A stretch of 64,000 nucleotides of DNA from Leucoraja ocellata. Its lineage: Eukaryota. Position 1 is the stretch's first letter. Each line of letters begins with the position of its first letter. The translations under genes and the position numbers were made by a program. Below the pieces are notes generated by a model. That model saw only the letters and a list, made by a program, of their open reading frames with translations. It searched no databases and was not told the DNA's origin. Of this stretch, positions 1 to 64,000 are shown piece after piece. The DNA is taken from positions 186,001 to 250,000 of the forward strand of contig JAWMAR010001507.1 of the NCBI GenBank assembly GCA_036785375.1, read 5' to 3'.

Positions 1-424
1 TGAGTTTCTCCAGCTTTTCTGTGTAACCATTGGTTACTTCTAAATCAACTGTTAAAATTTCACATCATATGTGCTTCTAACATCCTCAACACTGGACAAA
101 TGTGGATAGATAACAAATAAAAGTGAATATATTCAAATCATTTTCTGGATAAGCAGAAAGCATGGGGAAGATTAACACAGTGATTCCTTTATTAACACCA
201 TAAACAAAGGCAAACTACAGGAGAATGATCATATATTACTTTTTCTTTCTCATATTTAGACATGTAGATCTCTAGTTCTTAAATAATCATGGTAAAAAGA
301 GCAAAACATCAACATCCACTTAGTGATTTTGTTCCAGGATAGCCAAAGCAGGAAGGTGTAATGCAAATACTCAAAGCTTATGCGCCATCCCAGCATGTTC
401 AGGACCTGAATCCTTTGGGATTTA

Positions 425-642
425 GACACAAAAAGGCTGGAGTAACTCAGCAGGACAGGCAGCATTTCTGGAGAGAAGGAATGGGTGTTGTTTTGGGTCA
501 AGACTCTTCTTCAGACAGGTCTTGCCCCGAAACGTCACCCATTCGTTCTCTCCAGCGGAGCTGCCTGTCCCGCTGAGTTACTCCGGCCTTTTGTATCTAT
601 CTTCGGTTTAAACCGGCATCTGCAGTTCCTTCCTACACATAC
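425..642. mobile_element. Penelope-like (PLE) pLTR-derived foldback element
   Basis: Inverted arms (gacacaaaaaggctggagtaactcagc ... gctgagttactccggccttttgtatct); exact 14-bp flanking duplication TCCTTTGGGATTTA at 411-424 and 643-656. Confidence 0.75.
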
Positions 643-929
643 TCCTTTGGGATTTATTTTGCTTTGTTCAATTTTCATATTAATGTTGGCAAATTGATTC
701 TCTTTTTTTAAAAGTAAAAAAGATGCATTGCCTATTGGTCTCTATAATATAACAAAATCAAAGTGATAGCTGTCGTGGGCTCACACAATATGATTTGTGC
801 ATTGGATCTGCGCTCTCCATAATGAAGCTGGTTCATGACTCGGGATTCACTTAAATATAAATAAAAAATGATGAAAACACTCAGTAGTTCAGATGGAAAG
901 AGAAACATTTAATGTTTTAAGATCCTTTA

Positions 930-1260
930 GGGCCTGTCCCACTAGGCGATTTTTAAGGTGCCTGCCGGCGACTGTCATAGTTGTAGCAGGTAGCTGAAAA
1001 AATGGTGACGGGACTAATGGGCCTGTCCCACTTAGGAGATTTTTTAGGCGACTGCCGGCGACTACGACAATGGAATTCACCAGAAGTCAGCAGCGGCGAC
1101 AACCTACATTATCCTGGCGACAACCTAGCACAACCTACGACAGCACCTACGTCAGGAGGAGACAAACTACGATAAGCCCACGGTCGCCAACTGTCACCGA
1201 AAGGTTTTGAACATTTCAAAATCCAGCGGCGACCAGAAAAACGCTACGACTCCTTGGGCG
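930..1260. mobile_element. Truncated/nested MITE with GGGCCTGTCCCACT terminus (PIF/Harbinger-like)
   Basis: Terminal motif at 930 and again at 1019; 1197-1260 is the reverse complement of the interior of the element at 20832-21052. Confidence 0.6.
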
Positions 1261-2424
1261 TACAATATCCCATACATTTTCTCTTACAAAGTCTGCTAGC
1301 TCCTTGGTTAAAGATATACAGGACTGTTCACATCTGCCTGGCACACACTCTGGAGCAAAACCGTCAGACCATTGATATAATATTGTAATCTTAGTTTGTT
1401 ATATAGCATTTATTTTTGAAAGGTTTATAGTAATACTATACAATATTTTATTGCTATAGTTATTATTATCGAACCGCAATTGTATTATTATTATTGTGTG
1501 GCATTTTGGTTTGTCATTAATTTTGGTCGTCCCACATTAATTTTGTTTCTTACTGGCAATTGTTGTAGTGGGGACTCATTTTGAGTAGCGCCAAAAAGTC
1601 CTCTGGAGCACACGTGGAGACAGATTGTTCCGTTACTTGCTACTGTGATTGTCCATGATTAAAGAAAGGTGCAGAACCCAACTGTAGCCCGATTATTACC
1701 CGCAGCCCAGGGTGACTGGAGTAAATCAAAGGCAGAAATCTTGGATAATAATATAATCATTTTCTTTTCAATGTAATAATGCACAGTAATGGGCTTTTGC
1801 TCCACTTCCACTCGTGGTGTTGACAGTTTTATTTCTCCCTTCACACCCACCAGACCACATTCACAGACAAAAGTCAGCGGCCAAATAGACATTTTCAAAG
1901 TCACGTGCTGCATTCTAAAAGCTACAATTTGCACGGTTGCAAAGTTCTGTCAGCACAAAAGTTAAATCGATACATTAAAACTATTTTGCCAAGTAGGGTT
2001 GTTTACTTGGTGTTCAGATCAATTCAAAAACCAAGAAACCCCAATAATTTCAGGGTCTGACCATTCTGCAGCAGTGGTGAAACTGACTGAAAATCATGAT
2101 TCAGGTATTTGCAAGGTAATAATTAATATGTTTTAAGTTCCAAACGTGGCTTTGTCTCCAGTTATGTTGCCATGTTTATATTTAGCAGTTTTGGATGCAT
2201 AACATATAAATACAGTGTATGGCTTAAAAAAGCAGCTTAGATATAATGTATATGCTGTGTTTAATGAGTATCTATCTCATGGGTCTCTCACACTAACTTG
2301 CAGCAAAACAAGTTTTAATGTATGTATCGAAACTGATAAATGCTAGGAATGCAGGAATCAATTAATGCACAGTGAGGTCCTGCAGATAACAACGCAAGAA
2401 GGCCAGGTGATCTGTGTTTCTCAT

Positions 2425-2665
2425 AAGGTTAAGAGAGGAATAAATATTAGCCAACACACCAGGAGAACAATTTGGTTATGGTTGCGAACCCGTAATCCAT
2501 CTGAGAGAGCAGAGGTTTCAGATTAATATCTCATCAAAAAGGCAGCACAGCCATTAGTGAAGAATGCCCTCGGTTTTGTGATGGGGATGAACTTAATATA
2601 TGCTCACACCTCCGGTGGGGATGTGAACTTACAATCTTCTGACAGGGGTAAGAGTAATATTAACG
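2425..2665 (-). mobile_element. Old DeuSINE (SacSINE1-like) remnant
   Basis: Degenerate match to remembered Deu-domain consensus (ataaatattagccaacacaccaggagaac ... ccatctgagagagcag ... tctcatcaaaaaggcagcac). Confidence 0.6.
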
Positions 2666-2819
2666 GCAGGCAATCAAGAAACTATTATTCCTGTAATTAG
2701 GAAATTCAAAAAGATCCATGTAGAATGGACACTGCTTCAGAAGGTCACCAACCATGGGTTTGTGCTTACACAATGATGTACTACTCCATTGAGTGATGTT
2801 GGCTTCATTGGACACTAGT

Positions 2820-3250
2820 TAATAGGAGCAGGCAGAGGCCACCTGAAACCCTCAAGTCTGCTCTGCCATTCGCAGCAAACCTAAGCTGGCCTCAGCTCTG
2901 TGTTGGTTCCTGTTCTCCACGGCCCTCATTTCCGCAATCTTTGAACCAATTTATCTACTTCCTCGTTAAATACTTTGAATGATCTGGATTCCACGACACT
3001 CTGATGTGGAGCATTCCAAAAATTCTCCACCCTTTGTAAAAATGAAATCTCTATATCTTTAATGCACTATCATAGTTATAATTGTTGAGCCCCCTATCTT
3101 GTCACTATGTCCCCTGGTTCGAGACTCTCCCACAATGAAAACATTTCAATATCACCCTTACGAAGTCCCTTCATGATCTTCTGTGTATCAATAAGATTTC
3201 AAACATGCAAAAGATGCAGATTCAGACTATTTAGCCACTCTCAAACCAGG
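2820..3250 (-). mobile_element. Old CR1-type LINE 3' fragment
   Basis: Degenerate reverse-complement match to the CR1 3' ends elsewhere in the window. Confidence 0.55.
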
Positions 3251-3304
3251 AAAATTGTGTGGTAAATTCAGTTTATCTGCCTCCAATGTTATCAAGTTGT
3301 TTTC

Positions 3305-3490
3305 AAATCTCAAGAGAGAGTTAGATTTAGCTCTTAGGGCTAAAGGAATCAAGGGTTATGGGGAAAAAGCAGGAACGGGGTACTGATTTTAGATGATCAG
3401 CCATGATCATATTGAATGGCAGTGTTGGCTCGAAGGGCTGAATAGCTGACTCCTACACCTATTTTTCTATTTTTCTATGTTTCTATGTTT
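3305..3490 (+). mobile_element. CR1/HER1-type LINE 3' end
   Basis: gatgatcagccatgatcatattgaatggc...ctcgaagggctgaa with (ttctatgt)n tail; near-identical copies at 28950-29080, 35200-35357 and 57695-57938. Confidence 0.8.
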
Positions 3491-4261
3491 TATCAGTCAG
3501 GGAATGAAAACTAGCCATAGAGCTCTAAACTGACCATAAAACTCATCAGCGCTCTGTAGCATTTAACAAAGCCTCCCTATTTTTAAACTCCAATCCCTTT
3601 GCAATGGAAGACGTATTTTCAAAAAAGAAACTATGCTGTGAGTTTTCTGTCTTTAATTTATTTTCATTTAAGTTTCAATTTATCTCAGAGTATAGCCACA
3701 CGATCCAAAATACTACAATCTGAAACCAGATCTGCTGTTCTCAATATGTTTTCATCTTTTAATGTAAGAAATTTCAATAGTATTTCAACAGTTGTCTTGT
3801 ATCAGTGCTGATTGAAAAGATGGTATTCAAAGGACAAAGAACCATTGAAAGAATTTGTAAACTGAATAAATGTATTTTGAGGAAGCTATAATTTGATTTT
3901 ATGCTTTAAATTAGTTCAATTCTGATGTCTAAATAGTCTTTACAGATCCTTGTTCAAAAAGGCCATATTGTACATAATAGAGAGAAGCCTTCAACACTAA
4001 ACCCAGGATAATGAATTAAACAGAGGCTAAAAAAAAAATAGGAGTTAAAAAAGTTTCCAAGGATTTAAGACTAGACCTGATCTTCTGAATGCACGTGGAA
4101 TATTGCAAGTCAATTAGTTCAATTTTATTGCTGCCCTCGGGACACTATTTTGAATCATGATAACTTTGGGTTTTTTTTTTTGCCATAGTTATATAATGAT
4201 TTTGTCTCATCACGATGGCTCCTCATGTGCTACACTTCATTTCATGAACCGCCGCTGCTCA

Positions 4262-4620
4262 TCCCCTGAAGACCAGAGACTGGGAGGATGGAGTCGGCGA
4301 TGATGACAGACGCAACTGGAGAAGAGGGAGGCCAGCGGTGGAGGAGAGAGAACCGGGGTATGGCAGTCAAGGACGGCTGCGGGAAGCTCAGTTTGGGGAA
4401 CAAAGGTGGACGGGCAAGGAGAGGACATCAGTTGAGGCACGCAGCAGTCTCGGGCTTGCCTGAATCTTAACAACTGGAGCGTGGTCTGGACGTGGAAAAT
4501 GGTGCCAAACATGGCTATCTCTGTACAACTGCTACTCGGGGGTAGTATGGTGATACTCCACTGGATTGTTTGTAAGAAAAGCATTTCACTGTGCGTTTGT
4601 ACTTCGCACATGTGACAATA
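4262..4620 (+). mobile_element. Short non-LTR retroelement 3' portion (tail resumes at 5357-5395)
   Basis: Ends in aaaagcatttcactgt...cacatgtgacaata, the 3' motif shared with copies at about 7020-7070, 11990-12066, 18390-18450 and 53370-53430. Confidence 0.55.
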
Positions 4621-5356
4621 CAATACAATACAATACCATTTATTTGTCATTTGAACCTCACATGAGGTTCAAATGAAATTTGGTTTCTGCAGTCGTACAA
4701 GAAAAGAACCAAGACACACACCAATTTACACAAACATCCATCACAGTGAATCTCCTCCTCACTGTGGTGGAAGGCAAAGTCTTGTCTCTCCCCTGCTCTC
4801 CATTCTTCTCCCGATGTCAAAGTCAAAGCCCCCGGCGGGCGCTAGCAAGTCCGCGGCCATTTAAAGCCGCGCTGGGCGATGTAAGGCCCCGCTCCAGGCC
4901 ACTTTCAACCCCGCAATTTGGGCGGGAGAAGTCGCCGTTGCCGGTGCCCCGCAAACCGGTCTCCCACCGGGGACCCACGAGCTCCCGGTGTCACCATCCA
5001 CCGGAGTCGGGTCGCAGCCACGCGCCACCGCAGCTCTCCACGCTCCGAACTCTCCACGCTCCAAAGCTGGCCAGCTCCACGATGGTAGGTCCGCAGCTCC
5101 GCAGGCTCCGTGACTTGAGCCCCCAGGTCGCTCCGGTTGGAGGACGCTCCACGGCGCCAGGCCCCAATGACAATAGAGACCCGACAGGGAAAAGGTCGGG
5201 TCCCCGTGCAGGGAAGAGATTTAAAAGATTCCCCCACCCACCCCCCGCCCCCCACACATACACATTTAAAAACCCACTACAAACTATACCCTCAACGGGA
5301 CAAAAAAAAAAGACAGACAGACTGCAGAGGCCGCTGCGACATCGGTCGTGCCGCCC
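4621..5356 (-). mobile_element. CpG-rich non-autonomous retroelement with (TTGTA)n tail
   Basis: (caata)n followed by tttatttgtca is the reverse complement of a retroelement 3' end; high CpG content; ACAATA duplicated at 4615-4620 and 5357-5362. Confidence 0.6.
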
Positions 5357-6444
5357 ACAATAGCGGGCCATTGAACAACTGAACCATTGAACCATGACTG
5401 AAGAAACAGACAAGTCTGTTCAGACTGCTACTAAGTGAATAGGTCGCCAATAAATGCACAATAATGTTCTTGATTCTTATCAGCAAAATTGAGATGGGGC
5501 ATCAATTGAATTTCCCACATTGGTCTCTTAAATGGAATGCCTCTAACAGACTGTGAATGAAGGATACTACCTTATAGAGAGCTCAGGAGGAAAGCAGACA
5601 AACCAAATCTGCATCCTGCTCCTCAAGTACTTGATGAGATCCAGTGGAGATTTGGAAACCTAACTTTAATACTGTTTTTAGTAGATTAATATATTTAGGG
5701 GATTAAAAAGCACAAAAAAATTGCAAATGCTGGAAATCAAATAAAAAACAGAAAAATGCTGGAAAATACTCAACCAGTCAATCAGCATCTGTGGGAAGAG
5801 GAGAAAAAAAACAAGAAATAGAGTAAACAGGTTGATCCCTAATGACCTAAAATGTTATTTCAGGTCTATTTTCCCTCTCTCTCCACAGATGCTGCCTGGC
5901 TTGCTGAGTATTCCAGCCTTTCTTCTTTGCTTGTTTTGTAGCCTCCTACAATCCCATAGCAAGGAAAATGTTTGCAGTCACAAAATCATAAAGTAAAATG
6001 GAATACAAGAATATATGTATCCATTTTTTTTAAACCTCATTTTGGAGATGGTCACTGAGAAATTTAAATCTTTACAGAATCAAAGCTACAAGAGCAGTCG
6101 TGGACATTCAACAAAGTTATTGCTCTGTTTGCATTGAATCAAGATACAGGTATATGTATTTGTCAGCAGTACGCAAAGCAAAAGAGAAGTGAATGTAAAA
6201 TGTGCATAATTCTACAAATCATCAAATCATAACTATAGAAATATATAAATAAAGCATGGGAACAAAATGTAGACGCATATATTAAAAAAATCATATACTT
6301 GCAGTAAATTTAGATCTAAAATGTGAACATTGAAATCCATTTTATGTTTAAAAAGCTAACTGAAACAAAAATGATCAAAACCAATACAGACAGAACTACC
6401 AGATAGCAAGGAAAATAAATTAGATTTCAGAAGAACAAATTTGA

Positions 6445-6690
6445 ATCTTTAAATTTAAATTCACACAGAGAATGGTGCATATATGCAATGAGCTGCCAGA
6501 GGAAGTGATAGAGGCAGGTACAATTATGACATTTCAAAGACCATCCAGACAGTTGCATGTATAGGACAAGTTTGGTGGAATATGGGCCAGGCACAGGCAA
6601 GTTGTGACTATCTCTGAAAAGCAACTTGGTCAGTATGAATGAGTTGGGCTGAAAGCCCATATCCATGTACTATGAACTCTATGACTCTAT
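6445..6690 (+). mobile_element. CR1-type LINE 3' fragment
   Basis: cacagagaatggtg...atgagctgccagaggaagtgatagaggcaggtac...ctctatgactcta tail. Confidence 0.7.
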
Positions 6691-7971
6691 ATGGATGTCA
6701 ATCAGTCATATGATGTACTGTAAAAACAGATAAAAGTGCTGGAGTAACTCAGTGAGTCAGACAACAAACCTGAAAACACGGATAGGTAATTTTCGGGGAC
6801 AGTTTCTTCCCAGCAATTATCAGGCAACTGAACCATCCTACCAACAACTAGAGAGCAGTCCTGAACTACTATCTACCTCATTGGGGATCCTTAGACTATC
6901 TTTGATCGAATCTTACTGGCGTTATCTTGCACAAGACTTTATTCCCTTTATCGTGTATCTGTAAAATGTGGATGGCTCGTTGTAATCATGTGTTGTCTTT
7001 CCGCTGACTGGTTAGCACGTGACAAAAGCTTTTCACTGTACCTCGGTACACGTGACAATAAACTAAACTCAGGTGACTTTTTGGGTCGAGACCCTTTTTC
7101 AGACTGACTGGTGTTATGTAAAGTTGAACATTTAGATAAGTAATTGGCTTGCAGGATCTATTGGTATTTTTTTCATTCCCACAATTCTTCCAAAGTTATT
7201 TTGGAAAAAGCTCAGACAGTCTATTTGAAATAACAGAACCGTGTCTAGATTAGTTTCCAACAAACTATCCCAAATCCCAAAGATAAACTTTAAAATGGGG
7301 CTAGCAAACAATTTGCTGAGCATCCAGCACATTCAAAAAGATGCACCAATATACACAGAATAAAGGGTTAATGGCAGGAACTAATGCAATCCCTAACATT
7401 TGCTAAATAGGAGCAACTGATTAAAATGGAACATTTGGATGAAACAGTTTGATGCCAGTAATGATTGCTGTGCTGTCCTTGTAACTAAACAAGATGTCTA
7501 CTCTTTGAAAGTATCATTCGGCAGAGCCCACACACAAGAGGAAATAAGATTTATTCAGAATGCTGAACATGGGGCAATTAAAAATATATATTTCCACAAA
7601 AAAATGTGATAATACGAGGTTTGAGAATAAGACTTACTTGTGTGATGGAAAGGGCATGAGTTACAACTGACATTCAGTGAGACATGGAACTGACAAATTA
7701 CCTTTGCAGTAATTCTAACCACTAATTATTGTCATTTATCAAATTTAGAAGTGTTTACTTTGCTGCTTGAGTGATCCACTTCAAGTGACAGATTGACCTG
7801 AATGGCTCAATTCTGATCTGCAAATTCTCTGCAACAGGAAATATCCAAGGTAGCAAACAATCAAATCTTTATTTCTAACGCATCTCGGAAACAAAATGTT
7901 TGAGTACATTGCTCTCCAAAATATATCTTTTATGCAATCAGCCATGCAGAAATATCAACATAGAGGGTTAC

Positions 7972-8115
7972 CTGCTCTTGCAGTTTCTGAAACATGAAGG
8001 GGTGTGGATGGGCAAGCATGTTCTCAGTGAGACGAGACTGTCCCTCCACATTCACCTGCGTTGCTGCCTTACTGCACAGGTAGGTCTTGTATATCTGCTG
8101 TGCCTTGCCATGAAG
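7972..8115 (-). CDS. RGS10: RGS10 coding exon 4 (RGS domain; [48 protein letters not shown])
   Basis: 144 nt, phase 0/0; acceptor aag|CTT, donor CAG|gtaac; [10 protein letters not shown] and HPxMFQKLQ are diagnostic of RGS10. Confidence 0.95.
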
Positions 8116-8965
8116 CTTCATTCAAAAGAAGAGAATTTGAACAAATCATTAATAAATATTACACATGAACTAAATTATAAATCTTATATCAGGTTGGAAC
8201 TAAATTGATTGTTTTAAATTTAAATTATATTGAATTCTAATCATTATAAATATTAGCTGTGTTAGTGCTTGATAAGATTTTTATGACAATTGAAACAGCA
8301 CGCATCCTTTTGTTTTAGTTGTGTATAAGCTTATCAAATATATGTCAGTACATCAAATGCAATAACCCAATCTGAAACCACTGAAATATATAAGCTTCAT
8401 GAGTTTTCCTAGTGTCAGGATAACTCAGCAGGTTAGGCAGCATCTCTGGAGAACATGAATAGGTGACATTTTGCGGGTGGGACCCTTCTTCAGACTGACT
8501 TATGAAAGCAAGTCTGCCATGTGCTTTATGATCAGTCTGATGAAGGATCCCTACATGAAAGGCATTTATCCACGTTCTCCAGTGATGCTGCCTGACCTGT
8601 TGATTTACTCTAGCACTTTGTGTCCTTATAAGATTCACTAGTTCTTGAACCAATGGTACCCAACAATTATTTTAGAATTGCTAGGTGAATTTTGTGTAAG
8701 AAGACTCCCTGAGAAAAAAAATTGTGTGAAGTATGAATATCTAGAAATATGAGTTTTTATCTGCTGAATGTACTTGAAATACTTTTTCTTACATTGGCCA
8801 ATGCTAATGCTTACTCCTTAGTTGATGAGTGACCATTGGGAAAGTGGACACAAAATGCTGAAGTAACTCAGAGGGTGAGGCAGCATCTCTGGAGAGAAGG
8901 AATGGGTGACATTTCGGGTTGAGACCCTTCTTCAGACATGCAAAGAAATGTAAAGGTTGAGAAGT

Positions 8966-9435
8966 TACATTGCAACTTGGTTGGACCACACCTGTGTGTA
9001 ATTGTGGTCACCACACTGCAGGAAGGTTGTGATTGTTCTGGAGAGAGTGCAGAGGAAATTCACCCAGATGCTACTTGGACAATAGGATTTCAGTTGTGGT
9101 GAGAGACTGGATAAAGTGGGCTTGTTTTCTCTGGCATGAAGGAGGCTGAGCAGTGATATAAAATTATGAAAGGCGTGAACAGTACAGATAGTCAAAAACA
9201 TTGGTTTGAGGTTTGAGGAAATAATTGGAAAGGGGATCTGGGGGGGGGGCACTGGGTCTACTGCTGTTAGATGGAATAAAATACAACCACCATGTGCAAG
9301 AGGCATTGCGACAGGCACAAATAGACACATGATAGAAGGACATACACCTAATGCAGACAAATAGGATTAATATAGATGAGCAAAAAGGTCTGCATGGGTG
9401 TGGTGGGCCGAAGGGCCTGTTTCTGTGTTGTGACC
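8966..9435 (+). mobile_element. CR1-type LINE ORF2 C-terminus and 3' UTR, decayed
   Basis: Traces of LVGPH...LERVQRKFTQML motifs. Confidence 0.75.
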
Positions 9436-9715
9436 ATTCACATCACACACAACGGGATGCAAAGGCCTGACACATTGAAGAACATGTGTCCGTTCACCAT
9501 TATCACTATGCTCCATGTGACTGTTCAATGTCTTACCAGAAGTGAATTTGTTAAGCACTTCCCAGTATTCAGCATAACAGCAACTTGGTAGCTACAATCT
9601 ATGAATAGAAATCTGAACTGGATTTGCTGACATCCCATTTTAGTGCATGCTGTGTACCCGAGCAGACTGTCAAATATGCCCATGTCTCACAATGTCCATG
9701 TTGAACATGATGCCA

Positions 9716-9960
9716 CATTCGGGGTAACTTTTTCACATAAAGGATGGTGGGTGTATGGAACAAGCTGCCCGAAGAGGTAGTTGAGGCTGGGGCTATCTCA
9801 TCATTTAAGAAACAGTAAGACAGGTACATGGATAGGACAGGTTTGGAGAGATACAAACCAAGCATAGGCAAGTGGGACTAGTGTAGCTGGGACATTGTTG
9901 GCCGGTGTGGGCAAGTTGTGCCAAAGGGCCTGTTTCCACACTGTATCACTCTATGACTAT
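9716..9960 (+). mobile_element. CR1-type LINE 3' end
   Basis: ggggtaactttttcac...tggaacaagctgcc...ctctatgactat; same subfamily as 24258-24935 (-) and 60980-61245 (+). An older minus-strand CR1 piece follows at 9965-10280. Confidence 0.8.
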
Positions 9961-11849
9961 TAAATTGATCTCCTCTGCCTGCGCGTGATCCATATCCCTC
10001 CATTCACTGCCTGTTTTTGTGCCTATTTAAACGCCTCTTAAATGCCACTATTGTATTTGCCTGGCAGCACTTTCCAGGCACTCGCCACTCTCAGTGTAAA
10101 AAGCTTTCCCCACACATCTCCTTTAAATGCTGCCCCTCTCCCCTTAAAGCTCTGCTCTCTGTTCTTTGATATTTCCACCCTTGGAAAAGGTTCTGACCAT
10201 CCACCCTAACTATACATATCATAATTTTATGTACTTCTCTCAGGTCTCCCCTCAATCTCCGATGCTCCAGAGAAAACAGAACTCATAAGCACCAGGCTAG
10301 GTTTGGCTGGCGATAAGAAGGCCATGTCATCGGACCCGTCATACACAGCTGGAGTATCAAATCCCAATGTGAATACAACACTGGTAATATGATCCAGTCA
10401 CTTCCTCCACATACACACATTTAGCACATCAACTGAGTGCAAACCCCCAATATCGATTATTTTAAAGACATCTACAAGCATCCAAATGCAAAGTTGGAAT
10501 AGCCAAATAAACATTTGGAATTTTAACTTATAACATAATAACTGGTGTTTAATGAGCTTTAATATTAGTAAAATAAAAAGGGACAATGCATTTTTGAGCC
10601 AGTGCAATTCAAATAACTCACAGATGGAAAGTTGTGACATGTATCAAGGTAATGGCCAGAGAATGCCTATAAGCAACTTAACTTGATGCTGAAGATAGAC
10701 ACAAAATGCTGGAGTAACTCAGAGACAGGCATCATCTCTAGAGAGAAGGAATGGGTGATGTTTTGGGTTGAGATCCTTCTTGTCCTGCTGAGTTACTCCA
10801 GCATTTTGTATCTGTCTTTAAGTTGCAGAATTGCAGGTTGATTCAGGAATAGCACACAAGGATGCGGATAGGACTAGTAAAATGCAAATTAATGTCATAA
10901 AGTTTGTTAGTATTATCTCATAACCTGGGCTGCTGGGAGGGAGAGTAAAAGTACATATTGGAATTGTTTCAGAGATAATTTCAAATCCTGATGACTAAAT
11001 CCAGAGATAAATGATATAATAAAACAGATCACCTTCCATTCCCAATCTCAACGTATTATTTGAAACAATAGAATATTAGAACCATCTGTCTGGCCTTATA
11101 AAACAGTTTGATTTTGTAACTACATGTTCATTTTTGTACATATAAAGTGTGAGCTGTCAGTGTGAAGAAGTGGCTTGCTTCAACTTTTGTCAGCATCATC
11201 ATTAAATATTCTCAAATTTGGCAATGTGTAGCCATACACACACTAAGGGCCATTGTTATTCTCCTTCTATAATGGTTCCCAATCCTACCCTAAGCACAAT
11301 ATGGGCAAGAAGGGGAGTGTAAATTTTACTCGCTCTCATCCAAGCATATCTGTGGAGTCAGTGATTGAATCAATAAATATTATATTATATTACAAGTGTT
11401 GGATTCCCAGCAGCGTTATATTTCCAGTGTTGTCAAGCAGCTTTAAGTTACATCCACTGAAATTTAAAAATCAGCAGCCTCCTATCTTTAATCAAGGCAT
11501 GTCACATCTCATACAGATTTTGCTTGATCATAGGAAAGGTTCCTGGGATTAAATGAATATGCATTGCCTTGCAAATCATATTCAAGAGCGATTTTTGATG
11601 GAAATTAGATTTATTGCATTACAATTCCTGTAGCCATGTAATTTAACAGATTTTGTTAATGATCAATTTTATTCTGGAAATACAAATTACAGGCCATGTC
11701 CATATATTTGCCATCACTGGTTCCATTTTTAATTTCATACTTTCCTTCAGTCAAAGGTAATCTTTGTTATAACAGAACTGTACTTCAGAAATTGTGCAAT
11801 TGCAGATCAATAAAACATCAAAAAGATAATCTACTAATTTGGTGACTAT

Positions 11850-11975
11850 TTGCATCTGAAGAAGGGTCTCGGCCCGAAATGTCACCTCGCTCCATACATG
11901 CTGCCTCACCCGCTGGGTTTCTCCAGCATTTTTGTCTACCTTCGATTTTTCCAGCAGGTGCAGTTCTTTCTTAAA
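11850..11975 (+). mobile_element. PLE pLTR fragment with hammerhead-like core
   Basis: CTGAAGA-A-GGGT(CTCG)GCCC-GAAA-TGTC at 11856-11883, followed by the family 3' arm. Confidence 0.7.
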
Positions 11976-12094
11976 CATTTACAAACCTTGGGTGTGCAAG
12001 CAAAGAACGTCACTGTGACTTGTCACATGTGACAATAAAGTATTCAATTCAATTCAATTCAATTCAATACTACAACCAAGGACATAACACCTAC

Positions 12095-12181
12095 CAGGTT
12101 TTCATCTTGAATTTTCTTGAATTCTTCACATTCTAACCAGAACAAAACATTTTCTTCACTAAATTCACGTTTTAGAAAATT
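12095..12181 (-). CDS. RGS10: RGS10 coding exon 3 ([29 protein letters not shown])
   Basis: 87 nt, phase 0/0; ccatag| acceptor, |gtaggt donor; FL..EFSEEN..FWLxCE RGS signature. Confidence 0.96.
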
Positions 12182-15100
12182 CTATGGAAAGAAGAAGAAA
12201 AATAACTGTCACGTTGTTCACAGATACATCAGGGTTAAGATTAAGAGCCTGCTCACTTAGGCTATTGCTGAATCTGTTTCCAACTCCCATCATTCCAACC
12301 ACAAATTGCATTAAGAAAAGGTAGTTCCTCGTGTCGTCTCATTTTTTTTTAAGCTGTGCCCTCTGACAATGCCATCAGAAACATGTTTTACAAACTATAT
12401 CTAAAGCGTTAATGTTTCTAAACATTGCCATGAATAAGATTATAAGATTGTGATATAAAGGAGCAGAATTAGGCCATTTGGCCCTTCGAGTCTACTCCAC
12501 TATTGATCATTGCTGAACTATTTTTCCCTCTCCAGCCCAATCTCCTGCCTTCTCCCCCTAACTTTTGAGGCCCTTTGACGAGGTCAAACCTCTCCTCAGC
12601 CTTCTCTGCTAAAAGGAGAAAACAGCATTTTCTCCAAGAATCTGTAATCTTTTATTCCTCGAACATTCTGTATCTATTCCAAAGCCTCTGTGTCCTTTCT
12701 TAAGTGCCTACAATTGGGCAGAATGGGTCAGATTTCCTTGGCTTGTCCCCAGTTTCATGCTCGCCCCTGGGTGATCTGTTGAGTATCATTATTTTTCCAC
12801 CGCCCTACGGGAAATATTATACAGGAGGCCACAGCCTGTCCATGACTTGGAGAGGGCTGTGAATGGGAGCCAGTCCTCTGGGGCTGGAACCCAGGACTCC
12901 AGTTTGCCTCCAGCACTGTCCTGAAACCCTTTGATACTTCTTAAATGTTTCTCTGATATTTACAGGCTTTAAAGTCAGCAACCTGTTCACTGCTTTTTGA
13001 AGGGCCTGATGCATTCAATGAATAAATGTATGATTGAATGAATTCATCCCCTCAACCCAGTATACCTGGAACCACACTGGGACTGTGTCAGAATCTAACT
13101 TCCAGCACATATTTGGTTTCAGAGCAGCAGCATGCATACGTGGAGGTTGAAAATGTGTTGAACATTGGAGGCAGATAGGCAACGGGTTCCCTGTAGATCT
13201 TGCATTGGTCCAATGTTCAAGCTAGGGTAGGATCAGAGCTTTGCACTGGTATAAAATACAACTTCCTGGCATTTGACTTACGCCTCTAATCATAAAACCC
13301 AGCATTTGTCTTACTTAATCAGCCTGCCCTACTATCTCCAAAATTATGTGCACAAGCATCCCTGGTCTCTCCATATAACAGAGGACCCATCATTCAGTCT
13401 GAAGAAGGGTGTCAACCCAAAAGGTTGGCTGTCCATTCCCTCCACAGATACTGCCTGGCCTGCTGAGTTAATCTCGCACTTTGTGTTATGTTCCAGGTTC
13501 TAGCATCTGTAGTCTCTTGTGTCTCCTGAACTCTTTCTTTGTGAATTGCTTTAAAATGGTACAACGTCATTTTTATTTTTGGTCATAAAGCCACCCACCA
13601 CAGAAACAGCCATTCAGCCCATTATATACATGCCAGTCATCAGGTACTTAACCATACTAGTCCCATTTCTCAACAGTCAATTGGCCTGTTTCTGTGCTGT
13701 ATTTCAATAGGACTATCTCTGGATCCACCTCTCAGCAAAGGCAGACATTGTTGGTGGATTTACCATAATCATCACAATGCTGGCATTGGCTACTTGATAA
13801 AAAAATGTTTCAAAGTCAAACCTCACACCTGGCACAAAATCATGGACTACCAGGCAACAGTGATCTGTGTCTCTTGGCTTCTAACACGTGGATTGTCTAT
13901 TGCAAGCACCTCAGGGCACTGGAAAGATACTTCCAATGCTGCTTTTGCAAAATCCTCGCAATCAACTGGAAGAATATACGAACTAATGTTAGTTCATAAC
14001 TTATAATAGCAGAAATAGGCCATTCAGCCCATCAAGTCTACTCCACCATTCAATCATGGCTGATCTATCTTTCCTTCTTAACCCCATACTCCTGCCTTCT
14101 CCCCATAACACCCGAAACCCTTAGGGTCCTCTCTCACACCAAAACCTCTCGCATCAAACAGCTAATTACACTCAGTTGGCTCCATGTATGACATCAGATT
14201 CCCAAAATGGATGCCAAGCTCTGTCACAGGAAGAGATTATCAGGTGGAGGGAGAAAAAGATTCAAGAATATTCCCAACAATCCCTCGACTCTTGGGAATC
14301 CCTGGGCCAGTGCAGTTCAAAATGGAGAAGGAATATTCAGGATGACATTAAACTTTGTCCATGTGTCAGGAGCAAAGGAAGCTGAACATAAATGATGCAA
14401 GGAGTGTACCGCCTCACAATACCCATCAGCCTGTCCCATTGCGCACTTCCTGTTCCATCTGTGGAATAGTCTGCAATCCCCACACTTCTTTCATCAGTCA
14501 CCTCAGAGCCCGTAGGACAGAGTGGAAGCAATCCTCAAGGGGTTTTATTGTAAGAAGACTACATTTTCAAGTTATGTCTGACGATAGGGTGCAGATCCAA
14601 AATATTGACTGTCCATTCATTGCACTGATGCTGCTTAACCCACTGAGTTCCTCCAGTACTTTGTGTTTTATTTTCAAGTTATGTGTAGCCTGTAAGTTTA
14701 AAAACATGCCATTTAGCTCTCAAATCTAAGTACTTGATCAAATGTAAACCAAATCTCAGGAGCTTGACTGAACACTCCCTAAAAAACAGAACTTGTACAA
14801 TGATATTTTCTATTACTCAGCCTCTTTTATATCTATGTTCCCGCTTCCCTTTTTATTCCACAGACTCCAATTTTGCTGACATGGTAATAATGCAATACTG
14901 TAACATAGAGACACTGAATATTCATGAACTGACATTAAACTGAGTCGTCTGGAATTAGCAGGTTTATCTTATTTGTACAAGCATACAATATTGATAGCCC
15001 TCCGATCCTTTGGCACCACTTCTACCAAGATGGGTAATTGAAAGATTATGGCCAGAATTTCCACAATCTCCTGTTTTATAAGCCTCAGCAAATGAGGTCA

Positions 15101-15254
15101 CATTGCATCTGTGCCAGGAAAATTATTCACTTTAACTACCACCAGCCTTTCTAGTACTTTATTTTTGAAATCTCATTCAGTATCCTGGCAACCTCCTTAT
15201 TCACCTATGCAAAATCCCATTCATCTGCAGTATAATTGTTCGATTGCTTTAAGA

Positions 15255-15665
15255 TCATAGGATCATGTGATAGGAGCAGAATTAGGCCCATCAAGTCTAC
15301 TCCGCCATTCAATCATGGCTGATCTATCTCTCCCTCCCTCCTAACCCCACTCTCCTGCCTTCTGACACCCATACTAATCAAGAATCTATCTATCTCTGCC
15401 TTAAAAATATCCACTGACTTGGCCTCCACAGCCCTTTGTGGCAAAGAATTCCATTGATTCACCACCCTCTGACTAAAGAAATTCTTCCTCACCTCCTTCC
15501 TAACAAAACGACCTTTAATTCTGAGGCTATGACCACTGGTCCTAGTATCTCCAACTAGTGGAAACATCCTCTCCACATCCACGCTATCCAAGCAATTCAC
15601 TATTCTGTACATTTCAATGAGGTCCCCCCTCATTCTTCTAAACTCCAGCGAATACAACAGGCCCA
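15255..15665 (-). mobile_element. CR1-type LINE ORF2 C-terminus and 3' UTR
   Basis: ORF 15313..15657: YSLEFRRMRGDLIE...FFSQRVVNQWNSLP. Confidence 0.88.
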
Positions 15666-17849
15666 GTGCTAAAAAGTGCTAAAAGAAACAATTTTCAAAT
15701 GTGCCTTACTTCAATAATAATCTAATCTGGTTGTAATTTTGTTTTGAAAAGTTCCTTACAAAATCAAGTCTCATTTTGACCTCTTCTTTCATTTCACCTT
15801 CACAGATAAAAGTTAACCTATGATTGGAGCAATTGTTTTCATCAGTTGTACTCAATCCATATTGAAAAAGAGGAATGATTTAAAGTATTTAAATTTGTAA
15901 TTTCTAATGAAGTCTAATTTCCCTGGGACTCTGTATGGAGAGCTTCAGCAATCTAGCAATCAGAGAAACCAGAGAGAATGAGGGAAGTTTAGCTCTAATA
16001 CACAAGGATAAAATGGTTGAATGAACTTGCAGTCTCCAGAACATTTTTTGATTAATTTCCCATCCAGGTTGCAGAGGCCTGTGGAATAAGGCCACTGCTG
16101 ACCATGATTGATAGGGTGGAATCGAGACTGCAAATGTTTCTGTGAAAAATCTGAGTGAAAACGTTTAACCCTCCTGACTCACAAAGAGTGCTGAAAAAGG
16201 AATTATCTTGTGGAGCTGTCAGCTCCAGCCAGGCTTTTCATTGTCGGGTTTCTTGCCTTTTGTGATGAGAACTCACTGATCCTACATGAGTTTTACATAA
16301 TGTTGCCAAGATATCGGGTGCTATGAAAACCACAGCAAGCACTTGTACAATAGGTTAGGATCTCACTTCATGCACTTTGCAATTTGATCTCCAAACCTCC
16401 CCAGCTCCAAATGGTAAAAATCAAGACTCAACATACTAAACCTAACAGTCAGTCTGAATAAAGGTCCCAAACCGAAACGTCACCTATTTATGTTCTCCAA
16501 TGATGCTGCCTGACCTGCTGAGGTACTCCAGCACTTTGAGTCTTTATAAAGCATATTTTTCAATGGCCTCTTATGATTTGTCGTTGTTCCATTTTGGGAC
16601 TTGTGACAGTAAAACACTCTTGACTCTCTCAAACCAGATAATTTAACTACAGATGAATAAAACCACTCCTCACACCCACACAGAATTATATACCATTTTA
16701 TAGCTAACATGGGAACAAACAAGAGATGAAGTAAAATGGGTGCATTTACACCTTGGGAATGAAAAATAAACATGAAAATATAACAATACCACAATAATTT
16801 ATACCATCTAGTTGATTTCTAAATGACTGCAGAAAGTGAGCAGTTACAGCTGGACTCAATGAAGAACTAAGAAGATGAAGCTGCTTTTGGTACTGTCATT
16901 GTCCCGTGGATATAGTTCATTCTGTTCATGTTCTTATATTTGCTTGGCTGGAGCTGAGCAGTCGTTTTCTTTTGTATGACTTGCAGAGTTTATTTTTGTG
17001 CACTAGCTGTCTCATCAACAGGATATAGAAAGAAGTGAGTGTAGGGAGTGGTTGACTTGAGAAAAGTTTGGTCATGCCACCTCACTCACCACAAGCTTCC
17101 GCGGCGTTTCAAACATGCCCAGTTCATAGTCAATGTGGAGGCTTCTCAATCCAAGTGAAAAGAAATACTCCTTATCGAATTAAAATCCATTAATCAAAAT
17201 CCCCATTTATCAGATCAACCCATAACAATTGAAAGGATTATCCATATATAGCCAGACACTAATTAACAATTCAACATTAATCCGTAACGCTTTCAAGGCA
17301 GATATTTTAGAATCTGAGAAAATGTGTTTTCTGCCAGCAGTTTTCAAAATCACTGCCCTCAGGAATTGCACACTATTCCAAAGAACAGCCACAATAAGGG
17401 CTCTATTTATAGCATAGCTTGAAAAATAAAAGGAAATTACATGTTCTAGGGAAAAGTCTGGGCCTAACGTTAAAAAAAAATGCACCCGTATAAACATAGT
17501 GGGCAAGCAATTAATAAGCAAAAAAATAATGTTGAAAAATAAAGACATGCATGTGCATAATATCTCTGATACCTCAGGTCATTGAACCAAATTCGGTATT
17601 CTGGATATGTCGTCACTAATGCTATGTAGAAAATGCAGCAACCACTGCACCAGCCCAGCAAACTCTTGTGAATAACAATGTGATAATGATCAATTACTCT
17701 GCTTGCTTATGATGTTAAATGAAGGACAAATGTGCAATAGAACTCTGAATTCCTACTTGCTTCTTTGAAAATGTGCGGGGAAGTAGAAGATAGAATAGTG
17801 CAGCACACGAACTGGCCCCGCGGCCCACAATGTCTGTGCTGAGCATGAT

Positions 17850-18450
17850 GCTCGGATTCTCTTGAACGTCTACAGGTGCACAGTGGAGAGCATACTGACT
17901 TGTTGCATCATGGCATGGTTCGACAACTTGAATGTCCAGGAGCGGAAAAGACTGCAAAATGTTGTGACCACTGCCCAGTCCATCACCGGCTTTGACCTCC
18001 CCACCATCGAAGGGATTTATCGGAGTCGCTGCCTCAAAAAGGCAGCCAGCATCAACAAAGACCCACATCATCCTGGCCACACACTCATTTCACCACTGCC
18101 ATCGGGAAAAGGTACAGGAGCCTGAAAACTGTAATGTCCGGGTTCAGGAACAGCTTCTTCCCTCCAGCCATCAGGCTATTAAACACAACCTCATATAAGC
18201 TCTGAACTATAATAGACTATTATTATTATTGCACTGTTATTGTTTGTTTTTTGAGTATGTGTGTGTGTGTATATATATATAAATATATTGTGACTATGTG
18301 TACATATACACAATTAACTTTTTTTTCCTCTCTCTCGTTTATCATATTGTTCACAGTGTACTATGTTTACATATTGTGTTGTGCTGCAGCAAGTAAGAAT
18401 TTCATTGTTCTATCTGGGACATATGACAATAAAACACTCTTGACTCTTGA
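17850..18450 (+). mobile_element. Rex1/Babar-type LINE 3' fragment
   Basis: YRCTVESILTCCIMAWF...AASINKDPHHPGHTLISPLPSG (DUF1891-like RT C-terminus), then a 3' UTR ending tgacaataaaacactcttgactcttga. Confidence 0.85.
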
Positions 18451-19335
18451 ACTCTTATTTGTCTGCACATGATCCATATCCCTCCATTCCTGTTTATCCA
18501 TGTGAATGAATGAATAAGTTTATTGGCCAAGTATGTTCACATACAAGGAATTTGCCTTGGTGCTCCACTCGCAAGTGACAACATGACATACAGTGCCTTT
18601 GCAAACAGCTCTTAAATGCCGTACCTATGGTCTTCCTGAGAGAGCAGAGAGGACATCAACTTAAAGTCTAATCAAAAGTGCCAGTGAACACCAGTGTCAC
18701 ACTTCATTAAGATATCAGTACTTTCTGTGCTCAAGTCATCACAATTGTACAATAATCTTCCAACCCAGAGTTGAAAACGGCATCAAATGAGATATAACAT
18801 TCAGAGCTAGAGTTTAGGTCACTCATGCAACTTGTCCATCACACCACCTGCTTATTTCTATGAAAAATGTCAAATTTCAAATTCTTCATCATCCTTCTAG
18901 ATGACACTTCCTGAACACAACTCCTCAATGATATCAATGGTCCTGAACTGTAATAATCCTTTAAGATTAATAAACTAGATGCCTGAACTAATAGAGACAC
19001 AGGTAACTGCAGATTCTGGAATCTTGCATAGTGCAAAATTATGAAGGGACGTGACCTGAAATATCGTCTATCTGTCCTCCAGAGATGTTGTCAGACTTGC
19101 TGAGTTACTCCAACAATTTGTACCGATATCTGAACTAATAATCCACTAGAATATACACATCAATCATACTGCAGTCATACAAAATGTGATCCAATGGAGA
19201 CCGCTAATGTCAATTAGCTAGCCAAATCACCATAAAATTCCAACTGATTCAAATCATGTAAGTTTGGAAAAGAAACTTGCTTCTCTTATCTAGTACAATC
19301 CATTTATGAATCCAGTCCTTAAAATCCCATAATTA

Positions 19336-19833
19336 CGGCAGAGTAGCGCAGTGGTAGAGCTGCCGTCTCACAGCGCCAGAGTTTTGGGCTTAATCCTAAC
19401 TACGGATGATGCCTGCGCACAGTTTGTGCATTCTCCTTGTGACCGCATGGGTTTTCTCTAGGTGCTCCAGTTTCCTTCCATATTCCAAAGACGTGCAGGT
19501 TTGTAAGTTGTATAAGAAGGAACTGCAGATGTTGGTTAAAACGAAGATAGACACAAAATGCTGGATTAACCCAGCGAGACTGGCAGCATCTCTGGAGAGA
19601 AGAAATGAATGATGTTTCGGGTCGAGACCATTCTCCAGTCTGAAGAAGGGTCTCGACCCCAGATGGTCACCCATTCCTTATCTCCAGAGATGCTGCTGGT
19701 CCCGCTGGGTTAATCCAGCATTTTGTGTCTATTTTCAGGTTTGTGGGTTAATTGTCTTCTGTAAATTGCCCCTAGTGTGTAGGATGGGAAAGCGTGGATA
19801 GATGGTCGCCGAAGATCCAGGCTGTATCTCTAA
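19336..19833 (+). mobile_element. HE1/V-SINE interrupted by a PLE-derived foldback (19510-19735)
   Basis: tRNA-like head (gcgcagtggtagagctgcc), V-domain (gggttttctc..ggtgctccagtttcc), body resumes after 19736. Confidence 0.8.
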
Positions 19834-20393
19834 GCTCTACCCTTTGAAGTTTAACAACTTTAACAAAGAAGGGATTTTCAATAAAGGCTTAAAAATAAAA
19901 ATAGAAGTTGGGATTTTTTTTTTCTCAGATCAGATATTCAAGATTTGTGGAGTATGGCATGTGACCACTTACATAATACCATTTGTAACTATGTTAGTGC
20001 TGCTATTTTGTACAGTTAAAAAAAACACATCTCCATTAATGATGGATCACCAGAACATTCCATGTTCTTGTCATAAGTCCTCTAGAAATAACGGAAATGT
20101 GTCTATGGTCACGTCAAACTTAAACTTCCAATCCAAGTGTTCGGTCGTTCTGAAATACCTGCAAACCATGAAATGGAAGGGAAGAAAGTAAAACAAGGGA
20201 GAGGAAGACACTGTAAAACAGGAGAATAAAGGAAAAAAGATGAGACAGAAAGCATAAGAACATAAGATAAATATTTTTTGTGTTGAATTTAATCCTATCA
20301 AGACTACCAGTTGATTGAAATGTATCTGAAAATTTTCACTACAGATATTAAAAGTGCTAACAAATCAATTTAGTAAATTAAAAACAGACATAC

Positions 20394-20512
20394 CCTGAAA
20401 AGCTTTACTCCTTCTGGATCTTCAAGGAGATTTTCTAGTGAAATGGCCCACTTTGAGAATCCTGATGTATTCGGCTGGCTAGAACAGGCACGCACATCAT
20501 TATCATGTATTT
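20394..20512 (-). CDS. RGS10: RGS10 coding exon 2 ((E)IHDNDVRACSSQPNTSGFSKWAISLENLLEDPEGVKLFR)
   Basis: 119 nt, phase 1/0; ttttacag| acceptor, AGG|gtatgt donor; matches human IHD...KWAxSLENLLEDPEGVKxFR. Confidence 0.96.
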
Positions 20513-20831
20513 CTGTAAAACAAAAAGACACAAAGCTTAACAATGAGTATTACCATGGCATAAATGCCTGGAGTTTTGACCGCCTTTTTTTTAGATATGC
20601 TGAACCTATGCTGCACATAGTGGCAACACCCGATCAGATCCCCTGCAAAAAATTGTGAAACGGGATCAAAATCTTATGGAAACATAGTTGTAAGAGTAAA
20701 CCAATCATCCTAAAATGGGGGGGGGGGGGGGGGGGGAGACAATCTGCTGGGGCATAGAACTTGGCAGGAGATGACACCAGCTTCCATATATGAGAATCCC
20801 CACCCAGGAAACCAGCAGCATAATCACTGAT

Positions 20832-21052
20832 GGGCCTGTCCCACTTACACGCCATTTTCAGCGACTGTCGGCATCCGTCATGTCGCGGGGTGAAGCCTGT
20901 ATGGTCGTGAGTAGTCGCCCAAAGAGTCGTACCTTATTCTGGTCGCCGCTGGATTTTCAACATGTTGAAAATTTTCGGAGACCTGCTGCGACTATGACGG
21001 GTGCCGGCAAGTCACCGAAAAAAACTGCGCAAGGCCCTTACGCGACAGGCCC
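20832..21052. mobile_element. MITE with long imperfect TIRs (PIF/Harbinger-like)
   Basis: Starts GGGCCTGTC and ends GACAGGCCC; inner arms cggcatccgtcat / atgacgggtgccg are also complementary; non-coding, about 220 bp. Confidence 0.7.
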
Positions 21053-22699
21053 TTCACTGTCTGACTGAAGGGAGATGAATCTAGATGAGGGAAAGAATAT
21101 AGAATACAAGACAGTATATGGTAGGCGGTATTTGATCAATAGTGGTGGAGCTCCTTGTGGGACCATTGCAGCCAAGTTTATTGTGCTCAAGGTACTGACT
21201 AACAAACCAGAGAGATTTCATTTCAGTCACTCGTCTGTATTGAGCCGACAGATCAGTGTGTGGAACTACAAATGGCTTTAACAATCCTGTGCTTGCAACA
21301 GTTCAGTCTGAACAACAACTATTCCCAGTTGCGGCCTGTTTGCTGAATTACTCCAGCATTTTGTGTCTATCTTCAGTGTAAGCCAGTATCCGCACAACTT
21401 TACCTGTTCATTATCCAACCCCACAACACCTTACTATCCAGTGGCAGTCCAATGACTAGAATCGTTACAAAAAAATGAGTTTTCAAATCATGTCTGCAAC
21501 TTAAACAGTTCCTGAAAGATCAAAAAGGCAGATCAGAATATCTTTCAACTGTTCAGAAGCATAGAATTGAAAGAGCAAATATATTTAATTGCAAATAATT
21601 GTGCCATACCCATAGAAAGGTCAAATTTAATTAGTCCATTGTATGTGGGTTGGGACAGATTTACTACTTTAGAGTTGGCATTTATTTAACATTTTCAAGG
21701 CTTTTTCACGTAAAGAAAATATATGCTATTTGAATTTGTGGTTACATGTCTCCAACCTCCTCAGGATGTTGTAGAATGATTCACTGCCACTGAAATACAT
21801 TTGAGTGTTAGCAAATGTGGAAGTTAACACATGTACAACATTGTCCAACAATTATACAAATAGTGAAATAGCTCTTGTTTTGGTGTTGGTAAAAAAGAAT
21901 ATGTTGGTCAGAACACAAATAGAAATCTCATGCCCTTTGACGAATAGCTCAGGGCTTCAATTTCACATGCTTCCAAAAAAACAACAACGAAAGGCTCTCC
22001 TAATACAGCCTTTTCTTTCAAACACAAAAGCTTTGGCTGAAACTACGCACTGCCTTTCCCAATGAGCATATCAACACTTTGTCACTAAGAATTACACCTG
22101 GTTCAGCTGCCTCATTTATTTCCTTCTTCTTCACCAGTTCATGTAGGAAGGAACTGCAGATGCTGGTTTAAGATCTTCCATTCCTTCTCTCCAGAGATGC
22201 TATCTGTCTCGTTGAGTTACTTCAGCAATTTGTGTCTGTCTCCTCCGTTAATCTATCAGACCATGCACCCCTCAAAGGTTCTTTCCCATATGCCCAGCAC
22301 TGAGCTCACATCTTTTCATGTTGCTCTATCTAGCTTTGTTGCCTATCTGAACGGTATTATTTATAAAATCTACTTCCTGTCCTTTCTGACCAAACTACTG
22401 GCCTTTCTATTAGCCTTCTTATCCCTGCTCAGCTACCTGCCCTCCCGCAAATGTGCACCCTTCCTCCAAAATGCAATCTCTCAATTCTTATGAATAAACC
22501 CCACTTGTCAAACGTCCTTTCCTCCCTGATTTTTTTCCACATGTGGCCTATTGCAAATCGTTCTTGAAAGTCAATGTTTAGTAGTCAGATTTCCAACTCT
22601 GCCTCAACAGTGTCTCAGCGTTGTAGTGGCTATTATTAAATTTCCAGGAAACTCTTTTCCCCCACACTTTTGAATCCATCTGTAGGCGTCAACACTCTT

Positions 22700-23195
22700 C
22701 ACCCTCTGCAATTATCCAGCTGAGTGCCATTGCCTGATTCTATTCACATCCATCCAGTCACAACCAGAAGATCACCTGCTATCACTTCACTATCACTGGC
22801 TCCTGATTCAGTAACACTTGGAATTTAAAAGCCTACGTCCTTGCTTTCAAATAGCTTTATGATCTCACCCTTCCTCATCAGTATTTCTCCTCCATCCAAA
22901 TTATTTTCCTAGGTGTTTGTACTGCTCCAATTCTGGTTTTGGCACATTTCTGAGTTTAATTTTTTAGCAATTCTACACATATCTACAGTTGCCTAGTTTC
23001 CTAGCTTCCTAGCTTCATGTCTCCACCCAAAACCTCTCGCCCCCTCCCTCTTCATTTAAGGAACTCCTCAAAACCTATCTTCCTAATTAGATGTAGTTGT
23101 CTGTCCGAATATTTAATATTTGTTCTCAAATTTTGCTTGATGTCAGGCCTTCAAAGTGCCTTGACAAAACATGTTATATAAATGCAAACTGTATG
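22700..23195 (+). mobile_element. Ancient L2-type LINE 3' remnant
   Basis: Decayed HWL....EFK..VLAFK motif near 22795-22850 and tatataaatgcaa 3' end. Confidence 0.55.
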
Positions 23196-24257
23196 TAAGG
23201 GACAATGCAAAAACATTCAGGCTTCAGATTTCTTTCCAACCCAGAATATGGCTTGCTAGCACCTGATGTCTAGACACAGTCTATCAATCTACACAACGAG
23301 TCAGCATTCTCAAAAGAGGAAGGGAGGCCATTTTTAACCATAAAAAACAGCTCACAAAGCTGCCACTTTCTATCCAAGTGCAACCACACTAAACTATCCT
23401 TCCTCATGCTTGTCAAAACGAATGTACTGCCACTTCAAAGGAGGACTTTGTGGGCACAGAATCTTTGACGGCTTTATATTTAACTGTTCGTGCGGCAGCC
23501 ACCACTTTTATGTTATTTCTACTTAAATCGCAAACATGTCGGCATTTTCCTTTCCGCATCTTGGCTATGTCGAAATCAAGGCTCAAAGCACTGTCCCAAA
23601 TCTAACTCCGTTTTTTTTTTACCCTGGGCATTAACACAACACCCATTTTGCTTAAACATTTCCTAGTGACAATACATTGTGACTTCATGATTAACTTTGA
23701 CTGAGCCCCCTAATCTTTGCAACTCCTTCCACACCAGTGCAAATAAAGGAAACTTATGCATAGTGTCTTTTGCTGCTTCTTTTTGTTGTTCCTGGCTGAA
23801 AGTGCATTCCTCAGGGAAGAGTAAAGAGGATAAACTGAAATTAATGAAAATAAAAATATTTATATTATATAACAGATAAAGTTGATGTGAGGGTTTAACT
23901 TCAAAACAATATTAAAATCATGTTTCAGAAAGTTATTTTTAGAAAAAAAAAGATTGGTCAAATGCTATCTATTTTCAGTTATAAACTGTAAACCTGTAAA
24001 TATGTCAAATATGTTGTGTTAAATTCACCCTTATTTTCCGGTTGCTTTTACATCAAGCGCAGAGCAATTGCAGGCATATTTCCTCAAGGTACCTAGATCA
24101 ACAAATGTATAATATAGTGTCTTGCCTGTTTTAACATAATCTATCAATTGAGTTGTCAAAAATGATCATTCTGCTTTGCTGAAATTATTTCAGAGTTCCA
24201 TTATGCTCGCTTGAGAATTCTAAATTGACCACTCCAAACTGGCAGCACTCCACATTC

Positions 24258-24935
24258 ATAGTCATAAAGTGATACAGTGTGGAAACAGGCCCTTCGGCCC
24301 AACACGCCCACACTGGCCAACAATGTCCCAGCTAACCTAGTCCCACTTGCCTGCACTTGGTCCATAACCCTCCAAACCTGTCAAATCCTTGAACCTGTCC
24401 AACTGTTTCTTAAGCGATGGGATAGTCCCAGCCTCAACTACCTCCTCTGGTTCCATACACCCTGTGTGAAAAGGTTACCCCTCGGATTCCTATTAAATCT
24501 TTTCCCCTTCACCTTGATCCTACGTCCTCTGGTCCTCAATTCCCCAATTCTGGGTAAAAGACTCTGTCCATCTACCCAATCTATTCCTCTCATGATTTTG
24601 TATAAGATCCCTCCTCATCCTCCTGCGCATCATGGAATAGAGACCCAGCCTACTCAAACTCTCACTATAACTTACACCCTCTAGTCCTGGCAACATCCTC
24701 GTAAATCTTTTCTGAACCCTTTCAAGTTTGACAATATCTTTCCAATAACATGGTGCCCAGAACTGAACACAATATTCTAAATGCGGTCTCACCAACGTCT
24801 TATACAACTGCAACATGACCTCCCAACTTCTATACTCAATACTCTGACTGATGAAGGCCAAAGTGCCAAAAGCCTTTTTGACCGCCTTATGTACCTGCGA
24901 CTCGACCTTCAAGGAACTATGCACCTGTACTCCTC
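24258..24935 (-). mobile_element. CR1-type LINE ORF2 C-terminus and 3' UTR
   Basis: ORF 24520..24960: LYKTLVRPHLEYCVQFWAP...LERVQKRFTRMLPGL. Confidence 0.92.
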
Positions 24936-25200
24936 GATCCAAACACACAAACATAGTCATGGGTTTATATGAAATAAATGAAACATGAACAGCTGAATAT
25001 TACTGTCCCGGCTCTTAGTAGATAGTTAATGGTGCAGTAGTCAATCATTCCGTGTCTATTGACAGATGGAGAACTTCAGTGAATGTTCTGCCCTCGATCA
25101 GCCTAATAATACATCAGCCAAATATTTATAAAGCAATTCTTATAAATTTCAGTCTAAAGTAGGGTCCCAACCAGAAATGTCAACTGTTCACGTTCTGCAT

Positions 25201-25565
25201 GAGGGACCTCATTGAAACTTACGGTATAATGAAAGGCATGGATAGAGTGGTGTGGAGAGGATGTTTCCACTAGTGTGAGACTCTAGAACCAGAGGACATA
25301 ACTTCAGAATAAAGGATGTACCTTTAGAAAGTTGAGGAGGAGTTACTTTAGTCAGAGGGTGGAGAATCTGTGGAATTCATTGCCACAGATGGCTGTGAAG
25401 GCCATGTCAGTGGATATTTTTAGGCGGAGGTTGACAGATTCTCAATTATTAAGTGTCAGGAGTTATGGGGAGAAGGCAGGCGGGTTGAGAGGGAAAGATA
25501 GTTCAGCCATGATTGAATGGCAGAGTAGACTAGATGGGCTGAACGGCCTAATTCTGCTCCTATAA
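25201..25565 (+). mobile_element. CR1-type LINE 3' fragment
   Basis: FSQRVENLWNSLPQ; same subfamily as 15255-15665 (-) and 56403-56755 (+). Confidence 0.85.
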
Positions 25566-26934
25566 CGTATGCAGAGATAGTGACAAATGTGTTACTTGGT
25601 GTCACTTGGTGTCTTTTGTGTAAAGCAGCATCTCCAGTTCCTTGCCGCTACATACATTTTCCATCTGTCGTTATTAAATATTCAGTATTGTTTCAAACTC
25701 TGGTACATTCAGGAGGGCAGTGAAAATAAAAAATCACTGCAGATTCTAGAAATCTAAAGAAAAATCAGACAATGCTGTGGTTACTAAGGCCCGGCCATCA
25801 TTGTTGGATGAGAAACAGAGTTAATGTTTCATGTCAAAGACCCTTCATCAGAGCTCCATTGTCAGTCCTGATGAAGGGTCTTTGACAAACTTGAATTCTG
25901 TTTCTCTTCCCACAGATGCTGCCTGAGCTGCTGAGTATCGCCAGCATTTCCTGTTTTTAGTATGGCAAGCTATTTGCTTCAAAACTGAAACACCACCTGC
26001 ATTCCAATAACGAACAGCACATTGAAAATTATCCGATAATACTGTATTATACAAGGATTCTTATTTTACAAATGCAAAGTGCTTTCTTCAAGAAATCTCA
26101 CCAGACGAAAGCTGATCCACATGAATAAGTTAAAATATTTTCTGTAAATAATGTGCATTAGAGAATGTACAAAGTTTAAATAAGCTCCAGCTAAAGTGCA
26201 AGATTTACGTTAAAAAACTGTGGTGTACTCAGGCTAAATTACAGAAAATGGATGATGATTTTCTATTAATTGAAGTAATTTGTTGAAGGCAGTAGGCATA
26301 TGTGATTCTTGGAGGTGAAACAGCTACATAAACATTTTATGCCTGCTAATGCTTCTGACAACTAAACATATTTTTGCTGCTGCTGCTGCAAAAAAAAAAA
26401 AATAGCTTACAGTTAAAATCTGCAAAATGGCAGTTGTTTTAAAATCAGGGCATTGCTTTTGAGGGAGTATGTTAGGTCAGCAAGAATGGTTGTTGGGTGA
26501 ATGAGACTCTTTATGAGTCACGACATGGTAACAGCATTTTAGAAGGCCTCAATTGCATGGAATGTGTAGCGGGGAGGCAAGCCAGGAGTGCATCAGAATA
26601 CTCTAGTCCGGAAAAAAAACCATTACGTGACTGAGGTATATTGGCAGCTCATGCTGTAAAGGCAAGGACTGAACTTGGCGATTTCATAGAGGCTAGAGAA
26701 CTATATAGTTGTAGAAACAGCACAGCTACAATGTCCAAAACTGAACCAGGGCCAAACGTGTCCACAAGTCTGTGAAGAGTTTGCTTAAGTTTCATACTAT
26801 GCCAGGGAGAGGGATGATGTCAGCCATTGGCAAATAGAGTGGGGGACTAAGATGACAGCCTCCGTCTTCCCAATCTAACTGGAGGAAATCTCCGCTCATA
26901 TAGTTCTGAATGTCAGCCAAAGAATTACACCATT

Positions 26935-27245
26935 AATAGATAGAACTAGATAGAATGAATGCACATGGTATTTTCCCAGGGTATGGGGAATCACGTACCA
27001 GAGGACATAGGTATAAATTGAGAGGGAAAAGATTTACTAGGAATAATTTAATAACAACTTTTTCACACAGAGGGTGCTGGGTATATGGACTGAGCTGCCT
27101 GATGAGGTAGTTGAGGCAGGTACTATAGCAACATTTAAAAGACAATTGGACAGGTACATAATGGTACATAAAAGGTTCCGAGGAATAATGGCCAAACACG
27201 GACAAATGGGACCAGCTTAGATGGGGCATCTTGGTCGGCATTGGG
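26935..27245 (+). mobile_element. CR1-type LINE 3' fragment
   Basis: ttttcacacagagggtg...gagctgcctgatgaggtagttgaggcagg. Confidence 0.75.
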
Positions 27246-28284
27246 GTGAAAAGAAGTGGTGGTGAGGTAACATTGCTGTACATGCAAAAAAAAGACGTGT
27301 TTTTTTAATGGGCCATGAAGCGAGCATGTAGATTAGCAATAGGAAGGCATCAAATTTAGATCCCTGTAGAACACCAGGTGGAACACTGTGGATACTTGAA
27401 GTAGTGTAATTGCTGACAATACTCTTGCTACAACAATAAGATTGAATACAATCATGTCAGTGCAGTCCCATCCAGATAAACAGTATGGTGCAGTAAAATA
27501 TAGCAGCACGGTGGAGTGGTCAATCTTGTCTAAGGCTGCAAAGTAATTAATAATGACAAGCAAGTACACAATCACAATCACATAGGACATAATTTGTGAT
27601 TTAGGTTTGCACTGCTTGTGTAGCAAGACAGAATTGTTCCAAGTAAGAATGCAGCTAAATTGGAGGATAGAACACATTTAAGAACTTTGGAGAGAAAACA
27701 CAGTCTGGAGACAGAAGGTAGCTTGGATGGATGGAAGAGGCAAAAATTAATTCTTTGAGACCAGTGATGGCAACAGACTTAGAAAAAAAGGAACCAGTAT
27801 CTGAGGAGAGAACTCTCTTGCCTTCTGCTGCTTCCTACTCCATTAGTTTCATCTTACTTGCACCATCTCCAGACATACTTGGAATAATCTAATAATCTCC
27901 ACGATCTCCAGACATACTGAGATCATAATTGTTAGCCACACCACCTCCTCCCCTTGAGCCTGTCACTCTCTCTGTGTGTCTGCCTCTGCCTCCTTCATTA
28001 TCTCTCCACTTGCATGTACACCTTTTTCTGCACTGGTGCACTGCACAACCTGCACACCATGGCATAATTGCTGCACGTGTGTACACAAATTCTTTGATGT
28101 CATGTAGCTGTGCTTATTTGATAATCCAATGCAAAGCCCTTAAAAAAGTGAATAGATGTAACAAAAGGGCAGAGCAAACTGGAACTAATCAACACATTTG
28201 TCACTTTGACAATTGCATATGTGCAATGCTCTCCCTAATTGCAGAATGTATAAAACTGTAATTCAGCCTTTTAAATACTTTTAA

Positions 28285-28563
28285 TCAAATAAACTTCAGG
28301 GAGTTCCGCAAGTTGCTCCAGCATTTTGTGTCTATCTTTGATATAAACCAGCATCTGCAGCTCCTTATTATTATATTTTAACTGTTCCACTGGAAAATGT
28401 CTTCAGGGTACGCCTATTTTGAAGAAATTCTCCTCTCTCTGAAGGGAGCTCTTTGAGACCTTCTCTCACTGCTCCCCCTCTGTGATGCCTACTGCTCCCT
28501 GGCTCTATGACGTTCCAGGGATGCTGCCTGACCCACTGAGTTACTCCGGAATTTTATGTCTAT
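28285..28563 (+). mobile_element. PLE-related element with directly repeated pLTR pieces
   Basis: Two same-orientation copies of the gttactccagcattttgtgtctat arm separated by a spacer; exact 17-bp flanking duplication at 28268-28284 and 28564-28580. Confidence 0.6.
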
Positions 28564-30449
28564 CTTTTAAATACTTTTAAGATGTCGTCGCCATTGTAAT
28601 ATGCTAAATCCAACTGCTAACATGCACAGGAACTCCCAAACAAGACATGATAAAATTGAGTGATGTTGGTTAACTTGCTTTCAAAATATGTTACACATTT
28701 GTTAGCATATGCACGAGAAATCAAACAAGGCTTCAGTTTAATAGCTGATGTGACAAAAAGACTGACAATGCAGCACTCCTTCAGTAACACGTTGGATTGT
28801 TAATGGAGAATTTTATCCTAACGTTGCTAGTTCAGTTGGACCTGAACATCATCTACTGTCTACTTGAGGCAGAAATAATTTTAAAAGTCCTGGGCAACTT
28901 TAAAAACTTGGAGAATATTTCAACTCACAAATAAGAGAATCAAGGATTCTGCGGAATCAAGGGATATGGGGAGAAAACAGGAAAGAGGTATTGATTTTGG
29001 ATGATCAGCCATGATCACATTGAATGGCACCGCTGGCTCAAAGGGTCAAATGACCCACTCCTGCACCTATTTTCTATGTATCTAAGATTTTTTCAAATAC
29101 GCTATTTTTATGTAAATTTTGTAAAACTGTAAATACACCATACACTGTGAAACATTTTGGCAGCACAAACAATATACAGCAATTTTGCATCAGTTGAGTG
29201 AATGAATCTGTGGCCTATAGTGGTAATTAGGACATGAATCATAGGAATTAATAAATGATATCCTAACCAAGTTGTCTTTATTTAGGCCAAGCAGCAGAGT
29301 CAGTGCAACTTCACAGTAGTGCAAATGCAAGCAGCAACCTTATTATTTCCTTGTAACTCAATGAAAATTTAGACTCATATTGGTAGTCTAAAACACGAAT
29401 AAAGAATGAATACCTGCCTCTGGTTGCTGGTGGGGTTTTTTTAAAGGATACTATTATATAACTTTTGTGTGCTTCTCACAATTATGAAGCATCTCGATAT
29501 GTTCTAATATGTTGCAAATACAAATTGACACTCCTAACCTGAACAATTGTTTGGGGTCCAAAAAGAATAGATGAGCTACAGGGCAAGGGCTAAGGAATGG
29601 CATTGGTTTAAACTAGTCTTGCAGAGAACTGGCACTAGCTACAGAAGCCAAATATCTGGCATCTGAGTTACACCGATACTATGATACTAAAGGTTTATGC
29701 TGTATGACCATTTCACAACCAGATGCCCAAACTCCACCAATTCAGCGAGGGGCTTCACAGGTAAGTAATACCAAAGCTACATCTCCTCTCTACAATTCAA
29801 CATCTCTCTGCAAAAGATAATGATCCAGAATAGAAAGACACCGATCCTTTTGTTTACTATATGAAAAATTTGTTGATTTTAGTATCCAATTTATATCAAC
29901 TAACATAAAAAATTACAAAACGCAAAAAAAACAGGTGAAAGTAACACCTGCTGTCAGAGGTGCAGATCATATGCAGCGAGCAATGGTGATATTCTTTAAA
30001 ATGACGCAATGAAAGACTTAAATCAAACGTTGCAAAGTGACACCACTTTTTAGCTGATGGCTATCTTAACAATTAATCTTTTAACACATTCCAAGTTGTT
30101 ATTCTATTTAGAGCATTTTGGCACTGATTTGGATTTTGGTTGCTTTTGAAATGGCACCATAGAAGTCAATAGTATGCTTTCCTCATTTTAATAGCTTTCT
30201 CTTTTTTGAATAGGAAATTAACTGTAAAGGCCTAATTTGTGTTGCTTAAATTAATTTAAAGGAAAGATGTTCTCAAGTATTTATTACTATTTCCCTCAAT
30301 ACATCCAATTTACAAAAAGCCACACCAAATGATTAATTACAGATAAAGATACATTTACCCCGCTGTGAAATCGGAAAGAAAAAAAGCATCCTACTTATTA
30401 ACATCTTCTCAACATATAACTGATTTGTATTTATCTGGGTCTGGATGTC

Positions 30450-32190
30450 AATGGTAAGCCCTGCATTTATACCGCACACCATCTTGCTCATAATGAGGTC
30501 ATGATGTGTCATATTTTGAAATTGCTGCAGTCTGTCTGAAGATGACACTCCCATACTGCTATTAAGTCAGGGTTCCAGGATTTAGAGCAACTTTGAAACT
30601 GATTGCGTTGGCCTGGATATGCAGAACTTATCGAGAGTTGTTGGAGCTGCACTCACCACCTCTGTATAGCTTGACAGCAGTTGGTGCTTTAGTATTTACA
30701 TAGCTGGTCCAGAGGAGCTTCTGATCAGTGACGGCACCTAGGATGTTGATGGTGAGGGATTCAGCAATGAATGTCATTGAATGTCAAGCCATTGAATGGC
30801 AGGGTAGGTATCTAGAAACTTTACTATTGGAAGTGATCATTGCCTGGCACCTTTGTGGTTTAAATGCATTCCCATATTATTTTAACAACATTATCCTAGT
30901 TAGTCTATGCCAGCTCTTTTATTTTAATCAGTCACAATTCCCCACTTATTTCCCAGTAATCTATTCATCTTATCAATTCTCGGCACCCACCCACACTAGG
31001 GGTAATTTACAGTAGTCAATTAACCTTGTGGGACATTTTGGGGATTTGGAGAAAACCCAAAGGAAACCTACACGGTGTAAGCGCCACACACGCACGGGGC
31101 AACAGGCCACAGGAATGTGCAGCAGCTGCGCAAGCCACTGCATTGCCTATGGTACTTGCCATTCATCACCCCATACTTCAATGTAGTCTAGGTCTTGCTG
31201 TGTGTAAAGATAAGCTGCTTTGTTCGCTGAGTTGGGAATGGAATTAAACATTCTGTAACTGTCAGCAAACATATCAAAGCTACACATCCCCTCTACAATT
31301 CAACATCTCTCTGCAAAAGATAATGATCTTATTTTTGGCCCATGGATTCCATGCCAAGTTTTGATCACCCATTCACTGTGTCGCTTTGTTATCCCACTTT
31401 CCATCCACTCCCTACACACTAGGGGCAATTTTCCGATGGCCAATTCACCTACATTTACTCACCCATCTTTGGGAGGTGGGAGGAAACCGGAGCACCTGGA
31501 GGAAACCCATACGGTCACGGGGAGAACATGCAAACTCCACATTGACAGCACCCAAGCTCAAGTTCGAACACGGGTGAGGCAGCAACTCTACCAGCTGCGC
31601 CAGTGTGCCATCCTATGCCGCAATGGATGAAAGGTCATTAAAAAAAATAGGCAGAGATGGTCAGGCCCAGAACACTACCCTGAATAACTTCTGCATTGGT
31701 ATCCTGGAGCTGGAATAATAAACCTCCAATAACCATAACTTCTCTCTTAGGTAATAACTCTAACCACTGGAGTTTTTTTCCCTGATGCCTGATAACTTAA
31801 TTTTAATAGGGTTCCTTGATGCAACTCTCAATCAAAGACTGGCTTGATGTCAAGAGCATTCACTGTCACTTTATCTTTGGAAACAGTTCTTTGGTCCAAG
31901 TTTGGGCCAGGACTGTGATAACGTCTGGAGCAGAATAGATCTTGCTAAACTGGCTACCGCTGAACAAATTATCGATAGATTCTGTGTAACAGCACTGTCA
32001 TTATTCCTTCCGTCGCTTGCTGATGAGAGAATTGATTGATTGGGCAATAATTAATTGGAGTGACCTGCTTTTTGTGAACGGGACATACCTGGGCAATTTT
32101 CCAGCATGTCAGATGGATGCCAGTGTTGTAACTGTACATGAACAGCTTGATCAGAAGTTCAGCTTATTCTGGAGAGCACGTTTTTCGACG
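30450..32190 (-). mobile_element. Old CR1-clade LINE RT/3' remnant with nested SINEs
   Basis: RT motif MFAD on the minus strand at about 31261-31270 and LDIK near 31843; interrupted by SINE pieces at about 30990-31145 and 31366-31612. Confidence 0.65.
31366..31612 (-). mobile_element. HE1/V-SINE
   Basis: ggaggaaaccggagcacctggaggaaaccca...gggagaacatgcaaactccac (reverse V-domain). Confidence 0.85.
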
Positions 32191-32959
32191 TGAATGTTGC
32201 AATTATGTTATGTTCATAGTTACACATGTTGGTTATTATGCATTCAAAGTTTTCTTTTACTGTTGCCATCCTAGCACAATTTCATCAAGACTTTCTATAA
32301 AATTGGTAATGAACCAGTGTCAATTTAGTGACTCCCTTTCAACACTGCAATTATATCTTATGCCAAGTAGAACATGTTTAAACTCTTGTAACACAATGTG
32401 CAAAATGTGAAGGGACAAGGAGTAATCTGAAATTAAAGTATAACAAATTAAGTTCAATTAAAGAAATATATAATACATAAATATTAAGGCATTACTGTCT
32501 AATGAATCTGATTAGTCTCAGGACTATGTTGGGAACAATTCAATTTGGAGTGTAATTGTTGTATTTCATCTTAATTTCAAATTTAAATTTCTGTCAAGGA
32601 AATCTGTCATCCTTTCCTGGTATTTTATGTCACTGTGGACCCATCAATTTTCTTAACCATCTCCTCAGTTGACAGTAAGTAGGAGTGGACAATAATTGTT
32701 GCTCCCATGCAACATGTCCATATCTATGAATGAATATAATAAAACAACTCAGTGAATGTAGATAGCACTAAAGTGAATGCCCTAATTACAGATGTTGATG
32801 TTGAGTTTTCCTTCATATAAACCCTCATAAAATGGGGTGTCTTTTAAAATGGGATGTCTCTCAAATAGCTAATTTACAAAGGCTACCTCATAAAAATCGT
32901 ACTTTGAGAAAAATAATAGGAAAAAGTTACAACTCTCAGAATATGGTTATAAAAATTAA

Positions 32960-33260
32960 CAGGCCTAATATATAAGGTAATAAGTAATGTCTAAGTTAGC
33001 AATAGAAGATGCTAAAGAAAATAAGAAAATGGGACCAGGAATCAGGAGTGGGCCACTGTTCACCTCACACCTTCCCATTGTTAAAAGTGATAATGGCTGC
33101 TCTGTGCCAGGCCTCATCTTTCTGTGCCATTTCCCATAGCACTCAACACTCTGATGCTTCAAGAATGTATCTACTTCCATTTAGATACCCCCAATGATCC
33201 AGCCTCCACAACTCCAGGGTAGATAATTCCAGAGAATCGTTACCCTCTCTACAAGAAGGC
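32960..33260 (-). mobile_element. Old CR1-type LINE 3' fragment
   Basis: aggagtgggcca...ataatggctg...cagcctccaca...ttccagagaat, the reverse CR1 3' end. Confidence 0.6.
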
Positions 33261-34669
33261 ACTTAGTAGTGTGCATGGCAACATTCCACAAATGCTATTG
33301 TTTTTCATCAGTTACGTTTATTTTCTCTGTACTGGTACCGTTGGTTCATCTTTCTTCAACCCTTTACTACTTATTGTTTCTGAAATTTTGACTGACATAT
33401 ATTCCTTATGAATATTGCATTCTGGATGATAATCAGGTTACAATGGAAAATAATTACATTTAAGAGGATTAAGGCTTTATTCTTTGAAATGAGCACTGTT
33501 GAAACCAAATGTGAGAATTATCCCACTTTTCAAAAATTCTGCTTAAGATTTGATCAGTTTAGGTGTAAAAATATTACTCAGTCCATGCTTGCCACATTGG
33601 AATTAGTCTTGCAAAGCGTAAAACTGGATTATTTATAAACAATATGTACCAAAGATGACATTGAAATTGAAAGTGTTCTAATAAATTTGGGTATTATGTC
33701 TGATAATTATTTTATGATACTATGAATTTTAATTTGCCACCATCCAATTATTGTAGCTGTAACCTCAATACATTCAGAGGTAAACCAGGGTCATTATTTA
33801 TCAAGTAAATCTGGTATTCAGATTATACACTTGCTCATTTCAATTTGATATTATGTTACTCTACTCTGTTCATTAAGCACATCAAACATTAATAATGGAA
33901 AATTATGTTAAAATATGTAGAAGATGTTTCGCCAAACTATAGTTAAAAATACTCAAACGTGCTTGGACCTTTGAATTAACATTAAAAAGTGATACAAACA
34001 ATAGTATTGAGAATCAAAATGTACAATTAACTGCAAAATAACAACTATGTTTGAATGTAAATCCCATTGGAATGAAAGCATGACATGATCAAGGACTAAT
34101 TAGTAAGATTACAAATTCTAAAACTTTGGTTTTGCTCTCCTGAAAAATAATTGGATTCATAACATCCAACCAACCGTTGCAGTTTTATTCCGTTATAAAA
34201 ACAAATAATTTCCTTAAAAAATTGAAATATGGCATTAGACAATTTAAACATTCGAAACAGCATGACTTAACTGACTTCAGAAAGTGAGTAACACAAAAGT
34301 CTTAAACAAATATTCAGCCTTTGTTTCAAATATATATGTAATAATCTGGTTGCAATTTAAATCTGGCTCTGTTCAAAGTGATCAGTTGATTGTATTATGT
34401 TTAGTCACAGTAAAACAACATGTTTTGTGTAATTTGGTCTTGACTGGCTAGCTATTTAATATCTGATAAAGACACTGATTAAATTGTGAACCCTACAATA
34501 TCAAGCCTCTATAACAACGGGTGAATTGTTAAATTTGAGTCGGGGTTGGCCAAGGGAACTCTGGACGATCAGGAAGGTTCTAAATTTGGTCAAAAAGGAA
34601 ATGTAAGATTTAAGGAAGATGAAATTAGACAGGCCCTTTGAGCAACATAAAGGAGGCACATGAAGGGTC

Positions 34670-35850
34670 ATTGGCAAGTTGGATTTCTCAACTTCCTCAT
34701 CAACAGAACACAATCTGTACGAATTGGCAGCAACACTTCCTGTTCGATAGCCATCAGCACAAGAGCACCTCAAGGCCATGTGGTCAGTCCCCAGCTCTAT
34801 TCACTCCATACCCAAGGCTGGGTAGCACGACACAGTTCCAGCTCATTCTTCAAATTCTCCAACAACACCACCGTTGTTGGACGGATTACGCATGATGAAT
34901 AGTCAGAGTATTGGGGGGGGGCGGGGGGGGGAGATCAATTGAGTGACTGAACGGTGCCAGAACAACAATGTTGCTCCCAACGTCAGTATATCCAAGGAAC
35001 TGATTGTTGACTTTAGTAGAGAAAGGCCAAAGATCTACCAAACTGTCTTCGATGGGAGTCAAAAACTTCAAATTCCTGAGTGTGTATATCTCTGAAGATC
35101 TGTCATGGGCCCAGAACATTGATGCAATCATAAAGAAAGCCCAACAATGCCTCTACTTCCTTAGAAGATTCAGGACATTTGGCATGTCTTGAACTTCTGA
35201 GCTAGATAGGGCTCTTAAAGATAGCGGAGTCAGGGGATATGTGGAGAAGGCAGGAACGGGGTACTGATTGGGGATGATCAGCCATGATCACATTGAATGG
35301 TGCTGCTGGCTCGAAGGGCCGACTGGCCTACTCCTGCACCTATTGTCTATTGGCTATTGGGTACAGTCGAGACCATATTGACTGATTGCATCACGACCTG
35401 ATTCGGCCCAGGAACGAAGAAAATTTAAAAAAAGTAGTGAACACTGCCTCGACAATCACGGGTACTGACCTCCTCACCATTGAAGGGATCTACAGGAGTT
35501 GCTGCCTCAAATGGGGAGCCAGCATGATCAGGGACCCACACCACCCTGGCAATGCACTCATTTCACCTCTGCCAGTGGGAAGAAAGTACAGGAGCCTGAA
35601 AACTGTACCGCCTTCCCAACAACCATCGGGGCTATTAAACACTACAGCCTACAACTAGGCTACATAGACTTTGTAAACATTGTTTTATTTATCTTTGCAC
35701 TATTATTGTTTGTTTGTTTTTTTATACACTCAACTTCTTTTTGTTGTTTATTATGGTGTTTACAGAGTATTATATTCAAATATCTGTGTTCTGCTACAAG
35801 AAAGAATTATATTGCTCTGCTTTAGTACATATGACAATAAAACAATCTTG
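34670..35850 (+). mobile_element. Rex1/Babar-type LINE RT remnant with nested CR1 3' end (35200-35357)
   Basis: APQGHVVSPQLYSLHT, KFSNNTTVVG (decayed KFADD), KKAQQCLYFLRR, RDPHHPGNALISPLP. Confidence 0.85.
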
Positions 35851-36590
35851 ATTAAAGAAAATCCCAAGGCTTTTGTTGCGTACGCATAAAACAAGAGAGT
35901 AACTCGGAAAGAAATTGAACCATTCAAGGATAAAGGAGGTAATCTATACCTGGAGGTAGAAGACGTAGGCAAAGTACTAAATGGGTATTTGAATATGTAT
36001 TCTACAAGGAGAAGGACATAGAACATAGTGAGATTGGTGTGGGGTATACTAATATATCATGGGAGTCTGACATCAAGGATGAGGTGGTGATGGGTCTCTT
36101 AAAGCATTAAGATAGATAAATTCCTAGGACAACATGGGATCTATCCCAGGTTACTGAGAGGTTTACCAGTATGCTGCCTGTATTAGAGGGTATTAGCTAT
36201 AAGGAGGCTGAACAAACTTGGATTGTTTTCTCTGGAATGTCAGAAGTTGTGGGAAGACCTGATAGAAGTATATGAAATTAGGAGAGGCATTGATAAGAGT
36301 TGACAGTCAGAACACCTTCACCAGTATGGAAATGTCAAAGACTAGAGGGGGTAACTTTAAGATTAGAGGAACAAAGTTTAAAGGAAATGTGTAGGGCAAC
36401 ATTTTTTTCACAGAGTGGAGTGTATCTGGAACGGTCCCAGGGGTGGTGGTGGAAGCACATTTGCCGAAACTTTTAGATAGACACGCGGATATTCAAGGAT
36501 CTTGGGATCTGGATCACGTGCAGGCAGAGGAAATGTGTTAAACTTGGCATCATGTTCAGCATAGACATTGTGGGTTGAAGGGCCTGTTTG
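35848..36590 (+). mobile_element. Internally deleted CR1-type LINE
   Basis: IKENPKAF..Y segment joined to an RFTSMLP...DLIEVY C-terminal segment and 3' UTR. Confidence 0.75.
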
Positions 36591-37199
36591 CACTCTTCTT
36601 CTTCCACTAGTTATCCCATTATATTATATTAGTAACATCCTCAAAAAAAAACTCCAGTAGATTTGGCTAGGCATATTTAAAGGGTCAATAGAAAGGTCAA
36701 GAACATTTCTTCTCCTGGGGTCTCTGGGCATTACTAAGCTCCGGCTTCACTTTCTATTGATTCAAGAAATCTAATACAATTATTAAAACCAAAACAAATA
36801 TTACTTTACTGCAATTGTATCTGACGTTGGCAATTTAGCAATTTTTGGAGTGCATCCTGAAATTTAAGTAGGGCTTTAGCTTTAACAACAGAAGGCTAAT
36901 GGCTTTGGATTTTCTCCTTTTTTTTATATAGTGTGTGCTAATTTACAAAAAACAAATTGCATCAAAAGAGGGAACTTCAATTCATCTTTCCTGAATGTAC
37001 AATGATGTAGTAATATGATGAAATAACACTATCCCAAAGAAAATTATAATTTAGTATTTGAAACAGAATTTAGGTTTCAATAAAACGTTCAATATTTTTA
37101 TTTTGCACTATCTTGAATTATAACATTTGATTTCAAACTCAACTCTATGGTTTATTGAATGGAGAGCAAAATGAAACAGCATGTTCTCTTTAACTAACC

Positions 37200-37866
37200 T
37201 CTTTAACAACTACCCCCCCCCCCCCCCCCCCCCCATCCGCTGTGCCCCGTCTGGACTTGCCCCTCTCCGCCCCCACCCTCCCCTTCCACCCACATTCCTT
37301 CCCAATTAGAAACTCTTCAATCTTTTTGTGTCACACCTTCTGTCATTTCATCCCTGGCCTTTGTCCACCATCTGCCTATCAAAACCCCCCCTCGCATGTA
37401 TCAACCTATGTGACATGCCAGACTTTGTCCTGCAGATGGACACAAAATGCTGGAGTAACTCAGCGGGACAGGCAGCTTCTCTGGGTAGAAGAAATGGGTG
37501 ACGTTACAGGCCAAGACCCTTCTTCAAAAGGTCTTCAGAAGAAGCGTCTGAAGAAGGGTCTCGACCCAAAACGTCACCCATATCTTCTCTCCAGAGATGC
37601 TGCCTGTCCCTCTGAGTTACTCCAGCATTTTCTGTCTATCTTAGGTGTAAACCATCATCTGCAGTTTCTTCCTACAGGCCTTGTCGTGCCCCATTCGCTC
37701 TTCCAGCCTTCTCCCCCACCCCCACCCCGCTTACAATCAATCTGACGGGTTCCAACCGAAAACATTATCTGTCCACGTTATCCACAGATCCTGCCTGACA
37801 GGCTGAGTTACCCCCGCGCTGTGTCCTTTTTTTTAATAACCGGCAACTGCAGTTCCATGTATGTAC
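37200..37866 (+). mobile_element. PLE pLTR with nested foldback copy (37434-37674)
   Basis: Pyrimidine-rich pLTR body ending in a decayed core (ctga..gggttccaaccgaaa); nested palindrome contains ctgaagaagggtctcgacccaaaacgtc at 37548-37575. Confidence 0.7.
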
Positions 37867-38980
37867 GCTGTTTTTTGTACCATCACAGAACTACATACAA
37901 GAGTGATTCCTCAAGCTTAAATGCTGAGCAACGTTACTTTATAATCATACATAAACTGGATGCAAATGATCAACCCGAACTAAATCTACATATTTTATTA
38001 TTCAATAAAATGTGACACCCAAAAACCTATCAATTCGAGGGGCATGGTTTATGCTACAACTGGTGAAAACAGGCATGCAATTTGGAAATACATGGTTACT
38101 CTTTCCATACTTGAGTGATGGCAACACATTCACTCAATCCAGTCTATGGTGCTTCAGCAATTCAGGATGAAGCGATGTATTAATCAAATAATCTTCATCA
38201 GTAAAAAGTATAACCGTTAACTAAGGGCTGGTGTTTGAGTGCATTAAGGAGCCTGCTAATGCAAAACAGACTGGTTGCCCTTTTCACTCTGTGACTTTGA
38301 TGCGACAGCTGCACATTTGGTTCCCAAAGAACGAGTTGCCCAGAGCCCAAGTTTTTTTGAAGGAACCACTTTCATCACAGTTAGTTGCTGAGCGTGAGTC
38401 AATCAGTCAAGTCAGTTTAAAATGGCTGTTCGCTCAGTGTGCCTGTCCACATGGTGAGACAGATCTAGCTGTGATCTCACATAAAAAGTAACACAAAACT
38501 GCTGGGGATTAACTGTGCATAGGAATGCATTTTCTCTCCCCAAACTGTATTGTTTTGGGAAAAAAAGTATTTGTTACAAAGATTACTTTTAAAACAAGTG
38601 ATAGCAAACTCTTCCCATGCCAGTAACAGTCCGTTTTTTTGTGCGCATAGAAAACAGCCCCTATGTTTAAGTAAATGCTTTCTTTCTCTATCGGGAGTCA
38701 GTCAGCGAGCTCGCCGGCTCCGTGCACTAGACGAGGCGGGGGAGTCAGCACATAAAGTTAAACGGCTGGAGCCCGTCAAGTGTTGGGAGGAAGTTGGCAG
38801 CAAAGATTATAGAAGAGCGCCTCTAGTATCTTCGGTTGGCAGCGGCTGCTCTTCGCTGGAGCTTCTTCTCTCGCTGCTTGCGTGCTTTGGTGCCCGGTCC
38901 GGTCCAGATGCCCGGAGGAGAGACTCTGGCTGCCCCGAGCACCGCGGGGAGGGGGAAGGGAAGGGGGGTTGCAGGGTGGA

Positions 38981-39143
38981 GGTGAGGGAGCGCGCGTGTC
39001 CCGGGGAGTGAGTGAGGGCGGGAGCGCGCGTGTCCCGGGGATTGAGTGAGTAAGGGGGGGGGGGGGGGGGGGGAGGCGCGCTCCCGCGTGTGTCCCGGGC
39101 AGGGGTGAGGGGAGGCGCGCTCCCGCGTGTGTCCCGGGCAGGG
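38981..39143. repeat. GC-rich minisatellite-like repeat with G20 run
   Basis: Four GTGTCCCGGG cores; two copies of gggaggcgcgctcccgcgtgtgtcccgggcaggg; G20 at 39054-39073. Confidence 0.8.
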
Positions 39144-39265
39144 ACGCATCAGCCGCCCGCCCGCCCGCCCGCTGACAGGAGCCCCGGAGCCGAACGGGGC
39201 GGGGGCGCCGGCAGCTGAGGCAAAGAAGCAGCGGCGGCTGCAGCGCACCGGAGGCTGGCACCTAC

Positions 39266-39317
39266 CTGAAGGCGGCCGCTTGCGGCTGAGCCGGCTGACA
39301 GCCTTGGACATGAACAT
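39266..39317 (-). CDS. RGS10: RGS10 coding exon 1 (MFMSKAVSRLSRKRPPS)
   Basis: 52 nt, phase 1; Kozak gggaccATG; donor CAG|gtaggt; human long isoform begins MFNRAVSRLSRKRPPS. Confidence 0.95.
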
Positions 39318-41069
39318 GGTCCCGGCCCCGGGACTGTGCTCCTTCCCTCTCTTCTCCCTTCCCTCTCTTGATCAGCGACTCGACTCACTGAAGCGCAAAA
39401 GTGTGCATCTTCCTCCTCCCCTCAGCCGGCAAGTGACAGGGGCTTCCTGTACTAGTTGCACTTAATTCCCAACGCATCACAGGTTCAGCCCTCGCAATAC
39501 ATTGACACCCCGGCTGCTACTGAAAGAACAGGAAGAGAGAGAGAGAGAGAAAGAGGCAGATCAAAGAAAGGAAATGCCAGTGTGTCATGAGATCAACTGC
39601 CTGAAAGCATGTCCATTCTTCTTCCTCTTGCTGTGCACGAAACCCCACTACCCTGTGCCGGTTTCTTCGAAAAGACCAGGCATCTGGGAAGATGCGCTTT
39701 CTTTTGCATAAAAAACACTTGAAATACTCAAATCCTGGGGTAAGTTGTGCAAAAAAAACAGCCTCTGTCCAAGATGGGAGTGGCAACGTTTAATTGCAAT
39801 AAGTCATTCTTTGGTCGTTCTGCATAGTATAGACCGCGAGGCAGATGTCCATTCGTCCCGAGTCCATCAATGAGCCGGTCTTTATGCTCTCCTCCGCATC
39901 TACCTTCACCAGATAGTTTGCAGTGGTTTCATGTGAGGGCATCTATCGAGGGCAATCAAATGAGTTCCTATCGAGGGCAATCAAATGCCAGCGAAGTCCA
40001 AGTGCTGAAAAGTGAAAAAAATACCAGCCTTAACCTTCTTTTCAAAGGAAAATACAAAGTGTTGGAGAAACTCAGCGGGTCAGATAGCTTCTCCAGGAGG
40101 ACGTGGATAGGCGAGTTTTTTATTTGGCCTGGACGCTTCTTAAAACTTCTATTAAATTTTACATTATTTATCCATCCAGTTTCCCCTTAAATGTATCTCT
40201 GCTGATCACTAAAACCGTTTCATGTTATAAATGCTTTCATTTCCTCATTACCCAGTGAGTAAAGAAGTTTCTCCTGAATTCCCCGTTAGCTTTTTAGAAA
40301 CAAGGAACTGCAGATGCTGGTTAATACGCAAAATGACAAAAAGGTCAGACAACATTTCTGGAGAACATGGATATGAAACCATTCTTCAGATTGGGTCTGA
40401 ATATAATGTTAACCCGCATTACCCAAAAGGTAGAATTCAAAATTGGGGAATTTATCAAATGATTCTTTCAGTAGCCCAGCTCAATTCCATGATCACAGCC
40501 AGGTTACTGCACACAACATTCGTCAGCTTATTTACAGAACAATATATCTGTCTTGAAGCAGGTGTTGAAGTATGATGGTGTTGAAGATTGAAGCTTTTGA
40601 GGAATATTTAAAATTAGCTATATTTTCTGGAGTTTAAAAAAAAAGAGATGATCTCATTGAAACAAGATCCTAGGAAGGGTTAACAAAGTAGAATTCATGA
40701 GGTTGTTTCTTCTGACGTGGGTCTCAAAATAAAGGGCCCACCATTTAAGGAATCTAATCTTTCAAAAGATTATTTTCTACCACTGAAAGCTGTAAGTCAG
40801 TGAGGATGTTCAAAGATAAAATAGATGTTTACACTCTGGGTGAATTAAGAGTAATGGGAGCTAGTAAGAAAAGTGGAAACCAGTGATCAGATCAGCCATG
40901 CTCTCATTGAATGGTGGAGGAAGCTTTAGAAGACTACTTCCACGGAGGTACTCTGTCTAATCAAGTAAAACCCGTCAAAAGTCTAAAGATCCCCATTAAG
41001 TCACCCTCAATCTTCACTTTCCGAGGGAAAACTTCATTTTTCCACGAGCAGTAGCTCTACTCAATAACC

Positions 41070-41268
41070 AAAAGTCTGTAGCCTCCTTTTGCTCTGGTAT
41101 TTTATTTCATTCACATGTTTAAACTATAATGTTTTTTTCTTAATGTTTTAATGTTTTATTCTTAATTGTTTACTGTATGTCATGTTGTTACTTGCGAGTG
41201 GAGCACCAAGGCAAATTCCTTGTATGTGTACATACTGTACTTGGCCAATAAACTTATTCATTCATTCA
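41070..41268 (+). mobile_element. LINE 3' tail with (ATTC)n end
   Basis: ggagcaccaaggcaaattccttgtatgtg...ttggccaataaacttattcattcattc; reverse copy at 18505-18595. Confidence 0.7.
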
Positions 41269-42532
41269 AAAGAGACAACACTTTGTTCACATTTTCCTGA
41301 TAGACAAGAAATTCTGGTATTATCTTTGTAAATTATATTTATACCTTCTCTGCTGTCTCAATTTCCTTTCACAACATAGCACTCAATGTGAGCTAACTAA
41401 AGCTTTACCGTAAATTTTTGCTTTTCAATTTTCTCCCTGTAGGAGTAAGCCCCATGCTTGATTACATACTATGCATGTGGTGTGAGATGTTCCAATGATA
41501 ACCTCCTGAACTACTGTTATAGCCTGTTTCCATTATAACACTAATCACATTTAAAATAGATTTCAATGTAATTATCCGATGTTCCATTCCATTCTGAATT
41601 TGTCAGTCATTCATTTGGTGTCTGTGTGCTAAATATTAGAGGCTATTGTGGTAAAGGTCCTGTTTCTGGTCTGTTTTCAGATAATATAACCCTTCCCCAA
41701 CATGTGTTAACAAGAAGAAAAAATAACTTGTTTCTATATGGTGTTTTTTATATCCTTTTTGGAATGTGCTTTACTGGCATTTATTAACTTACAAGCTGCT
41801 CAAGTATAAGTAATATTCAAGCACCATGAAGAAATAGATGCCTGAAAGGAACTTGTTTAGGTACAGACAGGGAAATAAGATTGCCCGTCTTATTGTGAGA
41901 ATACTCCGATCAATGTTAAAAAGTGGAATCAATTGAGGAATGTGGCCTCATCTTCACGGTATGGTTCTTTTAAACAACTATCACACATGCTGCTCATGGT
42001 GGAGGAAACAAAGAATTGATGGCTGGCCACTTAATATCATGGGCATTAATTGTCATCATAAATGTACAACTGGATTAAAAGTACTGAAACATTTGTCAGG
42101 AGTTGAACATTGAGTTATTGGCACTAGGACTGATAATGAAAACAAAAACAAATTAGAGTAAATTTAATTATTTTACATCTCGTACCCATGTTCTTTAAAG
42201 AGTTTCAAAATCTATTGGTAGCATCATTTAGATCATGTCTTTGGGAGTGCAAAGGCTGACAAAGAAGCAACATTAATGATAACATTGGCAAAGGAAGCTG
42301 AATTGTAAGTTTTAGTTGGGGTTATGCAAAATTATATCAATGAAAATTGCATTCATAATTGGCTACTGGTTACATAGTTAAACTATGTACAACGTGGGTA
42401 ACATGGGATGTTCTCCTGAGATGCTGCTTGACCCGCTGAGCTACTCCAGCACTCCGTGTCCTCCCATGGGTAACATAGTACCTATAATATGAGCTTTGCA
42501 GAAATCTTTAACCTGTTGTTCAACGAGATTCG

Positions 42533-42765
42533 TGTAGGATGGAACCGAAGATAGGCACAAAATGCTGGTGTAACTCAACGGGACAGGCAGCATCTCCGGA
42601 GAGAAGGAATGGGTGATGTTTCGGGTTAAAGCCCTTCTTCAGACTGAGAGCCACAGAAGATGGAGTCTAGAGATTTGGAAGGGAGTCTCGACCCAAAACA
42701 TCACTTCTGTCCAGAGATGCTGCCTGTCCCGCTGAGTTACTCCAACATTTTGTGTCCATCTGGCT
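42533..42765. mobile_element. PLE-derived foldback element
   Basis: Inverted arms of the same family; minus-strand hammerhead-like core at about 42615-42642. Confidence 0.7.
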
Positions 42766-45702
42766 TAAGGGAAAGAATATAAATTTCCTTGGAGAGATGC
42801 ATAATGGAGCAGATTGAGACTTCATCTCTTGAATCAATTCTCTAGAACGTTCCATGTAGCACACACACTGACACCAAAACTTACCATATATCCCTGAGCA
42901 CTCGGACTAGTTCTGGAGAAGTTGGCTTTGATTTTGGAGCATAGATGGAGAGCAAGAAATGGAAAGCAGAAACTTTATGAGAGAATTTGGAAGACAGAAA
43001 ATATAACAGTTGCACAGTTAAGTTACTGGGTTAAATCTTGAGGTAGAGACCATTGATCCAAAACATGACTGAATCTTGCTACAGCAACTGCAATTTTTAA
43101 ATTAAATATGAACTATTGAATCACTCTATCTTTAAAAAAAAGTCTAATTAATGGGAAGAATATAAAAACAAATCTAGTTTACCAGTGTTCTTCCAGGAAG
43201 GACGTTGACCATCCTTATCCACTCCAGCTAATATTACTACAGATTTATTAATGTGGTTGACCCTTAAAGTACCTTCTCAGGTCATGCAATATTAGGTATG
43301 GACCGCAAGAAATGATAGAATAAGAATTTCTTGTTAGAGCAGATTTAAATTCTTTAATTTCAGTGCTCACACGATTTTATACTATATTTTTAAATTCTGG
43401 GGATAATATTGAAAAGATCTAGAACAAAGTCAAGTGAAACATTTTGAAACAAGTGAAACTGTCACTTTGGCCCACCAGAGGAACACATTATCTTCCTTTC
43501 TGACTTATGTCAGGACCCATTTTAGTTATCATGAAGCTAAACTTACTATAGCCCAAAAAATACCAGTCATAAAAAAAGAACATACTCAACTCAAAATGTT
43601 GACTGTCCAAGTCCCTCCACATATGCTGTTTGACCCACTGAGTTCTTCCTGTTGCTCTTTTTTGCTTTGGTATAAATTCCAGCATCTAGTTTCTTGTGCC
43701 TCCAACTTATCATTGTATCTCCTTTGGTCACATTTTAATAAACCTGCTGTAATCTTGGTTTATTTCTGGTTTAATGACTATCTCATTTAATCAGATCTAA
43801 TTTATTTGACTTACTGTGACATGTAAATCTATTGAGTTCAGACAGGTTTTAGATTTTGTTTTGGCTATGTATGACTTTGAATATTTAATCAACTGAAATT
43901 ACCTTTAAATGCCATTTTTGCGATGAATATTTCTAAAACAGGGTTCTGAAGTAACACAAAATTAGAAGAATGTAACACATGATTCCATTGCTGGAGTTCA
44001 CTTCCTCTTTCAAGCAGAAACTTGCTTCAGAACTCAAAGCACGGTAGTTTCTGTAAAATTTCCTTTGTGGTTTCAGTGCCATGGCTTAATATAGTTGTGT
44101 TGATTGTCTTGCATATTCTTAAACAAATTTCAAGAATGTATGATATTCCCATCACCACACTGTACAGTTAAAACAAATTTTCATTTAAAGTTAAAACAAT
44201 GTTTAATTCAACGTCTTTTAAAATCGTTGTAAATGTGTCATTGTGCAAAATACTGATGATCTGGTGGCTTAAAGCACTTCAAGGCATTTTGTAGTTTTGA
44301 TGGGCTAGTTCAGGCTTGCTCAGCTCACGAAACAATGGCACGTCAGAACATTAAACAGCTGTTAACTCATTTCAAAAATCTTTTTTCATGGGTCTTAAAG
44401 ATCTATTTTTAACTTATGTAACAACATATCAGCACATTGCTAATAACATTAATTTCATTTTTCTTTAACACTAACTCTGCTTCCAAAATATCTATTTCTC
44501 ATAAATCATCCTGTAGTGAGAATAATTGATAATCTTCAAAATCTGAATCTTGGGCAAATAATAAGCTTGTATCCTCTATGTCATAAGATTCATAGTGCTT
44601 ACATGGTTTTATAATTAAATATCAATGCACAGATATTATATCACAATGGAGGTTGGCCACATTTCTATTCTATTAAAAGTTTAATTGGAATTCTCAGACA
44701 ATATTACCAAGACAGATAGAGGATCAACCAGCACCTTTCTGTTATTGATGGTTATTAGTAATAATCCATGAAGTGTATACACATGCATTGACAATTATCT
44801 TAGACTAAAACACAACTCCCAAAAGAAAATACCAAACTTGTGAGTTTTCTAAATATCAACATGTGGATTTAAACCCACATTTTCTTTCATACCAGATCAA
44901 AACAATTGAATAAAACCTACAACCGTTAAAAAAATATGCAAATATGCTGTAGACATCCACAATCTTGATTAAAACAAGATGATGATAGGTGTGTTATGTT
45001 TCCATGTTTGCAATGTCACATATGGTCTCAAAAAAGGGAAAATGTATTTTAAATGTAAATCAGGACAGTAAATAGAAACTGATTTGTTGTGCACTCAATG
45101 TTTAGAAAATTTGCAGCACCATAATCATTCTAGTGCACAAAATTATAAAAACAAATTATGCACATTAAAGGACACAAAATTTCAAAGAACATAAATTATT
45201 AGTGGGATAAGTGGCACATCGATAGAAACCTGACATGTGGCCACACATTTTCCAAGGATAGTGAGGTCTAAACTCATACTCCCCCTTGTTACCTCGTGCT
45301 GCTGCTATACACAAAACATTTAATTGCAGAAATAATCAAGTTTCTCTCAATAATTCTTTGTCCACCCCCAGGGTGTGCTATTTTAGTCTTTTCCAGCACT
45401 TTGAAGCATAATCAGCATTCAAATATTAAATGTTGTTGCATGAAGTGTATGCAAGTCTTTAATGCTGTGCTGAGCCTTAATTGCTGTTTAATGAAGCCAC
45501 TGGTCTGTAAAAAGATATGTATATGTGAATTATAAAACCATCAGAAGAATATTTCAAAATACAATATATTTTAATATAGTTTATAGGTTTTGGAGATTTG
45601 TGGATATTTCAGTGTTTTAGTTTCATGTGCATGAATTCGTTTTATATTCATCTTAAAAAAAATTTAAGGATTTGTTAACAATTTGTCCATTTTACTTTGT
45701 GG

Positions 45703-46029
45703 TTTAGGTTAGTTTTGTTTAGTTCAGCGGTACAGCATTGAAACGGGCCCTTCGGCGCACCAAATTCATTCTGACCATCTATTCACACTAGTTCTGTTAT
45801 CTCACTTTCGCATCTATTCTCGACACACTAGGAGTGATTTACAGAGGCCAATGAACCTACAAACCAGCATGTTGTTGGGTTGTGGGAAGAAACCGGAGCA
45901 CCCGAATGAAACCCACGCAGTCACAGCGAGAATGTACAAACTCCACACTGACAACACCCAGTCGGGATCAAACCCAGGTCTCTCGCTCTGTGAGCCAGCA
46001 GCTCTACCAGCTGTGTCACTGGGCCGCCC
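45703..46029 (-). mobile_element. Near full-length HE1/V-SINE
   Basis: Minus strand starts gggcggcccagtgacacagctggtagagctgctg, has a B-box-like gggtttgatcc, a V-domain and a (ctaaa)n-like tail. Confidence 0.87.
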
Positions 46030-46656
46030 TACCATTTTGCTGTCTATGGGAATTTCCCTGTGTGATTGGCATCTCGGTCAACTTGATAACATTTCTGTTG
46101 CCAGATGTCTGAAAATTCTTTGAGCAGCTGCCTGACAGGAATTGATGTTGTATATCAGTAGGCTTTTATTGCCAGCATTTTCCAGACAAGGGTGAACAGA
46201 TACTTTATTTTAACAATGTCATGATCAATCTTTCTTGGTGACCCAAACTTGGTGCATTCACTCCCTCAGTGGATAGAACAATAACATGGATTTCTGAATG
46301 ATAAAACAAACCGGCAATAAAGATTTTTTGGCTGTTGCACTTTCATTTTTAAGGTGAAAAATGATATCCTAAGAGATTTGGATTGTAAGCATGATCAGAG
46401 AGAAAGCACAGAATCCATCTAGTCCTGAGAAACATTTGAGACAGGCACCAAATATATTAACTAGTGTTATCTTATACATATGGGACCATGCCCTATGTAA
46501 ATAAGCAGGTCTACTTGTCTATGATTGCGATGGCTACACTGCAAAAACAAATCCACTGGCCATGGAGAAATCCTGGAGCGTCTGGTAATATAATCAGTGC
46601 AAAATAAAGATGCCAATTATTTTCTTTCGCTGACCAGCAGCCAATATGAAGGAACC

Positions 46657-46759
46657 TTGCATCAGTCTGAAGAAGGGTTTCGGCCCGAAACGTCGCCCAT
46701 TTCCTTCGCTCCATAGATGCTGCTGCACCCGCTGAGTTTCTCCAGCAATTTTGTGTACC
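46657..46759 (+). mobile_element. PLE pLTR fragment with intact minimal hammerhead core
   Basis: CTGAAGA-A-GGGT(TTCG)GCCC-GAAA-CGTC at 46667-46694; 12-bp flanking duplication with 1 mismatch at 46645-46656 and 46760-46771. Confidence 0.75.
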
Positions 46760-49700
46760 TATGAAGAAACCATATCCTGGATATGAAGCAGTGGAAAATC
46801 TGTTGGGAATCCATCAAGGTAGAGAACTGTAAGGTGGGATGGCTAACATTACTGATACAATTGAATTTTCTTTTGTATTTAGGATTGATTTTTTGTTTAT
46901 TATTGCACTCTAGGTGAGCATTCCATTATAGATAAACAGTCCACAGCTTTATTCTGCCTCAAAAATAATGTTAGAATCTGGATTAGGTGCATTGGTTAAT
47001 GTTTAATGAAAATAATCTAAAGTAGAAAGTCATTTTACTTAATTGACTCTGAACATTTAAGCTTTGTTCACACGTTTCCATTCACTGCAGCTATAGTGCT
47101 AACATATGGATATATGGAAGGGCTATACCTATATCACAACATAGGTGTAGAAAACAAAATTACAAAACACGATGAGTCAAAAACTGAAGAAATTGCATTT
47201 CGGAGGGAATTTCAATTTTGTTCTCGGGCAGTGCTTTTTATTCCTTCTGCCATGGAATGTAGAGAATTGAGGAAAAATTAGATTGATTAAAATATGCAGG
47301 AAGTGATATATCTGTACTTTATAACTAATCTAAATGTGTTGGTTTCAGTGATCTAAGACTGCACCGGCATCTTTTACTCTAGTTTCATTGAGTATGTTGG
47401 CTTCATTGTCCATGTTGCCATGACAACATGAGCTGGTATTGTACCCCTATAATCATATGCATGGATATCCTTTCCATGTCCTTTTCTGCAACACAATAAC
47501 CGGCGAACTACTGTGTTGCAAAAAGCTAACCTAAAACTATTTCTGAAGGAATTCTCATCAAAAACCAGTTTCATTTCACATTTCCTTCTTTATGTGTTCA
47601 AATCAAGAGTCAATAAAAAGTTTTGTTTTGTAATATCTTGGCAATTCTTTCCTCCAACATTGCTGCATTTACGTGCATGTTGTTATGGATCACTTCTATT
47701 ATATTCAGAACCATCTGTACAAAGTAGTTTGCAGATTTGCTCCGAGCAAATAAAATAGGCAGACTTAAAAAGAAAAATGTAAAAATGAAGAAGCATCTTC
47801 AATTCATCAAACTTGGTGTTAATGCATAAATTCTAAAAGAGCAATTTAACCCGGAAATATGGAAACAATAATAAATGAGGAAAACTACTTTACAAAAAGG
47901 CTGGGCAAAATGAGAGGAAGATGCCATTATTGTTTTGTTTTGGACGGCAACGATATTTGAGAGAGGCACAATGAAGGCAATACTACAAATCTAACATTTT
48001 GCATGAAATTTTAATAGGATCACATTTGTATTTTCACTAAACAGATAATCTATTTCATCTCAATTGGCTGTTTGTTGAAGATTACATTGTGCAAATATCC
48101 GAGGAGCTTCCTACATTACAACCCAAAGTCTAATTGGAAACGAAGAGCTATGCTTGTAAAAGGAATTGTACAACTGTAAGTTTTATTAAGTTATTTCTTT
48201 TCCCACCAATGTGGCCTGAACTACTGAACATTTCTGGTATTTTATATTTTTTATTTCACTTCTCCTCCAGTTCTGTGGGTTTCAAATTGCCTAATACGTC
48301 TGAAGTATCCTGACCCAAAACATTGTTTGTCCATTCCTGCCACAGATGCTACCTGGCCCATGATTCCTCCAGCAGTTTAGTATTTGCTCAAGATTCCAGC
48401 ATCTGTAGTTTCTTGTGTCTCGTGATGGATGTGCCCCAACCTAAAATGGTCTGTCTTTTCCCTCCACAAATGGTCAGGTCCACAGACTCTAGAAGGAGGA
48501 TGGTTTGGGAGATGTTGCACTCTATCCAATTTATTTTAGTCTTTTGTGTCCATAATTGACTCTTGGTAGTCAATGCCATTGTGAATGGTCCTTCATTTTG
48601 AAGTCAAAGGCCAGGAATTCTCATGAGTTGATATGCTTTTCACCAAGGAGCCATTACGAACATTTTAAAACTTTACCTCTGTCACCTGCAAGCTCATGCT
48701 GTGCCAGCAGTAGGAAAATCGCATGCTTATTTTAAACTTCAGACAACTACATACCAAGTTCACGTAATGCCATTTTACAGGTCACACATTGGACTGAAAT
48801 AATGCAATCAACTTGCAGAATAACACTGCGGGTGAAAACCGACATCGGAAAAATAAAATCAACACCAGTTTCCAGCTTTCATCTGAATGTCGTGACGATA
48901 ACTATAATCGTATAAAAATCAAACCAAAATGATTTATTTTCATTTGGTTTTATTTTAAATATTAATCATCGTAATTGAAACTTATTTGAAAGTTATGATT
49001 CATTAATGCAAAACCCAGACGGATCACTGGCATTTTCTCCGATGAGCCCCACCTTAATACATTACCTTAAAGTAAATCCCCAATTCTTCTGATCACCTAG
49101 GTTTATGAGAATACGTTGAATAATATTCCCCAAAATATTGGAAGTTGAATGATAACTTAATCAAGACATTAGAAATTATATTCAGTTGGATAGATGGAAA
49201 ATTCAGAAAATTTATGCTAAATAATTGGTGCCAAACTATTCAATGGTAAAATTGGGAAACATTTATCCTCAAAGAACAGCACAACTATGAAACTCTTCTA
49301 TAACCACCCCAAAGATACAAGGGTGACGGGTCAATGTTTTCATATTCATTAGAGAAAACAGAACAATTTGACAGAAAGCAAATCGATGAAACGTGCTTGA
49401 AAATATACAAAAATAGAGGTTCAATAGCTTGAGTTTGTAAGCCAGAAAGTTCTAACCACAAATCCAAGAAATAAACATTCCTACTGTACACAGATGTTGA
49501 GATATTCATCATCCTACCATTAACTAGCCAGTGCAAATTAGAAATGTCCAAGCAAATGCACCTATGAACAATGAATGAATGAGCCAAGACGAGTCATATT
49601 CCTATATGCAAAAGCTAACTGGAAAAAATAGGTGTGATTATGAAATCAAAAGCAGATAATATCGAAAGCTCTGCACAATTAGCACGGTCTTACAGATATA

Positions 49701-50479
49701 AAACTAGCTACATTATCCAGTTGTGTAAACAAAAACAGCAATTGAACAATGCCTTTAACAATTGACAGCTATAAAGTTGTGCTTGTTACCTTGCACAACA
49801 ATTAATGTAGTATCTACAAGTATCATAGACTATCAGTGACAGAATTGTTTATTGATATGAAATATAAAATATGGAATAAGTGAAACTGCCACAATTAAGG
49901 TTGAGGACTATAGAATTGATGCAAATCAGCACAATGTAATTGAAGGACTTAAGGGTTGAATAATCTACTATTTTTCAAATGTTGCTTAATTTCCTAACCA
50001 CTGCAAAACAATGGTTTTCTATAGAAAGGGAATACTGCTTTCCTTCTTGTGTCTTTGAAATTTTATTCAATGTATTCCACAGTAGGTATTAGACAAGACT
50101 TGAAAATTATGTTAAGCTTCTTTGGGTATTTTAAATGTTGTGTTAGCACGCCAAAAAGCTAGACTTTGTGATTACTATCACCCCTTTTCATAAAAAAAAG
50201 CAGCACAAATTAACCAAAACTGCAGTAATGCATTTGATAATACTTATGTACAATGTGCTGTGTGTTATGGGGGAAAAGGGGAAAAAATGAGTGCCTCTTA
50301 AATAAACAGAACTGATGCAGTTTCAAATAGTTAAATAAAGCACAGCTTTTTAAATATTCTTGATTAATATTTGGTTGTATTTATTTTATGACTGTTGGCA
50401 GATCCTGGGGATAAATAAAGTTCTATCGTATTGTATATGCTGTAGGTCTTGATAAATCTCAGCCATGTAGTTATGGAAC

Positions 50480-50800
50480 TAGTGGAGCTGCTGCCTCCAA
50501 GCTCCAGTGACCCAGGTTCAATCCAGATCTCAGGTGCAATCAGTATGGATTTCATATGCTCTCTGTGGCCTTATCGGTTTCGCTCAGGTACAGTGCTTTC
50601 CTCCAACATCTTGATGACAGTTTGATTGGTTTCTACAAATAACCACATGTGCTGGTGAGTGGTGGAATTAAGTTAGCAGTGGGTGGGGGGGGGAGAGAAC
50701 ATGAAGAGGGCAGCAATAACAGATGGGAATCTGGTGAGAACAAATGCAAATGTGTACGATGATTGGTGCCGTCTCACTGAAGGACCTATTTCTGTGCTCT
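50480..50800 (+). mobile_element. Old HE1/V-SINE
   Basis: ggagctgctgcctccaagctccagtgacccaggttcaatcc head and a decayed V-domain. Confidence 0.65.
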
Positions 50801-51299
50801 ACTTCTAAAAATCCAAACATAAAATAATACTCAACAAAATCAATAGTTCCTAATTCTGTATATTATACTAAATTTACCATTTCCATTCATTCATCTTGCC
50901 TTCAAGTATCAAAGAGCGTTTCAATATTTCGCAATGCAAAATAAATTGACCACAACCAAACTGCAATAATACAGCAGCATCACCATCAGCATGAATTGGG
51001 TGCTGCATAAGGTAGTCTCTTTTAAAGATACTAAAACCTAAGAGCACCAAGAATAAGTGTTTCTCATTTCTGATGCCAGATGATCCAATGTGCTTTGATG
51101 GGACAATTCCATGCTGACAGTCACTTTTTGAAAAAGGTGGCAACGTCTATTCAAATGAAAGTTTAATGATCAGATGAAAGAGATTAAACCCATAAAGTTT
51201 CCAATGATTTTTAAAGCAACTTTCATGATTAATGCAGGTTAGACCGTGCAATCATTAAAAGTGGCTAACCCCATATAAGCAAGACAATCTAACTGGACA

Positions 51300-52845
51300 T
51301 GATAAAATTGTTTTAAAATCATTTTATTTTTAAATACAGAACAAAGTAATCTAGACACAACATTGTCATTTTCTGCATGTATTCATAATCCACCCATTCC
51401 ACACCTAACACTCAAATGAACAAGCCTTTTTTTTTTACAAAGTGAATCGCACCAACATGCAACCACTCAAAAATATCCTTAAAATTAAGTTTTATAAATG
51501 GTACAGATTTTTACACTGCACCAGCAATTAACAAATGGCACATCTTACTGTTAAAATGAAACAGTTGGTTTTGACATGATTTTACATTTTACATTGTTAA
51601 GTTTAGACTTAAAACACTCCAGTGCAGACAGCCTGAAGAAAATATTCAACCTTGCGTTAATTTTATGATTCAAAAATCTTAATGGTTTTAACAAAGCACA
51701 GCAACAGAATTAAAACTAAAAAAAGCACTGAAACTAATCTATATGTCACTAAGTTGCATGAAGAAATAAAATTTAAGGCTTCAGTTTGAAGTTTACTTTG
51801 TATAATTTTACATACCACGTTACTGTAGTAGGGAAGATATATTAACATACTCTTATGAAACAGCCATACACTGCATATTCTGGGCAACTGGCTACATGGG
51901 TTCTGTACAAATGAATTACTTTTATCTTTTAATAGCTAATCAAAACAAAGTAGTTAATTGTGAGATCTATACAGGAGGACATGCTTTGAAAATTATCAGT
52001 ATTAAATGTTCTTTATATAGATATTTACACATGTAACCTACACTCTAAACCCCTTTCCGCAGATGTATGCACGTATGTAGAGTACACCTCTGAAATAACC
52101 AAAACAGTGCAAGGGATGCCAGCAGTCCAAATATTGCCAGTGCTCCCTTTTATAGTTTCCTGATGATGTTTAGAGTGTAGTGCAACCCATTGTTTTTTTA
52201 AATGTTGCTTCCACCAGCGGCTGCTTCTTCCATGCGTTAGATGCTGAAGCTACAGAACCAACTCAAAGCTGAAAGTTGAAAGTAAACTTGAGGCACCTTG
52301 ATCTTTGTCAGTGCACTGGCACTTCCAGATTTAGATATTTTCCAATAAAACAACAGCTAGTCGGTCTGTGGCAATGAGAAATTCACCTTTCTTGTGGTCA
52401 CTGAATATTAAGCTAGGTTTTAGGATACAACGCATTAAAAATCCCTTTATAACAGTATGTAATTAATATTGAGGAATGTTCAAATTAAAAAAGATTGTCA
52501 AAAGTCTTGTTGACATTTTCCCACTAACACTGCATTTATTTTTAAATTCAGACAGAAAAGCACTTCATTTTCAAAATAAATTCATCATTCTCGATTACTT
52601 CGCTCTTCAAAAACCAATTAACAGATTATATATTCCCACCTCCCCAGACCCTCCCCATCCCAGAGCAAAAAGGAACTGGGAAATACTTCACATCCTCCAC
52701 CATGAGCTCAGCTGCGATATAATTTTTTAAAATATTCAGCTCTAAAATAAATAGTCTATATTTTGTTCATGGTGTCAGTGAACATTGATGTCATTAGAAA
52801 AATCTGGGCTCCTCTTTGCTTGAGGTAAACAGAATGAGTCCCCGC
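51300..52845 (-). other. TIAL1: TIAL1 3' UTR (distal end uncertain)
   Basis: Repeat-free AU-rich stretch after the stop codon; minus-strand AATAAA at 52535-52540 and 51323-51328. Confidence 0.65.
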
Positions 52846-52966
52846 TCACTGTGTCTGGTAACCTGCCATTCCAAAGCCAGCCTGATTAGGTATAACAGCA
52901 GTACCCTGTCCTTGGGGTGGCTGAGCACCAAATCCACCTACCCAGGCAGTTGTAGATGGAGGCTGG
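52846..52966 (-). CDS. TIAL1: TIAL1 last coding exon ((D)QPPSTTAWVGGFGAQPPQGQGTAVIPNQAGFGMAGYQTQ*)
   Basis: 121 nt including TGA at 52846-52848; ttgcag| acceptor; AWxGGFGAQPPQGQ and YQTQ* identify TIAR rather than TIA1. Confidence 0.96.
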
Positions 52967-53134
52967 CTGCAAAGAAAGAAAATATATGTGGTTATTTTTG
53001 CAATTTAAAATAAAAACATCCAAAAAAGTGCACGAATTGTATAATTATTAAAACACCTCAAGATGACCGGTTAGGGTGTTGGGTAAACATACCAAACTAA
53101 TTTTCTCACAAAACCCACAAGATAACATATCCAG

Positions 53135-53430
53135 CTCTTGCCGAGTAGAGACCTGTTGGGCTGGTGTCGGAGCCTCTAGGTCGAGTCGGGCCATGGACGG
53201 GTCAGGACAGTGCCTCGAGGAGGTCTTGGGCTGGGACAGAGCCTCAGGAGTAGTAGGGCTGAGGACGCCGTCAGGCCAAAGTGGACGGGTCGTGCCGCAG
53301 AGAACCGCGGGACTCAGATGGGATGAATAACTTTGTCGGCGCCTTTGTGGCGACTCTTGTGTACTTGTGTGCAAAAACTAATAATTTCATGGTGCCTAAT
53401 GAGGTACGTGACAAAGTGACATCATCATCA
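53135..53430 (+). mobile_element. CpG-rich short retroelement 3' fragment in the last TIAL1 intron
   Basis: GC-rich body ending aatttca...tacgtgacaaag plus (cat)n tail, like the 4262-4620 type. Confidence 0.5.
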
Positions 53431-53503
53431 ATTTTATATGCCTAGTTCTCCACAAATGCAAAAATGTTAATTGACCTTAAACTTTGTTCAGTACATTACT
53501 TAC

Positions 53504-53646
53504 TCTACTCCAAATCCTTGTTGATTCCATGTTTGGCCATACATTCCATAAGGGGGCACTTGCCAACCATTGGCTACATACTGGCCATATTGCTGGGCAT
53601 TGCCATACCACTGGCCCCACTGACCCCAGGGCTGAGCAAATTCCAT
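53504..53646 (-). CDS. TIAL1: TIAL1 exon, Q/G/Y-rich low-complexity domain ([47 protein letters not shown])
   Basis: 143 nt, phase 0/2; ttcag| acceptor, |gtaagt donor. Confidence 0.96.
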
Positions 53647-53748
53647 CTGAATAAAAACAATAATTGTACTAGATATTAGAGCTTATGCTCACCATTAAAA
53701 GTCAGAGGTTCTCCTTGGTTGCAAAAGATATCCCACACATCACATTAC

Positions 53749-53872
53749 CTGTTGATACTTGTTGGTAGTATCAGTAGTTTCTTTACCCCAATAGCATTTA
53801 ACTACGTGGCCTTCAATAGTAGTTCCATTGACCGACACAATAGCATGAGCAGCACTATCATGTGTGCCAAAC
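53749..53872 (-). CDS. TIAL1: TIAL1 exon, RRM3 C-terminal half ([41 protein letters not shown])
   Basis: 124 nt, phase 2/0; ttgtag| acceptor, CAG|gtaat donor. Confidence 0.97.
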
Positions 53873-54159
53873 CTACAACAACAAAAATATTAGTTATATA
53901 TGTGCCTGAATAAACATATATATATGCTCGAACCTCTGACAATCTAGGAGCTTACAAAATCTGCAAGATTTAGCTGACAGGAATGTAGAACTCGTGTTGG
54001 AAAATGGCCATTCTGGCTGTTCTACACCAGCCAGACTGCATAAAACCATTAATTCAATGATGTGCAAGATAATGGGAATGTTCAACCCAACCAAACTTGA
54101 TACGTGGCTCCTACCGAGTCACATGGCACATAAACCCCAGGTTTATGTGCCAAGTTACC

Positions 54160-54961
54160 TCTGGAAACTTTTGCTGCTGTTTATCAACATGAGGACCAAA
54201 GTTGTGCCAATGAAAGTCAAAGAAGGCATTATGAGACTGAGAAACAAGCATAAAACTGTTAGGCTTAACAAAATCAACTGTTTGGAACATCATTAAGAAG
54301 AAAGTGAGCTTACTAATCGCAAAGTGACTGGCAGGCCAAGGAAGACGTCCACAGCTGATGGCAGAAGAATTCTTTCTATAATAAAGAAAAATCCCCAAAC
54401 ACCTGTCCAACAGATCAGAAACACTTTTCAGGAGTCAGGTGTGGATTTGGCAATGACCACTGTCCACAGAAGAGTTCATGAACAGAAATACCGAGGCTAC
54501 ACTGCAAGATGCAAACCACTGGTTAGCTGCAAAAGTAGGATGGCCAGGTTACAATTTGCCAAGAAGCACTTAAAAGAGCAACAACAGATCTGGAAAAAGG
54601 TCTTGTGAACAGATGAGATGAAGATTAACTTGTATCAGAGTGATGGCAAGAGCAAAGTATGGAGGAGAGATGGAACTGCCCAAGATCCAAAGCATACCAC
54701 CTCATCTGTGAAACACGGTGGTGGGGGTGTTATGGCCTAGGCATGTATGGCGCTGAAGGTACTGGCTCATTTATCTTCATTGATGGTACAACTGCTGATG
54801 GTAGTAGCATGATGAATTCTGAAGCGCAGAGACACATCCTATTTGCTCAAGTTCAAACAAATTCCTCAAAACTCATTGGCCTGCGGTTCATTCTACAGCA
54901 AGACAATGATCCCAAACATACTGCTAAAGCACCAAGGGAGTTTTTCAAAGCTAAAAAATAG
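54160..54961 (+). mobile_element. Tc1-family transposase pseudogene fragment, antisense within a TIAL1 intron
   Basis: GRPRK AT-hook, second HTH, KVL*TDE, VKHGGGGVM and LQQDNDPKHT motifs; stops at 54606-54608 and about 54738, frameshifts, truncated before the catalytic E; TIRs not recognised. Confidence 0.92.
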
Positions 54962-55284
54962 GTGCAGGAGTAGGCCATTCGATAGCCATGGCCATTACTG
55001 ATCCTTTACTGAAGAGAATGCAGTCTGAAGGAAAAAGTCCTAAAATTATGTGGTCTGAATTGGAAACTTAAAAAAAATAGCAACAATGCAAACTAACATT
55101 TTTCCAAAATGCGTGGTCAATCAAGATATAACTGGAGATAATGTTGTGACTTATTGATAAGGATTGAAAAGGGAAAAAAATATTAACTAGCAGCAATGAA
55201 AAAAATGCAGGTTTTACAACCTGCTTAAACACATTAAACAATGTTTTAACTTAGCTATAATTTAGATAAAACAAACGAAGCCTA

Positions 55285-55404
<120 letters not shown>

Positions 55405-55468
55405 TTAATATCTACATATTTTAGAAGACGGGTCTGGTTGCCAAATATTTATTCAACATGGTCCATAC

Positions 55469-55564
55469 CTGTTAGACCTGATGATATACCTCCACAGTAA
55501 ACCGTACAATTTGAAGGACTGGATTGACCAACTACTTCTTCAAATCTTAGTTGCTTAGAACCAT
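55469..55564 (-). CDS. TIAL1: TIAL1 exon ((N)[31 protein letters not shown])
   Basis: 96 nt, phase 1/1; ttttag| acceptor, CAG|gtatgg donor. Confidence 0.97.
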
Positions 55565-56402
55565 CTAAAAGAAAAGAAAAAAATGTGGCCATATATTAGA
55601 AGCAATAACAAGGAACTAATATGAACCATAATTAATGTGGCTTATTTACAAATTGTTCTGACCACTGATCAGAAATTCAACTACACTAATGCTGCGACTA
55701 CAAGATCAAACCAGAGGCTGGGCATCTTGCATCAAGTTACTCTACATAATACCCAAAGCCCTCCCAGCATTTATAATGAGTGTGCTGTGCAGTTTGACTA
55801 TAAAACACCAGGCAAGAGCAAAGCCAAAACAGTGAAATGGAAAATTCAAATAATACAATAGTCTACAATGTTCCCATCTGTTGCTCAATTAATTGTGGTG
55901 ATTCTTTCCACAATGTGTTCAATGTGCTATCTCTCAGTCACTTAAAAGTGGTGATATTATCTCGACATCAATGAAAAACAGCCCTGCAACTTCCTCTTGC
56001 TTTGCCCCAAATTCTTGCATTCAATTTGTACGTTGATGTCCACAGAGGCCGTTTTCTTCCACCCATGAGAAACCAGCTTACAATACCAAGCACTGTTTTA
56101 ATATTATAAAAAAAACTCAGTCTGTTTGTTTCATGATAACAGACAGCATCATTGCGAATCAGCATTGCATCTTCCTTAAATATGGTGCCACATTTTTTGC
56201 CCACATCGTAAACTTATTTTTCCACTTTCACCATGCGTTACTACAGTTTGACCATGTCCTTAAAAAAACACGCCAGCCTTCTCTGACCATACCATCACTG
56301 TCTTAAATCCACGCTGCTTGCTGCCCGTCTCTCAACATTTCATAATTTCTTCTAAAGATTTGTAAATGTCCTTTACCTTCACACAGGACAATGTGAAAGG
56401 TG

Positions 56403-56755
56403 ATTAGTGAAAGGCCTGGATAGAGTGGATGTGGAGAGTATGTTTCCACTGGTGGGAGAGTCTAGGACCCGAGGTCATAGCCTCAGAATTAAAGGATGTT
56501 CCTTTAGGAAGGAGATGGAGGAATTTCTTTAGTCAGAGGGTGGTGAATCTATGGAATTCATTGTCACAGAAGGCTGTGAAAGCCAAGTCAATGGATATTT
56601 TTTACAGCAGGAATAAGTAGGTTCTTGATTAGTATGGGTGGCAGGGGTTATGGGGAGAAGGCAGGAGAATGCGGTTCAGAGGGAAAGATAGATCATCCAT
56701 GATTAAATGGCAGAGTAGACTTGATGGGCTGAATGGCCTAATTCTGCTCCTATCA
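56403..56755 (+). mobile_element. CR1-type LINE 3' fragment
   Basis: NFFSQRVVNLWNSL and family 3' UTR. Confidence 0.85.
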
Positions 56756-57060
56756 CACGAATTTACATAACTACATAACCGTTTTTTAGAAGATAGGTAT
56801 TCAAATGACCACTATATTCTTTGGGCATTCTAAAAATGATCTGAACTGGATATTTCATAACTGTACACTAAATGTGAGAGTTTTGTGAAAATGGTTGCAA
56901 ATAGTTAACAAATGGTAAAATAAAATAATTAAAATTAGCTGCCTGCAAATTCATTATTTCTATTGTTTTGAGAGTTTATTTTATGGAAAAACACCTCAGT
57001 TTAATATAAAATTCTGCTTAATTTAAAAGCTATTCACATAATATAGATTGAGAAACCTAC

Positions 57061-57169
57061 TCTCTGGTGCACTTTTCGGAGCTGGTGGTTTACGTGTTGC
57101 CCAGTTTGTTCGAATTTGCCGGCCTCCCAGCCACTGTCCTCCCATGTGGACGATCGCATTTTCTGCATC
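57061..57169 (-). CDS. TIAL1: TIAL1 exon, RRM2 C-terminus ([36 protein letters not shown])
   Basis: 109 nt, phase 0/1; ttcacag| acceptor, |gtaggt donor; AIVHMGG is TIAR-type. Confidence 0.97.
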
Positions 57170-57694
57170 CTGTGAAGGGTAAAAAAAAGTTGTGATATTT
57201 AAATTAAACTCGATGCCATTAAATAATTATTTAATAGTCACTAAGCTCAATAATGCAGGAGACAATACATCAGTGCAAAGTCGTCAAAATCTTAAAGTGA
57301 TGGGGGCGTGGGTGACTAGATTAACATATGGCACTGCTCCAGTTGCTGAAGTCAGGTAGGACAGTTGCTGCCATTACCCTCAATCATGCAATGCCTTTCA
57401 AACATCAGACCAAATTACATCACATATCAGTCCAAGCTTGTTCTGAATGACACAGATGCCACATTAGCTTTGCAGTGACCCCAATTAAGCAAGTTTAAGA
57501 TAAGGACTAGTCATCTCTGACATTTAGCTTTCTGGAGTTTAATTTCAATCGCAGGCTATCAAGGCTACATTAAAAGTGTAAGAACTCCATATTAGCTATA
57601 TTTGATCCGATGCTATGCAATGCAATAAATGGCCCGTTTCTCAGTTCTCCATCTCCTGTGCTACAACAAGGTTTTTCACACATTTGCCTCTTTC

Positions 57695-57938
57695 TTTTAC
57701 ACAGAGAGTGGTGAATCTGTGAAATTCTCTGCCACAGAAGGTAGTTGAGGCCAGTTCATTGGCTATATTTAAGAGGGAGTTAGATGTGGCCCTTGTGGCT
57801 AAAGGGATCAGGGGGTATGGAAAGAAGGCAGGGATGGGATACCGAGTTGGATGATCAGCCATGATAATTTGGAATGGCGGTGCAGGCTCGAAGGGCCGAA
57901 TGGCCTACTCCTGCAACTATTTTCTATGTTTCTATGTT
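57695..57938 (+). mobile_element. Young CR1/HER1-type LINE 3' end
   Basis: acacagagagtggtgaatctgtg...ggctcgaagggccgaatggcctactcctgc with (ttctatgt)n tail. Confidence 0.88.
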
Positions 57939-57944
57939 TTATCT

Positions 57945-58260
57945 TCTCAGACCCATTGCTTTCCATCTATTGACAGAGCCCTTGACCACATCTCATCTAT
58001 TCTGCCACACCTGTGCTCTATCTACCGTTTGGACAGATCTTCTCTGATCCTCACCATCCACCCTAACAGTCTCCACGGTCAATTTCACAATTTCCATATC
58101 TTTAACAGAACTCCACACCAGCTACATTTTCACCTTTGCTATCAACTTATTAAGGAAACTACTCCATTTGCGGTTTCCAGGTATGTTCTTATGTGCCCAA
58201 CACTTACATCTGGCGGGGCCCTTCTACACTCATCCCTGAATTTCTGCTGCTGATCAACAA
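57945..58260 (+). mobile_element. Decayed Penelope-like ORF fragment
   Basis: IDRALDHISSI...DRSSLILTIHPNSL resembles the PLE RT-thumb/linker region. Confidence 0.5.
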
Positions 58261-59329
58261 TGCTTAATGTATGCCTCGTTTTGAAGGGCTATATTAGTTT
58301 TTACAGGGTTTGTACACATGGAACAGCTATAAATTCAAGGACTTTTCAATGACTTTCTAGGTCCAAAAATTCAATTTTCAAGGACTAAAGTCCAGCAAAC
58401 ATTGATGGTTTAAACTCGATGCCATTAAATAATTATTTAATAGTCACTAAGCTACCATACAATTAAATCAGAAAAATAACCACGTTCAGTGATGAGTGTA
58501 GAAGGGCCTGCCAGATGCAACATTAAGCATACCTTGAAAGATATGGTGCCAATATAGTGATGGTTCAACAAACAACTACAACATGCAATAAAACTCAACA
58601 ATCCTACAACCAATAGATCTGATAAAAGCTTTGCAGTCCTGCCACATTTTGTCATAAATCACTGCAGACAATAGTGACGAGGAACCTCAGCAATGCAAGT
58701 GACTATTTGAGTGCTAAAGAGTCTCTGACTTAATTAACCAGGGTTCTTTGGATCCTACAATCAAGACAACATCCTTATGATAGTCTTGCTACTGGTGAGG
58801 ATATTGGTGCTGACTGCATAATGCTCAATTATATTTGCAATTTCCCACTACATAGAATAAAGTTAACAGGTTAGCATGGCCTAATCAGGAGCAATTAATA
58901 TTTGCTTAACAAAAATGCCAAGCAAAGACCATACCAAATACGAAAACGTAGCCAGCTTTGCTTGAGATTTAGTGGCATAATCATAAGGCACACCAGCATA
59001 TACACCCTGGAGAGAATACCGGATCAGAATGGAACTCAATGGAAACAGCCACATAAATATTATGGCTCCTACAAGTAAATCACCAGCCGACCCAAAAACC
59101 TATTTCTACCATTTAACAGGCACAAATGCAATTCCAGCAGGTGCAACACAAGAAGATTGATCCCTTTGAGACCAAAATATTCCACTTGATCAACATCAGA
59201 TTCACCACCCTAAACATTCACGCCCTTCATCACTGCGGCGGCAACGTATAACATCTGTAAAATCCATTCTAGTTACTCATGTATCCTAGTCCAATGAGCC
59301 CACCTGTGATGCATTTGGACAAAAAACAT

Positions 59330-59810
59330 CCTACCCTGATGCATTACAACTTCGAAAGGCAATTGTTCTGTTCAAGACTGCAAGAAATTGCAGAGTTGTG
59401 AACACAGCCTTCATCACAAAATAACCCCTCCTCCCCTAATCACCCCCACCTATACTTCATTTTGTAGCAGGAAAGCAGTCAACACGAGGAACATCCACTC
59501 CGCTCATTATCTCTTCTCCCTTATCCCATCAGGCAGAAGATATAAACGGATTAAAGCACATAGCAAATTCAAGAATCAACTTCTTTGCTCCTGTTATAAG
59601 GCTGCTGAGTGTGCCTCATAGGCTTGGGATGAATACATGCTCTTTCAATCTACTTTGTTGTGGTCCTTGCACTTTTTATTGCACTCTCTGTAGCTGTAAA
59701 ACTATATTCTACACGCTATTTATTTTCTCTTTTGCACTTGTGTGGTATGATTTGCCTGGATAACACAAATATTTTTTTCACTGTACCTCAATACAATTAA
59801 TAAACCATTA
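59330..59810 (+). mobile_element. Rex1/Babar-type LINE 3' fragment, old
   Basis: HYLFSLIPSGRRYKRIKAH motif and tttttcactgtacctc..caattaataaa end. Confidence 0.7.
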
Positions 59811-60079
59811 TTTTCAACACTTGCGACCATGAGTACTAGAGCAGCAAATACATGGAAATACCACCTGCATGTACCCCAAATAAAACATTAAGACTGCCTT
59901 GAAAATATTGTTGTTCCAAGTGCTGCATTAAACCTTGTATCAAATAACAGTGTAACAGTACCTTCAGCAGAGGGAGCAGAACATGAGTGGCCAACTACCA
60001 TCTTGAAAGTTTGGAGTGAGCAACATAGGCCTTGTCAAAAGTGTCGCCATTTTGAAAAATTGCTAAATAGAAATCAATG

Positions 60080-60600
60080 GAAATACAAGAGACTGCAGAT
60101 GTTGGAATCTGGAGGATTAATATTCTTTTGGGAAAACTCAGCAAATTAGACGGGGGGGGGGGGGGCAAAAAGAAGAGCACGTTTGAAGGACAGATGGGAG
60201 AGTAGGTTACTTAAATTGGGAGAATTCAATATGAATGCTGTCAGGCTATAGACTAATGGGTGGAATACAAGTTACTAGTCCTCTAGTTCGCTATTAGCCT
60301 CACCCTGACAGTGGAGAAGGCAGGATAGACAGCTCAGCATGGGAATGGAAAAGGATTGAAAATGGGTTGCAAAATAGAGCTCTAGATGGCCATTACAAAC
60401 AAAGTGCCGGTATCAGCAAAGTGGTCACCAAGTTTACACTTGGTCTCACCAGTCCATAGATAGCACTTCATGGAATAGCAAAGTTGGAGAAGGTATGAGG
60501 GGATATTTGCCTCACTAGCCAAAGGCTGTTTAGGCTCCTGGATGGTGGTGGGGGAGGCTGTTTAGGCTCCTGGGTGGTGGTGAGGTGTAGGGACTGGTTT
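60080..60600 (-). mobile_element. Penelope-like element remnant (GIY-YIG endonuclease region plus pLTR)
   Basis: Minus strand near 60410-60460 reads TGETKCKLGDHFA (YIGETxR...RFxEH-like); 60080-60150 matches the pLTR arm. Confidence 0.65.
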
Positions 60601-60979
60601 TACACCACCTATAAATAAAAATCACCATAAATTAAAATATTACAAGCCAATGTATGAAGTAGGGATTAATTGTGATTAATTATTCCATACTGCTAAATTT
60701 ATGCTTTAGAGGATGGACATATTCAATAGCTTGATTTCATAATTATCTGTTTTGGATATGGGACGAGAACCTCGAAGCTTCTGCTTTTTTCGAGTTTGAA
60801 TGCTGTGAAACAATGTATTTGATACTTTACAACGAGTCAGGCCTACAAAATGATTGATTCACAGACTAAATCCTATTACTGCAACGTAGTAAGGAAACAT
60901 TCATTCGTAATACAAAGAAACATCAGAAAAGATAGCAAAGTAGAGGTTTATGAAGGGAAGGTGTAGAAACAAATAAGTT

Positions 60980-61245
60980 TACGGTGAAGGGGAAATGTTT
61001 TTAACAGGAATCTAAGGGGTAACCTTTTCACACAAAGGGTGGTGGGTGTACAGAACAAGCTGCCACAGGAGGTAGTTGAGGCTGGGACTATCACAACGTT
61101 ATAACAGAACAGTTAGCCAGGTACATGGATAGGACAGGTTTGGAGGGATATGGACCAAACGCAGGCTGGTGGGCCTAGTGTAGCGGGACATGTTAGCCAG
61201 TGTGCGCAAGTTGGGCCAATTTACATACTGTATAATTCTATGACT
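60980..61245 (+). mobile_element. CR1-type LINE 3' end
   Basis: Same subfamily as 9716-9960. Confidence 0.82.
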
Positions 61246-61491
61246 GACTAAATAGCTTAATTCTAGACAATGCACCACCTAAAACTAGACAATTCCTGCT
61301 TGAAAGAAAGGTTGGGACAGAATGGGTTTAATCCAGATATGTGATGAAATGGGAGGAAGTCATTGAATGCATAACATAATTGCCTATAATTTTTGGTCTA
61401 TTTCCAGTGAAGACTGCATGCTTAAAACTTGAGCGAACCTGTATCAAAATGTGGTTTAATTACATTCAATTTATTTCTTGCAAGAACTTAC

Positions 61492-61567
61492 CAGTTTACT
61501 GTAGAATGACACAAATCCATAGCCTTTGGATTTACCCGTTGCCAGATCTTTTACAACGCGAGCATCC
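61492..61567 (-). CDS. TIAL1: TIAL1 exon, RRM2 RNP1 ([25 protein letters not shown]); upstream coding exons lie beyond the window
   Basis: 76 nt, phase 2/0; tttcacag| acceptor, CTG|gtaagt donor. Confidence 0.97.
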
Positions 61568-62017
61568 CTGTGAAAATAGATACAAGTTAATGAGTAAAAT
61601 AGGTAAAACACCCTTGAACAAAATAAAAAGGAACCACACACTGTATTGTCAGCACGTCTTTTTTGAAACAAAAAGGGATTATTATAATCCCACCATAACA
61701 TAATTAATTGTTCTATCCTTTTGTTATAACTTAACTTTCCATGTAGCAATAAATAGCAAACATGCAAACTCTGGTATCCTGAGCTTGGTTTCACCTATTA
61801 TATTGAACTGGAAACCATGAACTCAATAGTTTTTAAAAACACAGACCTTCACTGCCACTAAACTGAGAAAGTCTTCAGTACAAATACAAGTTTCCAATTT
61901 TCCTTAACCATGCATTTCTATATAGACCCTTTAAAATGCGTGTTCTACCTAGCCACACAGATAATTGAAATATAAAAATTCAGAAAAGAGAAAAAAAATA
62001 GGAATTAAAAGGCATAC

Positions 62018-62090
62018 ATCGCCTGTTAACTGAATTCTTTATTTTTCGTGGTATGGTCAATTCTCTACCCTCTTTTTGGACTGTGGGCAG
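62018..62090 (-). other. TIAL1: Putative TIAL1 poison cassette exon (6B-like)
   Basis: ttacag| acceptor, GAT|gtatgc donor followed by a U-rich tract; in-frame TGA after CPQSKKRVEN. Confidence 0.7.
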
Positions 62091-62316
62091 CTGTAAATTT
62101 TGAAAAATTGAGACTTTCAGAAATTTAGAAAATGAATATGAAACTAAAACAATACTAAGCACACCAGTACGAACAACATTTACATAGGATTCGTAAGCAC
62201 GTCAATAGGATTGGGAATACGAAATTCGCACTATATAGAGCACATTAAAATGTTAACAATCAAGTCTAATAAATTTATAAAAAAGAGAATAAATAGAAAT
62301 GAGAAAAAAAAACTAC

Positions 62317-62394
62317 AACTGAGTTAATGAACTTCCAGTGTGCACAGTTCCTTGCAGTTAGCCATGGGGATCCTGTCCATTCTTAACAGCAATT
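62317..62394 (-). other. TIAL1: Putative TIAL1 poison cassette exon (6A-like)
   Basis: ttttacag| acceptor; reads IAVKNGQDPHG* (TAA at 62358-62360); weak donor GTT|gtagtt followed by a long U tract. Confidence 0.78.
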
Positions 62395-63259
62395 CTGTAA
62401 AATAACCAGAATGCTATTACTTTTAATTATGACTTGGAACTACAAAAAATCTGCACATTACTCCAGTATTTTCTGTAGCCGGTGTACAAGCAGTCTTACA
62501 ATTGTTCTTCTGTTGAAATTTAAACGAACTTATTTACTAGTATTTAGATAAATGAGGTAGATGAGAAGTACAAAAGCAATACATGCTGGACCAAAGCCAT
62601 TGCAATGCAAATAGCCAACAGTGACGTAAAGGGTACTCAATAAGAGTGCAGGCATAAGTGCAAACAAGCAGAGTATTTCAAGAAAAGTATTAATCGATGG
62701 CTTTAAATATATTTTACAATGTAACAGGTACTGAGCCTCATTTTAATAATTAAGGAGCCAGGAAACAGCAAGCATAAAAGGATGATGCAATGGCCCTGGC
62801 ATGCACTTGGAAATATTTCTGAAGTCTGCCAGCAGCATCTATTGGTAGGAAACCGATACTACATGTTAACATATTGCCCAATTACAAATGCCTGCTGCTT
62901 TAGCTTTAGCTATTGGTGCATGATGGGGAAAAATGGCATTCACATCATAAAACAGTGAGTTTTTTTAATAGCTATTTGTTGTGATGAAGATACAATTTGT
63001 TGCCAAATCAGCACAAATTGCTGGAAAAACCTACGTCCAATTGGCATCAAAGGTGAGATCTCGCCGTCAACCTCCCCATGCATATAAAGCAAGTTGTTGG
63101 ACTTGTTTCCTAGAAATTAGGACTATGTTAAAGGGGCAACTAGTGCTACTCAACTACAGAGGAATAGAAAGGGATCAAAACCAATGGCCCATCTTATTAG
63201 TTACTTCATTCTACAATATTTTTCCTCAACTACCTTCCTATCAAATCTAATTCTTAAAT

Positions 63260-63421
63260 TTTTAAGAAGGAACTGCAGATACTGGAAAAATCAAGACATA
63301 AAATGCTGGAGAAACTCAGTGGGTGAGGCAGCATCTATGGAGAAAAGGGGTCTGAAGGGGTCCTTTTCTCCATAGATGCTGCCTCACCCGCTGAGTTTCT
63401 CCAGCATTTTTTGTCTACTTT
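63260..63421. mobile_element. PLE-derived foldback element
   Basis: Near-perfect inverted arms; exact 12-bp flanking duplication TAATTCTTAAAT at 63248-63259 and 63422-63433. Confidence 0.75.
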
Positions 63422-64000
63422 TAATTCTTAAATGTACCCTTTTTCTTCATTACCTATTCCCCAATTTCCCGTTCTGATCTCCACTTGCCTGCTTTCACCA
63501 AGTTCCCATGTGCTCCAATACCAATTTACACCGCATAAAAACTGTGGAGCTGAAAGGCACAGAGAAACTAATCTAATTCTGCACTTAAGAAATGACTTGC
63601 AACAGCTAATTCTGGGTCACTTTCATTATCCCAGAATATAATTTAAATTACAGCATTTGCTTTAAAATGCATACAAATGTGAAAGATGACCCAATTAACC
63701 TGTTCACTGCCAAATGTTTATTCCTCACTATTGACCATAACCCAAGTATACTCAGGGATGGTACTGAACAGGTGAAAGGAAAGATTGGAAGTTTAATTTG
63801 GTAGTGCAAGGCAGAATTCATATCAAAATGTTTTGAAAATTTAAATATTGAACCATATCATGAAAACCTCACTTCAGGGCTCTAGACTTTGCAGGACAGC
63901 ATTTTGGCTGCAAAACCGGATTTTATGACGAGTATGGAAACCATCAGCAAGGTATGGAAACCATGACCAGCAGTCAGAACGGATGAACAATCCCGAGAAA

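What the first reader, a model, noticed from the sequence alone, without database searches (positions are those of the whole stretch)
46645..46771. Dispersed minimal hammerhead-ribozyme cores carried by Penelope-derived repeats
Seen: 46667-46694 reads CUGAAGA-A-[GGGU UUCG GCCC]-GAAA-CG-UC. This gives both hammerhead core boxes, a 4-bp helix II with a UUCG loop, a palindromic ACGU helix III and a GUC cleavage triplet. Related cores occur at 11856 (+), 13399 (+), 16454 (+), 19639 (+), 37548 (+), and on the minus strand near 7075-7102, 8464-8492, 8908-8935 and 42615-42642; most defects are CpG decay. Known: PLE pLTRs encode minimal type I hammerheads thought to act as dimers (Cervera and de la Pena 2014), and an extra A after A9 occurs in some natural hammerheads. 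Inference: about ten cores in 64 kb implies a very large ribozyme-bearing non-autonomous family, and minus-strand copies lie in RGS10 pre-mRNA. Caveat: only about 2 bp of helix I are visible, so these copies may be inactive.
Basis: partly seen in the sequence, partly recalled or inferred. Interest (0 to 1): 0.7.

Follow-up and report, generated by a model that had tools for sequence, protein, structure and literature searches.

The report
Penelope retrotransposon tips carrying minimal hammerheads
This is a recent 103-base insertion of the end piece of a Penelope-type jumping gene, one of an estimated 1.4 million such pieces in this genome; it carries the small self-cutting RNA motif already known from these elements, is predicted not to cut on its own, and was likely copied from an uncut RNA that begins right at the motif.

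Summary
The hammerhead core at 46667-46694 is real. It lies in a 103-bp insertion (46657-46759) between 12-bp target-site duplications; a related organism has the empty site. Longer copies run into an RT plus GIY-YIG ORF with a pseudo-LTR and tail, so these are end pieces of Neptune-type Penelope-like elements (PLEs), whose minimal hammerheads are published (PMC4209133). Inserted copies decay neutrally: core no better kept than the downstream block, no covariation. Helix I is 2 bp, below the published descriptor, and helix II is predicted to lose to competing folds. Copies do not start at the cut site: most start within a few bases upstream of the core and end at two fixed points, which fits internally primed copying of uncut RNA up to its 5' end (inferred). 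The scan noted this family often before. New member of a known kind.

The parts
46645..46656 (+). left target-site duplication (12 bp)
   Evidence: matches 46760-46771 at 11 of 12; empty site in run X17 skips 115 bases = insert plus one duplication
46657..46659 (+). 3-base filler between duplication and element
   Evidence: not in the element's upstream sequence; fillers are common at these junctions
46660..46666 (+). 5' edge of the element (CATCAGT); last two bases are the 5' strand of helix I; TCAGT is invariant across five subfamily majority sequences
46667..46674 (+). hammerhead box CUGAAGA plus the extra A between A9 and 10.1
   Evidence: feature listed for min-HHRs in PMC4209133
46675..46686 (+). 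helix II as drawn: GGGU / UUCG / GCCC; predicted pairing probability under 0.005 here
46677..46691 (+). competing hairpin GUUUCG / CGAAAC that would sequester the GAAA box (young subfamily)
   Evidence: read from the sequence; present in the minimum-energy fold of the sister copy L139
46687..46694 (+). GAAA box, ACGU palindrome (helix III in a dimer) and GUC triplet; predicted cut after 46694
   Evidence: descriptor gaaannuh
46695..46759 (+). rest of the pseudo-LTR block, ending at the first of the family's two fixed 3' ends (no tail in this copy); 46695-46696 is the 3' strand of helix I
46760..46771 (+). right target-site duplication
419..632 (.). head-to-head inverted pair of the same family
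7071..7105 (-). short decayed copy, G8 and G12 lost
8418..8636 (.). inverted pair in an RGS10-like intron; minus arm has a disturbed helix II
8838..8937 (-). copy sense to the RGS10-like intron; boxes kept, palindrome AUGU
10685..10836 (.). overlapping inverted fragments
11855..11970 (+). copy with boxes kept, palindrome lost, helix I 1 bp
13396..13519 (+). decayed copy, G12 lost
16451..16551 (+). decayed copy, G8 lost
19515..19740 (.). head-to-head inverted pair
37426..37671 (.). head-to-head inverted pair; plus arm has G12 lost
42542..42790 (.). inverted pair upstream of the first RGS10-like coding exon
63266..63426 (.). inverted pair lacking the hammerhead part

Best explanation
The locus is a recent, target-site-duplicated insertion of the pseudo-LTR tip of a Penelope-like retrotransposon, likely of the Neptune clade, and it carries that element's minimal type I hammerhead motif, which is predicted not to cleave alone and decays neutrally once inserted. 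Shown: element anatomy (pseudo-LTR with core, tail, ORF with RT and GIY-YIG, 3' UTR, second core), TSD, empty site in a relative, copy number, neutral decay, two fixed 3' ends and a 5' pile-up just upstream of the core. Inferred: the element's protein nicks the target and primes reverse transcription inside the RNA at one of two sites about 94 or 130 nt downstream of the core, as shown in vitro for the anole PLE; the template is uncut; copying usually stops at the RNA's 5' end, which likely lies in the TCAGT just before the core, giving a solo tip; priming at both nicks gives the head-to-head pairs; a minority of cDNAs continue into the 3' UTR and ORF. In the source element the hammerhead would act, if at all, as a protein-assisted dimer.
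For: ORF upstream of longer copies: RVT_1 E 1.1e-5 and GIY-YIG E 2e-4 (both below Pfam cut-offs), YIDD, DKG and CX4CXXC linker visible. Tandem pseudo-LTR + tail + ORF start in full-length copies, cores 3,816 nt apart in L118. 23 other copies 100% identical to the focal one over 98-101 nt among 40 scored. TSD and empty site; TSDs of 8-18 bp in 45 of 75 short non-inverted young copies. 3' ends at 91-97 nt in 71 and at 127-131 nt in 23 of 110, matching the two internal start sites that define the tail in PMC11167929. 18 of the first 30 exact-core copies start 0-5 nt upstream of C3; of 207 sampled copies 112 short, 61 inverted, 34 continuing into a UTR; 7 of 30 full-length 5' ends also start at the core edge. 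Only 19 of 384 hits start at model positions 29-35 and 2 at the base after the cut. 70 of 88 adjacent pairs are head-to-head; 1,683 perfect junctions centred on TCAG-W-CTGA. Seven subfamily differences between C3 and helix I all fall at positions the ribozyme tolerates, while upstream UTRs differ widely between subfamilies.
Against: The transcription start was not observed: four RNA runs of related organisms show no pile-up of molecule ends at the core edge or at the cut site (table 6; table 6), though embedded copies dominate those reads. A cap-derived extra G was not significant (7 of 13 filler junctions, p 0.11), and 5' ends are ragged over about 9 nt. No intact ORF was found in the long copies examined (L009, L013, L029/L031, L118-L121). 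Neptune against Nematis was not resolved by a tree. The downstream block is about as well kept between subfamilies as the core (11 of 43 against 5 of 28 variable), so constraint on the core need not be for cleavage. Fold predictions ignore Mg2+, tertiary contacts and protein.
Confidence: 0.72

Rival explanations
1. The 5' pile-up is a reverse-transcription stop or snap-back hot spot inside a longer RNA (self-complementary TCAG-T-CTGA, the C-rich tract, or a protein-bound pyrimidine tract / 3' splice site), not the RNA's 5' end. Identity of the element is unchanged.
For: Ends are ragged, many show TTCAG that could be snap-back copying, 1,683 perfect palindromic junctions; every subfamily has a pyrimidine tract ending in CAG before the core; the D. 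virilis intron ends at helix I.
Against: Ends fall before the C tract, which begins about 8 nt upstream; once past the edge copies usually run on for 100 to over 1,000 nt. A search for the joined form of the one candidate donor and this acceptor gave 7 hits, none with the element's exon upstream; no GT..AG joint among the 15 of 196 joints shown.
Confidence: 0.2
2. The short units are a self-propagating non-autonomous (SINE- or retrozyme-like) family with its own internal promoter, mobilised in trans by the PLE protein.
For: Fixed ends, TSDs, very high copy number; D. virilis Penelope has an internal promoter in the pseudo-LTR, so solo tips could be transcribed.
Against: Short and long copies are identical in the shared block; subfamilies with many short copies also have UTR-bearing members; no tandem arrays of the unit in the window and only 15 of 88 adjacent pairs are same-strand; no shared flank among the short young copies listed.
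Confidence: 0.12
3. Dispersed copies are working ribozymes that cut host transcripts such as RGS10 pre-mRNA.
For: 96,796 intact-core matches in the genome; reads of both orientations cover the core in RNA runs.
Against: Neutral decay and no covariation; 2-bp helix I; helix II probability 0.007 on average in 45 young copies; self-dimer prefers a non-catalytic duplex, -25.0 against -13.3 kcal/mol; published min-HHR monomers did not cleave and the anole PLE ribozyme needed protein; focal copy is intergenic, antisense, absent in a relative.
Confidence: 0.04

Closest known systems
Minimal type I hammerheads (min-HHR) in pseudo-LTRs of metazoan PLEs (Cervera and De la Pena 2014, PMC4209133)
   Same: CUGANGA-H, G10.1-C11.1, GAAA-NN-UH with ACGU palindrome, place in both pseudo-LTRs, mostly dispersed single or opposite-strand copies. 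The Acropora Neptune example has the same 4-bp GGG-led helix II and CGUC.
   Different: Helix I is 2 bp, under their descriptor's 3-bp minimum (like their D. virilis, Culex and Oikopleura rows); 96,796 intact cores against about 9,000 in Xenopus; no cartilaginous fish in their Fig. S3 text; the young subfamily has a competing hairpin over the GAAA box.
Neptune-clade EN+ Penelope-like elements (as described in PMC8557442)
   Same: Single RT + C-terminal GIY-YIG ORF, DKG motif, CX2-5CXXC linker, partial tandems forming pseudo-LTRs, inverted 5' copies, 30-40-bp tail.
   Different: Clear 8-18-bp TSDs in many short copies and no (TA)n target seen; long N-terminal proline-rich repeat region; clade not confirmed by a tree.
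PAc, Poseidon PLE of Anolis (Frangieh et al. 2024, PMC11167929)
   Same: Two fixed 3' ends about 35 nt apart defining the tail; copies hold the uncut ribozyme; no read ends at the cut site.
   Different: In PAc the ORF starts inside the hammerhead; here it starts about 150 nt downstream, after the tail. A 5' pile-up at the core edge is not mentioned in the parts read.
Non-LTR retrozymes (bioRxiv 10.64898/2026.07.22.740005)
   Same: Type I hammerhead, PLE pseudo-LTR origin, non-coding copies.
   Different: Retrozymes are head-to-tail tandems with a ribozyme in each unit; these are solos or head-to-head pairs about 100-135 nt long.

Membership tests
PLE minimal type I hammerhead | CUGANGA plus one extra base, then helix II of 3-7 bp starting G10.1-C11.1 | tested here: met
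   (sequence level; fold is predicted disfavoured)
PLE minimal type I hammerhead | GAAA-NN-UH with palindromic 15.2-16.2 | tested here: met
   GAAACGUC in the focal copy and majority sequences
PLE minimal type I hammerhead | helix I of at least 3 bp (published descriptor) | tested here: not met
   2 bp in the focal copy and in 29 of 43 intact cores; 5 reach 3 bp. The paper accepts 2-bp variants found by hand, so it belongs with those variants, not the descriptor class
PLE minimal type I hammerhead | covariation supporting the helices | tested here: not met
   no two-sided excess at 9 pairs in 207 copies; only one-sided U-A/U.G and G-C/G.U changes between subfamilies
PLE minimal type I hammerhead | located in both pseudo-LTRs of a PLE | tested here: met
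   L118 cores at 6031 and 2215 flank the ORF
PLE minimal type I hammerhead | self-cleavage at the UH site as dimer or with protein | not testable with these tools
   no end pile-up in fragmented RNA libraries is uninformative
EN+ Penelope-like element | RT followed by C-terminal GIY-YIG endonuclease in one ORF | tested here: met
   Pfam hits below cut-off but in order, motifs visible; all copies examined are broken
EN+ Penelope-like element | partial tandem forming a pseudo-LTR, inverted 5' copies, 30-40-bp tail | tested here: met
Neptune clade | CX2-5CXXC linker between RT and EN | tested here: met
   CNRKKCNTC; shared with Nematis
Neptune clade | RT phylogeny with reference Neptune elements | not tested
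   no reference sequences fetched
Non-LTR retrozyme | two or more consecutive head-to-tail units each with a complete hammerhead | tested here: not met
   no such array in the window; 70 of 88 close pairs are head-to-head; whole genome not screened
Rfam hammerhead families | match at gathering score | tested here: not met
   0 hits in the window; none at E up to 10 near the locus

The most novel reading that the evidence does not exclude
The element's transcript starts in the TCAGT immediately before the hammerhead, so the roughly one million solo tips are the PLE counterpart of retroviral strong-stop DNA, integrated before the jump; the hammerhead core then serves as the terminal redundancy (a cut at the 3' copy would leave about 30 nt repeated at both RNA ends) across which the RT jumps to rebuild the pseudo-LTR. 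That would give the PLE hammerhead a defined role and explain its 2-bp helix I.
Probability: 0.3. Interest if true: 0.6.

Novelty: new member of a known kind. Interest (0 to 1): 0.27.

Why it matters
The role of PLE hammerheads and the way PLEs rebuild their end repeats are still open (PMC8557442, PMC11167929). A young, very abundant family with sharp ends, TSDs and empty sites in relatives is a dense natural record of the insertion reaction, and it makes the strong-stop-and-jump idea testable with one 5'-end mapping experiment. About 5% of this genome appears to be made of these tips, which matters for repeat annotation and for ribozyme screens, where they would inflate counts with decaying motifs. 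As a host-regulatory ribozyme the locus has no support.

Tried and rejected
Rfam scans: nothing. ORF-skipping or back-splicing from the donor-like AAG/GTATG at the ORF start to the CAG before the core: 7 genomic hits, all chance flank or TSD matches; the spliced form would not lengthen helix I anyway; RNA joints inconclusive at low depth, 15 of 196 shown. Cap-derived extra G: looked strong in the first 30 copies but fell to 7 of 13, p 0.11, on 110 copies; not claimed. Copies starting at the cut site: no excess. Covariation: none. Preferential core conservation in inserted copies: none. Genome-wide RGS family search did not list this contig; the gene was found by local translation instead. Run search: no RNA holder listed; raw RNA runs of related organisms were laid and showed no end pile-up, and no coverage of the focal flanks. 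Lunse et al. (dimer-cleaving PLE variants) is not held; only its title was seen. Literature searches for a PLE hammerhead in cartilaginous fish and for a strong-stop model (0 papers with 4 of 5 terms) found nothing relevant; subscription papers, Repbase and Dfam were not searchable. Supplement file 1 of PMC4209133 and bioRxiv supplements could not be seen and might list related families. The pseudoknot reading from an earlier scan note was not tested.

Full report
Observation. The core is at 46667-46694 as described. It sits in a 103-bp insertion, 46657-46759, between duplications at 46645-46656 and 46760-46771 that match at 11 of 12 bases. DNA contigs of run X15 carry the insertion; a contig of run X17, a related organism with 10 differences over about 400 flanking bases, joins 46652 to 46768, the empty site. 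The copy is therefore recent and not shared. It is 100% identical over 98-101 nt to 23 other places among the 40 candidates scored of 994.

Family size. A profile built from window copies finds 38 hits in the window and 384 hits, 296 loci, 35,325 bp in 72 arbitrary 10-kb pieces from large contigs, with 0 hits in the reversed control. Scaled to 3.44 Gb this is about 1.8 million arms, 1.4 million loci, 4.9% of the genome; this is an extrapolation from 720 kb. Exact counts: 7,762 copies of the focal 28-mer, 2,541 with the upstream C tract intact, 96,796 matches to the intact-core pattern, all with control 0. That the host is a cartilaginous fish is my recall plus earlier scan notes, not tested.

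What it is. Longer copies continue upstream through a pyrimidine-rich 3' UTR into an ORF with RT and GIY-YIG domains (Pfam E 1.1e-5 and 2e-4, below the curated cut-offs) and a CX4CXXC linker, which PMC8557442 (passages read) assigns to Neptune and Nematis. Full-length copies have the classic partial tandem: core, downstream block, 35-nt tail, ORF start, ORF, UTR, second core 3,816 nt later. None of the long copies examined has an unbroken ORF. Several subfamilies exist, 7-17% diverged from their own majority sequence, with widely different UTRs but the same end block. So the repeats are pseudo-LTR tips of PLEs. Minimal hammerheads in PLE pseudo-LTRs, mostly dispersed as singles or opposite-strand pairs, are described in PMC4209133 (main text parts 1-2 of 4 and supplement file 2 read).

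Is the ribozyme functional? In inserted copies no: non-CpG core positions changed at 253 of 1,987, the downstream block at 1,250 of 11,249, CpG core sites at 208 of 786 (clusters under 10 members left out); no pair shows two-sided changes beyond shuffles in 207 copies, the smallest p for pairing being 0.032 among nine tests. In source elements the motif looks constrained: the seven positions from C3 to helix I that differ between five subfamily majority sequences are three loop bases, one U-A/U.G, C17/U17 and two helix I bases that keep pairing. But the downstream block is nearly as well kept, so the constraint may serve promoter or RT binding. Helix I is 2 bp in 29 of 43 intact cores, short of the 3-bp descriptor though like the D. 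virilis, Culex and Oikopleura rows. In the young subfamily helix II has mean probability 0.007 (45 copies) against 0.47 in 2 older copies, and the self-dimer prefers a non-catalytic duplex. The anole PLE ribozyme cut only with protein and was not needed for insertion (PMC11167929, parts 1-2 of 4 read), so protein-assisted activity is not excluded.

Host context. An RGS10-like gene lies on the minus strand and a TIAL1-like gene ends at about 52849 on the minus strand. The focal copy is between them and antisense to both. Sense-intronic copies at 8464 and 8908 are not fully intact; 42615 is upstream of the first coding exon. There is no sign of a host role.

How the copies arise. 3' ends cluster at 91-97 nt (71 of 110) and 127-131 nt (23 of 110) from C3 (this set was enriched for short copies by design), as expected from the two internal RT start sites of PMC11167929. 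5' ends do not cluster at the cut site (19 of 384 at model positions 29-35) but just upstream of the core: 18 of the first 30 exact-core copies, and 173 of 207 sampled copies are short or inverted there, 34 run on (the last number may be low because it needs a partner in the sample). Close pairs are head-to-head in 70 of 88 cases, 1,683 with a perfect junction on TCAG-W-CTGA. TSDs of 8-18 bp flank 45 of 75 short non-inverted copies, often with filler. My reading: uncut RNA is primed internally and copied to its 5' end in TCAGT, an initiator-like motif (recalled consensus; Penelope's internal promoter in PMC2377424, passages read). Against it: the cap-G signal did not hold up (7 of 13, p 0.11), and RNA runs of related organisms show no end pile-up, which is weak either way because embedded copies dominate. 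A snap-back or stall site is the main rival.

Comparison and verdict. Works like: the PLE pseudo-LTR with a weak, probably protein-assisted dimer hammerhead. Member of: EN+ PLEs (tests met); min-HHR only as a 2-bp-helix variant; not a retrozyme array (definition from 10.64898/2026.07.22.740005, part 1 of 5 and passages read). Earlier scan notes report the same family many times, 69 notes in this genome and 424 overall; I had noted the strong-stop idea before looking, and those notes are not independent evidence. New member of a known kind; the scale and the sharp 5' edge are the points worth keeping.

Noticed in passing
window 7933-39320, minus strand: RGS10-like gene; exon-bearing frames at 7933-8121, 12062-12181, 20373-20549 and a first coding exon near 39317 in a GC-rich stretch with two short tandem repeats; last exon not found in the window.
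   Followed up: partly
window 52849-61794, minus strand: 3' exons of a TIAL1 (TIAR)-like gene; one exon matches nucleolysin TIAR at E 2e-18.
   Followed up: partly
L118:5883 and L081-L110: The ORF start sits in a donor-like AAG/GTATG just after the tail, and every subfamily has a pyrimidine tract ending in CAG before the core; no spliced genomic copy was found.
   Followed up: partly
L055, L057, L072, L078 (5' part of the ORF): The N-terminal region of the PLE ORF holds a variable-number array of short GC-rich repeats that differs in length between copies.
   Followed up: no
family positions about +48 to +55, +76 to +83 and +104 to +111 from C3: AGATGCTG can pair with either of two CAGCAT repeats, one before each fixed 3' end; may be the structure that sets the two RT start sites.
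   Followed up: no
L173, L178 and others: Young copies inserted into older copies of the same family, with TSDs made of family sequence.
   Followed up: no
G000:C1:19.55-19.67 Mb: Several identical young copies repeat at spacings of some kilobases, suggesting a segmental tandem duplication rather than new insertions.
   Followed up: no
window 15316-15678, 17718-18122, 24523-24999, 54297-54958: Fragments that look like LINE 3' ends and a Tc1-type transposase (by eye).
   Followed up: no

What the first reader, a model, noticed from the sequence alone, without database searches (positions are those of the whole stretch)
62281..62410. TIAL1 poison exon apparently homologous to the TIA1 alternative exon: ancient autoregulatory switch
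Seen: 78-nt exon 62394..62317 with a strong acceptor, reading IAVKNGQDPHG-stop in the TIAL1 frame, and a weak donor gtagtt followed directly by tttttttctcatttctatttattctctttt. Recalled: the truncated human TIA1 isoform ends VSLKNGQNCPG-stop from the exon at the equivalent position. Inference: the exon, its stop position and the KNGQ peptide predate both the TIA1/TIAL1 duplication and the chondrichthyan split. Peptide-level similarity hints that the RRM1-only product may matter beyond NMD. The ORF track does not show this exon.
Basis: partly seen in the sequence, partly recalled or inferred. Interest (0 to 1): 0.7.

Follow-up and report, generated by a model that had tools for sequence, protein, structure and literature searches.

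The report
Twin poison exons shared by TIA1/TIAL1
A cartilaginous fish's TIAL1 splicing-factor gene carries two small stop-codon exons in one intron, and its sister gene TIA1 carries the same two, so the self-limiting switch known from mammals likely predates the split of the two genes; it is an old copy of a known mechanism, not a new one.

Summary
The exon is real: 62394-62317 (minus strand), 11 codons then a stop, weak donor, U-rich tract, in a skate-like TIAL1 gene. The same genome's TIA1 holds a homologue (80% over 132 nt), and amniote TIA1 and TIAL1 isoform models end in matching tails, so the exon and its stop predate the duplication. B's donor is the one seen spliced (1 of 4 runs). Two RBFOX-type motifs below B are also shared. 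The 'peptide matters' idea is not supported: silent sites are as frozen as the others, sequence after the stop is equally conserved, and models from 7 species shift the frame or lose the stop. Use of exon A in this lineage was not shown; lamprey is untested. TIA1/TIAR autoregulation through such exons is published for human and mouse. I found no paper on their shared origin, but the founding paper was not readable. The scan held no earlier TIA1/TIAL1 note. New member of a known kind.

The parts
62317..62394 (-). Exon A: 78-nt stop-codon cassette exon, homologue of mammalian TIA1 exon 6A
   Evidence: 80% identity over 132 nt to own-genome TIA1; matching isoform tails in bird and turtle TIAL1 and in mammal, bird and lizard TIA1
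62358..62360 (-). In-frame TAA of exon A (codon 12 of the exon); same position in own-genome TIA1
62395..62420 (-). Acceptor region of exon A (16 nt identical with TIA1 across the splice site); predicted to sit in a local hairpin in TIAL1 only
   Evidence: hairpin z -3.0 in TIAL1, -0.7 in TIA1
62281..62316 (-). Weak donor of exon A (4 of 9 matches to the recalled U1 consensus) and U-rich tract (22 of 30), predicted TIA-binding site
   Evidence: counted by eye; equivalent donor in teleost models and in snake and cod read-through tails
62018..62090 (-).
   Evidence: 85% identity over 160 nt to own-genome TIA1; donor joined to the next exon in run X5; matching tails in pig and ptarmigan TIAL1 and zebra finch TIA1 models
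61982..62017 (-). Weak donor of exon B (5 of 9 matches) and U-rich tract (21 of 30); 38 nt across this donor are identical in the two paralogues
61899..61914 (-). 16-nt word identical in TIAL1 and TIA1, starting with TGCATG (RBFOX motif, recalled), about 105 nt below the B donor
   Evidence: 1 of 1000 shuffles gives a shared word this long
61758..61770 (-). 13-nt word identical in TIAL1 and TIA1 containing a second TGCATG
   Evidence: 14 of 1000 shuffles reach 13 nt
61492..61567 (-). Next constitutive TIAL1 exon (second half of RRM2); the upstream constitutive exon lies outside the window (G000:C65, about 6222550-6222640)

Best explanation
This intron of TIAL1 holds two stop-codon exons (A and B), each with a weak donor followed by a U-rich tract and each with a homologue in the same genome's TIA1; they likely form a feedback switch, inherited from the single ancestral gene, in which TIA1/TIAL1 protein would bind the U tracts, promote inclusion and send the message to nonsense-mediated decay. 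Shown here: the anatomy, the paralogue homology, in-frame stops with at least six junctions downstream, and splicing of the B donor to the next exon in one public run. Taken from mammalian papers: TIA proteins activate such exons on their own pre-mRNAs, and the mouse Tia1 isoform is NMD-sensitive and modulated by Rbfox2. Inferred: that the same holds in this fish; that A is included here (alone, joined to B, or as one 377-nt exon from the A acceptor to the B donor); that the shared TGCATG words are RBFOX sites that tune the threshold; and that selection acts on the RNA sequence, the KNGQ peptide being a by-product.
For: Paralogue alignment: A 105 of 132 and B 136 of 160 identical, as high as the flanking coding exons (83 of 99, 73 of 96), rest of a roughly 7-8 kb intron unalignable. 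Paralogue-specific residues agree between this fish and amniotes (A position 2: Ala in TIAL1, Ser in TIA1; B: VEN-stop in TIAL1, KKG in TIA1), so the split is old. Human 6A siRNA sequences in PMC4286123 match the stop region. Joints B donor to next exon, skip 450, GT..AG, depths 70.8 and 77.5 in X5, 1 of 4 runs. 7 of 38 listed chondrichthyan TIAL1 entries begin Met + next exon, which in this locus only the B junction creates. No silent-site excess: 1 of 16 identical residues differ in codon in A+B against 26 of 48 in flanking exons, p 0.0009 (counts by eye). Published autoregulation.
Against: No junction for exon A was seen: its own ends were not in the laid stretch, the loose ends at the next exon's acceptor were the upstream constitutive exon in 4 of 4 runs (3 records not shown), and 0 of 54 listed chondrichthyan entries (38 TIAL1, 16 TIA1) end in the A tail. 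The X5 contig over B runs 13 nt past B's acceptor, so B may often be used with upstream intron unspliced. PMC4286123 reports a stable human sTIA-1 protein and that human TIA-1 overexpression did not induce 6A in their cancer cells. Sardine models include A in frame without a stop. For A alone the codon tests are borderline (p 0.05 and 0.07). TIA dependence and NMD were not testable.
Confidence: 0.8

Rival explanations
1. The exon is kept mainly to make a short RRM1-only protein with a KNGQ tail that acts on the full-length protein.
For: 18 named amniote entries keep the 11-residue tail and stop. A human 144-aa sTIA-1 was detected with a peptide antibody and proposed to act as an inhibitor (PMC4286123 passages).
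Against: Differences between the paralogues before the stop fall 3/1/2 on codon positions 1/2/3, against 6/3/25 in flanking exons (by eye). Ten codons read in another frame across and after the stop are identical between this fish and a snake and 9 of 10 in sea bass, more than the 8 of 11 peptide identity with turtle. Frame or stop differ in models of crow, zebra finch and Tasmanian devil TIA1 and of gopher snake, cod, wrasse and sardine TIAL1; these are gene models and some may be assembly errors.
Confidence: 0.07
2. The blocks act mainly as decoys or a detained-intron element: the B donor is spliced while the upstream part of the intron stays, the RNA is held in the nucleus or stops at the TAA that follows the upstream exon directly, and discrete exon A is a minor form.
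For: The X5 contig across B continues into the intron above its acceptor; X1 has a contig over the A-B gap. The upstream exon's donor reads TCG TAA in both paralogues, and 21 of 284 entries examined end exactly there.
Against: Gene models in teleosts and amniotes use the A and B acceptors discretely, one wrasse model joins A to B, and X5 shows the B acceptor used in TIA1. Contigs drop rare forms. This differs from the best explanation in route, not in outcome (less protein).
Confidence: 0.1
3. The similarity between the fish paralogues comes from gene conversion after the duplication, not from shared ancestry.
For: Runs of 32 and 38 identical nt around exon B; the fish paralogues share D-x-H-G at the tail end where amniote paralogues differ.
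Against: The genes lie on different contigs with different neighbours; both exons occur in both paralogues of amniotes; paralogue-specific residues are shared between fish and amniotes; the intron between and around the blocks is unalignable.
Confidence: 0.03

Closest known systems
Human/mouse TIA1 exon 6A and the TIAR (TIAL1) alternative exons of Le Guiner et al. 2001 (J Biol Chem 276:40638; not held, seen only as cited in PMC4286123, PMC3967051, PMC4385921, PMC5626838)
   Same: Same intron (inside RRM2), homologous sequence, 11 codons then a stop, weak donor followed by a U-rich stretch; PMC4385921 passages confirm induction of stop-codon exons on both TIA1 and TIAR pre-mRNAs by either protein.
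   Different: 78 nt here against 66 nt for human TIA1 6A; a cartilaginous fish; regulation untested here; the shared origin of A and of B in both paralogues was not stated in the passages I saw.
sTIA-1, the 144-aa product of human TIA1 exon 6A (PMC4286123, passages)
   Same: Same stop position and a similar tail; would hold RRM1 and part of RRM2.
   Different: No sign here of selection on the peptide; no protein evidence; reported from cancer cells and tissues.
Rbfox2-modulated Tia1 AS-NMD event in mouse ES cells (PMC3967051, passages)
   Same: An NMD-inclusion exon in a TIA gene with RBFOX-type motifs nearby.
   Different: The paper places the iCLIP signal upstream of the Tia1 exon and finds repression; the shared motifs here lie downstream of exon B, and binding is untested. 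The passages do not give the exon's coordinates.
Conserved poison exons of splicing regulators in general (PMC5626838, passage)
   Same: Negative feedback by unproductive splicing with sequence conservation beyond coding need.
   Different: Here a tandem pair of exons is traceable in both members of a paralogue pair.

Membership tests
TIA1/TIAR autoregulatory AS-NMD exons | Lies in a TIA-family gene, in the intron that splits RRM2 | tested here: met
   window exons match skate TIAR best; RGS-domain exons lie downstream as for the mammalian fused model P0080
TIA1/TIAR autoregulatory AS-NMD exons | Homologous to mammalian TIA1 exon 6A / TIAR alternative exons | tested here: met
   mammalian comparison rests on isoform tails and two siRNA sequences, not on genomic alignment; no mammalian TIAL1 entry with the A tail was retrieved (B tail: pig)
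TIA1/TIAR autoregulatory AS-NMD exons | Inclusion brings a premature stop more than 50-55 nt upstream of a later junction | tested here: met
   TAA 62360-62358 and TGA 62059-62057; seven coding exons follow
TIA1/TIAR autoregulatory AS-NMD exons | Weak 5' splice site followed by a U-rich stretch | tested here: met
   by eye: A 4 of 9 and B 5 of 9 consensus matches, 22 and 21 U of 30; flanking constitutive donors 6 and 8 of 9, 10 U of 30 for the downstream one; no MaxEnt score was computed
TIA1/TIAR autoregulatory AS-NMD exons | Included in transcripts | tested here: inconclusive
   B donor spliced in 1 of 4 runs; A not shown in this lineage
TIA1/TIAR autoregulatory AS-NMD exons | Inclusion rises with TIA1/TIAR and needs the U tract | not testable with these tools
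   published for human and mouse
TIA1/TIAR autoregulatory AS-NMD exons | Isoform is degraded by NMD | not testable with these tools
   published for mouse Tia1
Protein-coding alternative exon under peptide selection | Substitutions concentrate at silent positions | tested here: not met
   on counts by eye: A 1 of 8, A+B 1 of 16, flanking exons 26 of 48; two sequences only; A alone p 0.05
Protein-coding alternative exon under peptide selection | Reading frame and stop are preserved across species | tested here: not met
   kept in 18 named amniote entries and both fish paralogues, changed in models from 7 species
Protein-coding alternative exon under peptide selection | Stable protein product | not testable with these tools
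   reported for human TIA1 only

The most novel reading that the evidence does not exclude
The switch is not only destructive. Joining exon B to the next TIAL1 exon creates an in-frame AUG, seen as Met-initiated 249-252-aa models in sharks, skates, teleosts, reptiles, birds and marsupials and at the start of a 181-aa human cDNA product. High TIA levels could thus convert TIAL1 output into a form that lacks RRM1 and half of RRM2 but keeps RRM3 and the low-complexity tail. Against it: about 134 upstream codons make re-initiation unlikely, gene predictors simply take the longest ORF, and the fish TIA1 junction gives no AUG.
Probability: 0.05. Interest if true: 0.65.

Novelty: new member of a known kind. 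Interest (0 to 1): 0.35.

Why it matters
It dates a known feedback circuit: both stop exons, their weak donors, U tracts and two RBFOX-type motifs were in place before TIA1 and TIAL1 separated, so the mutual regulation of the two proteins is likely an inherited single-gene autoregulation and not two inventions. The slowly evolving fish paralogues mark which nucleotides matter, which is useful for designing minigenes or antisense oligonucleotides. It also warns that the tail of the reported cancer isoform sTIA-1 looks like a by-product of RNA-level constraint. The mechanism itself is not new.

Tried and rejected
Overall RNA structure over A-B: none beyond chance (z 0.10). A hairpin over the A acceptor scores z -3.0 in TIAL1 but -0.7 in TIA1, and the window was chosen after seeing the fold; not counted. 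Raw TGCATG counts are at chance level (9 against 8.2 and 7.5 expected); only the two paralogue-shared words are used. No run was on record as RNA (no RNA holder listed); spliced contigs show that the four laid runs contain RNA. Exon A's own junctions were not examined with reads. No scored splice-site table or intron-wide U-tract background was obtained; these values are by eye. Lamprey: 15 of 20 cluster members listed, none with an A or B tail; no lamprey DNA was available, so this is no evidence of absence. Le Guiner 2001 and 2003 are not held. A recalled pair of human TIAL1 exon lengths could not be confirmed (no relevant hit) and is not used. Paralogous-CNS supplements of PMC3595034: no TIA1 or TIAL1 in 4 files searched, one file not searched. 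Figures of the PMC4385921 supplement are pictures and could not be read; they may give the human exon maps.

Full report
OBSERVATION. On the minus strand, one search shows an acceptor AG ending at 62395, 78 nt of exon (62394-62317) and the donor GTT|GTAGTT followed by a T-rich run. The upstream constitutive exon is outside the window; on the matching contig C65 it ends two bases into a Ser codon, which puts the exon in the frame IAVKNGQDPHG-stop, TAA at 62360-62358. The gene is TIAL1: the window's exons match skate TIAR better than skate TIA1, and two RGS-type exons lie downstream at 12175-12101 and 8106-7969. The animal is a cartilaginous fish, most like the skate entry P0324. The acceptor is moderate (11 pyrimidines in -19..-4, by eye).

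THE PARALOGUE IN THE SAME GENOME. A search of G000 with the region gave, beside the window and a second copy on C65, a match on C33 at 80% over 132 nt. That locus is TIA1. Its exon reads ISLKNGQDFHG-stop, with the same stop position and the same 16 nt across the donor.

EXON B. The second block is another stop exon, 62090-62018 (73 nt), 226 nt below A and 450 nt above the next exon. It reads CPQSKKRVEN-stop, ends in GAT|GTATGC and is followed by 21 T in 30 positions (by eye). Against the recalled consensus CAG|GTAAGT the donors match 4 of 9 (A) and 5 of 9 (B), the flanking constitutive donors 6 and 8 of 9. Below B, two words of 16 and 13 nt are identical and collinear in both paralogues and each contains TGCATG, the RBFOX motif (recalled); 1 and 14 of 1000 shuffles give shared words that long. 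A third shared 13-nt word near the next acceptor has no such motif.

RNA. Contigs of 4 of the 24 runs listed were laid on the stretch from just below exon A's U tract to beyond the next exon. All four carry the ordinary junction from the upstream exon. One, X5, has two joints that skip 450 nt with GT..AG ends from the B donor to the next exon (depths 70.8 and 77.5, likely two alleles; a listed contig of the ordinary junction has 108.3; contig depth is not an inclusion level). The X5 contig over B runs 13 nt past B's acceptor, which suggests that the B donor is often used with upstream sequence unspliced: a 377-nt exon from the A acceptor, or a partly processed intron (inference). A TIA1-type contig in X5 enters B exactly at its acceptor from a further upstream intronic exon of TIA1. 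Exon A's own ends were not in the laid stretch, and no loose end showed A joined to the next exon (3 records not shown; a filter drops some), so inclusion of A in this lineage is open.

OTHER VERTEBRATES. Three protein searches and three cluster look-ups gave 480 proteins, whose ends were read. Exon A tails with the stop at codon 12 occur in 3 named TIAL1 entries (blackbird, ptarmigan, turtle: IAHKNGQDLEG) and 15 named TIA1 entries (for example mouse and a catarrhine: VSLKNGQNCPG; hummingbird; anole). The two siRNAs against human exon 6A printed in PMC4286123 match this stop region. Exon B tails occur in pig and ptarmigan TIAL1 (CPNSKMMVEN-stop, same stop position as here) and zebra finch TIA1. 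Seven of 38 listed chondrichthyan TIAL1 entries start with Met directly before the next exon; in this locus only B's final AT plus that exon's first G makes the ATG. None of 54 listed chondrichthyan entries ends in the A tail. Paralogue-specific residues agree between this fish and amniotes, so both exons predate the duplication and the cartilaginous/bony split. All these entries are gene models or unnamed predictions, not reads. Lamprey could not be tested at DNA level; 15 of 20 listed entries show no such tail.

PEPTIDE OR RNA. Counting by eye: in 53 codons of the two flanking exons the paralogues differ 6/3/25 at codon positions 1/2/3 and 26 of 48 identical residues use different codons; in A's 11 codons 3/1/2 and 1 of 8; in B's first 10 codons 2/1/0 and 0 of 8. 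Fisher tests give p 0.07 and 0.05 for A alone, 0.008 and 0.0009 for A+B. Ten codons read in another frame across and after A's stop are identical in gopher snake and 9 of 10 identical in sea bass, while the peptide is 8 of 11 identical with turtle. Models from 7 species shift the frame, move the stop or lose it (crow, zebra finch and Tasmanian devil TIA1; gopher snake, cod, wrasse and sardine TIAL1); the crow entry stands for three accessions, others rest on one genome each. The constraint is therefore on the nucleotides, and KNGQ is most simply a by-product. Against this stands one paper reporting a human sTIA-1 protein.

MECHANISM. TIA proteins bind U-rich RNA just after weak donors and help U1 snRNP engage (established knowledge; title of Le Guiner 2001 as cited). 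With more TIA1 or TIAL1, A and/or B would be included, translation would stop inside RRM2 with at least six junctions downstream, and NMD would remove the message. Because both genes carry both exons, each protein would limit both genes. RBFOX at the shared words may set the threshold. Anatomy, homology and B-donor splicing are shown; TIA dependence, NMD, RBFOX binding and use of A here are inferred. Confidence 0.8.

WHAT IS KNOWN. PMC4286123 (passages): human exon 6A, 66 nt, 11 residues and a stop, first described by Le Guiner 2001. PMC4385921 (passages and the text of supplement 1, part 1; figures unreadable): TIA1 or TIAR expression induces stop-codon exons on both pre-mRNAs. PMC3967051 (passages): the mouse Tia1 NMD isoform rises with Tia1 overexpression and Rbfox2 knockdown. 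PMC5626838 (passage) lists TIA1 and TIAL1 as AS-NMD autoregulators. PMC8980049 (passages) concerns other TIA1/TIAL1 events. Le Guiner 2001 and 2003 were not held; the chicken result of 2003 is recalled only. Ten searches (listings only unless named above) showed no paper on the shared origin of these exons or on cartilaginous fish, but the library lacks most subscription journals and the founding paper may have noted the likeness. The scan's own index had no look-alike stretch and no TIA1 note.

VERDICT. A real, deeply conserved element and an orthologue of a published switch. Added here: the second exon, RNA support for its donor, shared RBFOX-type words, dating to before the duplication, and evidence against selection on the peptide. 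New member of a known kind; interest 0.35.

Noticed in passing
G000:C33 about 10.13 Mb and 10.36 Mb (L003, L004); G000:C1507 and G000:C65: TIA1 appears twice on C33, 227 kb apart, with the same exon translations, and the window's region is repeated on C65 (100% over 321 nt); likely uncollapsed haplotypes in the assembly.
   Followed up: no
L027:7826-7914 (TIA1 intron, minus strand): A further cryptic exon in the TIA1 intron, about 1 kb below the upstream exon, is joined to the TIA1 exon B acceptor in run X5; its 3' end is shown, its 5' end (about 87 nt length) is inferred; no match in TIAL1.
   Followed up: partly
G000:C65 about 6222550 and L027:8815-8822: The donor of the upstream exon reads TCG TAA in both paralogues, so retention of this intron stops translation at once; 21 of 284 entries end there.
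   Followed up: partly
window 62383-62419: Predicted hairpin that pairs the acceptor AG of exon A (z -3.0, 2 of 200 shuffles) in TIAL1, not in TIA1.
   Followed up: partly
window 12101-12175 and 7969-8106, minus strand: Exons of an RGS-domain gene, probably RGS10, downstream of TIAL1.
   Followed up: no
window 61629-61641: A third 13-nt word shared by both paralogues near the acceptor of the next exon, without a motif I recognise.
   Followed up: no
P0082, P0280, P0281, P0284 (sardine TIAL1 models): The exon A homologue is modelled as an in-frame 23-residue insertion into RRM2 without a stop: either loss of the poison function or a model artefact.
   Followed up: no
window about 63320-63410: Short inverted pair of a dispersed repeat that also occurs in the TIA1 intron.
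   Followed up: no
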